From Amphiscolops sp. MND2022 (Eukaryota), in NCBI GenBank assembly GCA_964187785.1, contig OZ076409.1, forward strand, positions 78,742,001 to 78,806,000: a stretch of 64,000 bases of DNA, read 5' to 3'. The notes below the pieces were generated by a model that made no database searches, had not been told where the DNA came from, and worked only from the letters and a program-made list of their open reading frames with translations. This document shows, one piece after another, positions 1-64,000 of this stretch (position 1 is its first letter; the number at the start of each line of letters is the position of its first letter). A program made the translations under genes and the position numbers.

Positions 1-311
1 CTTACGTTATTTCAAATTATTTTAACAGAAGTAAAATATGATGGACTTGATGACCATCATTGAAAACAGAATATTAGTTCGCTGCATAAATAATTCACAT
101 CGCCGAGACTGGACGAGCTGTATAGGATCTATCTATGTTTTTTTAGGCAAAACCACAAAAGAAGAGAACAACTCCAAACCCAAAAGACGAACAAGCTGGA
201 CCGTCCACATGATGGAATGAAACGGAAGAGTCGTCGGAAGACGAGACATATGTAGCATCGGAAGAAATAAAGGATGAATCAACTCCAACGGACACTGCCA
301 TCACAGAAATT

Positions 312-635
312 GTGGAAGACACTGCCGAGTCAGAAGAGGAAAGAGAGTCGAGGCCTGAGGCCAATGAGACGGAAAGCGAGGAAATAGCAATTTCCCAAGA
401 AACGGCAACTCCCCAAGAATTGCCAACTCATCAAGAAACGGCGAACCCGGCAGAAAACAACATTCCTGGAAAAGGAAAGAAGAAGGCCGTGAAGGCATCG
501 GTGTCGTGCCCCCCCCCACAAAGGGAAAGTCGCCGGAGACGACCAACAGAACGCTACGGAATCGATGTAGTGATGAAAATCGACGGAGAAGACAAAAACA
601 AGAAAGCCAAAGAACCTGAAGTCAGAAATATCTGA
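312..635 (+). pseudogene. C-terminal Pol/integrase tail remnant of element A
   Basis: Low-complexity E/T/P-rich ORF with an RxxRxRRPxxRY-like motif; upstream frames are broken by stops. Confidence 0.4.
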
Positions 636-793
636 AACAGAAGAAACATGAAACATTACAACTACATTTATACTTTACCACATTATTACATTATCTTACA
701 GTCATGTAATCTGAAATAAAATAACATTATCAGTTCTGGTACCATTTATTAACATGTAACGAAAAACCCCAGGTGTTATGTCAAAACGGGGAG

Positions 794-854
794 TGTGACA
801 GAGTACTAAAAAGAACAGTTACGCTAAAGATACTAATTACTAACACCTGTCACA
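794..854 (+). repeat. Putative very short (61 bp) 3' LTR of element A
   Basis: Starts TGTGACAG right after the PPT-like tract and ends CTGTCACA (8-bp perfect inverted termini). The partner LTR is outside the window. Confidence 0.45.
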
Positions 855-2879
855 AAAATGCTAGAATGAAATGAAAAACACTACGTTTAGTTGCTGTTGC
901 CTTTACTTTGAGATACAGTTCATAATACATTGTTATCTCCCCTTCTTTCTTCTTTCTTACATTGCCTCTCAGTAGTCTTCAACAGATGCTAAACTGTTTC
1001 AATGTTAATATTAATGTATATATACATTTGCTATTTCTATGTATTTTCTGTTCACTTTCATTGTAACGTCTCAGGTCTTAATTTGTGCCAGTTTGTAAAG
1101 AATGTTTTCAGCCTTTTTCAGGTTTCTTTCTGAAGGCTTTGTACGAGAAAGCCGACGTGACTTGAGACTCAAATCAGATCGCGGTTTTGAACGATTATGA
1201 AAATGAGCAAGCAGTCATTTTTCTGTGGAGCTATTGTTTAGACAAAGTGTATAATAACTCCAATTAGAGCCTGGACCAGTCAGATTTTCGTTCAATTTTT
1301 AATAGTTAAAAATGGGCCGTAAATCGATAAACCGATAACTGTTCTCAAAAACAGAAAAAACTATTTTGAATGCGGTCGAGTTGCAATAAGCTGTACATTT
1401 ACAATTCCAACACTTTCCATCAAAACCAAATCAAGTCTAGAGTTTTGAAACTTAAATTTATGACCAAAGATGCTGAAACATCGTTATCAAGTAGTATATG
1501 TGAATTCTTCTGTGGAATCAGAAAAACGCAAATAACTTTCTGACAGGCAAGGGCTTTTTAACTTTTTATTGTCTGAAAGGTTTAAATGCGATGTTCCGCG
1601 GCTTTTTCTGTTAATCGGTTGAACGAACAATCTTAACGCTAAACGACCCGAGCGTTTTTGCAACTTTTCAAAAAATTGGATTAAAAAATTTAAAATATCA
1701 ATATCTCCACAACTACGCGTACCAGAGAAACGAACTATAGCGCGTTTGAAAGGTCTGATATTGGGCTTTCATTTTGGTCACGTGAGCCCCTGTCGCCGCG
1801 CGCCCCCTCCTTCAGAATTTTAGTTTCTTTTTCCGATACCGCCGCTTCGCATGCAAAATCTTTGACGCATTTAAATTCTAGGAAATTTGATTTTTATAAC
1901 AAATTGGTAGTAGGTTGGAACACTTTATTAACGGTGAATCTCAAGATTTTCAGGCAATCAGTTAACCAATGCAATTTTCTTCGGTTTTAATTGATTCAAT
2001 TCTTTTCAATTATTTCAAATCCATCATTGATTAGTCCCAATTCTACTCAAATTTCAAGCAATGCGGTCAACGGTGTCGTTTTTTGTTCATTTCAGGCATC
2101 TTAAGACCTGTTAATCCTCAAATTCATTGCTTTTTGATCACGCTTATCCCAACAAAGAGATGACTTCCTACAATTGTCCAGGACGGCTGCGTGGAATGAG
2201 CAGCCTCTGCATACAGATAGTACTTACAAACATGGAAAACTTACAAAGAAATGTTGTTTCTAGTAAATCACGTCTCTTGCTGTTTCTCCACAAAATTACG
2301 TCATTATTAATGCGGTTTTACATAAAGTAACAACCAGACCGGTTCAGTAGAGGCTGCCTTTGTTTATTTTGAAATGATTTGATCAAAGTAGAACGTTTTA
2401 CATATTTCGGTGGTATATTAAAGTTGGTATATTGTATATTTTTTATCAAATAGTTGTGACCTTCAGGGTAGGAGTTCGTGGGATGGGTCAGTGTCCAATT
2501 TGACAGGAATGTCTGACTCCCACAGTGGTGTGAAAAGCTTTCAAGCTCACCTCCGTGCATCAATAAATTGGAAGAGAGAGAGAGAGGGGAATTTTCCACG
2601 ATACACTCACATTTTAACTTCAACCATCCCGCAGTAGCCATGGTCACCCTGCCGTAACCTCCTCCTATGTTGGCCCGGCAGGGTAGGAGAGCAGGGGTTA
2701 CAGAGAGAAGTAGAGCCAAGTTGGTGAATTCACAAGAGCGTGAATTTACCTAGCTCGAAGGAATTTTTTTACTGAAAGTGTTGGTGAAAGTAACACCAGT
2801 CATAAGCTAATCTTATTATTTTTTGTTCTTGTCTTGAAATAAACTTTTTGGGAACTTTTTCGGATTGTACTTGATTTAG

Positions 2880-2990
2880 GGCGTCTGCCTGGCAGACACG
2901 AGGTCGTGGGTTCGAAACCGTGCTGATGCGTTACAATTTTAGCGGGAAAAATCCCGGTGCTTAGCGGGCTTCTTGGTCACCCATAGAATC
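2880..2990 (+). repeat. tRNA-derived/SINE-like dispersed repeat fragment
   Basis: B-box-like GGTTCGAAAC at about 2910. The downstream GGGAAAAATCCCGGTGCTTAGCGGGC resembles 16874-16900. No complete cloverleaf. Confidence 0.3.
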
Positions 2991-3059
2991 CAACCAACAA
3001 CCATTTAGTTTCGTGCAATATGTATTTGTATATATTTTTCGCTTTTTCTGGTTGACCCC

Positions 3060-3262
3060 TGTGGAATGTGGCGTGAATGAGTTGAAGGTCAGAAAGTCAT
3101 GCAATTTTAAATAATTATATATGACCGCTTTTATGTTATGTAATGTACCTGCCACCATGCTGTCATTTATTGTAGTCTTACATATAAACACAATCACATA
3201 CGATCGACTACAATTCAGTATTTCATTCCCTACTTTCTTATTCCTACTTATGATATTCAACA
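3060..3262 (+). repeat. 5' LTR of element B
   Basis: TGTGGAAT...TTCAACA; direct repeat of 8856-9073 with many substitutions and an indel. Confidence 0.93.
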
Positions 3263-3274
3263 TGGCGCAGTCAG
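3263..3274 (+). promoter_or_regulatory. Primer binding site, tRNA-Ser-like
   Basis: TGGCGCAGTCAG directly after the LTR; complementary to a ...CTGACTGCGCCA tRNA-Ser 3' end as I recall it from invertebrate tRNAs. Confidence 0.7.
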
Positions 3275-3275
3275 A

Positions 3276-4267
3276 ATGAGTCAAGCGAACGAAAAAAACT
3301 CAGCAGAAACAACAAGCAGACATTCTTCAAGTGTGGAGTCAGGTGAAAAAAAGGAAGAACAAAACACACGAGATAACATTGCCAATATTCGAGAAAAACC
3401 ACCCTAGAGGCAAAGTTATGGTGAAGACGGTTCATACAATACGTCAAGATGACGCAGAAAATCAAATTAAACATGATGACAAGGGATAAAGAATTTATAA
3501 AAGAGTACAGAGAAGAACTGGAGATAAAAATAAAAGATATTTTCATCTGTGCTCTAGGAGAAGAAACAGTAACCGAAATGACGAAAACGGTGAGAGACAA
3601 CGAAGCGAAGAAAACGAACATAAGCCAGCAATATTCACTATTCCGCCTCCATTTCATCCCAGAAAGAAACAAGTTCCACAGCCAGGCAGATTTTTTTTTA
3701 GTGCGAGAACCGAATGAGACAGCCGAAGACGTCTGGACTAGAACTAGTTGCAGTTCTGCAACTGCAGACAGAGAAAAAAATTGTGAATTCGACAACGTTA
3801 GACCAGCCGAGCTAAGTTTTTATCACTGATCGAAAGCTCAACGGGAGATTAAGAATTTAAAAAAAAGATACGGAAGAGCAACATGACCATTGAAACAAAC
3901 ACCGATCTAATACACGATTATATGTACGACCGGTTGAATGACTCAAACAACTCAAATGACGGAAGAAATGTGGAGTACGTACAAAAAGGCAGAAAAGAGG
4001 AGATGGTTAGAAATATCTGGATACGAAAAGAACAAAAAGCGACCGGAGTATCAAAGGAAAAAGTACAAAGACAACCGTTGCGGACCATTTGGAGCACCAT
4101 ACTGGTCAAGACAACACATGTGTCCAGACAGAACGGCAGAGTGCCGTAACTGCAGAAAGAAAGGACACTACGAAAAAATGTGTAGAGTCCTGAAAAAGAT
4201 CCAAAAGACAAAGCATCATTATCGGCTGACGAGGAAAACTGGGATTACAACAAAGTACAGAGTATAA
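3276..4267 (+). pseudogene. gag: gag of element B (frameshifted)
   Basis: ATG at 3276; fragments 3449-3829 and 3938-4267; zinc knuckle CRNCRKKGHYEKMC preceded by a degenerate second knuckle. Confidence 0.85.
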
Positions 4268-4279
4268 ACAACAACAACA

Positions 4280-7200
4280 AAGATTAAAGGAGATTACTTT
4301 CACGCAACGCCATTGGTCAATGACGTACCAATAATGTTTATAACAGACAGCGGATCACCAGTTACACTAATACCCCAACACCTCTTCAACGACATCTCAG
4401 AAGTGACAAAGTTACACACCAGTTACAAAAATGTAAACGATAACAAGAATTTCTGGGGCAAACAAAAGCAACGGTATAAACAAACAACACGACACTATAA
4501 TTACCCCTTTATTACCAAAGCCAGTATAACACAGTTGATGGGATTGGATTGAAACGGCTTGGAATAGTACAACACAACAACGGACAGTATCAAAATACAT
4601 AATATAAAACTAGACGACACCGAAAGGAAAATCCTAAAATTTAAGAACGAATTCAAAGATTTCTTTTACAACAACACAGATAGTGAAAAACTTGTCGGTG
4701 AAAACGAATCGGAAAGAAGACGCAAATATATTACACTAGAAGGGGAGACAAATACCGATACATCTACAAGATCCAGTAGCAGATGAAATTAAACAACTAA
4801 TAAAAAATGGCTACTTGGAAAGAGCAACCGAAATAACCGAAGACTGCTTCGTGAGCCCTGTAGTCATCACGGTAAAAAAGACAAATCGATAAAAATTGCC
4901 AAAGATTCAAGAAAATTAACGAAGCAACAATAAAGAGAAAAACCAGAAGCCAAACATGGAGGAAGTAATATCAAGAATATCACGCAAGATATCGGAAGAA
5001 AAAGAAAGCGAAATCTGGAGAACAAAACTAGACTTCGATTGCGCACACGGTCAGATCAAATTGGACGAAGAAACAAGAAACCTTTGTATAATCACTGTTA
5101 CAGGAGGAGAATTCACTGGATACTACCGTTTCTTAAAGGGAGTCTACGGACTGGCAGATATACCAACTATCTTCCAGGAACGGATCGACAAAACATTAGA
5201 ATTCAAACACCCCGCTTGGCTGGATGAAATCATAATTGTGACCAAAGGAACAATAGAAAAACATGAAGCGGAGGTAAAAGGAACCATTAAAAAAATAGAA
5301 AACGGCAGGTACAAATTACACCCAAACAAATGTGAAGTTTTCAAAGAAGAAGTAGAATAGGTGGGACACCGAATAGCTCAAAACGGGATCAGACCACTAC
5401 AACACAAACTAGAACCGATAGCAAAGATAGACAAACCAAAGAACGAGAAAGAGTTGAAATCCTTCCTAGGAGCAATTCAATACCTATCGAAACATATAGA
5501 AAATCTCCCAGCGCAAACAGATATTCTCAGAAAATTGCTTCAAAAACAAAACGAATGGAACTGGACACATGAACACACGGAGGCGTTCAACTAATCACAC
5601 AGATACCATTCCTAGCACACTACAACTCAGACAGTGAGAACATTCTAATATCAGATGCAAGTACGAAGGGATTGGGATTGACACTCTGGCAGAAACAGAA
5701 AGACGGAAATTTGAAACCGATTGGACTCGCGAGTAGATTTTTATCGGACACTGAGAAGAAATACGCAATAAACGAACTGGAACTATTAGTCGTGGTATGG
5801 GACTGGAACATTTTCGCTTTCACATATACGGAAAGCAAATTGAATTACTAACCGATCATCAAACACTGCAGCCCTTAAATAAAAAGGAACAGGTCAAATA
5901 AAACGTACAGCGCAAAACTAACAAGATGGTTAGACAAGCTAGCACCTTTTGATTGAATAAGTAAAGCACATCGCAGGGAAACATTCAAATCTGACGGATT
6001 ATCTGAGCAGAAATCCAATAGCAAAGCCGGTGCAAAGTGAGAATAACGACGAAGAGTACGTAATCAATTGCATAATACCCTTAGTGGAGATCATTTACAC
6101 TCACGGCAGCATCACCGATGAAAAAAGCGACTTCACGAACGGACGAAACAATAGCACAGCAGACAACAAACCAATCACAAGCGAGAATCATGAACAAACA
6201 GCCACTCAATAAGAGTCAACTGAACAAACACAAGTGATTCCAAACATCGCTACCTAAAGTACCAAGTGAATCAAACTCTGAAATTCAAAACTGCCAAAAC
6301 AAAATGGATGCTAAAATGGTAGAAAACATCGGAAAGGACGACCCTTACGAAGAAACCTTACAACTTACCACAAGATGGGAAGAAATTGCCAAGCCAGGCG
6401 GTTATCGATTCACACAAGGACAGTGGCGAAAAAACACCCCACCCAGAACACTGCGAGCAGAAAAAAGGATTGAAGTGGAACTGTGGTAGAAACAAAAGAA
6501 AATTATCTGGCAAGGAATGGAGAACAACAGCAGGGAAACACAGGAGGAGGCAGACAGAAAAAGCGAGTTCCGCAGAGTTGTTGAGAAAATCAGGAACATG
6601 CCGAAAAGAGACGAAGCAGGAACCAGTAGCAGCAATACCCAACAACCACCAGACAGGGATTAAGAGCTGAGAAAACAACAAAGAGACGAGATTGAAACGA
6701 TGTCTTCCGATTCTGACCTAACTATCGCAGTGTCGGCAATAAATTTCAAAAGGTGTCTCGGAGCGACCACTGTGAGATACATCCACATGTCAACGGCAAG
6801 CAAGATGCAATACGACAATCAATGGACTTAGAAGAATCTGTGAGACAGATAGAACAGAAATTCTCTACTGATTACCGATTACGGACCATTGTAGACGAGA
6901 CCACCAATGACGAAAAAAAACTAATAACACTGGTATGCTTAGAACGCAGAAACCTGGAACAAATACAGGACGAGTATAAAGACCACAAAAAGAACCTATC
7001 AACGAGGTTCGGAGTCGCCGTCTACGAAGATACAAGTGTAGTGCCCAAAGACCTAAGAAAAACAGTCATCATGCTATCACATGATGAATCACGCAGCTCG
7101 ACATTTATGGTGGCCAAAATTGATCAAGGATATACAAGCCAAGTGCAACGAATGCATCTCCTGCAAAATGACAGGCAAGGGCATCAAGACTAAATTGCCA

Positions 7201-8045
7201 AAGACCGAAATTAACTATCTACCACCGGTAGAGAAACCAAACCAAGAAATCCAATTGGGTTTCATTGGACCAGTACGATTTAAGCACCGGAGAATTTACA
7301 TACAAGTATCGATTGACCGGTATAGTAGATGGCCGGCAGCATGCAATGGCGAAGCCCCCACCAGTAAAACAGCGAAAATTTTTGTAGAACAATATAAACT
7401 ACTAAACGGAATCACACAAACGATTAGAACAGCTAAAAGGACAGCCTTTACTGGAAAAAACTTTCGACAAATGTGCAAAAACTTGCACATAAAATTAATA
7501 CATGGCACGCCATATTCTCACACAGCCACCGGTCTAAGAGAAAGGGGGATAAAAATCCTAAAAGATCTAACGAGAACAAACTTGGAGGACAATTGTATTC
7601 TAAATGAGGCATTTCTCTATTCATTAATGGTAATGTGAACGACAGTCCGTTCCAAACTAAAAGAAACACCATTCGAACGTCATTATGTTAGAAAACCACG
7701 AACAGAATTAACTATTTTTGTAAACCTACCAACTGATAATTACAATCTATTGGAAACACTACAGGTCTATTCTTCAACAACGGAAAAGAAGGCTTTGACC
7801 AACTGATCATGAAGACGCCAAGACGACTGAATTGCGATGTTAGTAACAAATTTCCGTATAAATTCCTTGAGAAAAAAAAACAAAACAAAAAGAAATTCGG
7901 AAGCCAATACCAAACAAAGCCACAAACAGCAGTCGCTGGAATAAAACATATGATAACTAAGGACCCAAATATAATAATACACCAAAAACTAGTAAGTAAA
8001 CCTTTTCCAAACTCACTTCAGAACCCTTTATCTCGCCGGGAGTAA
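4280..8045 (+). pseudogene. pol: pol of element B (PR, RT, RNase H, IN; many stops and frameshifts)
   Basis: Protease FITDSGS; RT KLDFD..., YGLADIPTIFQ, WLDE; RNase H ISDAST; integrase HLWWP..CNECISC, IDRYSRW. Confidence 0.9.
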
Positions 8046-8855
8046 AACAAGACAGGAATGAATGGAAGATTTATTCAGATGTCCCTACCCTCATTAAACA
8101 CAGAGGAAGACGACGAAGAGGAATTTCAGTCAGAAACGGAGGGCAGAAGAGGGAGCACGCCGGCAAGAGAAACATCGACCGAACAAATGGATGCAAGCTT
8201 CGACTTCACTCCAACACCAAACCAAAACAACTCCGAAGTAACTCACCAGAATCGCCAGGTGCAAGTGTCTTGAAACTGCAGGTAGACAGGATGACGGATC
8301 AACAGCTAGAACATGCTATAGAGACATCAACGAGGGCCCAACAACAACCACAATCTTCGATTATAACGGTGAAGAAAACCAATGAAAAAACAGTAATAAT
8401 TGTAATACCAAAAACAAACGAAACAGCAACAATAATAACCAGATTGGAAGATCTTCAAGAATAGGATCCAATAATCCAATAGTAGGATCTGGAAGCCCGT
8501 TAACACATTAAAATTTACTGGGAAGACCGTTGAGAAGATCAACAACCAGATGAACCAGTCACAGAAGAAATAAACAGCAACTGGTTGAAAAGAAGGAAGA
8601 GTGAAAATGTATCCAGATGATACAGACATCACCGGAATATTCGCGGTTCTGCAGCCATTGGAATAGCCACAACTTTATGTTTACACAATACAGCAAATCA
8701 ACTTGCCAACTCTGAAGCTACTGACTAGCTGAAAAACCCATGTAATCTACAACTATGTATTTGCCAATTTATTGATTAATCCATTGTCAAAACAAGTTGT
8801 ACAAGCCTTTGACTTATCTTTATTAAGGTGAATAATTTGCCCAAAGTGGGGGGAA

Positions 8856-9073
8856 TGTGGAATAAGGCGTTAATGAGTTGAAGGTCAGAAAGTCATGCAG
8901 TTCTAAATAATCATTTATAACCGCTTTCATGTTATGTAATAATACGCTTTCATGTGTACCTGCCACAATGCTGACGTTTATTGTAGTATTATATATAGAC
9001 ACAATCACATACGATCGACTACATTTCAGTACTACATTCCCTACTTTCTTATTCCTACTTATGATTTTCAACA
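8856..9073 (+). repeat. 3' LTR of element B
   Basis: Follows the PPT; TGTGGAAT...TTCAACA; followed by TSD ACCCC. Confidence 0.93.
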
Positions 9074-9224
9074 ACCCCATAATGATCCCAAAATAACCAA
9101 AAAGTGAAAAAAATTAGGGAATCAGCGTTTTTCTCAATTTTCGACACTTTGATGCACTTTCAGTACAACTTCTGGATGTTGTGGCGGGTATTACTACACA
9201 CAGTGTTCAAACTTGAAATGGTTA

Positions 9225-9394
9225 TTTAGGTTTCTTAGAAAGTCCCTAATTTTATTTGTCTAAACCTAAACGAAAATCGCAGCTGTGACAAAGTTTGAAT
9301 GAAGTAGCTGTATTATTCACATCAAACACAATAACTAAACAACTGAACATGATTACATAATAGCGTAATACTTAGCTTGCATAAGAAGTCAACA
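9225..9394 (-). repeat. 3' LTR of element C
   Basis: Direct repeat of 16082-16253; on the - strand it starts TGTTGAC after a purine-rich tract (GGAGGACGGAAG). Confidence 0.92.
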
Positions 9395-9529
9395 CGGCTT
9401 CCGTCCTCCAAGACGGAGTCCACATGTAAGGTGTGTGATCATCAGGTTACACTAGCTTACAACTGCGATTTTTATTGGTACAAGAAAGTTTAACAAAAAC
9501 GTTTTTTAAAATGAATAAGTTTAAAATGT

Positions 9530-12500
9530 TTAAGGTTTTTGTTGTCGTCGGCATCGGGTGTCATTCGGTTCGGTATCTGCGGGTTCTACAATCGTTACAC
9601 TTTTTGTTGTTGAAGTTCTGCAGCTTGGACAAAACCATGTTGTTAATGGAAGTTTTCGGAGTGATACACAGTCATAATGATACCATGCAATTTTGCAGTT
9701 GTTGTTGCAACATTTGATCACTTCCCTGTTATACGGTTGTTGGCAATAGCAATAAACTTCGGTGGTTACTGTGGATGACTGCAGGTGATGGTGCTTATTC
9801 TTTTGGCGATCGAATGATATTGTGCAAGGTTTGAGGCGCTGAATGCTGACGATGGTCGTTGTTTTTCTTGATTGTTGCTGTAGATGATTCTCTGTTGATT
9901 TTGATGAGTTCGTGAGGTCCAGTGTAAGGTGCTTCCAAAGGTTGCTTTACTCGGTCGACGCGCAACCAAACGAATTTGCAGTTGTCTAGTGCACCTGGGA
10001 TGAAGGTCTTTCGTGTTGAATGTTGTCTGAAATCTTTTGTGAAAGCTAGTTGTTCGAGGTTGTCCTGAAGGTTTTTGATGAAGACGAGAGTGACGGGTGC
10101 TGTCTTTTCTGCAACTGTTGTCGGGTAAAGTACATCTAGTCCTGTTGTGGCTGCTAGTGGTGAAATGAAATTGCTGTCTGGTTTTGACCTCAATCCGAAA
10201 AAAACTACGGGTAGTGCTGCTATCCAGTCGGTCTTTGATGACATTAACGCTGTTTTGAGGGTTCGATGAAATTGTTCCACTTTTCCATTGCTCTGTGGAT
10301 GATATGAAATTGTACGGAGTCTGCAAAATCCTAGAGTTTGAGAAAGTTGAGCGAACAGTTGACTTTCAAATTGGGTTCCACGGTCAGTCGTGATGTACAA
10401 TGGTACTCCGAAGTGAGAAAACCAGGATGTGAGAAAAGCGTGGCAAACTTCTTCGGCTGTGATGGAATGTACTGGGTGGGCTTCAATCCAATTGGTGCTG
10501 CGGTCGATGAAGTTAACAAGGTATCGAAATGGCGAATTGTTGATTGCAGGTAGTGGTCCTACGATATCCATGTGAACGTGGGTAAAACGGGCGACGGCTT
10601 CATTGAGTTGGCATGTTGGATGATGTATATGATGTATATATGAGGAGTGATTTTCATCTGTTGGCAAGTGAGGCAGTTGTGCCACCATTCTTTGATAGTG
10701 CGTTGAGCAATGGGCCACGTGAAGCGGGCGAGTATCATACGTGACGTTGATTTCTAGTTGCTGTGGCAAAGGTTGTGGAATTGGGTGAAGATTGGATAAC
10801 GGTATTGTTCGGGCAGAATAGGGCGCGGAAGAATACTTCTATCACAGGTGAGAGTCGTGGTTCCGATGTTGATCATCTGTAATCCATGTTGGTATTGTTC
10901 TGACATCTGTTGTTGAAATGAAGTGTCTTGAAGGCCTACAATTCTTGGTAGAGCATTGGTGTCGATGGAAACTGTTGATGTTGATCCTACGGTTAATGAT
11001 GTGTCGTCGGTTGGTGGTCGAGAAAGGCAGTCGGCTAAAACATTTATTGATCCTGAGATATGTTGAATTTCGTCGTTGTATTCTGCTAGTAGAGAAAACT
11101 GTCGAGACTGTCGAGGGTTGTTGGTGTTGGTTTGGCTTCGTTGAAAAGAACAGGTGATGGGTTTGTGGTCTGTGAAAACAACGGTATGGCGTCCTTCAAT
11201 CAGATAATTGAACTTTAGTGTTGCTGCGAAGATAGCGAGGAGTTCCTTATCAAATGTGCTGTAATTTCTTTCGGCGGCAGTGAGTCGGCGAGAGAAAAAT
11301 GCAATAGGGCGGCAGCTGTTGTCTGTTATCTCGTGTAAGGCGGCTCCCATGGCTGAATCAGAAGCATCTGTAGTAAAAGAGAGTGTTGAGTTTTCTGTGA
11401 GGTGATGAAGAAGTGTTGCATTAGCGAGTGCGGTCTTCAAAGTAGAGAAGGCTTTGCGGTGATCTTCTAACATGATGAAAGGTGTTGGTGCTGATTGCTG
11501 TTGGCAATTCTTCCGGCGGTAGGATTGTTTCGGCTGGGTTGCGTGGAGAAGTTGTTGTAGTGGTTCAACTATATGTGCGTAGTGTGGGATATGTTGTCGA
11601 TAAAATGAGAACATTCCCATATAACGTCGAAGTTCCTGGTAATCTGTTGGTTCAGATAGTTCTGCGAGAGTCTTTGTCCTTGCTGACTGTGGTTTGATTT
11701 CTTCCGATGTTATGGTGTATCCTAAAAAGTCGATTTGGTGTTGTATCCATATCCATTGGCATTTTTTGAAGTTAACGCGTAGACCAAACTTCTCGAAGCG
11801 GGTGAAGAGTTCTGTTAGTGCGTTGATGTGATCAACCAAATTGTTGCTGGCGACGAGTATATCATCGGCGTAGGCGAACACATCTGGCAATGCGTTGGTG
11901 ACTTCGTTGATGAATCGTTGGAAAGTTTTACCGGCGTTCTTGAGTCCGAAAGGCATGCGAAGAAACTCGAAGAGTCAGAAAGGAGTCGTGATGGCTGTCT
12001 TTTCAATGTCGTCGGGTGCATGGGAATTTGGTGATAAGCTTTGACTAAGTCTGGTTTGCTGAAAAAATGTTTGTCGTGAAGTGCGAACGATGAAAGCTGT
12101 GGCAGTGGGTAAGAATCGCGAACGGTGACTTGGATGAGGGCGCGGTAGTCTCCACACGGTCTCCAGTCTCCGGGGTCTTTTTTCGGTACCATATGCAGAG
12201 GCGATGCATATGGGCTTTTCGATGGTCGGATGATTCCTGAGCGTTGCATTTCGTCGAAAGAAGATTTGGCGATAGATAGCTTTCCAGGGCAAAGCTTCCT
12301 AGGCGTACAAAAAGTAGGTTGAGACGAAACAGCGATGCGATGAGTGGTATTGTGAGTACATGGCGTGTTGAAGACGGCGTCTCCAAAAACTGATGAATGC
12401 TGTTCCATTATCTTTCTGAGAGCTGTGTCGGTCTCTTGAGACAGGTCCAGAGAAACGGCAAGAACAGGGCTGTGACTTGGCGGTGCGGGTGAATTGTTGC

Positions 12501-12890
12501 GTGTCGAAGTGAAGCTTGTGACGTTGTCGGTTACTGTTAAGTTGCGGCAGTTGATATATATGTCTTTGTCTTCGAGGAAATCCAGTCCTAGAATGTTGTC
12601 GTTGACGTCGGCGATGTAGAAGGTGAAATTGTAGTTGCGTCGGAGGGAGGGTAGGACGATTGTGAGGGTCATTTTTCCGTGATCTTTGATACGGTCTCCG
12701 TTTACTGTTTTGAGATTCGTTGAGGTCGGCGTGGCGTAATCGGTGTTGACGAGCGTTGATTTGATGATTGATACCATAGATCCAGTGTCGGCAATGAAAG
12801 TAGTCTTCTGTGAGTTGATTTGGGCGGCAAGGCGGATGCAAATAAGATCCCCAATCGTTGCCGCGCACACGAGTGGGGCTATTCGTTTCC
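9530..12890 (-). pseudogene. pol: pol of element C (PR, RT, RNase H, IN, PHD), frameshifted
   Basis: FIADTGS protease; [16 protein letters not shown] and YADD RT; TDAS RNase H; HMDIVGPLP, TTDRGTQFES and GKVE integrase; GPH...VSIQRLKP tail. Confidence 0.92.
9620..9760 (-). other. ING-type PHD finger at the integrase C-terminus
   Basis: YCYCQQPYNREVIKCCNNNCKIAWYHYDCVSLRKLPLTTWFCPSC has C4HC3 spacing and lies in frame with the IN-tail VSIQRLKP. Confidence 0.9.
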
Positions 12891-12891
12891 C
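12885..12891 (-). promoter_or_regulatory. Putative -1 ribosomal frameshift heptamer G GGA AAC (gag-pol, element C)
   Basis: X XXY YYZ in the gag frame, one sense codon before the gag stop; pol is in the -1 frame; a CCCCA...TGGGG stem lies downstream. Confidence 0.7.
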
Positions 12892-13410
12892 TGTGCGGCG
12901 AGTGATTGTGCGCGAGATGACAATTCGATATGTGCGGGTTTTGGTCCAGGCCACTTACACCAGGGCTTACAACGTTTGGCGGAGTTAGCGAAAAACAAGT
13001 GAAAGCGGCAACTTTTCGGTCGTTGTCCGGGCGAGAATGGCTGAATATTGTTGTCGGCTGTGCTGTTTCTTGGCGTTAAAGGCGGTTGGCAAGTATAGGA
13101 CGATGACGATGAGTGCTGTGTGGCGTAAACGTGCGTGTTGTCCTGAAAAGTGTCCTTCGAGTAGCTGTATATGGTGTCGGCTAGTTTGGCGAATTTGTCG
13201 GGTGGCAGGTCCAAAGGTGCGGAAAGTGAGGAACGCGTTGAGATTGGCATAGCTTGCATAAGGCGGTGTTTGATTACATCGTTGTCCATTGTCAGATGAC
13301 GTTCTGAAAGCTTGCGCTGGATGTGCAAGAGGCAAACTGAGGGCTTTTGTCCATCCAGTGAAATCGTTCCTAATGCTTCTTGAATCAGTTCTGTTTTTGA
13401 TTTCTGGTAG

Positions 13411-15505
13411 TGTCGTAAGCACTAGCAGTTGTGGTTCCGTCAATTGGACGATCACGGAATTGCTCACTTCTTCAGTTTTTCCTAGTTTTCTTAGAGCAGT
13501 TTTCTTCGGGATTAACTTCCGGTCTCTCGGACGGAACCTTCCATATATTTTGTGTCAAATGGCCCGATCCGGAATATAGGGCAGTTTGAATCTGAGGCAA
13601 TATTTGACTATCAATTGCATCACTATATGCCCTTTGGATCTGGGTATTGACACTGCTCATCATCTCATCTCATCTAATTCTCTAGATAACCTTGAGTGCA
13701 ACTCGCTCAACAACCTGTTAATCTCAGCATTAGAATTAGTACCGACTGAATTCTGGCCGTAATCGGCATTTATCCCTGTACTGACAACTCGTAGACTTGA
13801 GTACATGTTTTCATCGTCATTTCCAAAGTTATCGCTAATGGCACTTTCGGGCCTTCTAGCAGGATTCCTGTCTAAGCTTTCTCATCGTTCTTTGAAAATG
13901 CATTGAAGAACGTCCGAGCGAAAATAGTGAATTATCTTGTTCGAAAAATAGGATTTTGTACGTTGTATCGTAAACAGGTTATGTCAAACTAAACTTGTGG
14001 AGAAGCAAAATTAAATTATGTCCCTCTCGGGAAAAATAGAAATTTATTTACCCCCGAGAGGGTGACACTCAAATTCCGTGCATAACAATCTATTTACAGA
14101 TTCCATAAAGGGCACATGACTATGGCGGGTGACCAATAACATTCATTCGTTTTTAGCGGCGTCAACTACATCAAAGCACTTTAGGAATTGGTCCCGTTAA
14201 GGTCAAAGGGCATTCATACCTAATTCATTGGCAGCAACATCATTTAAAGTTTACATAAATCATGGAATGCACTCAAATGCATGTTCTCTTTGCAAATACT
14301 ATCATCAAAGGGGAGCGGAGGAATTTAGTCTTATTATTTTAGGCAAACAACACTTTGACCAAACATCAAAACTAATAGTTTCAAATTGTTTATAGTGAGA
14401 GGAATGTAAACTATGTGGCGGTACGTGCCTACACACGTGCGTAGAATCAACAAAACAAAGACACAGTTTCATGCAATAGAAATGAACATAATATAGTAAT
14501 ATCGTCCGATACGGCCATTGGACTTGGAAGCTGGCCAATAGCGAAGGCCGGAATAGGACAGGTGACGGGTATTCGAATTGCTACTACTGGTCGTTTTTAT
14601 TGCACTGATTCGATTTAAAAAGCTCATTAACATCTTCAAGTATATAAATAAAATCTTACATGACTGTTAACCAAACTCATTCATTCTTAAAAGCATCTCT
14701 AATGATAATAAGCAAAATGGCCTAAACCGGCCTAAACCATTTGCCTTTTGTCCTCCATTACCAATCTGATATAATGTCAAGTGGCCATATACGGCCAATC
14801 AATTAAAAATGTGTACAGCTCTTCACACAATCTGGCCTGAATAGGCTAATTGCCCCGTTCTAAGTAATCATTATTTAACACTGGTCAAACGGCTTTAACC
14901 GTCTGAAAGAGCTAAGTTTGGGATATGGTTAGGTAATACTGCACTAGAGGGGTTGTTTAGCCTAAGAGTACAAGCACATGAATCCTGGTTAAGTGTGAGA
15001 ACAATTAGCATCACAATTGCGCTATAATGTGAAATGGCCGGAACCGGCCGTTTGACTGAATATTTAATAAAAGCAGCGAAGATATGTCCACAAGCCTTAT
15101 TCGGCCATTAATGAAGGGAAGTATTAACTGCGTAGCAAACGGAGTAATTTGATTGGACAAGGCCGCGTGCTCAAGTGACGTTTCTGGTACAGGATTTTAT
15201 CAAGAGCAACTATAATTAAAACAATTAGCAATTAAACAGCACTACTGAATAAATACCACATATTACTTGATGAAAGCTAAATAGGCCGGAACCGGCCATT
15301 GGACCAGCGTGTGCGAGCATAGTAGTTAGATTAAGGCAAGCGGCCATAACCGGCCAAATAATGTAATACTGAGAAATAATACTAGCTATACTGCACTGTG
15401 ATTGGTTAATCTTCAGTTTTAACAATAAAATGTAGGAAGCGTTCCTGGTGCGATGTTCTGTCCGTCTGCTGATGTCGTGATGATTGCAGGCGGCAGCCTG
15501 CGACA
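13411..15505 (-). mobile_element. 2095-bp solo LTR of a D-like family nested in gag of C
   Basis: Termini TGTCG...CGACA and 5-bp TSD GGTAG (13406-13410 and 15506-15510). It contains a gag-N-terminus-like ORF remnant (about 13880-13411) and starts TGTCGCA like the D LTR. Confidence 0.88.
14510..15360. repeat. Dispersed GGCC-N6-GGCC dyads in the solo LTR
   Basis: GGCCtaaaccGGCC, GGCCatatacGGCC, GGCCggaaccGGCC (twice), GGCCataaccGGCC, plus several one-mismatch copies. Confidence 0.75.
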
Positions 15506-16061
15506 GGTAGACTTGAGGCTGCTGTAGTCTTCAATTTCCATTGGCAAGTTGATTGCGACGTCTTCTGGGATTGCTGCAAGGATGTGGTGATATTTGGTTG
15601 TGTCGTTGGTAATTCCAGCCAAGACAAACTGGGATTCCATTCGTCGAAACCGAACAGTCGGGTTCGTGCGGTAGAATGGAGGTGGCTTCATGGTGACTCT
15701 GTTGACAGGTGCGTGTTGTAGTTCTGGCTGAGATGATGTTGAAGTTGTGGTGTTGTCTCCAGATCCAAATTCGATGATGTTCTGCATTGTGGTGGTATGG
15801 ATATTTAGTTATGGATCTTATTTCTGGCGAAAATTCTAGTTTCTTTATACGATATTCTGGTATTGATATTTTGGTTTCGTTACTGTTTCGTTTTTCTTCT
15901 TGATGCGTAACTGTATTTTACTTCTTTTTTGTGGGGTCTCCTTCTCTTTTTTCAAATACTTTTTTTGTTTTTTTTTTACTGGAAGTAGAAAACGAAAGAG
16001 GTTTGCGAGACAATGATTTAAAGTTTGGAGAAAGTTTTTCTCTTTTTTGGGTGGGATGTTG

Positions 16062-16080
16062 AATCACGTCGGGGTCACCA
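16062..16080 (-). promoter_or_regulatory. Primer binding site, tRNA-Trp
   Basis: The + strand AATCACGTCGGGGTCACCA equals the 3' end of metazoan tRNA-Trp including CCA. Confidence 0.9.
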
Positions 16081-16081
16081 T

Positions 16082-16253
16082 TTTAGGTTTCTTAGAAAGT
16101 CTTTAATTGTTTTGCCTAAACCTAAACAAAAATCGCAGCTGTGACAAAGTTTGAATGAAGTAGCTGTGTTATTCAGATCAAACACAATAACTAAACAGCT
16201 GAACAAGATTACATAATAGCGTAATACTTAGCTTGCAACAGAAGAAGTCAACA
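16082..16253 (-). repeat. 5' LTR of element C
   Basis: Direct repeat of 9225-9394, adjacent to the PBS. Confidence 0.92.
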
Positions 16254-17312
16254 GTTATCGTTGTAGCATACGTTTTAGGACAGAAATGTAATTTAAGAAT
16301 ATAGCCTGAAGTTATCCCAAAATGCAAAAAAAAATCCAAAAATTGCTCTTTTTAATAGTTTAGTTGCAAGTTTTATAGACTTAGTTTAAAAAATCCAGCA
16401 ACTTGAACGACGAACAAAACTATCCAGTACAGATTCAGAAGAAGCCCCAAAAAGCCCATAAACACCAACTTTTCCGCAAGTTCAGACGCGTTAATTATAT
16501 TCAAAACATTTTTCGAACTTTTAGGTGAGTATGAATAATCACAGCGTTCGAAGTTACAATAATTGCCTCTTCAGCGTTTTCTCAAAATTTGAAAGTTCAC
16601 GATTTTTTAAAAATTGCACAAAATGCTCAATCAAGAACGGAAAAGTTTCATGCTTTCGATAATCTTCCCAGGTTTTTGTATTATGAATATTCATGGAGTT
16701 CAATAACAAATAAATTAGCTATTTGTTAGTATTTACAAATAAATACTAAACATACTTTATTTACAGAAATTTTTTCTGAGTGTTTTTCCAAGCAAGGTGT
16801 GAAATGAATTGAAAAGTTTAGACATTTTCACGCTCGAGCCTCATGAACATGTCGTAGCTACTCCATTTTGGGTGGGAAAATTTTCCCCTGCTTAGCGGGC
16901 GTCTCGTTGAAAAAATATGCTGAGAGTTATCAAATAGAATAAAGACCTCCTCGCGAGTAGATTCATTCAAAATTAGAGGTTGTGTAACAATACAATGAAC
17001 ATTTGCTTTTGGTATTTTTGACTTACCTTCAATGCAAGAATTTGTTATTAACGTTTCGCCTGCAAAAAAAAAGAATATGATTGATTTATACAAACATAAC
17101 ATCTCGTAAGAATAAAAAAGTGTTTCAAGCTTTTCCCTGAAGGAATGAGAATATTTTGAAATGCTTTCAGGGCGGATAAGCTGGGCCCACCGGTGCATTA
17201 TTTGCACCGGTGCATTATTTGTATCGTAATAGGCATCATTATTAAACTACACGATGGCGGATTTGATATCTAACTGGATCGAAATCGTGGAAAATTTTTC
17301 AATTAAGTGGTC

Positions 17313-18833
17313 TGTGATAATCCTCTATCGGCTCCGCATCAGATTCTTCATCCGAGTGAATCGTAACATCTACGTCTGACTCATATATAGGTTTTGCGGG
17401 TTGTTTTAAGTCTTTTGCTTTCGAAGCCTTAAGAGGAAAATCCTCGTCTTCAGTTTCTGAGTTCTCATTGTTGGATGCATGAACTCCTATAGACCTTATT
17501 GTTCTGGATCCCGATGGTTGAGGGTCTTGCATTTCATTAGTTTCTGACCTTGGGTTTGTTGCTATTGATGCGCTTTTATTTGATTTTATTTCTCTGAGAA
17601 TGGTTTCAAGTTTATTGTCCATTTCTTCTCTCATTTTCTCTATTCTATCGTTGTTCTTTTGTTCAAGTATTTGGGTCCAAGCCTGAATCTCGGTGCTGAT
17701 TTGACTGGGTTCGATCAATTGTACTTCTATATTGTTTTCACCTAAATTTTCTTGAACAACAGTATTAGGATTAGTTAAAGTTATATTACCTGTATTTGGT
17801 GTTTCCACTTGGGTCCTTTCTACACTTCTCTCTGGAGAAGGAGTTTCTAGTCTCCTGGACCTTCTATTTCGTCTATTTCCCATCTCGTCTCAAGTGAAAA
17901 TGTTTTCTGGCTTTTGGGGAAGAATTTGAATTGACTTTAGTATCTCAAAAGAACAAGATCGGAGAATTTACAGTGATGAAATTGAAGAGGTTTACAATCA
18001 TTTGAGAAGCAACTGCTCTTGATGAAAGGCAAATCTTGAATGAATTCTTCCAATTATATTACAAAACGAAATATATTTAAAAATCATGACACTCCTTTTT
18101 ATTAGAATCATCATGAAAACCAGCACAAAAATAGAATTGCGTCAAATGACATCATATTATAAAAATAGCACATTTACATGACATCATGGGAAGTGGTTAT
18201 AGACAAGAAACTGCAAAACCCTGGAAAGATATCTCAAAATAACTTCTAAATATGGCTGAAAACACTTTCTAAATGCTATTAGAACGTGTCCTGGGATCAT
18301 TTAATAAGTCCTGCGAGAACCGCATAATGACGTATAATCATTCCTATTCGATCCGCAGGATACCGCATAATGTTACTACAAAAGACGTCTAATGCCGCAT
18401 ATACATCACGCCTTGAAACGTATAATACCGCATAATGGTATTACCAAAAACATATGGTGACGAGTATACGTCACACTTCGATCCGCATAGTACCGTATAA
18501 TAGTACTATACTAAAGCACAAATTATTACGGAGTTGATTTGGATGCGTCGAAAACTTATAGTTCATATGTTTAAGCGGTGAAATATCAGATTTGTGATGA
18601 AAATAGGGGCTCTTAATTAGGAATCCAAGGTACATAAGCACTATAATGGGTGTTTCTTCATGGTAAGCAAAGTATAGAAATGATATTTACATGACCTTTT
18701 AAAAATAACGGCTTACAAAAAACATGTTCACAATGAGTTTATTAGAGTTTGTGTGAGTCTATAGAAAAGATTCCAATACTTGTTCCTTTCTAGAGTTGCA
18801 CTCCGGAACCATCGCATCTTGGGGGATGCGACA
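17313..18833 (-). repeat. 3' LTR of element D (contains a duplicate of the first about 190 gag codons)
   Basis: Direct repeat of 32055-33575; ORF 17299-17883 is identical to the gag N-terminus up to EDYH. Confidence 0.96.
18316..18510. repeat. CCGCATA-dyad array in the LTR (also at about 33058-33250)
   Basis: Repeated CCGCATAatgACGTATA, CCGCATAatg and CCGCATAgtaCCGTATA units. Confidence 0.8.
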
Positions 18834-19818
18834 GTCCCGCATTTTTAAAAAGGAACAAGGCTGCCCCGAACCCGTGGATAAAGGCTTTTGACCTCATTTT
18901 TCTTTCTTTAACAGTCTCACTTTCATACTCGGTGGCAACCAAATATTGGCCGAGGGTCTCCAATGCAACTTGGTCAAAGCATTTGCCGCATAGTTCACAA
19001 TACCCCGCCACATTCGGCATGACTGTCGGCAGAAGTCGGATGCCCTGTCTTTCACTGGGTGGAATTAGTAGCACATTAGAACTGTGAACTGTGTTGAAAG
19101 GGAAACCAATCTGTGCTGTTTGCTGCATAATCAACGGCGTTTGGTGCATTTCTTGGGCTGTGTCCGTTATCTGCATCGGGAACAACATTGGGGACAGGCT
19201 GAACCCCTGCATATTCCTTGGAACCGGAATCTGCGACTGGGCCCCGACATCATGCGGTTCATATTCCATGTTGTCGTTTGTTAGTGTGTTCTGCATAACT
19301 GATGGATCTGTGCCTCCACTGGGTGTTTGTTCGGACATTGGAGTAGGCAGAATTCCATTCCCGTCCTGGTTTTCTCTTAGAACTGGCATTACTCTAACGC
19401 ATGGCCGACCATAGTGATTTGTGTCCTGGGCCGGGCCTCTGTTGTCCATCCAGGGGAACAGATTACTTTCTTCAAACTCACTGTCGACGAATGATGCCGG
19501 GGAATCTGTGGGTTCATCCCGGGGGTCACTCATCAGTTCCATAAGGTTCTTTTCTATTTGTGATCCTCCTGCCACTGTAGTTTCATGATTCCCTTGGGGC
19601 ACAGTTGAGTTAGGGTACAAGGTCGCCATAGATGACCCAACAAATGCAGCCATCAAGTTACTTCCTGCCGGGTTTACTCTGAATTTTTCCTCTAGTTGCT
19701 GGGTGTTACCAGGGGCGATCGAAAAAGCATCTTCGGAACCGCTGGATATATCGATCACATCGGGGGACAAAGGTGAATAAAGGCTGTCTTCTTCAAAGTT
19801 AAATTGTAACTTGTCCAT
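18790..19818 (-). CDS. Accessory ORF3 of element D, about 342 aa, unknown function
   Basis: Intact ORF from the ATG at 19818 with an acidic/S/P/Q-rich N-part and a C-terminal YCELCGKC motif; it runs through the PPT and stops 44 nt inside the 3' LTR. No signal peptide or clear TM segment seen. Confidence 0.8.
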   Translation of the reverse strand: MDKLQFNFEEDSLYSPLSPDVIDISSGSEDAFSIAPGNTQQLEEKFRVNPAGSNLMAAFVGSSMATLYPNSTVPQGNHETTVAGGSQIEKNLMELMSDPRDEPTDSPASFVDSEFEESNLFPWMDNRGPAQDTNHYGRPCVRVMPVLRENQDGNGILPTPMSEQTPSGGTDPSVMQNTLTNDNMEYEPHDVGAQSQIPVPRNMQGFSLSPMLFPMQITDTAQEMHQTPLIMQQTAQIGFPFNTVHSSNVLLIPPSERQGIRLLPTVMPNVAGYCELCGKCFDQVALETLGQYLVATEYESETVKERKMRSKAFIHGFGAALFLFKNAGLSHPPRCDGSGVQL

Positions 19819-20644
19819 TTTGTTAGAAAATGTTATGATTGAAACCGATGGGTGAGTTTCTTCAGGTAACAAATTATTAGTTATTTCAAAAAGCGACTGA
19901 GTTTTGAATTGTTAAAGACCATATGGTGATTGATGATTTTTCTCCTTTTGCTTTTGACAAAACCCGCGGAAAATTTGAGAGTCACGCTTTTGAATTCCTC
20001 CTTTTCCTTTATAAGGGTTTTATTAGGCATCAAGTCATGAGATTCACTTATGATGATTCGTAAACAATTTCCATAAAAGGTGTTTTGTTTAACACTTAAA
20101 CGATTCATCACTTATCACCAGAAAATACATCAACTTCTAGGCAATTAAATGATATACAAACAAAACTCAACGGGACATCAAAGTAGTCAAATACTTCCAT
20201 ATCGGCTTCCATCTAAAAGTTTGGGGGGGGATTTATTTAATTCTACATGACTAATTTTATGAAATGATGAAAAAAGTTATGAAACATATTCCACCTTTAG
20301 TTTAACTACATATTTTGCTCAAACACTAATTTTAAGTAAAAAATATGTAATAAATCTAGTCCCGCATTTTAAAAGGGGGAATGTATCGGTGATTTAACAG
20401 ATGATGTTCAATGGCTTCAGTTATTTTGTCCCTAAACTTCTAAGAGACCCCTTTTAGTTCAGAATTCACTAAATTAGCTAAATTCTGCATAGGACTAGGT
20501 ATCATATATACTAGACATCAGCAATAACACACGTGTTTATTTTGAGAATGTTTTAATTTTCATCAAGGTATTATGTAATACTTCTTCATCTGTTCGTTTC
20601 TAATCACGAACTGCATCAATTCATTCTATTAAAGTTGTGCAGCG

Positions 20645-20895
20645 AGAACCGCATATTGCCGCATACTCTTCTTTCACAATCCGCATGCTGCCGCATACTC
20701 TTCTTTCACAGTCTGCATACTGCCGCATACACGTCTTCATTCGATCCGCATACTGCCGCATATTCTTCTTTCACAATCCGCATACTGCCGCATACACGTC
20801 TTCACTTGATCCGCATACTGCCGCATATTCTTCTTTTGTAACCTGCATACTGCCGTATACTTTGTATCTGCAATCCGCATACTGCCGTATACTTT
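20645..20895. repeat. Tandem array of about 30-bp units containing CCGCATActgCCGCATA
   Basis: About 8 imperfect units between the divergent starts of ORF3 and the antisense gene. Confidence 0.92.
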
Positions 20896-21285
20896 CAACC
20901 AAAATAACATCTATGCATTGGTGTTGCATCATGAGTCAATCAATCACGCTGGCAGACGTGATTGACATTTAACTAGCCAATCAGATCATAGTATTTGTTT
21001 TGCACATTTGCGCAAATCTGCCTCATTTGCTTTTTTGCCTTTGTTTGCTATATTACGCCACGCCTTACTGCTTGATCATTTTTATCGTAAGAGTCACATT
21101 TAAGTCTCAGTTTCAGTGAAGTATTTTAGTCTTTGCAGAGTCAGCTTTTCAGTAACTTTCTCTTCCCTGGTTTCTTTCCAGATTGATTATATCATTGTTC
21201 ACTACAGTATTCTCCTCATTACGGTTTATTTTGCCTCTATAATTCTCGTGGGAGTCTTCAATTGTTTTGGCACGACTACCTCACC

Positions 21286-24200
21286 ATGGACACGAGTTCT
21301 GAAGTCGATCGGAGCGGAAAACGTAGATCACGAAAAGACTACAATCCATTACAACGTGATGATTTTTGGGACCCTGAAGAACTGCCTGAACTTTCTTCCC
21401 GTTAGTCCAACTCATTCCTTTTGGTTTTAGATTGATAAATTTGTTTTGAATTTGTGATTTTTTGCGAGACTGGCCAGGCCTGCAAAATTGAAAAGGCTTA
21501 GATAATTTTCAAAGCCATGTTCAAATTTTTGAAGCGCTTCGTATTCAGTTTTCTAAGTGACTTCCGTTCCTTTTTTAACTTCCGGTCCCCGCGTCCGGTT
21601 TCTAGAAGCATTGAAACGGGTTTCACTTGCAAAGTTTACTTCATTTTCAAACGCTTGTTTAGAACGTTTGTTTTAGTTGAACAAGGAACAACTCAAGCTA
21701 CTCCTATCAGTTCCCCGGACAAAAATTTTACCGCGTTACAAGTTGCCACACCACGAACTTTGAACCGAACTCTTCCACAAGAATCGCCCAGCACACCTGC
21801 CTTACAAATTGACGAAGGGACTACAAAAGAAAGCTCCGGCGAACCAGCGTTGACCGAAAACCCTCCACTAATTCGTGAGGAGACCCTCCGTAATGAGGAA
21901 AGTTCGTTATTAGAGTCTGATACAACTCAACTTGAGATAGCTCCTACTTCGAAACCCATGGATGAGGATTGCCATAGTTTTGCTCAAGAGCTTTTTACTG
22001 ATTTAGATGCCCCTGGAACATCCCGTATTCTTTCGCCGAGGTTTAGTCAGTTCGTCACTGGAATTGATGGTTCATTACCCAATCCTTTGACTCCCAGTGA
22101 TCCTGCCCAGGAAGGAGGAATGAGTCAACAAGATTCATGGAGGGGCATTACCAGACCAGGTACCTCAGGAAACGAGCCAGTTGTTGGATCCAGCTCATCC
22201 ACTATCAGCATCACCAGACAGGAGGTTCTTTTTCTGGCTAATTTTTTGGGCAAAATCCCACAGTCCTTCATTACTGGAGAAGAAGGTAATCTAGACCAAC
22301 CAATGTCCGTTGCCGTGGTTGATGATATTACACCCACTACACTTATGACTACTTCTAGTCAGGAAGACATGGTGGCGAGTGTTAGTACTGGAATAGTTCA
22401 ACAAGAGGCAGGGCAATCTCCCCCAACAGTGCGAGGAAAACGCCGAAGACCTAAATATTCCCTAACGGGAAGTATGTTCAAGCGACACCCAGTACTCAAA
22501 TTTTCAGCGACAGGGCCTCTGGATAAAGACAAGTCGCCATACAAATGGTGGTGTAGAGTATGTCGTGTGGAGTTGTCGCTCATGAGTCGCGGGAGCTTGG
22601 AACTTATCTCACACTACCGCACTGACTCTCATTTAGTTCGAGAACATAGGATCCGAATGGAGGTCCCAGGCATGCCTCTGTTTGATAAAGACGAAAAGGA
22701 AATCCTAGGAACATCGCTACAAGACGCCAAGAAGAAAGCAAGGGATTCCTACCCAATTCCTCCTCAACTCGATTCGCTGAGACCTCTCGTAGGGCAAGAG
22801 TCTGTTCCGGACTTCAGTGCAACTACGAGCCCTACGGAGAAGCTATTCTCCCAAATCAGCATCTTGGAATTCGGCCTAAGACATGGGGGAAGTGTCTCCC
22901 TACTGACTGGGGTATATGAGGAACTTGTGAGGTTGACCTCCAGCAGCCGGATTTCTAGCCAAAACTGGAACCCTCAACGGCTTTTCGTAAGTAATATTTC
23001 GTGTAGGTTCTTTACCTTATTAAGTTTGGCAATTGTTTTCCTTTCATTTTGCAATTAGTATTTTTGTCTCCATTGAGGTAAAGTAATTGAACATTGTATC
23101 ATTGTATATTTCTTTTACAGGGGATTCTCGTCTACATGTTCCGTGAACTAATGGATTACTGTGTCAAGACCATTTCTACAGCTGGTTATTATTCACTCGC
23201 AGTACAGCATACAGCTACAGCAACATATGTCATTCTTTATTTTTGGTCAGAGAATGTTCTGCACCGCGTCTGTATCGGAGGTGCCCCTAGAGGAATGCTT
23301 CTTCCACGGAAAATTTTCAATCTCGTTGCTTCATTCCTGAGTTTATTTGAAACGGCACCGACTTGCGTTGCACTCACAGGATTTAGCGACAATCTCAATG
23401 AATGTTTAATTACTTCTTTGCCCGGTGCCAAAACTGCTTCAATTGTGAAGACGTATGGACCAACTGAATTCGAGCGCAGTTTGGTTAGCCCCACAGTCAA
23501 GATTATTGAGAGGCATGACTTTAGAAGCATTTTGGATTACCTGCTTATGAAGCTTCGCACTGCCTTGGATCGGGATTGGCTCCAAAGTCTGGCTCTGTTG
23601 CATAAGGTAGTATATACCACTTTTATAGTCAACTTTTACATGATCTTCGTTAAACTTAGGCACCTTTTTCAGTGCGTCCTTTCTTTGGAATACACTCTTG
23701 ATGAAGCTTCTAAACTCATAGAGATCTTGTCGAATAATTGGGAACAAGTGACCGAACACCTAACCCAGATTGGAAGGTTACCCGCCTACCGTTTCCACAT
23801 GAAAGAGGTTATTATTGTTTAAATATTTTATCAGATTGTGACTACAAGGGTCCACCAGTTTGTCGTGTTATCCAAGAGATGGTGTTATAACTATGAGGTT
23901 TTTCTAGCCCAACACACTTGATGAGTGTTTCCGATTGGACTCAGCGTTCTTGGCAAGACTATTCATCATCAGATGTGTTATTGATCACTGTTAGTCATTT
24001 TCCTTTCATACAGACTACTGTTTATTTTGTCTAGTGGCAAGTTAGGAATCATAATTTCGGTTGTGGATCAAAATGTCTTGATAAATTCCCTTAAAGACTC
24101 CCTTTTAACATGTAGTTAGTGTATTTGCACAGCTAGATCGTACCAGATTTTGTATTTTCATTGTTATATACTATTAATCTGTTGTTGGATTTATTCTGAG

Positions 24201-25638
24201 TTGTGGGTAAACTACAACGCATTATTTAATTATTTTCCACGTCAACGACATCGCTGTATTGATTGTTAAGAGACGTATCAGCTTAACGTGCGATTCCGCA
24301 TAGTGACGTATAGTTCAACTTGCAATTCCGCATAGTGACGTATAGTTCAATTTGCAATTCCGCATAGTGACGCATAATCGTCAGACCTTGAACCGCATAA
24401 TGACGCATAGTCCACTATGCAATTCCGCATAGTGACGCATAGTCGTCACACCTCGAACCGCATAATGACGTATAATGTACTCAGCAATTCTGTGGAGTGA
24501 CGTATATACGCTTCACCTCAAACTGTAGGATGACGTCTAATACTTGTATTCAGTGTTACCAGCAGTAACAGTTGTTTGATGCGAGAATAACAATGAATAA
24601 TATGAACTATGAGCTCAGTCATGAGTCATGGTCTGATCTGACTTGTTTCTTCTTGATGTAGGGTTTGACTCGTCATGAAGATTATTTTATTGTATTTAAT
24701 CACTCATTTTTTGAATATCTCATGTTGTTTCAGATAATTCAGCCTTCCCAGAGACCCAAAAACAGATAGACAGTGGCTTCAGGTTATTCAACCAATTTGC
24801 CGTGTTCACATACTCACAGCTGCAGAGTATCTTGCCTGATCGAGTTCTGGGTAGCGTCTCAGATTGGGATACTTATCTCGGACTGGAATTGGATGCTACT
24901 AATTTGCCTTTTAAAAGCAACGATGAATTTGTGCTTAATGAAGATTATCATCGCTTGGTTCTCTCCAGCAAGTTATCCCGACCCAGTAAATTTATTGCGC
25001 AGTCAATTAGCTTCTGCAAATCCTTTTGTACGCAGTTATTGGGCCACGAGATCGTCAAATCTAATTTGCTCAGGGGTTTATCCGCATTTGATTCCCCTGT
25101 AGTTTTTGAGAGCCCTGAAGAGGTTTACGCCACAGCTATTGAGAAGCTATCTTCCCACTTTGTGGCTGCTGGGATGCTTTCTTCTACTGAGAAGGTGCGA
25201 GTGATTAGTCAATACCGGTCATTCGTTTCAAAGATGAGAACAGAAAACATTCCTGAGTATGAAGATTGGGTATCCTTTATAGCTACTCATTACGAAATTC
25301 AGTCGAGGCCGGAACTTCTGTTACTGTTTAGATATTCTTGTTTGTGCTTGTCACCGACGGTGGAAGTGCCACCTGTATTCGATGTACCGATGCCTACACT
25401 TGAATCCGATAAAAGCTCTTTTAATTCTTGTGTTGTTAGCCTGCAAATTTCCTACCAAACTGTGCCTCATGTCTCTAGTCTGTTTAAAGATTCAAAGGCT
25501 ATTAGTCGTGCCTTCCGTTTGTTGGGACGAGGGACTGATTTGCTGTCTGATAAGAAGTTTTCCATCTGGAATTTTTCCAAAGGGAGCAGTTCCCGAAGAT
25601 CCGCTTTTAGTCAGCAAACTGGAAGCGGGATATCGTAA
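21286..25638 (+). CDS. Antisense six-exon gene inside element D, hAT-transposase-derived zinc-finger protein (about 1010 aa; about 1078 aa if a 1-nt frameshift near 25605 is corrected)
   Basis: Exons 21286-21400, 21677-22986, 23121-23606, 23673-23807, 23908-23989 and 24734-25638. All introns are GT...AG and phase-compatible (1,0,0,0,1). ACCATGG start; WWCRVC...HYRTDSH finger; hAT-like C-terminal pattern. Confidence 0.8.
24290..24540. repeat. CCGCATA-dyad tandem array in intron 5 of the antisense gene
   Basis: Repeated CCGCATAgtgACGTATA / CCGCATAatgACGCATA units with a period of about 31 bp. Confidence 0.9.
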
Positions 25639-26071
25639 GGCCGTTTTGAGGCTGGAGAAGCCTGCTGTTAGCTCTACCACCACCACTCCTAGTGTTAGTC
25701 GACGTAGTAGTGTCAACAGTTCCCCGTCGCCAGACCCTACTCTAAGTCGGGTTAATGTTTCCCTCAACCGTTGCTCCAGTGGTGAGCAAGAAGGAGGTTC
25801 AACAGATGTTCGGTGCAAGACATTGAAAAGCAAGAAAAACTAATTGTTGCATCTGTTTGCAAACTGTTTATTTATGTTTGTTTTGAGTTGATGGTAGATT
25901 TGTAAATTTTCCGCCATGTATTTATTTGGGCGAGAAATGAAGTCGTTCTCCAGATTAAAGGAGAGACTTGCATATGTTAAGTTACAAATGATGGGAGGAA
26001 TAGTATTAAGGAAAATTTCCTCTGCAATTGTTTTCTTAGTGATAGTTTGAGTCTGGAAGTAGGTATTGTTT

Positions 26072-29000
26072 TTAATATCTGTATGTGTCCGAGTAATTTG
26101 GGTTGGGGTTAGGACGTAAGTTGTATTTTTCACCACGGGTGTTTATGGGTTCTTCTTGCGATGGGGTATTTTTAGGGATTTCTGGGGTATTTTGGGCATC
26201 AATTTCGGGTGTTATATTTCTGTCTTTTTGTGGGTTTTCTACTTCATCATCTTGGGTTTCTTGTAAATTTTCATTATTCGTTTCTTTTTCAGGTTCAGTG
26301 GTCTGTTCCACTGGGCTCCCCCCACTGTTTTTTGAAGAACTAGGGGAGGGAGGGCGGTTTTCGTCTGGTAATTGAATCGGAGTATATTCAGCATCATCAT
26401 TATTTTGTGAATTTTCTACTGGATCATCGTCAAACGGGCTAGATCCAAAATTCGTGTTCCACGATTGTGCGTATAAGTCATCATTTGTTATTGGCATTTG
26501 ATCATCTTTTTGCCAGTCAGTTTCACGAACAAAAATGTCTGCTAAGGGCGCTTGCGGAGTAAATTTGCGCAAACGAATCCTATGAAGGAGTTGTGTTTTG
26601 TTAGTTCCAAGTCTTCTAACTATGTAGTTATTGTTTGGGAGGATTTTTTCAACTTTATATGGTCCGCACCATCTAAATTCTCGGAACGGGATTTTCGTCG
26701 CTTGTGTGTCTGCTTTTGGGTTCAGGATGTAACAATAGTCCGTCGTTTCCAGCGGTGCTGCCTTTGCTTTGCGATCATAATAGGCTTTGTATTTAAGGTA
26801 AGATTGCATGATGTTCTTCTTAGTTTGGTCTAGAAGTATTCTCATGCGCTTTTGTGTTTCGTCTGCTATGTCGGTTTGCGGTTGATATCTTGGATTGGGA
26901 TTATATCCAAGTTTATAGTCTAGGATATTGTGTGGTATGCGTCCATGAAAAACTCGTGAGGGTTCACACCCGAGTGATGCATGGTATGTAGTATTGTGAT
27001 TTAGGACTGCTAGAGGAAGATATTTATGCCAGTTGTTCCTAAATTCGCCTGTCGCGGCTTTTAGGTGTGTTTTAACTGAGGCATGAGTTCTTTCCAGAAG
27101 ACCTATTGTTTGCGCATGTTTCATTGTAGCATGTTTGAGTTCAATTCCGAGTACTGCAGCAATTTCGTGGGTTATTTGTGCATTGAATTGAGTACCCAGA
27201 TCCGTGATGATAGTTGTTGGAAGATAAGTGTGTTTGCATAATATATCCATAATGACTTTTGATACTGCCGTAGCAGTAATGTGGGTCACAGGATAGGCAA
27301 ACAAGTATCTTGAGAAGACATCTATTGCTGTGATGATATGATCATAGCCTCCACTTGGGGGGAGGTTTGGCAGAATATCCATTTGCAGGATGTCTTCCGG
27401 ACCAAGATCCCATTCAGGGCAGTTTAGGAGTTCAGTTCTGAGGAGGTCATTATTAATGCGTTTTGTTTGAATGCAAACCTGACAATTACTGACCCATTTT
27501 TTGATGTATTTAGCCATACATGGGTAGTAATATTTTTGGCGTGCTTCTTGAATCATCTTAGTGATTCCTGGATGGTTTGAGTTATGGCCATGCAGGGCTT
27601 GAAGTAATTCTTCAAGAAGTTGGATTGGTAAGAGGATTTGATAATGCGAGATCATTCCTGTATCTGTATAGTATTTTCGTGTGAGAACTTCGTGTTTAAT
27701 CTCGATTCGTGTTATGTTTTGTAAGTAGTGTTGATATCTGAAATCGGAAGCTAATTCATTTTCGTCGAACGGTTCGCCTGCTATTTTGGCTCTCAGGTTT
27801 CGAAGGACTATGTCGTTGTTCTGTTCGAGGCGTATCCTCGCATTGTCCTTGAAGTGTCCACAGGAGCAAGAGATCAATCCGGATGTAGGTTTGTGAAATT
27901 GCTGTAATTCAGAGACGTCGTTCTCTGGGTCATTGTGAGTTTCGTTTTGTGCTTGATTGCGAGTATTTTGTTTTTCTTCCCAAAGTTGATTTTCATCAAT
28001 TTCTTCATCAGGAAGGATGTAAATTTGTTCTTCTTCGACAATTCCAGTTGATTGTATATTCACTTCAATTGCTTTTGTGTGAATATCGTTGCGAATTGTC
28101 ATTTCGAGCTTCCCGGTTGGGTTAACTTCAGTTCTAGATAAAAAATCGGCGGCTGTGTTCATCGATCCAGCTACATGGGCGATTACAAAATTGTATTGTA
28201 ATACATAATCGCATGCATTCCAAAGCGCTGGAGGAATCATTTTCGTTTGAAAAAACCGGGTTACAGATCGATTGTCAGTGAACACGATGATTGGGAAGGT
28301 GCTGCCCCACATGAGGTGTCCAAATTCGACGAATGCAAAGTATATTGAAAGAAATTCTTTTGCATAGATCGACATTTTCGTCTGTGTTGGGTTGAAAGTT
28401 TTTGATCCAAACGCAATGGGTGCGTATGTTTTACGTTTGGATTGTAATTTCTGCTTGGGGTCATCTTCTATCATGATGGCATATCCAGCTGCTGTGAAGC
28501 TTGCATCGGACATTACGATAAGTTGTTTGTCTTTTAGAGGTTGTTTTAGCGCTAACTGACAAGAATTTTCCAAGAGTTTGTTGAGGTTGGTGAAGTCTTC
28601 TACTAGATTTGTTGGTACGTAGAATTTAGAGGTTTCTTTGAGGAGTTTAAAAAACGGGGTCAGACGTTCTGAGAGGCGTGGTATATAGTTCCGGTAATAA
28701 TTTAAGAATCCAATATACCTTTGTAGTGCCTTCTTTGATTTTGGGAATCTGAGTTTTGCAAGGAAATCTTTTACTTTGTCGGCCTGAGGGGCAACTCCAT
28801 CTGGTGTGATGGTGCGACCCAGGAAATCGACTTGTTTAACTCCAAAATGACATTTGGACATGGAAAGTTTTAATCCAGCTTGTCTGATGCATTCAAAGAC
28901 AGTTTTGATGTTGATGTACAATTGTTTTGTGTCGTTTGCTGCAATGCCAATGTCATCGACATATTGGGCACATTGGTCAGCTTTGATTGCTCTGTCCAGG

Positions 29001-30952
29001 TATTCCCTCATGAAGCTTGAGAATGCAGAAAGGGATCGGCTGAGGCCCTGAGCAAGGCGACGATAAGCAAATGTTCTGCTTGCGAAATTGAAGGCAAGCA
29101 TCTGGATAGATTGATAATCTGCCATTTGAAGGCAGTGGTAAGCCTGAGAGCAGTCTAATTTGCAGAAAAGTTTTTTCCCTGCCATGTGTTGGGCTGCATC
29201 AGATAAAGTGCTTACCGGGTGGTTATTGTTGGCATAATCTTCAGTGATGAGATTATTAATTTTCCGGAGGTCTACAAGGAGCCTAAGGCGCCCATTAGGT
29301 TTGCGTTGTGCAAAAATTGGGCTTGCATATTTGGAAAATGGTAAGGTTGTGATTATACTATATTTATGTAGGAGTGCAAGTTCCACTGTGATGTCATCTT
29401 TGAGGTTAATGGGAGTCGGTAAACTTTGACTATAAGCTGGTCTGTCGTCATTCGGCGTTAATTTCACTTTGAACTCTCGGTTGATCCCTATATCAAAGCG
29501 ATGTCTGGCGAAAATGTCATGGAATTCGACCAGAATCTCTTCAATCTCTTGTCGTTCTTCTGAACTAAGTGTTGTATCTGTCCAGTCGAAATTTGAGAGG
29601 AATGTTTTCCTGGATGTTTCATTATCATGCGGGTTCAGTTTTTCGAGTTCTTTTAACTCAAGGAGTTCGTTGTATATACGTTGTTGTATTGGAGTGTATG
29701 TTGCGGGATCGCCTGGGTCTTCCGGGGTAGGAAACCAGTACGATTCTTGTTCAGAATTTGGTTGTGGTACTTTGAGGAGTTCGTTGATGTACACTTCCGT
29801 AGTTTCCTCTTGTTGTATCATGAAAGATAGTACTGCTGGGTCTACGGGTTGGATGTGTTTGATTTGTTCGGGGGTGAGAATTTTAAAGTCCGCTAGATGG
29901 GTGTCAAATGTTATTGTATATGGCAATTCCGAAAAATTGATGATTTGGTACCCGATAGCATTGTTATTGACTGTGCTGAGTGATGATGTGATAAATATGC
30001 TATCGTGGTTTTCAAATTGTTGTGATGGTGTGACAATTCCTGTCGCATCATGATCCATCAGATGAGGCATTTTGCTTGCTATGGCAAGTGTTTCCCCTGG
30101 TTGTAGGGTATAGGTATTTTCGGCAAACAATGGTGTTGCTTGTCGTATTGCTGTTTGTGTATCAGGTTTGAGCTGCATCGAGAGGTAGGGAAAAGTTAGG
30201 ATGCCTTGATTGACATCAAAAATTGCATTGTTCCTTCGAAGGAAACATAATCCGATTAAGGGGTTTGGTAGGTTTTTCATAATGATGAAGTTTTCTTTTA
30301 ACATGAAGTCTGCGACTTCGAATTCTAGTAATACTGTACCAATGGGGACTTCTAGTTGTCCATTTGCCACCATAATTTGGAAGTTTGGTGGAGGACCGGT
30401 TTCTTTAATTGCTTCGTTTGCCAGCAGCTTGATTTTGTTGAGGTCTTGTTCGGAGATTGCACTGGTGAGAGCTCCAGTATCAATAAGACCATCAAGTGTG
30501 AGTTTTTCGAAGTCCATCGGTATGTAGTACATGTGTCGTTTTCGCTTCAGTGTCAAAGATGTTGAGATTGGAAGGTATGACAAATTTCGTTCTTTGTCGA
30601 ATTGTAGGTGTTCAGAGAGATCCTCATTTAGTAGGGGTTGTTTTTGATCATCGCAAGAAGTGTTTATGGTGACATAATTTTTAACGGGGGAATTGTGGTG
30701 AATATCGGGTTTTGGGTCAATTTCGGGGTGGGTTTGTTGTTTGATGAAGTAGTTGTCCGGTGAATCACGTAGGAGTTCGTATAAGTCTTCAGTGTGGTAT
30801 TCGGTCAATGATTGTTGAGAAGTTTCTGTTATCAGGTCTTTTTGGACGAGTGTTGCTTTTATGGGTTTTGGGCTCAACTGATGCTGCCAGTCATCAGATG
30901 AGTTTGGTTTTTGTGGAGATTTTTTGTAAAGGCGTGGCGTTTCTAGTTTAAA
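26072..30952 (-). CDS. pol: Pol polyprotein of element D (PR, RT, RNase H, IN), expressed by -1 frameshift
   Basis: Uninterrupted frame: LIDTGA, LLVDLRKIN, YVDD, MSDAS, HHCC (HGHNSNHPG..CQVC), QMD/ITD/LER DDE triad, CGPYKV. Confidence 0.97.
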   Translation of the reverse strand, partial: FKLETPRLYKKSPQKPNSSDDWQHQLSPKPIKATLVQKDLITETSQQSLTEYHTEDLYELLRDSPDNYFIKQQTHPEIDPKPDIHHNSPVKNYVTINTSCDDQKQPLLNEDLSEHLQFDKERNLSYLPISTSLTLKRKRHMYYIPMDFEKLTLDGLIDTGALTSAISEQDLNKIKLLANEAIKETGPPPNFQIMVANGQLEVPIGTVLLEFEVADFMLKENFIIMKNLPNPLIGLCFLRRNNAIFDVNQGILTFPYLSMQLKPDTQTAIRQATPLFAENTYTLQPGETLAIASKMPHLMDHDATGIVTPSQQFENHDSIFITSSLSTVNNNAIGYQIINFSELPYTITFDTHLADFKILTPEQIKHIQPVDPAVLSFMIQQEETTEVYINELLKVPQPNSEQESYWFPTPEDPGDPATYTPIQQRIYNELLELKELEKLNPHDNETSRKTFLSNFDWTDTTLSSEERQEIEEILVEFHDIFARHRFDIGINREFKVKLTPNDDRPAYSQSLPTPINLKDDITVELALLHKYSIITTLPFSKYASPIFAQRKPNGRLRLLVDLRKINNLITEDYANNNHPVSTLSDAAQHMAGKKLFCKLDCSQAYHCLQMADYQSIQMLAFNFASRTFAYRRLAQGLSRSLSAFSSFMREYLDRAIKADQCAQYVDDIGIAANDTKQLYINIKTVFECIRQAGLKLSMSKCHFGVKQVDFLGRTITPDGVAPQADKVKDFLAKLRFPKSKKALQRYIGFLNYYRNYIPRLSERLTPFFKLLKETSKFYVPTNLVEDFTNLNKLLENSCQLALKQPLKDKQLIVMSDASFTAAGYAIMIEDDPKQKLQSKRKTYAPIAFGSKTFNPTQTKMSIYAKEFLSIYFAFVEFGHLMWGSTFPIIVFTDNRSVTRFFQTKMIPPALWNACDYVLQYNFVIAHVAGSMNTAADFLSRTEVNPTGKLEMTIRNDIHTKAIEVNIQSTGIVEEEQIYILPDEEIDENQLWEEKQNTRNQAQNETHNDPENDVSELQQFHKPTSGLISCSCGHFKDNARIRLEQNNDIVLRNLRAKIAGEPFDENELASDFRYQHYLQNITRIEIKHEVLTRKYYTDTGMISHYQILLPIQLLEELLQALHGHNSNHPGITKMIQEARQKYYYPCMAKYIKKWVSNCQVCIQTKRINNDLLRTELLNCPEWDLGPEDILQMDILPNLPPSGGYDHIITAIDVFSRYLFAYPVTHITATAVSKVIMDILCKHTYLPTTIITDLGTQFNAQITHEIAAVLGIELKHATMKHAQTIGLLERTHASVKTHLKAATGEFRNNWHKYLPLAVLNHNTTYHASLGCEPSRVFHGRIPHNILDYKLGYNPNPRYQPQTDIADETQKRMRILLDQTKKNIMQSYLKYKAYYDRKAKAAPLETTDYCYILNPKADTQATKIPFREFRWCGPYKVEKILPNNNYIVRRLGTNKTQLLHRIRLRKFTPQAPLADIFVRETDWQKDDQMPITNDDLYAQSWNTNFGSSPFDDDPVENSQNNDDAEYTPIQLPDENRPPSPSSSKNSGGSPVEQTTEPEKETNNENLQETQDDEVENPQKDRNITPEIDAQNTPEIPKNTPSQEEPINTRGEKYNLRPNPNPNYSDTYRY

Positions 30953-32625
30953 TCCTTCGATGAGGATTGTTGAGATCGTTCTGATTTTGGCCTGATTGGT
31001 TTTTTGGCTTGTTTGTATTCTTCTATAATTTTCTTTTGTGCTTCGGTCAGGTTCCATTTCGATGGGCGATTCTCCATATTGGCACCAAAGTAACAGTTTT
31101 CTTCATCATGGCCGGGTGTGTTGCAAGTCTGACACTTTTCAGCATCCGGATCAGCCTCAAGTTTGCGTCGTTTAGCTAATTTAGGACAATCAGTCATCAT
31201 GTGTCCTGTTTCTTTGCAGTAACGGCATTGATCATTCTTGAGGGTCTTATCCGGTACTGTTTTGGGAGTTTGTTTTTTGGCTTTGTCGTTTTGTTTTTTG
31301 TCAGTTTTTTCGGTAGTTTGTGCTTTTTTAGTAACCGTCATTTGGGTTTTGACGAGAGGTTCGTCAGCCTCTAGACCGTTGAGTTCCATTTCTCGTTCAA
31401 GGTGTTTAACGATTTGGTCGTAAGTACCATTTTCAAGATATGCTTGATTGATGGACTTCTTAAGATGGGGAGGCATTTTCGCGTAGAGTAAGTTCTCTAT
31501 CATGTGGTGGGCGTTCTCCCCGAACGCTTTTTCAGCACTTTCTTGGAGTTCTTCTAAGAAATCCGGGAGTTTTTGATTTTCTGGATCGAAGAAGAGTCTA
31601 TTGAATCTGTGTTTAGCAGATGCGCTGGACTCCGGTTTTACATATTTTCGTCGGAAGACTTTGAGAATGTCTTCTAAAGTTGTTGTCGGTGTCCTTTGTA
31701 TGTTTTTAAATGTTTTTAGTGCCAAACCTCGGAGATGGGCGTGAAAATGATTAATTTTCATGTCTTCTGTTAGGTTTGGTTGCATGCGAAGTGTTGTATG
31801 GAACAAGTCTTCGAAGTATTCAAATTTTTCATTTTTCTCATTTTTTCCATTGAATGTGAGAGTATTTTTAGGATGAAATAGTGATTGGGATGGGTTTTTG
31901 TTCGCCAATTTCTCGATGGCAATTGCAATTTGATTCACTGGGTCAAAAGGTTGTGTTGTCAAATTTGGCAAGCTATGGTCTGCGTGGGATCCAATTGTGT
32001 CGTTTAATTTTTGTGAGCTTTGTCTATGGAGTTTTCGGTTGGCTCCTGTCACCATGTGATAATCCTCTATCGGCTCCGCATCAGATTCTTCATCCGAGTG
32101 AATCGTAACATCTACGTCTGACTCATATATAGGTTTTGCGGGTTGTTTTAAGTCTTTTGCTTTCGAAGCCTTAAGAGGAAAATCCTCGTCTTCAGTTTCT
32201 GAGTTCTCATTGTTGGATGCATGAACTCCTATAGACCTTATTGTTCTGGATCCCGATGGTTGAGGGTCTTGCATTTCATTAGTTTCTGACCTTGGGTTTG
32301 TTGCTATTGATGCGCTTTTATTTGATTTTATTTCTCTGAGAATGGTTTCAAGTTTATTGTCCATTTCTTCTCTCATTTTCTCTATTCTATCGTTGTTCTT
32401 TTGTTCAAGTATTTGGGTCCAAGCCTGAATCTCGGTGCTGATTTGACTGGGTTCGATCAATTGTACTTCTATATTGTTTTCACCTAAATTTTCTTGAACA
32501 ACAGTATTAGGATTAGTTAAAGTTATATTACCTGTATTTGGTGTTTCCACTTGGGTCCTTTCTACACTTCTCTCTGGAGAAGGAGTTTCTAGTCTCCTGG
32601 ACCTTCTATTTCGTCTATTTCCCAT
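30943..32625 (-). CDS. gag: Gag of element D (560 aa), initiating inside the 5' LTR
   Basis: Capsid-like region and two CCHC knuckles (CRYCKETGHMMTDC, CQTCNTPGHDEENC); reads through the LTR end and the PBS. Confidence 0.95.
   Translation of the reverse strand: MGNRRNRRSRRLETPSPERSVERTQVETPNTGNITLTNPNTVVQENLGENNIEVQLIEPSQISTEIQAWTQILEQKNNDRIEKMREEMDNKLETILREIKSNKSASIATNPRSETNEMQDPQPSGSRTIRSIGVHASNNENSETEDEDFPLKASKAKDLKQPAKPIYESDVDVTIHSDEESDAEPIEDYHMVTGANRKLHRQSSQKLNDTIGSHADHSLPNLTTQPFDPVNQIAIAIEKLANKNPSQSLFHPKNTLTFNGKNEKNEKFEYFEDLFHTTLRMQPNLTEDMKINHFHAHLRGLALKTFKNIQRTPTTTLEDILKVFRRKYVKPESSASAKHRFNRLFFDPENQKLPDFLEELQESAEKAFGENAHHMIENLLYAKMPPHLKKSINQAYLENGTYDQIVKHLEREMELNGLEADEPLVKTQMTVTKKAQTTEKTDKKQNDKAKKQTPKTVPDKTLKNDQCRYCKETGHMMTDCPKLAKRRKLEADPDAEKCQTCNTPGHDEENCYFGANMENRPSKWNLTEAQKKIIEEYKQAKKPIRPKSERSQQSSSKDLN
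30946..30952 (-). promoter_or_regulatory. -1 frameshift slippery heptamer U UUA AAC
   Basis: GAT TTA AAC TAG at the gag end; the pol frame is -1. Confidence 0.85.
32041..32054 (-). promoter_or_regulatory. Primer binding site of element D (tRNA-Leu-like)
   Basis: TGGTGACAGGAG abuts the LTR; it is one mismatch from the TGGTGTCAGGAG tRNA-Leu complement. Confidence 0.65.
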
Positions 32626-33575
32626 CTCGTCTCAAGTGAAAATGTTTTCTGGCTTTTGGGGAAGAATTTGAATTGACTTTAGTATCTCAAAAGAACAAGA
32701 TCGGAGAATTTACAGTGATGAAATTGAAGAGGTTTACAATCATTTGAGAAGCAACTGCTCTTGATGAAAGGCAAATCTTGAATGAATTCTTCCAATTATA
32801 TTACAAAACGAAATATATTTAAAAATCATGACACTCCTTTTTATTAGAATCATCATGAAAACCAGCACAAAAATAGAATTGCGTCAAATGACATCATATT
32901 ATAAAAATAGCACATTTACATGACATCATGGGAAGTGGTTATAGACAAGAAACTGCAAAACCCTGGAAAGATATCTCAAAATAACTTCTAAATATGGCTG
33001 AAAACACTTTCTAAATGCTATTAGAACGTGTCCTGGGATCATTTAATAAGTCCTGCGAGAACCGCATAATGACGTATAATCATTCCTATTCGATCCGCAG
33101 GATACCGCATAATGTTACTACAAAAGACGTCTAATGCCGCATATACATCACGCCTTGAAACGTATAATACCGCATAATGGTATTACCAAAAACATATGGT
33201 GACGAGTATACGTCACACTTCGATCCGCATAGTACCGTATAATAGTACTATACTAAAGCACAAATTATTACGGAGTTGATTTGGATGCGTCGAAAACTTA
33301 TAGTTCATATGTTTAAGCGGTGAAATATCAGATTTGTGATGAAAATAGGGGCTCTTAATTAGGAATCCAAGGTACATAAGCACTATAATGGGTGTTTCTT
33401 CATGGTAAGCAAAGTATAGAAATGATATTTACATGACCTTTTAAAAATAACGGCTTACAAAAAACATGTTCACAATGAGTTTATTAGAGTTTGTGTGAGT
33501 CTATAGAAAAGATTCCAATACTTGTTCCTTTCTAGAGTTGCACTCCGGAACCATCGCATCTTGGGGGATGCGACA
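32055..33575 (-). repeat. 5' LTR of element D
   Basis: Direct repeat of 17313-18833; on the - strand TGTCGCA...TCACA. Confidence 0.96.
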
Positions 33576-35016
33576 TGGTCGATCACAGATCTGCTTTCGG
33601 GATATAATTGCTCAAATACTAAGGCAGTTTTTGATGATTAACTTTCCGTTCTTTGCATGCTTTCCAATTCAGACATGTGAAATGAAATTTGTGCTGGAAT
33701 TGGAAACTTTGTTCATTTTTGTTATAAGTTGACATACAGATTTGTTTGGTCAATTCGAGCGAATCGAAGTGAAAATTCATTAAAATTATTATAACATCAG
33801 CTATTATAACATCAGCATTACACTGTGTTCAAATTAAATGAATTTGCATGGAATCAAAAGCAGATAACGTTTTGTTTGCAGTTTATAATGTATAAAATAT
33901 AGCTGACAAGATACGGCCTGGAGAAAAAAACACTTGTTGGGCGTAGTCATGTCTTTAAACAAGTACGTTTACTTTGAAACGGACAGGAAGTTGACAGGTT
34001 GAATTTTATTTAATGTTTTGACTCATTTATAATTTTTTTTGCAATATTTCTCTGATGGTCAATCCTGATTAATGATGTTTTTGCCATTTCAGACGTAATG
34101 CTTGTGTTGACTAGTCTGCAATTATGAAACACTGAAATGTGAAACTCATCTTCTGAAATTTGGCTGTTTTTCTCTATATTGGCTGTCTTTATGTTCGTAT
34201 CCTCGAACATTTTCTAATTTCTTCAAAAACTCAAGAGTTTGAACAATTTTTGTGCAACTTGCAATTCGACGTTGAACAATCTGAATCTTTTTGTAATGAC
34301 TTTCACTCGTTTTTTTTTCAAATTTCATTTGATGTTGAATTCATCAATAGTTATTAATCACTATAAATCAAATATGGGTAATCACAACATAATTAACTTT
34401 TCACCAAAGTAAATGTCACGAGACAAAAAAGCACCAGACAAAAAGCCCATGAGATCAATAACAGAATTCATGAATAATGAATATAAAATTGACAAAACTA
34501 TTTAGCAACTTTTTTCAATTCAATTACCAATTCGGAGTTTTTCGGAACAACTAAAATCTCAACACAAGCCCAATTGTGTGGGTTTCTGGGTACTTTGAAA
34601 ATGCGGTGGTCTTGGAACAAATGTTATGCATATGAAAAGTGACTACTAGAGAAGCAGCATTTGACAAATAATAATTTTTTAATTTGAAAATTTAAAGTAA
34701 ATTTAAAAACTTGTAAAACATCTAAGTGAGGACTTTTGATGCCCTCTGGCACTATTCAGGTCTCAGGTGTGGAGAAAATTTTTGTGGGACGTTTCTAGTA
34801 AGCGAAATGTCTTTGTTAACAAAACTAACGGAATTGCTACTTGGGCTCTTAGGGTAGGTTCTGAAGTTCTGGATTCAATATCTGGCCCGTCCAGTAACAT
34901 CAGTAAATCTAGAAATTCTCATTTGAACTTCAATAAACGAATTGTAAGTCGGCTCGAAAGTATCTGGTGAAGATGATGACGACTACCAAACACTTTTATA
35001 GCAAATCAAGTTCCAT

Positions 35017-35580
35017 AACGAGACGAGATCGTCTCAAGTCTGTGCCCCGCTTAAGACGCAAAGTTTCATAAATATGCTAAAGTTGGCTGGCGTTCAGCAA
35101 AATCTCGTAATTTCAGAGATCCAAAAAAAATGAAGAGGCGCCCTGTGCCCTCGCGAAAAGCTTTGAAAACATCAAATAAAAACAAATTGGTTTTAAAAAA
35201 CTTTCCAAAAAAGTTCACACTTTGCTATAAAACTCAAAGCGAAGAGCTTTTAGGCCTAAAAAGACTTTTCTCACCTCAAAATGCAAGAAACAACTAAGTG
35301 GTGCCCATGAAAAGTTTAACGTTTTTCCAAAAAAGTTGCACAATGACAAAAAAACACAAATGGGGTTTCTTCGCACTTCTTTTTGTTTCGCTTGTGATAT
35401 AAAAGTGAGGACAACAAAAAAAAACAAAAACAGAGGACCATTTATCACCTGCCAAAACACTTTTGTTCTTGTGGTAAAACATTGTAACAATTGGACCTTT
35501 CAGAGTGAAAATTGTCATCTCACAAAAAACTTCCCATAAGAAAGTCTGGCACTTTTTCTTTCAGAAAGCGCCGAGAAAAA
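35017..35580 (-). mobile_element. HINE/DINE-1-like non-autonomous repeat, diverged copy
   Basis: Ends resemble those of 36796-37313 (AACGAGACGAGATCGTCTC hairpin; ...GAAAGCGCCGAG). Confidence 0.45.
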
Positions 35581-36029
35581 TTAGCAACATGTTTAGCGAA
35601 GATTAATTATGTTCAGAAAGCAGTAACTAGGCTGATGACGCCCAAACAACGTTGGAGAGGAAACTGCAACGTTTTGACAATAGAATAGGCGCCGCCCTAG
35701 AAAAACAAAAAAATCTAATTTGAAAAATTAGAATTAAGATTTCCTGCGATATGACAGTGGTGAATGCCCCAAATTGTGACAAAGGATATTTTGTCTTGCG
35801 GATTTTTCAAACTAAAAAAAAACAATTTATTGGTTCTTAAGAAATACGGAGTTAAGAGTTTTTATTCTCAAAACCAAGCATGGGGTAGTGGTTTGAGCAT
35901 TCGGCCTGTACTGGGGCGGTATCGGGTTCGAATCTCTCTCAACTCACCATTGTTGGTCCTTAAGCAAGTCCTTCATCCCTAGTCCTTTTAAGGTGCTGAT
36001 AATCGAAATAAAGAAGTACAAAAAAGGTT

Positions 36030-36293
36030 ATTTGCATTGAAAGCGCGGTAAAATTGATGACGGTCTCAGCTGCTTTCAAAATTAGAACGGCGTCTTAATG
36101 AAACCTGCAAAATATTTGCGGCGCAAAATTGCCGCCAAATTTAGGTTGCATTTTCTAGGCTGCTTGATAAAATTAAATCGAATCAGTGAAGTTTAAATGC
36201 ATGGACGTTTCTTTGGGAATTTTATAAAATCATGGAAAATTAGCTTGGTAACCTACAAAAACATGTAAAAAGTTCAAGCAGTTTCAACCAGGG
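36030..36293. mobile_element. Partial copy of the 549-bp CCC...GGG MITE
   Basis: Similar to about 39510-39773, including the terminal AAAAGTTCAAGCAGTTTCAACcAGGG. Confidence 0.7.
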
Positions 36294-36419
36294 TGTTCGA
36301 CTGATTTGAACTAAATAATTTTTCGACGAGTTAATTTTCTACCAGTTTTCTGATTATCAATTTCGACGAGTTGCATTCCGCGAATTGTTTTCGAGGAGCT
36401 TTTCGCATACCGTCTTAGG

Positions 36420-36778
36420 CGGGGCCTCTTCAATTTGTCGAACATTCAATTCGTCGAACACGTATTAATTTAGCGAGCATGGTATGACGTAATGGAATGA
36501 ATTGATTTCGGCCAATCAAATTCGAGCATTCAAAATTACGATAACGTAGTCAGCTATGTTCACATACTCCTAGTGCCCTAAATGCAGGAGCGAAGCGAAG
36601 CGGAGCGACGTGCCATATGGCCATGCCTCAATATTGCTACTTGGCCATACAACACATATGCTAATCGCCACAAAATATAACCAAATGAAAATAATCGCTG
36701 ATATGGAATTCTTTCGACGCATTGAATAGTTTTTCATTTTTCGACGATTTGAATGTTCGACGAATTGAAGTTGCACCG
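36420..36778. mobile_element. MITE with about 40-bp imperfect TIRs
   Basis: CTTCAATTTGTCGAACATTCAATTCGTCGAA pairs with TTCGACGATTTGAATGTTCGACGAATTGAAG; flanked by a (G)TCTTAGG(C) duplication. Confidence 0.7.
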
Positions 36779-36795
36779 TCTTAGGCATCAAAAGT

Positions 36796-37313
36796 AACAA
36801 GACGGGAACGTCCCAAGTCGGCGCCATATCTTAGGCTCAAAAATATTCAAGGAACAACTATTGTAAAAATTTGGAAAAAAAATTTTTCAAAAAAATTATT
36901 TTTGAAATTTTTTTTCGAAAAAAAAGTATTTTTTAAGTCGCAAAATGCCGAAAAACTCAAAAAAGGCCATTCAGGCTCATTCAACGTTTTCTACAAACCG
37001 AAAATTTCAAAAAAAATGCAAGGGGGTACCCTTTGATAAATTTCAAAAATTTTCGAAAAAAAGTCGCACAGTGCCGAAAAAAATCCAAAGGGGGGACCCT
37101 TTGGGCACGTCCGGTTGTGTATGTTTCCTTGAAAAAGTAAAAACTGAAAGGGGGACCCTTTGGAGTAAAGTTTGCCTTCTGCGCAGAATTGCAGAATTGT
37201 AAGAAAAGTGGACCACTCAGAGTGAGATTGTCAACTGAAAAAAACAAAAAAAAAAAACTACTCACTGTAAGAGTCGGGCTTTTTTCCTTAAGGGAAAAGG
37301 CGCCGACTAAAAA
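36796..37313 (-). mobile_element. HINE/DINE-1-like (Helentron-associated) non-autonomous element
   Basis: Subterminal inverted repeat AGTCGGCGCC (36816-36825) / GGCGCCGACT (37299-37308), nearby partial inverted repeat, and a terminal hairpin plus CTTGTT on the - strand. Related copies at 35017 and 62368. Confidence 0.6.
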
Positions 37314-38370
37314 CAGGTATTCGTCTAGGACCAACGATTCTTCATTACTTTACATCTGCAAGTCTGTGACTTCGAAAGTGAAAATGGCCGAGAATAGGTC
37401 GTAAACTGCTCCACTTTGATTGAAATGACATTTTGTTGTTTGACACAACTACTGCTGTTTCGTTATTTTCTGCAAACGTTCGAAATGACTTTTCCTCGAA
37501 TGCCTTTGTAGTCAGTCCTGTCTACCCAGTTACGGCTTCATAAAGAATCAAATTCTAGTTGAACTTGATGAAATTCATTTGACCGAATTGAACGCCAGAT
37601 GGTCCTTTTGTGTCAGTTCGACATCTATTCTGTCGAATTCACTCCCTGACTTTTGAATTCTCTGATTATACCATAAATGGTAATGTAAAAACTCCACTTG
37701 CTCCATTTTGCCATTGATGTCAAAAATTCAGAGGAAAAGTTAACAAAGTGAACTGAATGAATTGAGTTTTTTCTTTTTCTGTTCTTTTGTCTCTACTGCT
37801 TTTTGGTGATATTTTTTTTGCATGGGGGAGGGTAATAGTAGGACGGTGCAATGACATGGTTGCTGAGTTGCTGGGTTATTTTTTTGACAAGTTCACTGGA
37901 AAAGAAATAAAAGAATTCAAAGTAGCCAGTCTTTTACCATAAATGTGAGCATGCAGCAATAGAAACGCTCGCAGGGTGGAGACTTAAAGTGATTAAATGT
38001 AACAATTGGGCGATTTAAGGTCTTTAAGGTCAACAACAGGGTTGAGAGAAGACAGAGGTATTTTCAGCCCCTAAAATAGTATTCAAACCCTGTTTGCAGA
38101 TAATCTTTAACAATGTCCTCAGAACAAAAGGAAAGGCACACGGAAGCCTTTTTCAAAATCAATGATAATATACAATTTGAAGCAGGGAAGATTTTTCAAT
38201 GGTAAAGGTGTATGATTCACAATAACCTAGTTTTACTTTTAATGAAAAAAAACACATTATTCATCGTCGTGCATCATTTTGTCTGCTTACACGCACTAGA
38301 CATGCTAGACGAAAAGTATCTGGAGACTAGCCAGCCAGCCAATACCTTTTATATTACACTGTAATAGATA

Positions 38371-38919
38371 CCCTTGTTGAAACTTCTTGAACTTTTTGCA
38401 TGTACTTTAATGTTGCCAGCAACTTTTATTATGATTATCTAAAACTCTTACGGAAACTTTAATGAAAAAATATTTACCTGTTGTAATCGACTTTTATCAA
38501 GCTGCTTGAAAGATTCATCAAAGTTTTGGCGGCAATTTTACGCCTTGAAGTTTTGCAGGTTTCATTAAGAAGCAGTTCTAATTTTAAAAGCAAATAAATT
38601 GCTCTCAGTTGAACAGCCATTTTAATGCAAAATTACTTCAGTCACCTAATAAACTGCAATATACCGTCATGTTTAGCGTCCTATTTGAGACGCGGTGATC
38701 ACATCAGATGAGTAGTTGAGAAAGCAAATTGTAAATACAATAAGGTCGTGTCGGTGATGATGTTGTATCTATTTTCAAATTTAATTGCAGTAGTGGAAAA
38801 TGCAGTGTAATTCTACAAGATTTACCACCTGAATTACCCTGAATTTTCTAGGTTTTATAAACAATTACCCTGCATGCAGGCCTGCAGCATGTAAAAAGTT
38901 CCTGCAGTTTCAACTAGGG
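38371..38919 (+). mobile_element. 549-bp MITE, copy 1
   Basis: TIRs CCCTTGTTGAAACT... / ...AGTTTCAACTAGGG, flanked by TA on both sides. Confidence 0.85.
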
Positions 38920-39225
38920 TAAAACTATACTGTATTTACCAGTCAATTCCACTTTTGGCGTCGGAACAGAGCGTCACATCACGTAGTCTTTTTCTGGATC
39001 AAAGCAAAAGGCAGCGGAATGCATGGCAGTCTTTGAGATTAAATTCTAACCATTATTATTGGGGAAAACTCTGCTGTATTTATTTTAGCAAACCTAGTTG
39101 ACATCATTTTGGACGCGTTCAAGATTCCATTCAATCTGCAGTGAAATTTGTCAACTAATGTTTTGGCTTCAAGTTCGAGCTGAATATTGCGGAATGAAAA
39201 AACTATTTATGCCTTCCTAAACCTG

Positions 39226-39773
39226 CCCTAGTTGAAGCTGCAGGAACTTTTTACATGCTGCAGGCATGCATGCAGGGTAATTTTTTATAAAACCTAGAAA
39301 ATTCAGTGAACTTCAGTTGGTAAATCATGTACAATTACACTGCATTTTCCACTATTGTAATTAAAATTTGAAATAAATTACACTAGATTACCGACACGAT
39401 CACTTTGTATTCACACTTTGTTTCTCAACTACTCATCTGATGTGATCACCGCTTCTCAAATAGCACGCTAGACATAACGCTAACTTGCAGTTTACTATGC
39501 AACTGAAGGTATTTTGCATTGATTTAGCGGTAAAATTGATAGCGCCTTATTTGCTTTCAAAATTATAACTGCTGCTTAATGAAACCTGCAAAACTTCAAG
39601 GCTTAAAATTGCCGCCAAAACTTTGATGAATCTTTCAAGCAGCTTGATAAAAGTTAATTATAACAGGCACAAATTTTCGCATGAAAGTTTCCGTAAGAGT
39701 TTTAGAAAATCATAATAAAAGTTGCTGGCAACATTAAAGTACATGCAAAAAGTTCAAGCAGTTTCAACAAGGG
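39226..39773 (-). mobile_element. 548-bp MITE, copy 2 (inverted relative to copy 1)
   Basis: Reverse-complement homolog of 38371-38919 along its length; flanked by TG on both sides. Confidence 0.85.
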
Positions 39774-41865
39774 TGGATATATTGCTGCATTTATGACGAC
39801 ATGTCTGCGTTTTGATGACTTTGGGTGGCCACATTGGGACAGAAATTTTCGAGGCAAATTAAAACTTTTGTTTAAATCCGAAATCGTTGAATGCTTCTTG
39901 ATATAGTAACAACAACTGTGTTATTCTCATGAACATTCCACAGGTCAACGAAGAACAAGTTGTAAATAAACCATGTTTAGTGCCATTATGGAACCCACAG
40001 GGAATGTATTAGGTCATGAACTGAGTCAATTTGCATCCAACATTTATTCAGCCTCAAAAATGTATCAGAGGAATCGTAAGCTGATGATTCTCATACTCAG
40101 CGAAATTTTTCAATATTTAAAATCAGACTCCAAACTAGAGAAAGACGTGAAAAAACCACGAGAGAAATCACCACGACAAAGCGACACAAAGCAAGTGTGG
40201 TGACCATATATGGAACTCATGCAAAATGCCTTAATAATCTAGATCCGTTTTTGAAGACTTTCCAACATGAAAAACATCCAATATGAATCATGAGATTGAA
40301 CATGGAACATGTAACATCGAATATGAAGTAAGGTACCTCTGCAACATCTTGAAATGCATCAAAAATCAACTTAAAATGTCGACCTCTCCTCAAAAGTAAG
40401 TTGCAGTTCAAACCCGATTTTGAAAATTTATGGATGAACTCTTTTTGAGGATCAGTCAAGGAAAAAACCGCTCACCCAAAACAACGGACCCGATACCTGA
40501 TTGCGCGAAATCACGACTAAAAAGACACAAAACCCGAAGACCAAACCAATAGGGCTACAAGCCTTGCAAGCGGATTAAGAATTAGGCAAAGCGTCAGAGA
40601 AGCACTCGTGCTTGCTTACTTCGTCCATATTTTTCAGTGGTCGGATCTTTCGGCAAGACCGGCGTTTACCACCGAACCGAGTGGGTTCTCTCGGACAACC
40701 ACGTATCAAATTTCGGATAGGCATGATGCCCTGCAAACAAAGCATGCCGTGAATTTTCATCAAATTTCCTTCTAATTGAAAACTGCCAATAAAATCTTAC
40801 CTAAGGATCATTTTTTGGAATAGAAACGTTCACTGCTGATAAATGCTATTAATAGTCTGATTTGTACCAACTGGTATTTCTAAATGCCACAAATTTATGA
40901 ACTTTTGACTGCCACAAAGTGCCTACTCACGTGTAACTTTTGCCTACCTACGAGTGAATTTTTTGCAGCAACGTTATAAGGATTTTTTTGTTTTTGACAT
41001 TCATATATGCACATTTGGCTTCCAATAGCAAAAACTTGGAGTTTGGTTTCTCGTGATGCCTTTTTTCATCGCCATCACAAAGTCATCAAGTTAGCAGCGA
41101 TGCGAAATTTTTTGAATGAGTGCCATACTTTCTTCTGAATAGTTTCTGAAAACCCGAACACCAAGACACTCTAGTGAAGTTTAAGCAACGCAGCCGATTG
41201 CCATAACTTTGAGCTCTGAAAAACTACAAGCCACTTTACATCAAAAGGCTTTCGTGCTCCATTGACAATTGGAGTTTTTGGAAAAACTTTTTTTCGTGTT
41301 ACTACAGATTATTAATTCCAAGTTGAGCACTACTATGCAAATTCATTTACGAAATTTTTTCGCATGTTCGAACTATTTGCAAGGCAATCTGGACATCAGA
41401 GGTTTACTTGTTTCAGCACAATAAATCTTGATAAGATGCTAGTTGTAGCAATGTCTTAATTGGAATCTATTGTACAGTAACGTCTTGAAAGTCTATCGGA
41501 GGAAAATGTTAAGATCAAAATCACAAACTGTGAAAATGTGGTTTTTCAAAAAGCATTTCGCCGCTCAACGTATGAAACACGCTTTTGTCTTTCGCAGTAA
41601 CTGTTTGAATGTATATAGATGATAATATTATCAGATGACAACGCTCTTTAGAAAATTAGGCATCATCATTTCAATAGACCCTATCAATTTAATGCCTTCC
41701 ACTCAATAAGTGTTTAGGTGTTGCTCTGAAATTTTTTATACGCATCTTTTGAGCCAAACAAGTTTAACTACTGTTGAAAACAGTACTAACTCTTTTTTAA
41801 TAAACTCGAAAAAATACTTGAAGTATAAACATGCAAGTACCCAATGCTACTGACATAAAATCAAG

Positions 41866-42588
41866 TGTAACGATAAGCGCTGGCGCTTGAACCGCAACGT
41901 AGAATGGAGGAACTAGAACAGCGAATATAATCTGGGACCTAGATCTCCGCGGTCCTAGCTCATTTTCCCTCCGAAGGAGCCAGTCCCAAGGTGGGGGAAC
42001 CGTCTTGTTGGAAACTCTCTGGCCTGGTCCTAGTCTGTAACTGCTAAAAGTAACGGGCATCTTGCATGTCTCAAGACCACTGCTCAATTAGCCTTTAAAA
42101 AGGGGGCTGAAAACAGGAGGATGTTGAGCCATAGTATTGGAGAATCTGATAAAATCGACATCAAAAATGAGTAACCATAGGTGTAAATGGGCAGCTCTCG
42201 AGCATATCAATCTACTACAACAAGGAAAGCACAATAAGCACAACAATATCAGAAGTTTGAGTTTTTAGCAGGAGCGAATTGACCATGGCTTCCCAGCGCT
42301 AGCGCTCGTCACCGCACAGGACGCCGCAGGATCTTCAGGCGAGCATCTGGAACACCGGTTTCTGTTACCTATGTAGTGTAAACGCCAAAGACCAAAGATG
42401 GGCACTTCACCGTGTTCTAGGGACTGTTTTTTTTACGTCTTCTCTTTTTGTCCTCTCTCGCGGGGGCGATTTCTGATTTCTGATCTGCTTTTTTGACAGG
42501 TCTTTCGTCTGGAGCATGTTTGAGTGCCACGTCAGATTTGAACGAATTTTTGCTTCGAAAATTTTTGACATGGGCAGTTGCCGTTACA
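41866..42588 (-). repeat. 3' LTR of element E
   Basis: Direct repeat of 60056-60778; preceded on the - strand by the PPT-like GGGGAGTGA. Confidence 0.96.
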
Positions 42589-43359
42589 TCACTCCCCGGG
42601 CTTCTGGCTTGTCGTCCCTGGCAAGCGGCATCTGGCCTCGTCTGGAAACGGCATCGCTGAGACTGCTGGGGATCATCATCCACACCACAGGGGACAAGGA
42701 CGAGTCCTTGTTTTTCAGCAACTATTTTTGACAAATTTCGCTGTTTTTCTCAAAGAAAACTTTACTGCCTAGTATTTTTACAAAAAGTGCAAACGAGGTT
42801 TTAGCACCAGCTCGAGAGCTAAGGTTTTCAGTCGGTTAAAACTCGTTTGGGCAAGCAGTTTTCGCTAAAAATTCTTTTGCGACCAAGGTCAGCTAAAATT
42901 TCCTTTTTTGTGCAACTTGACATTTACAGTTTTCGATCAATTTCGGACAAAATAAAACTTCTTTTGGGAGGGCGCCGCTTCGGCTACTCCTTAGACAGTC
43001 GATAGAAGGTGCTTGAGCACCAAAACACAAGGAAAAACGGCAAAAATCGTAACTAAAAGGCTAAGACTTTTTCTAGACCATGGCAACTCAAAAACACCGC
43101 GAACGGTGCGCAACAGAAATAACAGTTTTTCTTTGGTAATAGATTCTTTTTTACTTTGTAGGCGAAGCAGCTGGGGCAGGTGCACTCTATTGACCGTACA
43201 CCCAGCGCATTACTAACAGTACAATAACTAAGTAATAACTATGAACAAAAAATTGCACCATGTAAGGGTAGCACCGGCTAAAGCGATAAGTTTGAAGGCA
43301 CAGTTTCGGTAGAGTTTAGAGTCTATAGGGAGCGCGAACGCTCCCATTAGCGGCAGGGT

Positions 43360-46300
43360 TCATTGGGCTGAGCTGCGTCGAGTTCGAGTCTTTATGGCAT
43401 CATCGGGAGTTCCTGGATTGCTGGCATCTTCCGACGCAATTGACGCCCTACGTTGAGCAGGAACCACAGTCACTACTGTTTCCGAGTCTGACAGGTCCTC
43501 TGGGAGCATTAAATCGGCGATTGGTTGCATCAGGATAGTGCTGGGGGTCAATTCAGCGTCGTGTTCTCCGGTCTGGGGTTGCGATGACTGAGGACTGGCT
43601 TGTGTCGATGGTGGACTCACAGGCTCTGCCTGCAGGATGTGAGTGGGCAAATCCAGAGTCACGGGCCGGTCGATGGGCTGACTTAGTGACATGGCCATTG
43701 TGGGTGCCAGCATGGTAGGCGCGAACGCCTGTTGTCTCTCGAGTTCAGCTCTACTCTCCACGGCCAAGGATATCCGCTTGGAGACCCAGCCAGGCTGACT
43801 CCAGAGCTCGCAAGCTCGCTTCCATTTGGGGAAGCTGGCAATTTCCAGCTCCAAACAATGTCCTTCCCACTCTGCGCGGGCTTCAGAGCCTAGCACAGAA
43901 TTAATCTCATCGTGTTGGACGATGGACATATCCCCTGACATTGTCATCTTGGCTTGCGGTCGCCAGGCAGCTTTTCTTGGGAACGGAGTCACACGGCTCT
44001 GCAGGTTCCTCTGACGAGTCTGAGCTGCTCCTTCAATCCAGTTTGGGATTTGAGCCAATTCCATATACTGGATTTGTCGATTGAAGGCTTCAGGGGCGCG
44101 ACCAACGGGTTTTGCTCTAGGCCATCCCAGTGGCTCCTTCCAGTAGTGATTTGGGAAAGTGATGCATTTGAAGGCGTACAGGGGATCTACGGGTGGACCA
44201 GCACTAGTGCTGGCACGGATCACCTTGCGTATGAACTCCTGCGACCAGGGGAATCTAAAGGGGACTCCATTCAGGCTGAGAGGTGCGGAGTACCAGTTGA
44301 CTGGGCCGTATTCTCGTGGCAAAGGGCACGCCTTTCGTGTGCGGGCACGCAACAGACCCATCAAATTCTCTTCTAGTTGTTTCTCCGACTTCAAGGTGGT
44401 GTACCCGTGCGGCATCTCGCCACTCAATACAGCCTGCACGATTCGCTGATAGGTCAGTGGGGGCCGTCCTTGGAGATAGGTGCAGAAGGAGACCATATGC
44501 ACCTGTACTGTTCTCGCCAGTGGTTTGGTGGGATACCGGCACACACCGACCGCACCGAAGATTGGAGCCAGGACGGAAGCCATAACGGCCACGAAGTCCT
44601 CCACTTCGGCCAGAGTCAAATCGGCGATTTGCTGGGGCATGGGGAATCCCGCCGTTTCCGCAGGGAGTTGACGCTCGGCATGGTGGAGGGGTTGCGATTG
44701 ATCCACGCCTACGAACAAGCCAGAGGCGAACACTAGGGTGGAGTACAACCAATGTTGGAGGGACGCACGCATGCGTTCCAGCTGGGCGACATAATCTTGC
44801 TGGTCCTTGGAATTTAGGAGGTGTCCCCATCGAGTTAGGCTGCGTAGTTGTCCCTGGGCGAGGATCAGGTAGCTGTAGAAGGTGACTAGATCACTGGACA
44901 CTACCAACTCGACTAACATAGCAAGGGGACCTGCCACAAACTTCGTCGGGCCCATGGCTAGCGCGAGCGCTAACATCTCTCCTACAGTAGCTTCGCCGAT
45001 GGTTTCCAACAATTTGTCGGTCTGCACATTGGCTAGCAAGTACTCAGAGGCTATTACGTCGATGTTCCAGCCTAGTCCGAGACTGGTACAAAAGGCTTCC
45101 AAGGGACAGTTAAGCTCTTGAGCTACTTCGGCCAGGGTCCTGTCCACGAATCTGGACTGATACCATTCGGCATACGTTATTCCGGCGGCATCTACTTCAG
45201 CCTTCAAGTTGGTCGCCTCTATAGCCACGACGTACCTCATGCCCACGGGCAACTTGACGGGTTCTATTCCCGCGGCAAACCGAATCTGGGGAATGGTCCT
45301 TTCGACCGTGCGTGTGGCGGGCCAGGTTTCAATTTCCTTCGCGAGCTCTGCCAGCTCTGCTCGTACGGGAATTTCTTTGTCCTTCCGCACCAGCCAGTTG
45401 TATCGTCGGACGGCCTCTCGTTCACTCATGTTGGATGCTCGCATGACGCGATTCCCGTCCAAGTCGAAGGCCATTCGCCCCATACACATTCCATGATCGA
45501 ACAGTATGGCGTCGTCGATAGTCAGTTGTGCATTTCCTGATCGTTCCACAGCGATTAGTACTCTTGACACGGCAGCAAAGAAGGCGGGGTATGACAATGC
45601 ATCGGGGCGTAGGTCTCCTCGATCAACCCGCAGATTTGGCGCGCAAATAGCAAACTCGATTCGGCGCGCTTTGCATACCTCAGACAGGATGTACACAAAC
45701 TGCTGCAAGCTTCGTTGCCAATACATGAATCCCGGCGGGGATGCGAAGAGCGCGAGCGCTCCCAGACGACCCCGAAGGATCCCTGCTGCACGCTCCATTG
45801 CGTCTGCAACCACGTTTACTAAGGACGCCACACTCCCAGGTCTGCGGGTATCTGCCATGAGGGCATCCAGGTTGCGTAGCAGCCCTTCGCAAGCCATGTG
45901 GTCGATCAGATTGGTGAAGACTACACGTCGCGGGGGCGGCTCTCTTAGGGACCCTCTCAGGTTAGGGTCGTACATGACCGCGACCATCTCGGCAACCTCA
46001 GCGAAGCGGGAGAGTGGCATTGTTAATACCAGCACATCGGGCAGAAGGTTGTCGATGGGGAGATCACTCCTGAGTGTCGAATCTACTGCCACACAATAGC
46101 GCGCACGCTGCAGAGCTGCTTTCAGGAGGGGCTTCATTGATTTGATGTTGCGAGCATAGCGGGCGTTGGCTTCCCAGGTTTCCCCTTCGTGCAACATGTA
46201 CCTAGCAGGAAATTGCTCGGTGAGGTCATGCTGCAGGCGAGCCATATAATTGTTGGGTGTCGCGGGCAGTTGCTCTCGAGCACGCTGTTCCCAGGCTTGC

Positions 46301-46779
46301 TCACTCAAGTCCGCATCACGGGCACGTAGCGACCGAGTTATCTGAGCCGCAATGGTGATTCTGCTCACTTCTTTCTGCTCGGCGTCAGACGGCGGTGCTC
46401 TCCTTCTGATCGCACACGTGTTCGGGTACAAACACTCTGCCGCCATCCAGATGCGTTTGCTATCGCCAGTCACCACGGTGCCGGATACATCATCGGACGG
46501 GGGAAGAAAGGCGGGAGGATTGGTCTCATCGATTGTCTCGGGCACCTCCAAGGACATGTTGGCAGAGCCTGTACCCGAGGGCACAGGACTCGTCTCAGGA
46601 TTCGCCTCCACACTGCCGTAGCGGTTGATGGCCTCTTCCAGGGACATCTGAGGCGCGCCTACGCCTAGGTGGCCGACGTGATATGGAGGCCTCACGACCA
46701 CCACACTTTTCATCTGCGACTGGTGGGGTACATCTGCTCGCTTGTCCGGAGGGGGACGACTGGTCGGACTGTCGGTCAC
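43360..46779 (-). CDS. Accessory ORF of element E (at least 1139 aa) with an SGNH-hydrolase-like domain
   Basis: Long intact frame, open back to about 47004; VAVDSTLR / VLTMPLSRFAEV / VVFTNLIDH / DLRPD blocks at about 46098-45546. Confidence 0.85.
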   Translation of the reverse strand: MTDSPTSRPPPDKRADVPHQSQMKSVVVVRPPYHVGHLGVGAPQMSLEEAINRYGSVEANPETSPVPSGTGSANMSLEVPETIDETNPPAFLPPSDDVSGTVVTGDSKRIWMAAECLYPNTCAIRRRAPPSDAEQKEVSRITIAAQITRSLRARDADLSEQAWEQRAREQLPATPNNYMARLQHDLTEQFPARYMLHEGETWEANARYARNIKSMKPLLKAALQRARYCVAVDSTLRSDLPIDNLLPDVLVLTMPLSRFAEVAEMVAVMYDPNLRGSLREPPPRRVVFTNLIDHMACEGLLRNLDALMADTRRPGSVASLVNVVADAMERAAGILRGRLGALALFASPPGFMYWQRSLQQFVYILSEVCKARRIEFAICAPNLRVDRGDLRPDALSYPAFFAAVSRVLIAVERSGNAQLTIDDAILFDHGMCMGRMAFDLDGNRVMRASNMSEREAVRRYNWLVRKDKEIPVRAELAELAKEIETWPATRTVERTIPQIRFAAGIEPVKLPVGMRYVVAIEATNLKAEVDAAGITYAEWYQSRFVDRTLAEVAQELNCPLEAFCTSLGLGWNIDVIASEYLLANVQTDKLLETIGEATVGEMLALALAMGPTKFVAGPLAMLVELVVSSDLVTFYSYLILAQGQLRSLTRWGHLLNSKDQQDYVAQLERMRASLQHWLYSTLVFASGLFVGVDQSQPLHHAERQLPAETAGFPMPQQIADLTLAEVEDFVAVMASVLAPIFGAVGVCRYPTKPLARTVQVHMVSFCTYLQGRPPLTYQRIVQAVLSGEMPHGYTTLKSEKQLEENLMGLLRARTRKACPLPREYGPVNWYSAPLSLNGVPFRFPWSQEFIRKVIRASTSAGPPVDPLYAFKCITFPNHYWKEPLGWPRAKPVGRAPEAFNRQIQYMELAQIPNWIEGAAQTRQRNLQSRVTPFPRKAAWRPQAKMTMSGDMSIVQHDEINSVLGSEARAEWEGHCLELEIASFPKWKRACELWSQPGWVSKRISLAVESRAELERQQAFAPTMLAPTMAMSLSQPIDRPVTLDLPTHILQAEPVSPPSTQASPQSSQPQTGEHDAELTPSTILMQPIADLMLPEDLSDSETVVTVVPAQRRASIASEDASNPGTPDDAIKTRTRRSSAQ

Positions 46780-46850
46780 GGAATCATGGTGTGTAGCGAC
46801 GATATTTTCCTCAGTAAGTCGCTTCCGGCCAGTTTCCTCACGGGGATAGG

Positions 46851-47639
46851 TCAGGCGCTGGTGCTTGGTCCAGCCGTAGTTTCTGCTTCCATAGACACAG
46901 TCTCGGCTAGGGTGGTGGGTGGGGTGACGCAGCCCGAGGGCTGAGCGGCAGCTTGCAAGTAATGTGTTAATCCGGGAATCCTTTGCTCAACGGCACGAAC
47001 GAAGTCAGAGGAGTTGGGGTAGTTGGCAACAGCCTGCAGGGCCACAATCACCGCTTGCTCGCTGGGACTCCGTCCAATCAGATTTAGATTAGGCACTGAT
47101 GGCGGTTGGGACCCCGAGGGCTCCCGACTTGAGGCAGGTTGATTGGTAATGTTCTGCGTCGTCGTTGCCCGTGTTCCATATGGTGCCCCATAAGCAATCG
47201 AGCTAGAATGCGGCGTCGTCTGCACTGGATTTGGTGCCGCAATGGAAGGCAGCGATGGGACGTTGACGGGCATCATACGCAGTGATGTTTCTTGTTCGAA
47301 TCTGGTGCCCTGGCTGGGGCCATGCACTGCGATTGATCTTTCGTCCAAGAACTGGTGAGTCAGGTCGTGCCCATCCCAGGCATTGTTGGTGCACGTCAAG
47401 GTGCGACGATAGCTTGCCACCTCCGTGGTGATTGACAAAGATGCATTTGGCAGCATTTGCATCGATTCAAGCTGGGTCAGTAGGGCGGCCACCCCAGCTA
47501 CGGCTACTGGCGAAAGACCGTCCCGCAGCCTTTCTTCGACATATTGGGCCTGATTGACCCTCTGCGCTCGCGCAGATTCCTGGGGCCTTGCACTATTAGA
47601 CCCGGTTGCAGGCGCTGAATTGTTTGGGCAATGGGCCAT
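46851..47639 (-). CDS. 262-aa ORF of element E, probably the N-terminus of the accessory protein
   Basis: ATG start; overlaps the open frame of the downstream ORF by about 150 nt, in the -1 relationship. Confidence 0.65.
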   Translation of the reverse strand: MAHCPNNSAPATGSNSARPQESARAQRVNQAQYVEERLRDGLSPVAVAGVAALLTQLESMQMLPNASLSITTEVASYRRTLTCTNNAWDGHDLTHQFLDERSIAVHGPSQGTRFEQETSLRMMPVNVPSLPSIAAPNPVQTTPHSSSIAYGAPYGTRATTTQNITNQPASSREPSGSQPPSVPNLNLIGRSPSEQAVIVALQAVANYPNSSDFVRAVEQRIPGLTHYLQAAAQPSGCVTPPTTLAETVSMEAETTAGPSTSA

Positions 47640-47934
47640 TAATGCATAGGTCTAAAAAGGATCACTGTTAGACTTACAGGGACAAGTTCTCTCTGGAACG
47701 AGCCGTGAGTCGGTTCGTCCTTCAATTGCAGCCAGGCAACATCGGCTCCGTAAGGGGGCCACTACAAACTTAAAATCTAACTCTAACTAACTAACGAACT
47801 AGAACAAAACCTTTGAGTGAACAACATGACAAATTAACATCTCGAGAGCATTTCAAGGCTCTTCCAAGGTTGTTACAAAAACTGTTGCAAGAACTGAGGG
47901 CAAAGGAAAAATGGGGACAACTAAAATGAAAAGG

Positions 47935-50900
47935 CTACTTCAGCCCTATAGTTAATATTGATACATATACGCGGCTATGCAAAACCACGTGAATACCAGT
48001 ACCCTCGAACATGCTCGTTAGAGTATGGTACAGGTTAACCAACGAGAAAGCCGGTCTCTCGGGATCCAGAATGGGTAGGTGGACCCGTGTGGATCCTTTA
48101 TCTATCAGGCGCTGTATCAAGTACGTCATGCAACGCAAGTAGTCATCTGTCAGCAGCGGTGCGCGCTGGTTAGCACGGACTATCAACAGGTGAATACGTT
48201 GGTTAGGGTTGGGGTTCACATCAGGCGGGATAGTAAGAATCTTGCCCACTTTAGGTCGTAAGGCAAATACATCTTCCATGCCGCACTCCCGCAGCACATA
48301 TCGCAGGGCGGCAGAGTTGGTCTTTAGGTCAGCAGGGCATGCTAACACTATGTCGCCCTCGGCCTGCAAGAAATCGGATTCATCGTAAGAGACGTGTTCG
48401 GCTGAATTCGGATACAGGGCTCCCGGGTAAACAATCTCTCGTCCGGGACCATTATCGGAGGGCAGACACACGTGAGGGGTACGCCCTTGGATTGCAGCCA
48501 GGTCTTGCCATACTGAGCGGGGCATCGCTCGATTGTCGCTGCCGGCCTTTACCCACGCATCTAAAGTTCCCAGGGCGGCTTTGGGGAACAAGGGGATCTC
48601 GAAGGTGTGAGTCCACTCATCTAATAGTCGAATTCTGGGATAGGTGGCGAAACATGTGATTATTAGTTCCAGCCACCACGTGAATTTCATCTTGCCTCGG
48701 TACCAGTCTATGATGTGGAAGCAAAGTATTAAGTCCACAGTGGTGAGGGTCCTCAGACTCTCCAGACAGGATAACAGACTCAACGGTTCCACCAGCGCCT
48801 CCACTCGTGGAGCTGTTACCAGCAGCCACCAGTGAGGAGCCGGGCTGTATACCCCTCCTGGTTCCACCTGGACTCCATACTTGTCGCATAACAAGTCAGC
48901 AGTGATGCATCGGACCATCTGCACAGGTTCCCTTTCAAAATTGAATGGTCCAAACGCAATATTGCTAGGCACAGGGGGCAACACCGTGGGCAGGGTAAAC
49001 TCCAGGCCCTTTCCATCGCTAGTCCACTCCTTAAACCTAGGACAAGGGGCCTTCGCTACCCCAGGCAGTGACAACTTCTCCAGGATAGTGTCCACAGGGT
49101 AGTCTCCGGACCGCTCTACAGCTGAGTAGGTTTTTTCGGCCCGCACCGTGAGGCGGTACACCAAGTTTTCTCTCTCTTCCGGAGGAACTCCCCGGGCTCC
49201 AATGGGAACCCTCCGGTTCTCATTCACAGCTAATAGGCAGACACAATCTCGCAGCCCACAGGTTCCACACCTGTAGCGCGGCTGCCGTTTACTCCTTAGT
49301 TGATACCTAAGAGCAGTTGCAGATGCTTCTGTTAGCGTCTCTGCAGTTCTGGGAGCTTCCGTTTCGGCCTGGACTGCAGTTTCAGTTTCGGCATTTCTCG
49401 GTGTTTCTTTTTTCCTTGTTCTTGCCTTCGCTCGAATCAGCCGTTTCTTCTGTGCCTTGGGTGGTCTCCCCCTCCCCCTTTTGAAAGAAGGAGCGGTCCC
49501 CGCTCCTGGCGAAGTCTCGGGAGCATCAGGCAGATCGGGCTGAACGTTGCTGTCGCTGCTGGCAGATTTGAGGGGAATCGGAGGGGCGGTCGGCCATATG
49601 GGATAGTTACTAAGAAAGTTGGTTAGCGAGGGATTCGTCAACAAGGATGCTGAGGTTCCTGGTAACGATGTCTCTTCTTCAGAGGATATCTGCGGAGACG
49701 GTGAGCGCACGCGCTCATGGTCAGAGAACAGTTGGGGTAGTACACGGGCAGGGGATATCGACTGATCCAATGTAGTCGGAGGAGCCGCAGGCTCCACCAT
49801 ATCCTCGTCAACGGGATTAGGAGGTATTGGCAACATGGCATCGGATAGTTCGTCGTCTGTACCCGAGGTGGAATAGTCAAATTGCTGATAATGCGGGCGG
49901 GAGCCGCCTGCGCGAAGTTTCGTGCGTAGTCGAGTGTCCATCCAGTGACGTCGACGTGAGGGCAAAGATGCATCGGACGCCTCTGAAAGTAGTTGTTCGG
50001 GTTTATACGACGATAAAGACTTGTCGTCATCAACTACGTCGACGGAACGTTCAGGTTCGGGGTCCATAAGAACCACCACCTCACCACTGTCCGAGTGTGC
50101 AGTAGCAAGTTCAAGTGGGCCACTGTGATGCGGTTTAAGACGTTCAAAATGAACCTTTTGACCTGTGTCTAGTACATAGACACGACCGTCCTGAAAAACT
50201 TGTACCACTTTGTGCGGGCCTCGCCAAGCACGCATCAATTTCGGGGAACCCTTTTGCGGTACGTAGCGGCAAAAAACCCAGACGAGCTCGCCTACTTGGT
50301 AAGCTCGCGCTTGTATAGCACGGTCGTACTTTAACTTTTGACGCAATTGGGCTTGGTGCGTGTTGCGCCGTACCAGGTCATGTATTTCCTGTTGGCGAGC
50401 CAGTACATGATCGACATACGCCTCATGCGACTCGAATGATTTGGCTGCAAACTCGGGATACAAGAACGTGAGAGGGATGGCCTTCTCTACGCCACGGGTC
50501 AGCATGTAGGGTGAGAAGCCAGTGGTAGCGTGCCTCGTAGAGTTGTAGGCACCCATGACCTCATCAAGACATTGGTCCCAATCGCGCATACGGCGGGAAC
50601 AAAAAACTCGCAGTAGGGTCAGCAGCGTCCGATTTTGGCGCTCGACCAAGCCTTGGGTTCTCGGATGGCTAGCTGTAGAGGTTACTTTGGTAACGTGGGC
50701 TGCTTTTAGGAATTCGTTGGACACCTCGGCAGTCAAATTAGGGGCATTGTCAGACTGCATCCTAGTGGGTGTGCCATGACGGGCGAACCACTTTTGTAAC
50801 AGCAACCGAGAGGTAGTCACAGCGTCGTAGTCATGATGACTACAGGGCACTGCTTCCGCGAACTTGGAGAAATGGTCAATTATGACCAAGATGCCAGTGT

Positions 50901-53900
50901 TATTACTGTCTGAGGGGCAGATCTTCAGATGATCATATTGAACCAATTCGTTGAAGTATCCGCTTTGGATGTTCTTTAGATGGAATCGGACGTCACCAGG
51001 CTTATCCCGAACTTGTTGACAGGTGAGGCATTGGCCAACGTAACGGCCCACGCTGCGCCGAATACCAGGCCATGTGTGACGTTCTTGAATCCTAGCCACC
51101 ACTTTGGAGATACCTTGATGTCCCATGGCGTCATGCGCGCGGAATAATATCTCATGCTGGTACAGTTGTGGCATGACGATCATGCACGGACGTTCGTGCA
51201 GGGGACGTTGGTTGGGAGGGTATTGTACGCAAAGTACACCATTCTTGTTGATAAACAGGAGGGTTTTCTTCTGGCGGTAGTAGTTGCGTGCGAACTCACG
51301 CACGTTCTCGGGAAACACGTCATGATCGATAGATTCGTTCAGCACCAACTTTTTGAGTGCTAGCACATGAACATCACGGTTTTGGGCTAGAATCAAATCT
51401 TTGATACCATGCATGGTGTGAGCATGTTCGTGAAGTTCAGTGTTGATATCTTTAAGAGCCATAATTGAGTCGCGCACACCCGAGGGAGTACCTTGCAACG
51501 CAACAGGATTCGCCCCAGCAATAGCATAGACGGTGCGTGAGGGTACATTTACGGCATGCGTTGGTAATAGATAATCTTCGCGTGCTTCATCAGTCACATC
51601 AATCCAGTCCTCAGGGTAGTCTGGATAGGCATCCTCGTGCGGTTGCAGAGCAAGGGAAGGCGGAGGTGGCAAGGGGGCTGCGAATGCTTTTGCTTGTCTG
51701 TCCCTCCTGCTCGCTCGTTTGGTGCGGCGAAGCACGCGTAGCAATTGGTTGGGAGCCTTAGGCTCCAAGTTCTGCAGGTGCGCAGGTAGCTCGGGATGAT
51801 TCGGGATGACTCGACCCTGAAGGTCGAACCATGGGGCAACAGGTAGTTTATCAAATTCGTCAGCTGAAAGAAAATTCCAGCGTTCGCCCGCAGCTGGCTG
51901 CTGTGCAAGCTGTTTCTCGCGGCATCGGTACTCGTTGGTTCGTTTGCTCAAGCCATCGGCGTTTCGATGCTGGGTTCTCGGGCGGTGTTCCACGCGAAAG
52001 TGATATTTCTCCAGGGTCATAATCCATCGGCCGATTAACGCTTGATCCGTGGAGTAGGTTTTCAACCAGGACAAAGCTTGGTTGTCCACCCGCAGGGTGA
52101 ATTTCCGGGGACATAGATAGCTGTGGTTCTTCACTATGAAATAGTAGGCGGCGAACATTTCAAGTTTGGGGGCTCCGTATTTGGCTTGTGTGGTGGTGAG
52201 CTTCTTGCTACCGTAAACTATCGGTCTCAGGCGTCGTTCACCCGGAGGACCTTGCCACTGGTGCAGGATACCCGAAATGGCGACAGCACTAGCGTCAGTG
52301 TCCAACACAAACTCTCCTTCGGAATCAGGCTGCGCGAGCGCAGTTGCCTCGATTAGGGCTTTTTTGATCTCATTGAATGCGGTTTGTTGCTCAGGACCCC
52401 AGGCGAAGGTGGCATTCAGTCCAGTGACGGCGTGCAGGGGTGCAACCAGCTTAGCGTGCCAAGGAATGAATTCGCGATAATAGTTGGCAAATCCAAGGAA
52501 ACTCTGCATCTCCATCTTGTTACGGGGAATTTCCCAATCGCGCAACTTGACGACGGCTTTTGGGTCGGGCTTCACTCCTTCTGCGGACACCACTCGTCCC
52601 AAATACTTGATTTCCGATTTCATGAAATCGCATTTGGCCACGCGCATTTTGAAGCCGGCTTCACCGAGACATTCAAAGACTTCACGTAGACGCACCATAT
52701 GGTCTTCCACAGTCTCCGTGGCAATCACGATATCATCAATGTAGGCCATGACCATGCTGCCCTCACGATTGACAATATTCCTTAGCGCGCGCGCTATTGA
52801 CCGCTGAAACGTGGCAGATGCATTGCACATACCAAATGGCATCCGCCGCCACTCAAAAAGTCCTAGTTCACAAGCAAAAGCGGTTTTGTGGCGATCCGCT
52901 TTTCGCACAGGAATTTGCCAAAAGGCCCAAGCAAGGTCTATGCTGGTATAGATCTTTGCCTTGCCTAGCCGTGCCAGGCTTTCATCGATGCGGGGCAAGG
53001 GATAAGCATCCTTAATGGTTACCTCATTTAACGGGCGGAAGTCGCAGCAAAAGCGTAACTCCCCGTTTTTCTTTTTTACCATTACAATGCCGCTCGCCCA
53101 AGGGGACAGCGAGGGCTGTATCATTCCCAGAGCCAAGAGGTTCCGTACCTCCTGATTGGCACGTTCGGCCTTCTCAGGGGACATCCGGCGAGCACCTTCG
53201 CGATGCGGTACAGCCCCTGGTTCCACCTCCACGGTGTGCTTAGCGATAGTGCACCGACCGATGTCTGCTTTGTGTTTCATGAACAGCTCATCGAATTCAT
53301 CGAGGAGGTTACGGAGAGATTCGCAGGCGCTAGCGCCCCACAAATCCTTGACCGCCTTGAGCTGAGATTCCGGCCCAGGAATCGGAGCCATTAGCTCTGG
53401 GTCCGTTCGCTTGCGAATCTCGCGCTCCGATAGTCCTGCCTCGCTAGGGTCAGTAGAGGACAAAAACTCAAATTCGGAAGAAGAGGTTAACTCAGAAGCA
53501 GTGGATAGATTCACTTCACTATAAATTTTATGAACAAAATTTGCACGACTGTCGTCGGCGTCAGTTTTTGTGCGGGTTGTGGTGGGAGAGTCCAAACATT
53601 GAGGTACTGCTTGGTATACTACCGTTACGGGTACTACGGTGCCCAGTTGTACACCACACCGCATGCGTTGAGGGTTGCTGGTGAGATTTATCAGGCTCAC
53701 AAAGAGTGTTCCTGTCTCACTGACAGTGGCCACGCTGTCCTCTAAAAAGACGACATTGTGCAACGTAGTGTCAGACAGAGAGGCATTGAGCGCTACGCTT
53801 TGAAAAATCAGCGGCTCTAGAGTGTTAGTGACGAGCTTGGCTCTAGCCACCGCTCGTTCGAAAGGTTGCAGGACCAAGTCACTGTCCAAAACGACTGGAG

Positions 53901-56900
53901 TAGCTATTGAAGTGTCACCTACCTGTGCGTGAGCATGATGCCACACAGGCTTCACTGGTGCTCGCACCACAATCTTCATAGACGTTAGATCCACTAACAC
54001 CTGGTAGGATCGAAGAAAGTTCCGGCCAAGCAGGAAGTCTTCCACACCCATTGCATCATCTACCACCACAAAGTTAGTTTCAAGTTCGTATCCTCCCAGC
54101 TGGAAATGGATGTGTTCTGCGAGGCCGTAGGTCTTTATTGTCTTTCCGTTGGCTGCGTACAGGTCAACTTGGTAGGGTTTAAGTACCGTTCCAGTTCGAG
54201 CTGCCACTCTGTTGAAGGCGGAAAACGTCAGTATGGAGACGCCCGAGCCGGTGTCCACCAGCCCTCGCAGCGGAATAGGTGCTGCATGAGGCACCATGAA
54301 AGAGACTACGAGCGACGCACGCTCATCTATACGCGCTTCGCCGGTGGGCTCCTGATGATTGATGTTATAGCATTTGAGCTCCTGGGGACCCAGACAAATG
54401 CCAGGGGGAAATACATCCACCACCACACAGGCTTCGAATTTCATATCCACTCCATCCATTGAAGCGCAGACTGGCACTGGGGAATACGTCGTCAGAGTCG
54501 CAGACTCTCCCGGAGCGTACCATTCTTTCGGTCGAGGTAACTCGTTTCGTTTATAGAGGATAGACAACTCGACCCATAGCTTCGCCAGAGTTAGCGTCGG
54601 CCTACGCGTTTGCTCAGCTGCCAGCAACAGGTGAATTGAAATTAGCGTACGTCCTTGCGGATCGAACGTTGTGGGTTCCAAGCAGGTCTGAACTTGCTTG
54701 GCACCACAAGTGAATGTCATTGGAGTGTGAAACGCAGGCGGTTCCGCTGGATGTAGCATTAACACGCGGTCATCCTCCAAAGGTACGGTGTGCGCGGCGA
54801 TGCCAGCTGATTCGACCTCAGCCCATCGATTGTAGGCTAATTCGTCACTGGGTTTCGGCGCATGGGAGTGCTCACCACATTGCACTTCAGCCTGATCGAA
54901 AAGGCCACAGCTCGCGCATTGATAGATCCCCGGATGACCTTCAAGGATACCATCGGTCGTGTCTTCCGTGGTCACCTTTACGCCCTCTGGTTCGGAGGCA
55001 GTCATTGGTTTTCGGGCTTGGTCACGATTGGGGCACTCGCGAGCAAAATGTCCGTTTTGCCCACAGTGAAAGCAAGCACCTACTGGCGCTCGGGCGGGAG
55101 CTGGGACGGCCGGAGCTGGGACATTTTGGGGGGGCGCTGGAGGTGGCAAGACGCCCTGCGGCATAACCATCTTGTTCGGCGGCAGTGGTGCGAAAGGATG
55201 AGGTCTAGACCTCATGGCTAATCGGGGATCATAGGGTTGTTGAGGTTGGGTGGGTCTGGGACGATTGCGTTGCAGCTGACGTGTGGTGAATCGCAAGGAC
55301 TCCACGGTAGGGGGCTCGGTAAGAAAAGTCTCCGAGGCGTATACTATGGCAAGTTCACGCCTCAGCACTGGATCTCGCACACCTTCCATGAAGCGTTGCA
55401 AGATTTCATAGCGTTTGGTAATGATACTTTCTTGCGGGAATCCTTGGCTCCTGAGACCCTCTAAAGCGTCTAAGTACTGCATCCAGTCCTCTTTTTCTTG
55501 TTGGACGCGGCTTTGGAAGGTCTGCCGCACCTGCATGCGATTTCCTCCCGCGCCAAATCGGCTAGATAGCAACTCGAACACCTTCTCGGGGGTGTCACGT
55601 TCAGACTCTGCCTTGTTGATGATGTAGTTGCGAGCCTCACCTTCGAGGTGACCGATAATGCTCCAGGCCCGATCTTCGGCCGAGATTTTGGTTTGGATTC
55701 TCTTTAAGTATCGCTGCATTACTAGGATCCAGCCATCAATAGACCCGTCCTTAGAGCCTCGATACACGCTGGGTTTGGTTTGAGCCAGGTCACGTCCCGC
55801 AAGTAACGGTGCCAGTTCTTTGGACATTGCTTTGGAAATGGCGGCAGTGAACCTCAATTGCTCAGGAGAGATGACTTCAGCCTCTCCTTCCTTGGTTGCC
55901 ACATCATCAGTACCGTCGTCACTGCCATGCGTAGCTCGCACTGAGAGGTTCGTCACGTCTTCTTTCCTGCGAGTGCTACTCGCGCAAGGAGCGCCCGAGG
56001 GCATCCCGTCCTCAGCTGTCCAGTCGGCGGTCAGATACAGGGAGTCCGTTCCGGAAACCATGGTAGGGGCCGTCGCATACGCAGCTCCATCAGTCTGGGA
56101 CCCTAGTGTGGCCTTAGTACAGGATAAATCAACTTCGGTAGAAGTATCTAGATAGATAGGTGACATCTGGTCCACACCTTGGTCTCGGGTGGCACTTCGA
56201 ACCATGGAGGATGTCATTTGGCTCATCGACGAGGAGTCGTGGGGTCCTCTTACCTGCACCCGTGCAGGTTTGCGCTCCACAGCAGCCATGATGGGCACAG
56301 GATCCCTGGTTCGGGTTTCAGGCGTTGTCGACTTGGAGGTGCTGGGCTTCAATACGCTCGCCAACTCGGGTTTTGTTGCCTGACTCCGGTGCGATGATTC
56401 CGTGGCCTTCATTGAATCCGCGATCGGCACACCTTCAGTGGCACCAGCTTGTCGTGGGAGGGACCTTTCGCGCCTCATGATGTTGATAGCATTGAGCACA
56501 GTGTGCATTTGGTTACTCAAATCATTGATCTGGGTTTCCACACGAAGTTCACGGGCCATCAAAAGGTCATTCATCTCACCCATTCTGTAGCCTAGTGCAT
56601 CTACGCGAGCGCTCTGCGTGTTCTGCGCGGTTCGCAGTTGATCACTGACCTGCAGACCTTCTCGCATCGTTGTCTGCAATGTTCTCATATTTTCTGCGAT
56701 GGCACGGTGTTGGTCATTGCATCCAGCACGAGTGCTAGCCAGTTCAGCTAAGGCACGTTGGGTCTCGGCTTGGGCTTCCAATATTGCGGCTTTGTACACC
56801 GAAGATCGTTGGGATGATGCTACTGAACCTGCCACGCTCCTCCTACGAGGCACCTCAACTTGACGTTCACCTACATTTATCATGGGTGGTCGCACTTTCT

Positions 56901-57351
56901 TGTGTTTGCCATAAGCACAAACTCTAGCGTTACCTCGAGTGATTCCAGACCCTTGCGGTCTCGCACCACTCGTGTTTTCTGAGTGGGTAAGATCCTCATC
57001 CACCATGATCTGTAGGCGAGAGCTCATTTTTTCCCCTGGGGGTGCGCGAGAGCACCCTTCCTCCGCTGCAAGTTCGTTGGTCACGTTTGAGTTGGGCCAC
57101 TCTTCTTCTGCTTCATTGGCTCTTTCACGACAGATTTCTTCGACCCATTGTTCGGTTCGACGAGAGCTTCCAGATGCAACGGAACCCTCGGAGGGAGGGA
57201 CCATGGCGGCCAGTTCCTCCTTTCGTTGTTGCTCGATAGTGACTTCGTCAGACATTTCGTCTGAAAAATGCGAACCGTCCATTGTGGATCCTATGGTCAC
57301 CCATGACTGCGAACTCATGTCAAGCTTTTTCAGGCCTGGTAGGACCATTAC
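47935..57351 (-). CDS. gag-pol: Single-frame Gag-Pol polyprotein of element E (about 3140 aa) with a long C-terminal extension
   Basis: CFHCGQNGHFAREC knuckle, LVDTGS, FCCDFRPLN, YIDD, TDAS, HDAMGH..CLTC, QYD/QSD/VER, GPHKV; then an AT-hook-like KRGRGRPPK, CGTCGLRDCVC and a macro-like domain. Confidence 0.97.
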   Translation of the reverse strand, partial: VMVLPGLKKLDMSSQSWVTIGSTMDGSHFSDEMSDEVTIEQQRKEELAAMVPPSEGSVASGSSRRTEQWVEEICRERANEAEEEWPNSNVTNELAAEEGCSRAPPGEKMSSRLQIMVDEDLTHSENTSGARPQGSGITRGNARVCAYGKHKKVRPPMINVGERQVEVPRRRSVAGSVASSQRSSVYKAAILEAQAETQRALAELASTRAGCNDQHRAIAENMRTLQTTMREGLQVSDQLRTAQNTQSARVDALGYRMGEMNDLLMARELRVETQINDLSNQMHTVLNAINIMRRERSLPRQAGATEGVPIADSMKATESSHRSQATKPELASVLKPSTSKSTTPETRTRDPVPIMAAVERKPARVQVRGPHDSSSMSQMTSSMVRSATRDQGVDQMSPIYLDTSTEVDLSCTKATLGSQTDGAAYATAPTMVSGTDSLYLTADWTAEDGMPSGAPCASSTRRKEDVTNLSVRATHGSDDGTDDVATKEGEAEVISPEQLRFTAAISKAMSKELAPLLAGRDLAQTKPSVYRGSKDGSIDGWILVMQRYLKRIQTKISAEDRAWSIIGHLEGEARNYIINKAESERDTPEKVFELLSSRFGAGGNRMQVRQTFQSRVQQEKEDWMQYLDALEGLRSQGFPQESIITKRYEILQRFMEGVRDPVLRRELAIVYASETFLTEPPTVESLRFTTRQLQRNRPRPTQPQQPYDPRLAMRSRPHPFAPLPPNKMVMPQGVLPPPAPPQNVPAPAVPAPARAPVGACFHCGQNGHFARECPNRDQARKPMTASEPEGVKVTTEDTTDGILEGHPGIYQCASCGLFDQAEVQCGEHSHAPKPSDELAYNRWAEVESAGIAAHTVPLEDDRVLMLHPAEPPAFHTPMTFTCGAKQVQTCLEPTTFDPQGRTLISIHLLLAAEQTRRPTLTLAKLWVELSILYKRNELPRPKEWYAPGESATLTTYSPVPVCASMDGVDMKFEACVVVDVFPPGICLGPQELKCYNINHQEPTGEARIDERASLVVSFMVPHAAPIPLRGLVDTGSGVSILTFSAFNRVAARTGTVLKPYQVDLYAANGKTIKTYGLAEHIHFQLGGYELETNFVVVDDAMGVEDFLLGRNFLRSYQVLVDLTSMKIVVRAPVKPVWHHAHAQVGDTSIATPVVLDSDLVLQPFERAVARAKLVTNTLEPLIFQSVALNASLSDTTLHNVVFLEDSVATVSETGTLFVSLINLTSNPQRMRCGVQLGTVVPVTVVYQAVPQCLDSPTTTRTKTDADDSRANFVHKIYSEVNLSTASELTSSSEFEFLSSTDPSEAGLSEREIRKRTDPELMAPIPGPESQLKAVKDLWGASACESLRNLLDEFDELFMKHKADIGRCTIAKHTVEVEPGAVPHREGARRMSPEKAERANQEVRNLLALGMIQPSLSPWASGIVMVKKKNGELRFCCDFRPLNEVTIKDAYPLPRIDESLARLGKAKIYTSIDLAWAFWQIPVRKADRHKTAFACELGLFEWRRMPFGMCNASATFQRSIARALRNIVNREGSMVMAYIDDIVIATETVEDHMVRLREVFECLGEAGFKMRVAKCDFMKSEIKYLGRVVSAEGVKPDPKAVVKLRDWEIPRNKMEMQSFLGFANYYREFIPWHAKLVAPLHAVTGLNATFAWGPEQQTAFNEIKKALIEATALAQPDSEGEFVLDTDASAVAISGILHQWQGPPGERRLRPIVYGSKKLTTTQAKYGAPKLEMFAAYYFIVKNHSYLCPRKFTLRVDNQALSWLKTYSTDQALIGRWIMTLEKYHFRVEHRPRTQHRNADGLSKRTNEYRCREKQLAQQPAAGERWNFLSADEFDKLPVAPWFDLQGRVIPNHPELPAHLQNLEPKAPNQLLRVLRRTKRASRRDRQAKAFAAPLPPPPSLALQPHEDAYPDYPEDWIDVTDEAREDYLLPTHAVNVPSRTVYAIAGANPVALQGTPSGVRDSIMALKDINTELHEHAHTMHGIKDLILAQNRDVHVLALKKLVLNESIDHDVFPENVREFARNYYRQKKTLLFINKNGVLCVQYPPNQRPLHERPCMIVMPQLYQHEILFRAHDAMGHQGISKVVARIQERHTWPGIRRSVGRYVGQCLTCQQVRDKPGDVRFHLKNIQSGYFNELVQYDHLKICPSDSNNTGILVIIDHFSKFAEAVPCSHHDYDAVTTSRLLLQKWFARHGTPTRMQSDNAPNLTAEVSNEFLKAAHVTKVTSTASHPRTQGLVERQNRTLLTLLRVFCSRRMRDWDQCLDEVMGAYNSTRHATTGFSPYMLTRGVEKAIPLTFLYPEFAAKSFESHEAYVDHVLARQQEIHDLVRRNTHQAQLRQKLKYDRAIQARAYQVGELVWVFCRYVPQKGSPKLMRAWRGPHKVVQVFQDGRVYVLDTGQKVHFERLKPHHSGPLELATAHSDSGEVVVLMDPEPERSVDVVDDDKSLSSYKPEQLLSEASDASLPSRRRHWMDTRLRTKLRAGGSRPHYQQFDYSTSGTDDELSDAMLPIPPNPVDEDMVEPAAPPTTLDQSISPARVLPQLFSDHERVRSPSPQISSEEETSLPGTSASLLTNPSLTNFLSNYPIWPTAPPIPLKSASSDSNVQPDLPDAPETSPGAGTAPSFKRGRGRPPKAQKKRLIRAKARTRKKETPRNAETETAVQAETEAPRTAETLTEASATALRYQLRSKRQPRYRCGTCGLRDCVCLLAVNENRRVPIGARGVPPEERENLVYRLTVRAEKTYSAVERSGDYPVDTILEKLSLPGVAKAPCPRFKEWTSDGKGLEFTLPTVLPPVPSNIAFGPFNFEREPVQMVRCITADLLCDKYGVQVEPGGVYSPAPHWWLLVTAPRVEALVEPLSLLSCLESLRTLTTVDLILCFHIIDWYRGKMKFTWWLELIITCFATYPRIRLLDEWTHTFEIPLFPKAALGTLDAWVKAGSDNRAMPRSVWQDLAAIQGRTPHVCLPSDNGPGREIVYPGALYPNSAEHVSYDESDFLQAEGDIVLACPADLKTNSAALRYVLRECGMEDVFALRPKVGKILTIPPDVNPNPNQRIHLLIVRANQRAPLLTDDYLRCMTYLIQRLIDKGSTRVHLPILDPERPAFSLVNLYHTLTSMFEGTGIHVVLHSRVYVSILTIGLK

Positions 57352-58567
57352 ACACAATGCCAATGGCAGGGCAGGCGTCAACGATTCGGACGTAGCCTTT
57401 AAAGAAGCCTCGAAAAACGCGGGATTTGTCGAGTCGCTGCTAGCTCTAGGTTCGTCTCGGTGTGGACTTAAGAAATTTGACTGTTTCGCAACGTCCCAAA
57501 TTTCTCGAAATACGTTTTAAGGCTCGTAGGCTGTTCAAATTTGCACAGCGCTTTTCCACAAGCACACTGGGCCAGAAAATCAACCTGGTTCAGGGCAAAG
57601 CGTCTCCGGTCACTCACAGGAAGAATTTCAAAGATTTTTTGGATTTTCCAAAATTTGCACTACAACACTCAAGAGGCTCGTGTGTGCGCTGGAAGCGTCG
57701 TATCAAGCCCAAACTTGACCAGCAGATCTTAAGTACACGTAGGTTTGCGAAAATGAACACAGTTTTGAGCTGCGCCGCTTCTACACAGTTTCACCTAGGT
57801 ACAGACGTGCGGTACCACTATGTACCGAAATACACTGTTTTTCACGTCTTTTTCAAGATTGCGGTCCACTGAAAAAAGCTAGCAAGCTCAAATTCTCTGC
57901 AACGACGTGGGAACTAGCACAGATTACGATGGTAGGCTACAATATGGCCCCACCCGTTGGCTAAGGTACCCGGGTTACTTGGAAAAATTAAGAAAAAACT
58001 GCCTTTTTGCACGCCTTTTTGGGTGCCACGTTTTTCCTATTTTCTCAACAAGTATCACACAAATCGGCACCAAACTTGGTAGTTTATGCCTGTGGGCACC
58101 TACAATGCCACTGATAAGGTCGAATTGAAGCGCGAGCGCTTATTTGAGGTTTCGACCCACTATGTACGTTGTACACAAAAAACACTGTTTTTGACGACTT
58201 TTTTCACAAATTGACCAAGAGGACCACATTAGAAAGTGATACGGCGGGCAAAATGGGACCAACGCGTCGCCCCACTAGCCGTAGCACTGGGATAAACCCT
58301 CAATTGGTTGTGCCCGTTGGATATAAGGCACTGACAGTCCTGCAGTTTTGGATTTTTTCGGCTTTTTCAGCTTCTCTGGAGTCAAAACGTCAGAGAGCTT
58401 TTCTCAACTTTGGGGAACGATACGCCCACCAAATTTTTGGCACTAACGTTACTTTTTGTGGTGGTTGCGAAAATGCAACCACTTTTTGGCTAGGGTTCAG
58501 GAATCGATGACCCGACCCCAGCTCAGAGACAGTCCGGTTTTGTGGAAAATTGATCAAGTCCAGTGCG

Positions 58568-58840
58568 TTTTTCCACTTTTCTCAGCACTGAGTGGGAGTT
58601 TTTGCACGCGGTTTTCACCACAATGCGTTATTTTTATTATAGAAACAGAAAATGAGAGCGCGGAAGCTCCTAGCTAACAAAAAGACAGAGTGCCCAAGGG
58701 GTTTTAATTGTGTACCCAGACACTCCTGAAACTGACTAAAAATCAAGGTTTTTCAACTTTTCTCAACACTGAATGGGAGTTTTTGCACGCGGTTTTCACC
58801 ACAATGCGCTATTTTTGTTGCTAGAACGGAAAATAAGAGC
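58568..58840. repeat. Two direct repeats (about 60-90 bp, about 181-bp period) in the 2.7-kb leader of element E
   Basis: ACTTTTCTCArCACTGArTGGGAGTTTTTGCACGCGGTTTTCACCACAATGCG at 58575 and 58756. Confidence 0.85.
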
Positions 58841-60021
58841 GTTCAAACTCGCTCTGGTCCACTAAGCTTCACACTTAAGACTTTCAGACAATGCACTTTC
58901 TATGCTTAAAAACACCTAAAATTACCGGTTTTTTGCACCGTGTCAGACCCAGGCTGCCTGAATCCGCTGTAAAAGTTACAGTTAGTGTCCTGTGGGTTTA
59001 CTACGCTTGACAAAACACCGTACACTGCTTTTTCATACTTCTACACCAGTGTACGCCTGTGTTTCTGGGTGCCATTTTGGTCAAAATTCCACTTTTTTGC
59101 AATTTTCTGGTGCTAGACCGGCACTTTTATCACAACCAAAGGCAAAATTACGGCCTTCTGTGCCTCGTACTAGCTTTCTCGAGCCTTGCAGCTGCTTTTT
59201 ACAACACTTTTCACGAAGTTTTCCTGGCTCCGTTGAGCACAAGTGCTCAAAACCACGAAAAACACGAAAAAAAAACGCAAAATCAGGGTTTTTTCACGCA
59301 AGTGCTATCTTTTTCACAGAAAAGCACTTCGTAGGGTGTCGTTACATCTACAACAAAACATTACTGACCTGCACCAACGATTCCCCGTCGAAAAAGGTGC
59401 ATTTTCAAAAATTTCACCGACCATGAGCCATTTGAGCGACGCGTCCGGTCACAGGGGGTGCACCTTCACCACGCTTTTTCTCCACATCCAGACCAGATAG
59501 AGACACGCGGGTTGGACCATTAGCATCGTCTGCAATTGCACTTGCTGTCCACCAAAAACCATACCTCTAGGACGTCTCCACGAGAAATGGGAGTAGGAAG
59601 TAGGCAACACACAATTTGACTCCCCTTTCGCCTCGCTGGTTCATGGTCAGCCATCCACCAGTCACCCTCTTGCATGGCATAAAATGGCTGAAAATAGCTT
59701 GCAAAACCTGTTAAACACCCGTAGCCACGTGCTACGGTCTTCAGCACCTGCAAAAAGACACCCGCTGATGGGCACACAACACATCACACAAAAATATCGA
59801 TTTCCTTCCAAAACACCTAAAAATACCATTTTCGCACCTGAAAACGTGATTTTTTCGGGTTTTCTCTGGTTCAACGCCTCTCCCAGTTCCAGTAGAATGT
59901 CACACGACTAAAAAAGGGCAAAACTCTGCTTCTCTCTCCTTCTTCAGAGTCAAAACGGGCTTGGCGCTGATTACCAGGGGGCCAGATCTTTTAAAAACCG
60001 CTAGGGAAAGCTTCCCAAGAC

Positions 60022-60040
60022 GATCCCTCTGTGGTCGCCA
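60022..60040 (-). promoter_or_regulatory. Primer binding site of element E (tRNA-Arg-like), 15 nt from the LTR
   Basis: TGGCGACCACAGAGGGA resembles the complement of a ...TCCCTTCGTGGTCGCCA tRNA-Arg end. Confidence 0.7.
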
Positions 60041-60055
60041 AAAAATGAGGTTCTA

Positions 60056-60778
60056 TGTAACGATAAGCGCTGGCGCTTGAACCGCAACGTAGAATGGAGG
60101 AACTAGAACAGCGAATATAATCTGGGACCTAGATCTCCGCGGTCCTAGCTCATTTTCCCTCCGAAGGAGCCAGTCCCAAGGTGGGGGAACCGTCTTGTTG
60201 GAAACTCTCTGGCCTGGTCCTAGTCTGTAACTGCTAAAAGTAACGGGCATCTTGCATGTCTCAAGACCACTGCTCAATTAGCCTTTAAAAAGGGGGCTGA
60301 AAACAGGAGGATGTTGAGCCATAGTATTGGAGAATCTGATAAAATCGACATCAAAAATGAGTAACCATAGGTGTAAATGGGCAGCTCTCGAGCATATCAA
60401 TCTACTACAACAAGGAAAGCACAATAAGCACAACAATATCAGAAGTTTGAGTTTTTAGCAGGAGCGAATTGACCATGGCTTCCCAGCGCTAGCGCTCGTC
60501 ACCGCACAGGACGCCGCAGGATCTTCAGGCGAGCATCTGGAACACCGGTTTCTGTTACCTATGTAGTGTAAACGCCAAAGACCAAAGATGGGCACTTCAC
60601 CGTGTTCTAGGGACTGTTTTTTTTACGTCTTCTCTTTTTGTCCTCTCTCGCGGGGGCGATTTCTGATTTCTGATCTGCTTTTTTGACAGGTCTTTCGTCT
60701 GGAGCATGTTTGAGTGCCACGTCAGATTTGAACGAATTTTTGCTTCGAAAATTTTTGACATGGGCAGTTGCCGTTACA
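60056..60778 (-). repeat. 5' LTR of element E
   Basis: Direct repeat of 41866-42588. Confidence 0.96.
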
Positions 60779-62367
60779 CTACTGACATAAAATCAAGTTT
60801 GATAAATTCTCGTTGTAACCGTACTTTGACCAGTGACCACTAACAAGGTCAATTTGCTTGAGTTGTTAACATGCGCGTTTCGCAGTCTTCAATTGTGCAA
60901 AAACCAAAAAGCAAAATGGTGCTTATTGCTCACAAAAATAGCATGCATAGCGAATGACTGATTTGTTCAGTAACAAAGTGAAAACAAGACAAGCTTAAAT
61001 ATGGCTTGAAAATTTCTCAGAAAAATTTGTCAAATTTGGAAATTAAAGAGTCTTCAAAAAGATCGATCCCGTTGAAATACGAAAAACAATTGAATCAGGG
61101 AGAATATATTTGCGATATATAATTCATGTTGCGATATAAAATCATTACAATGAGATCGAGAGGAAAACTTTCAGCGCAGACATTAAGGAGATTTAGATAT
61201 GAAAAATTGTTAAAATTGGATTATGAAAAATTGGTACGATAGCAAGCAATAAACTGACAAATTGAGTATATTTATTTCTCAAAACTATTCTGATTGTATC
61301 CATCAGACACAAATATCACGAGTATACAGTTTCAGTTGCTAGGAAGAATTAGAAGCCATCAAAATGCTTTTCAATGGAGTAAAACACAAGATAGACACAT
61401 TTCTTTTTGATGTGTAACTTGAAATATTTAGTAGCAATTATCAAAGATTTCCAAAACCATATCGGAACGGAAATATTTTTCTCAAACTTTGCAGTCTCAA
61501 TACCTTTATCACAAATCCCAGTTGACTATTGACGGGTTTGAAATGATCTTATTTATTTTTTCTTTAATCTAACTTCTTCATTTTTTGAACAAAGGAACTC
61601 GTTAGAATAGAAAATTTGAAATTTCATCATGAGTCTCAACAAAATAAAAAACTTACAAAACGAGCGAAAGAAGTTGTTTAATCATCGACGATATGAAAGT
61701 AAAACTGAAAGATGTGCTCCAAACAAACGCCAAACGGACAAAAAGGGCTTTTCAGCACGTTATTCAAATTTTCACCCTGAGCACAAGCATTTGCTTCCGT
61801 TTACAACTGGTATTATTGAGCTACTAGATAAAAATGAGTTTCATGCAAAACCATAACAAAACAAGAACAGAAATCAGAGACTCCAGGAAGTTAATCGTTA
61901 GCAATGTTCAGATTTAATTGTTAACTGAAGGTTGCGATAATGTTTTCAAGGTAACAGGGATCAAGTTGAGTCTATGTAGCCGATTGTGGTTCCCTAGGAA
62001 CACCCTTTCACGTTTGTGTGACTGAGGGCTATAGAATCTTATGTCCACATCCAGCGGAATGAATTTACCGGCTACAAACCCGGACGGTGACTTACCTCTC
62101 AGTTGACACAGTGTACAAAATACACCTCGTGTACCGTTAAGATTGTCTGTTTGTCTCTACCTGACATTTGTTCCGATCTCGATTTCTTGCCAAACAACTC
62201 AACCTTTTGCATAAATGTTTAAAAGAGTTTAATGATACTCAGTAGTGGTATTCTATATCCTTATATGTACAGATTTTATACAGAACTGAAAAGTCTAGAG
62301 AATCAAACGCGTTTTTGAGATCAATGAGGACGCGATTCCACAGTCACTTTGTTTCTTTTTAAAAAAA

Positions 62368-62950
62368 AACAAGACGGGAACGTCTAAATTCGGTGCTATT
62401 TCCAAGGCTCAAAAAGTGCAAAGTTTTTAAAATTGTAAAAGGGGTACATTTTTGGCTTTTTGGAAATCCAGTTTATTACAAAATGTTCTTAAAAAATTGA
62501 AGGGGCCCAACGAAAACATTACAAAATTTTCGAAAAAAAAAAACAAATTAGAATTTTGAACGGTCTCATAGTGCCAAAAAATGTAAACGGGCCCTTTAGG
62601 CTTTTGCAACACTCATTCAAAAGCGAAATACCAAAAAAATTGAAGGGGTCTCTTCGGAGACATTAAAAATTTTCGCAAAAAAAGTCTCACAAAGCCGAAA
62701 AAGCGGCGAAAAGTCTCATAGTGCCAACAAATTGCAAAGGGACACCGTTCTGCTTTGCAATGGTTCTGTATTTCATGTTAGAGGCATTGGATGTGTTCAA
62801 AACCAAGTACTATGTACTTTTGGTTAAAGTGCACAGTGCACGAAAAGTGGTACCTACAGGGTGAGATCTGTGGTCTACCGAAAAAATAAAGAAAAAAATT
62901 AGCCACTGTAATAGTCGGGCAATTCTCACTAGAAAAGCGCCGATTAAAAA
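62368..62950 (-). mobile_element. HINE/DINE-1-like non-autonomous element
   Basis: Same termini as 36796-37313 (AACAAGACGGGAACGTC...; CACTGTAA.AGTCGGGC...GAAAAGCGCCGA). Confidence 0.6.
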
Positions 62951-63089
62951 GAACATACGCCACACGTCAAAACATTTTGGACGAAGTCACAACACTGCAT
63001 TATTGGAATTGATTGCTCGCTCCTATACATAGTTCCTATACATAGATTAGTTTGGTTAAACGTTTAGAAAACGCACTCCAAAGAGATGG

Positions 63090-63890
63090 TAAATCTTGTT
63101 GAATAAAATTCCATGAGTGGACAGTTTTATTGGAAAACTAGCACTAGATTTCGGTTTGAGTAAATCAACTGTTGCCTTTTTGGCAAAAACAAATCATGGC
63201 GTCAAGCATGGAACTCAGCGGCCACACAGCATTATTACGAAAGTGCATGAGAAGAAGGAAACGAGAAGTTGCACGGTTCAAGCAACATCAAGAAAAAGTT
63301 ACATCAAGAAACATTGAAACCAAACTACATTGTGGAAGCTGCTAGAGGAACAATATAGCAGACACTGAAGCGCCATAGTTTTTTCTACAAAAAAGACAAA
63401 AAATGCCACAAAAAGACAATGATACTAACGGTAAATCAAAACAAGATTGTGTATAAATATGCACTCACTGAATTTGAAAGATCAATTGGAATTTTTTTTT
63501 CACTGACAAAAAGAAACTTGTCTTAAACGGGCCGGATAATTGGAGAATCATACAGCAAGAGCAGTTTAGAAAATCTCCGAAATTCCAGGAAAAAAAGACA
63601 AGCTGGAAGTAATGGTTTGCTGTTTTTTATTGGGGCATAATTCTTTCAAATGGCATGCTTTTCCTGGGAAAAGTTTCAAGCCGGAGGAAATCTATGGCGT
63701 ACCAGTGAACTTTATCTGGTCTTGCGGTGATGGCAATAAGGGATATCATCGGTAATGATTTTGTTCTCCAACAGGACAATTGTGGTATTTAGTTTGCTCA
63801 GTCCACAATGGAATTTCGGAAAATCGTGGAACTGATTTCCTTAAATGGCACAGTAGAAGCTTTGATTTAAATATCATGGAGAATGAAGAA
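63090..63890 (+). pseudogene. Tc1/Tc3-like DDE transposase remnant
   Basis: Broken frames give FTDKKK..LNGPD (cf. FSDEKKFNLDGPD), FVLQQDN and WHSRSFDLNIMEN (cf. WPSxSPDLNPIEN). Confidence 0.75.
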
Positions 63891-64000
63891 AGAGAACATC
63901 GTGTCGAAAAAGAGGTTGTGGACATAAATTTGAGTTGTTCCGATTAATGGGTTAAGTTACTCGACTCTCTGCCAGTTCGTAATAATGGGAAACAAGGTAT

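Follow-up and report, generated by a model that had tools for sequence, protein, structure and literature searches.

VANDAL elements are plant Mutator DNA transposons whose VANC proteins, which carry DUF1985/DUF287, target DNA methylation through family-specific motifs (PMC5735166). Regulators of the Spm TnpA type remain in their own DNA transposon or pass to the host (10.64898/2026.08.24.746577); the main text of that source contains neither the word 'retrotransposon' nor 'LTR'. In the gypsy elements Retand, Grande and RIRE2 the protein encoded by the antisense ORF is TRP28, of unknown origin and without similarity to other transposons, and the available portions of these sources describe neither a link between arrays and protein nor a motif shared by LTR and promoter (PMC11963269, PMC7264820). 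For the conserved antisense ORFs and the tandem arrays that occupy the region between pol and the 3' LTR, both origin and function are called unknown (PMC7264820, PMC11963269). An earlier note on the present locus knew of no system of protein and cognate arrays in animal LTR elements, a statement that calls for qualification: foamy viruses, which are animal LTR elements, encode a transactivator that directly binds both the LTR and an internal promoter (PMC517496).

Here we describe element D, a member of a Ty3/gypsy lineage in which CCGCATA arrays are cis-elements under selection. Its antisense gene can now be given both a predicted origin, in a hAT transposase, and a candidate target.

Structure and coding content of element D

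Element D lies in a 64-kb window (the whole stretch of DNA that was analysed) and is a young copy of a Ty3/gypsy LTR retrotransposon: its two 1,521-bp LTRs are identical and bounded by TG...CA, a 5-bp target duplication (TGGTC) flanks it on both sides, and a primer site and gag followed by PR-RT-RH-IN are present. Its features are as follows.

17313–18833, minus strand: 3' LTR, 1,521 bp, TG...CA, 100% identity with 32055–33575
32055–33575, minus strand: 5' LTR, from self-comparison of the two LTRs
18834–18855, minus strand: expected polypurine tract site adjoining the 3' LTR, its putative role taken from position
32037–32054, minus strand: primer-binding site (TGGTGACAGGAGCC...), from the sequence adjoining the 5' LTR
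30946–32625, minus strand: gag (Pfam and sequence)
26075–31102, minus strand: pol, with protease, RT, RNase H and integrase in Ty3/gypsy order, frame open (Pfam)
18793–19911, minus strand: second accessory ORF, sense to gag-pol, a 373-aa open frame conserved in clades A–C
21287–25843, plus strand: antisense gene, probably spliced, a predicted dead hAT transposase (tblastx against 27 subfamilies, GT-AG sites; folds and family matches)
~21287–21400 (weakly supported), 21677–22986, 23121–23606, 23673–23807, ~23890–23995 and 24734–25843, plus strand: putative exons of the antisense gene
22552–22632, plus strand: C2H2 BED-type zinc finger, Cys-to-His spacing 17 as in Hermes

Gag begins within the 5' LTR, which contains its ATG (32625) and about 190 of its codons, and the frame continues through the primer-binding site. 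The second accessory ORF has no match in Pfam and a dN/dS of about 0.18 (7 measurable pairs), and Rfam and tRNA scans found nothing. A second stretch resembling the putative polypurine tract occurs at ~20359–20381. In this copy the antisense gene carries a frameshift near 25,620.

Arrays of one motif in the LTRs, promoter and intron

Four arrays, all on the plus strand and located by motif scan, are present in the element (half-sites counted as CGYATA).

18320–18499, plus strand: U3 array of the 3' LTR; 8 half-sites, 2 exact dyads, 6 degenerate 32/33-bp units
20649–20891, plus strand: array of the internal divergent promoter; 13 half-sites, 5 exact dyads, 8 units
24296–24540, plus strand: array of putative intron 5; 13 half-sites, 6 exact dyads
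33062–33241, plus strand: U3 array of the 5' LTR; 8 half-sites, 2 exact dyads

The window holds 15 exact matches to CCGCATANNNMCGYATA, and 18 at no more than one mismatch, where 0.02 would be expected (100 shuffles). All are on the plus strand and in these four places, which confirms two observations of the earlier note: dyad arrays occupy both LTRs, the internal promoter and intron 5, and they share one orientation and a non-coding location. The numbering of that intron agrees with the exon blocks deduced from conservation. The 7-bp core CCGCATA itself occurs 28 times on the plus strand and never on the minus, always within element D; it is absent from the remaining 47.7 kb of the window, and no array was found in the window's other gypsy element.

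Half-sites of one dyad lie 10 bp apart, and array units alternate between 32 and 33 bp (65-bp dimers); the commonest half-site distances are 10, 32, 33, 65 and 64. The dyad is a direct repeat rather than a palindrome, and its LTR units are degenerate; in the intron, exact dyads (24296–24474) give way to degenerate units up to ~24540. TGACGT, said previously to be often part of the motif, is common in the intron array (5) but occurs once in the LTR array and not at all in the promoter array. A TATA-like box at ~32903 and an AATAAA at ~32845 would place the array of the 5' LTR in U3, 160–340 bp upstream of the TATA-like box, and the promoter array lies upstream of conserved CCAAT (20977) and ACGCCACGCCTT (~21055) elements.

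A genome-wide search for double dyads gave 1,134 matches, and none with the motif reversed. All 24 array loci behind the first 100 of these matches belong to the element-D lineage. Nineteen carry the finger gene; the other five are derivative LTRs, from short or gene-less elements, without a finger gene in the stretch read. These derivative LTRs hold 13–17 half-sites (median 8, range 2–14, in 19 clade-A LTRs), with promoter-type units followed by intron-type units. The lineage comprises at least 73 subfamilies, sampled over 10 kb and reduced here to 55.

Conservation in two clades

CCGCATA was found in 25 of 25 clade-A subfamilies, with 294 occurrences within the three sites against 6 elsewhere in the loci (118-fold), and in 18 of 18 clade-B subfamilies (182 within the sites, 19 elsewhere). 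Among clade-A subfamilies the antisense-gene exons share 60–63% amino-acid identity and four-fold sites are saturated (median identity 0.28). Across these 25 subfamilies, what is conserved in the LTR and intron is the motif: over the intron array region 167 of 300 subfamily pairs align unmasked and only 8 of 300 after half-site masking, and, of the 8-mers of 17890–18833, only those of the motif are common to at least 60% of 27 subfamilies. The arrays are under selection, the half-sites being kept while spacers and synonymous sites diverge.

Arrays on the same core were built separately in clade B, a sister clade, with another geometry, period and intron. There the half-site has an inverted partner, TATGCTG, the periods are 39/40 and 50/68, and the intron sites fall in E3–E4 (220 versus 1 in E4–E6), whereas in clade A they fall in E4–E6 (242 versus 1). 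The finger exons of the two clades are ~41–55% identical, with the core unchanged. Within the nested KTRG clade the promoter array shifts to CTGYATR (5.67 versus 0.79 per kb).

The antisense protein and its predicted hAT origin

The finger follows the pattern CxxC-x16-H-x5-H. It has no Pfam match in element D itself; among distant homologues P0194 (E 9.8e-29 to the family profile) matches zf-BED at 22 bits, above the Pfam cut-off of 20.6, and two further ones score below that cut-off. The BED-type finger claimed for the antisense protein is therefore upheld, but the description is too narrow: the predicted product is a whole hAT transposase, with BED finger, RNase H fold and hAT C-terminus. 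Spliced full-length homologues numbered 0 among 447 longer candidates, a weak test; a metagenome scan for distant homologues gave 182 pattern matches and 0 confirmed; and the best matches in genome G000 to P0063, P0194 and P0211 (58%, 36% and 28%) are not close copies. The antisense gene is under constraint; dN/dS was measurable in only 2–7 pairs per exon because synonymous sites are saturated.

The hAT origin was proposed ahead of the structure and family searches. A model of finger plus exon 3 retrieved Hermes at rank 1 in Foldseek, with a weak E of 6.4e-3, and again at ranks 2 and 5–9. The modelled clade-B copy L087 shows three strands, helix, strand, helix, strand, the RNase H order, and VIA scores it at Z 5.5–7.8 to RNase H folds, its longest alignment being to Hermes (Z 6.2, 161 residues, rmsd 5.0); in these models, then, an RNase H-like core is found downstream of the finger. 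For the last exon, VIA placed Hermes 371–608 first of 48,161, weakly (Z 5.4, 176 residues, rmsd 5.7), and 22 of 30 ESM Atlas matches were hAT-dimerisation clusters (PF05699, score 0.93), with 151–153 features in common where 170 would mark the same family. The fold models have pTM 0.34 and 0.55. Foldseek with the last exon and ESM Atlas with exon 3 gave no match; Pfam gave nothing significant on the accessory exons of element D or on 21 + 23 aligned copies, nor did a PDB sequence search of the accessory exons give anything below E 0.2; and hhalign against seven hAT transposases of the same genome gave a probability below 0.5%, with shallow profiles.

We assigned the DDE positions through predicted strands and what we take to be the hAT motifs, not by residue-level structural alignment. 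The first Asp position is Q in 17 of 25 clade-A rows, N, Q or R in clade B and A or T in clade C; the second is G, D or N in clade A and G in clades B and C; and the aligned clades A–C have no conserved Glu motif. The triad is thus not conserved where it would be expected, and we predict a catalytically dead protein.

Finger residues and relatives without arrays

The base contacts of the Hermes BED domain offer a reference for the finger (PMC10368747). Numbered from the second Cys, the positions matching them are +13, which is E in 43 of 45 rows of clades A and B together, and +16, which is S in all 45. Clade C, which keeps the antisense gene, often with open frames, has no arrays (0–1 CCGCATA per 10 kb in 9 of 9 subfamilies), and in 18 of its 21 rows +16 is H, R or G; one of its nine subfamilies has S there, so the residue rule is not strict. 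Its sites contain only scattered CAGCATA and TATGCTG (27 and 30, versus 4 and 4 outside). Arrays are also absent from one much more remote element that shares the antisense gene. The trees disagree on the branching, B+C receiving 99% in the finger tree and A+C 84% in the exon-3 tree, and the independent finger–motif contrasts number only three or four.

We also considered whether finger residues +7 to +9 (MSR versus KTK) dictate the motif. This idea was discarded, both types sharing CCGCATA; clade C, which has M and K alike without arrays, contradicts it as well.

A proposed circuit

We favour the view, to which we give about an even chance, that the arrays are binding platforms for the element's own predicted dead hAT protein, which would activate transcription from the LTR and from the promoter of its own gene in a sequence-specific way. 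The BED finger would read CCGCATA, and oligomers may gain avidity from the phasing of half-sites (10 and 32/33 bp), as the Hermes BED domain does on subterminal repeats. Binding at U3 and at the internal promoter could then establish positive feedback, and short non-autonomous copies, by enlarging their arrays, might recruit the protein in trans. Of these steps, the choice of activation over repression is the one that our data constrain least.

The wider history, which we hold tentatively and at slightly under even, is that an animal Ty3/gypsy lineage domesticated a hAT enzyme as a transcription factor, that two clades separately built phased arrays into a Tas-like feedback circuit, and that non-autonomous copies exploit it with enlarged arrays. 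If the binding is real, one transposon class has co-opted another's enzyme as a regulator, and the route from transposase to transcription factor extends beyond hosts and DNA transposons. The lineage offers natural contrasts in direct arrays, inverted arrays, no arrays and gene-less derivatives.

Alternative explanations

The arrays might instead be enhancers for a host transcription factor of germline or stem cells, the hAT-derived protein having some other role; we regard this as unlikely, though the strongest of the alternatives. A host factor would explain a core identical in clades A and B equally well, and suits the presence of the gene without arrays in clade C and the distant element. 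The CRE half-site TGACG is part of intron and LTR units in clade A (TGACGTA 113 versus 4), and words that we take to be AP-1-, C/EBP- and CCAAT-like lie near the arrays. Yet TGACGT is missing from the promoter array of element D, TGACG[TC] is sparse in clade B (0–5 per locus versus 3–16 in clade A), and none of the 24 loci examined lies outside the lineage, although unrelated elements might be expected to use such an enhancer.

Improbable to a further degree is that the element's own protein binds with a different outcome: repression, insulation, control of copy number, or a tethering of cDNA that helps it to enter the nucleus or integrate. This draws on the same evidence of putative binding as the activator does; an intronic array and hAT-type oligomerisation would suit looping or scaffolding, and both cDNA LTRs hold arrays. 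Two of the three arrays, however, lie just upstream of putative core promoters, and the enlarged LTR arrays of gene-less derivatives fit recruitment of a helper better than a repressor.

That the arrays are RNA signals for packaging, export or splicing is very improbable. Their single orientation throughout, and the position of two of them within the genomic RNA, would agree with it, but the 5' U3 array appears to lie upstream of the start site, half-site spacing follows helical turns, no Rfam match was found and folding z-scores are only -1.55 and -1.78.

Most improbable, in our view, is a VANC-like system in the strict sense, one that would strip the element of DNA methylation. The CpG-bearing motif and the same-orientation, non-coding arrays do recall VANC21 (PMC5735166). 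Across 13 subfamilies, however, transitions affect 722 of 21,350 CpG positions (3.38%) against 2,700 of 100,753 other C/G (2.68%), a CpG to non-CpG transition ratio of 1.26, and CpG o/e is 0.76–0.96 throughout the window. Since CpG sites are barely hypermutable in these copies, an anti-silencing role by VANC-style demethylation is unsupported, and motif specificity in the VANC21/VANC6 sense fails likewise, the same core recurring in 25 clade-A and 18 clade-B subfamilies. Five PF00145 matches were found; of the four that were read, three look DNMT2-like by motifs that we presume to be diagnostic and the fourth lies on a small contig, and introns could hide DNMT1/3 from this search.

No more probable are neutral minisatellites spread by reverse-transcriptase slippage and gene conversion, a reading that accommodates tandem, copy-variable units exchanged between sites (derivative LTRs mix promoter- and intron-type units) but is largely refuted by half-sites persisting amid randomised spacers and four-fold sites and by the arrival of two clades at one core despite their differing periods and introns, slippage accounting for array growth and not for what is kept.

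Comparison with known systems

VANC/VANDAL resembles our preferred reading of element D, a self-encoded activator at its own arrays, in having an element-encoded protein and one-orientation motif arrays in introns, intergenic and terminal non-coding regions, which evolve via tandem-repeat formation (PMC5735166). Element D differs in being an animal LTR retrotransposon with a predicted hAT-like protein, one core over two clades and no methylation signature, and no antisense-gene exon has a Pfam match to DUF1985/DUF287. Retand, Grande and RIRE2 likewise belong to gypsy; between pol and the 3' LTR they carry an antisense ORF that is conserved, along with family-specific tandem arrays, and a DNA-binding regulatory role has been proposed there (PMC11963269, PMC7264820).

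Hermes shares with the antisense protein the predicted order of BED, RNase H and insertion/C-terminal domain, the Cys–His spacing and phasing-sensitive short repeats; the antisense protein differs in having no conserved DDE, in residing inside an LTR element and in its putative target, CCGCATA versus AAGT (PMC10368747). As working analogues, foamy-virus Tas and Spm TnpA are closer than VANC. Spm TnpA and other transposase-derived regulators likewise combine a transposase origin with dense cognate motifs, and loss of catalytic residues is described as a path from transposase to transcription factor (10.64898/2026.08.24.746577); here, unlike in Spm, a class I element appears to have acquired a class II enzyme. 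The Tas/Bel1 accessory gene sits between pol and the 3' LTR and has an internal promoter of its own; its product directly binds elements of that promoter and of the LTR, where binding by the antisense protein is putative (PMC517496, PMC4929722). Tas is retroviral and on the sense strand, whereas the sites of element D are tandem arrays and its gene is antisense and probably spliced; no link in sequence or fold is expected.

Motif arrays of element D

Element D is a Ty3/gypsy retrotransposon copy on the minus strand, bounded by a TGGTC target duplication, with open gag and pol frames and two divergent accessory genes between pol and the 3' LTR. One of these, the antisense gene, is predicted to be spliced and encodes a BED-type finger; its putative exons were delimited by GT-AG sites and by what is conserved in comparison with 27 subfamilies (90%-identity clusters), and D's own copy is frameshifted near 25,620. 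Across the whole 64-kb window CCGCATANNNMCGYATA has 15 exact matches, or 18 with one mismatch allowed, against 0.02 expected. Every match lies on the plus strand and in the four places that the earlier note had described, namely both LTRs, the interval between the divergent genes, and intron 5.

Features of element D (arrays located by CCGCATANNNMCGYATA matches, LTRs by sequence comparison, the ORF as an open frame)
17313-18833 and 32055-33575, minus: LTRs, 1,521 bp, identical
18320-18499, plus: motif array, LTR at 17313-18833 (3' LTR)
18793-19911, minus, sense to gag-pol: second accessory ORF, 373-codon frame
20649-20891, plus: motif array upstream of the antisense gene (internal promoter)
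24296-24474, plus: motif array, inferred intron 5 of the antisense gene
33062-33241, plus: motif array, LTR at 32055-33575 (5' LTR)

Outside D the window (47.7 kb, the second gypsy element included) has no copy of the half-site core, CCGCATA. Half-sites in D are indeed 10 bp apart, but what had been called a dyad is a direct repeat, in units of 32 bp and 33 bp by turns. TGACGT, according to the earlier note a frequent part of the motif, marks the intron array (five occurrences) and is missing from the promoter array. The promoter array lies upstream of conserved promoter words of the antisense gene, and the U3 array would lie 160-340 bp upstream of a TATA-like box.

The second accessory ORF is conserved at both ends and variable in its middle, which is P/Q/M-rich and by composition alone looks like an activation-type region; its product may act together with the hAT-like protein described below. 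The gag frame starts inside the LTR, with about 190 codons there, and passes through the primer-binding site (32055-32625; 17313-17883). A second copy of the stretch adjoining the 3' LTR (18834-18855) occurs at 20359-20381, possibly an internal plus-strand primer site.

Distribution and conservation of the arrays

A double-dyad pattern matched 1,134 times in the 1.07-Gb genome (G000), its reversed control not at all. All 24 loci behind the first 100 matches, on contig 1, were read and belong to the lineage; in these loci the motif is confined to it. The finger gene is present in 19 of these, while the other five are LTRs of derivatives in which the stretch read shows neither finger gene nor related pol (three complete two-LTR elements of ~4 kb, one interrupted by another element, one single LTR). 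In the derivatives an LTR array numbers 13-17 half-sites, with promoter-type units preceding intron-type ones; 19 LTRs of clade A have between 2 and 14, the median being 8. This short non-autonomous family (L013, L019, L022, L016/L017, L036; ~4 kb, LTRs 93-99% identical) still has a primer site and remnants of gag and accessory genes; its arrays are chimeric and enlarged.

Of 6,926 first-look candidates, at least 150 are closely related to the finger exon. Loci hand-picked for diversity and clustered at 90% identity gave 47 subfamilies plus nine of clade C, one being common to both sets. Among 25 subfamilies of clade A, which includes D, the three sites (LTR U3, internal promoter, intron) hold 294 copies of CCGCATA versus six elsewhere, and four-fold degenerate sites are saturated (median identity 0.28). 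Clade-A introns align in 167 of 300 pairs, and in 8 of 300 once half-sites are masked; promoters, which hold further conserved words, still align after masking in 212 of 276 pairs. The only 8-mers common to 60% of subfamilies, in LTR and in intron, are those of the motif. The arrays are real and under selection, and their being neutral repeats is a minor alternative, as is their acting as RNA signals.

Clade B (18 subfamilies) has CCGCATA arrays with an inverted TATGCTG partner; the period is 39/40 for intron arrays and 50 or 68 for LTR arrays, and the promoter clusters are weaker. The clade-B array intron is a different one (site counts of 220 versus 1 for the 12 subfamilies that could be scored, and of 1 versus 242 for 24 clade-A subfamilies), and the simplest reading of these sequences is that the two clades built arrays separately round one core. 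Clade C (22 loci, nine subfamilies) keeps the gene and has no arrays, related words being scattered. A distant, decayed gypsy element (L177-L179, G000:C8:59331336-59351781) likewise has no CCGCATA arrays; its antisense finger gene, duplicated in part, is 25% identical. Either the gene would predate the arrays or the element has lost them. Trees did not settle the branching order of the clades.

One clade-B copy (L017:4752-7367; L031:9384-L032:2000), which sits within a short clade-A derivative lacking the gene, has a 2.6-kb LTR containing the second accessory ORF, unlike clade A, where this ORF lies just outside the LTR. Three clade-B finger genes (G000:C13:16096038, 16111199, 16126360), spaced by exactly 15,161 bp, mark whole elements in tandem array.

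The antisense protein and its finger

D's accessory exons had no match in Pfam or PDB sequence searches, and hAT-like motifs were recognised in the antisense gene ahead of any fold search. Finger plus exon 3 were modelled from an open frame that occurs naturally in clade-B copy L087 (pTM 0.34); besides the finger, the model contains an RNase H fold. Its top Foldseek hit is Hermes transposase (E 6.4e-3); VIA, a second fold search, returns many RNase H folds (Z 5.5-7.8), the longest alignment by far being to Hermes (161 residues). For the last exon, modelled from a copy 96% identical to D (L038), the best VIA match out of 48,161 chains is Hermes 371-608 (176 residues at rmsd 5.7, Z 5.4), Foldseek found nothing, and 22 of 30 ESM Atlas matches to D's own exon are hAT-dimerisation clusters. 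A distant homolog exceeds the zf-BED cut-off; hhalign against seven local hAT proteins gave no match. Each signal is modest, but four methods concur and the parts stand in hAT order; the protein is predicted to derive from a hAT transposase. Acidic residues are not conserved, in the aligned clade rows, where hAT motifs would place the DDE triad. The finger and last exon have dN/dS of 0.04-0.06 (two to three measurable pairs).

The Hermes study (PMC10368747) gives base contacts by R63, Q64, T65, S66, N67 and R70, ligands C54 and H71, and cooperative binding of phased short repeats; the Cys-to-His distance of its BED finger equals that in the D lineage. Clades A and B have G, L, E and S in common at +10, +12, +13 and +16 (numbered from the Cys), an identity that matches their common core motif. 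In clade C +16 is mostly altered, one array-less subfamily retaining S, and in the nested KTRG clade the promoter half-site has moved to CTGYATR. These three or four contrasts, among kin, are compatible with self-binding and are not proof of it; a host factor acting on the arrays instead is one of two main alternatives, though less likely.

Proposed mechanism

We propose, at about even confidence, that the antisense protein, a predicted catalytically dead hAT transposase, would bind the arrays as an oligomer and activate both the LTR and its own promoter, and that gene-less copies, with their larger arrays, would borrow it. The other main alternative, less probable than a host factor, is that the protein binds the arrays with an outcome other than activation. 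VANC-style anti-silencing by DNA demethylation is a minor alternative: CpG transitions stand at 3.38% versus 2.68% at other C/G (13 subfamilies, reference being each column's commonest base), CpG observed/expected is near 0.9, and the methyltransferase matches read look DNMT2-like or are unclassified. A demethylation role of the antisense protein is unsupported; arrays and protein may act against histone- or small-RNA-based silencing.

Other elements in the window

Gypsy element E (41866-60778) has identical 723-bp LTRs, a 3,193-codon gag-pol and a sense ORF of 1,208 codons (43360-46986) with no Pfam match; its flanks bear a 19-bp direct duplication versus the usual 4-6 bp. An element with inverted arms of ~550 bp (87%) occupies 38370-39774, with related fragments nearby (36024-36295), and a third, decayed gypsy pol lies at 9795-13554.

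Comparison with known systems

Searches of the open-access literature listed no paper on an LTR retrotransposon that combines motif arrays with a gene of hAT origin. The layout resembles that of plant Retand elements (PMC11963269, PMC7264820). If binding holds, D's system would work in a manner comparable to TnpA (10.64898/2026.08.24.746577), foamy-virus Tas (PMC517496) and VANC (PMC5735166); it falls outside the VANC group by its domains, element class and motif turnover.
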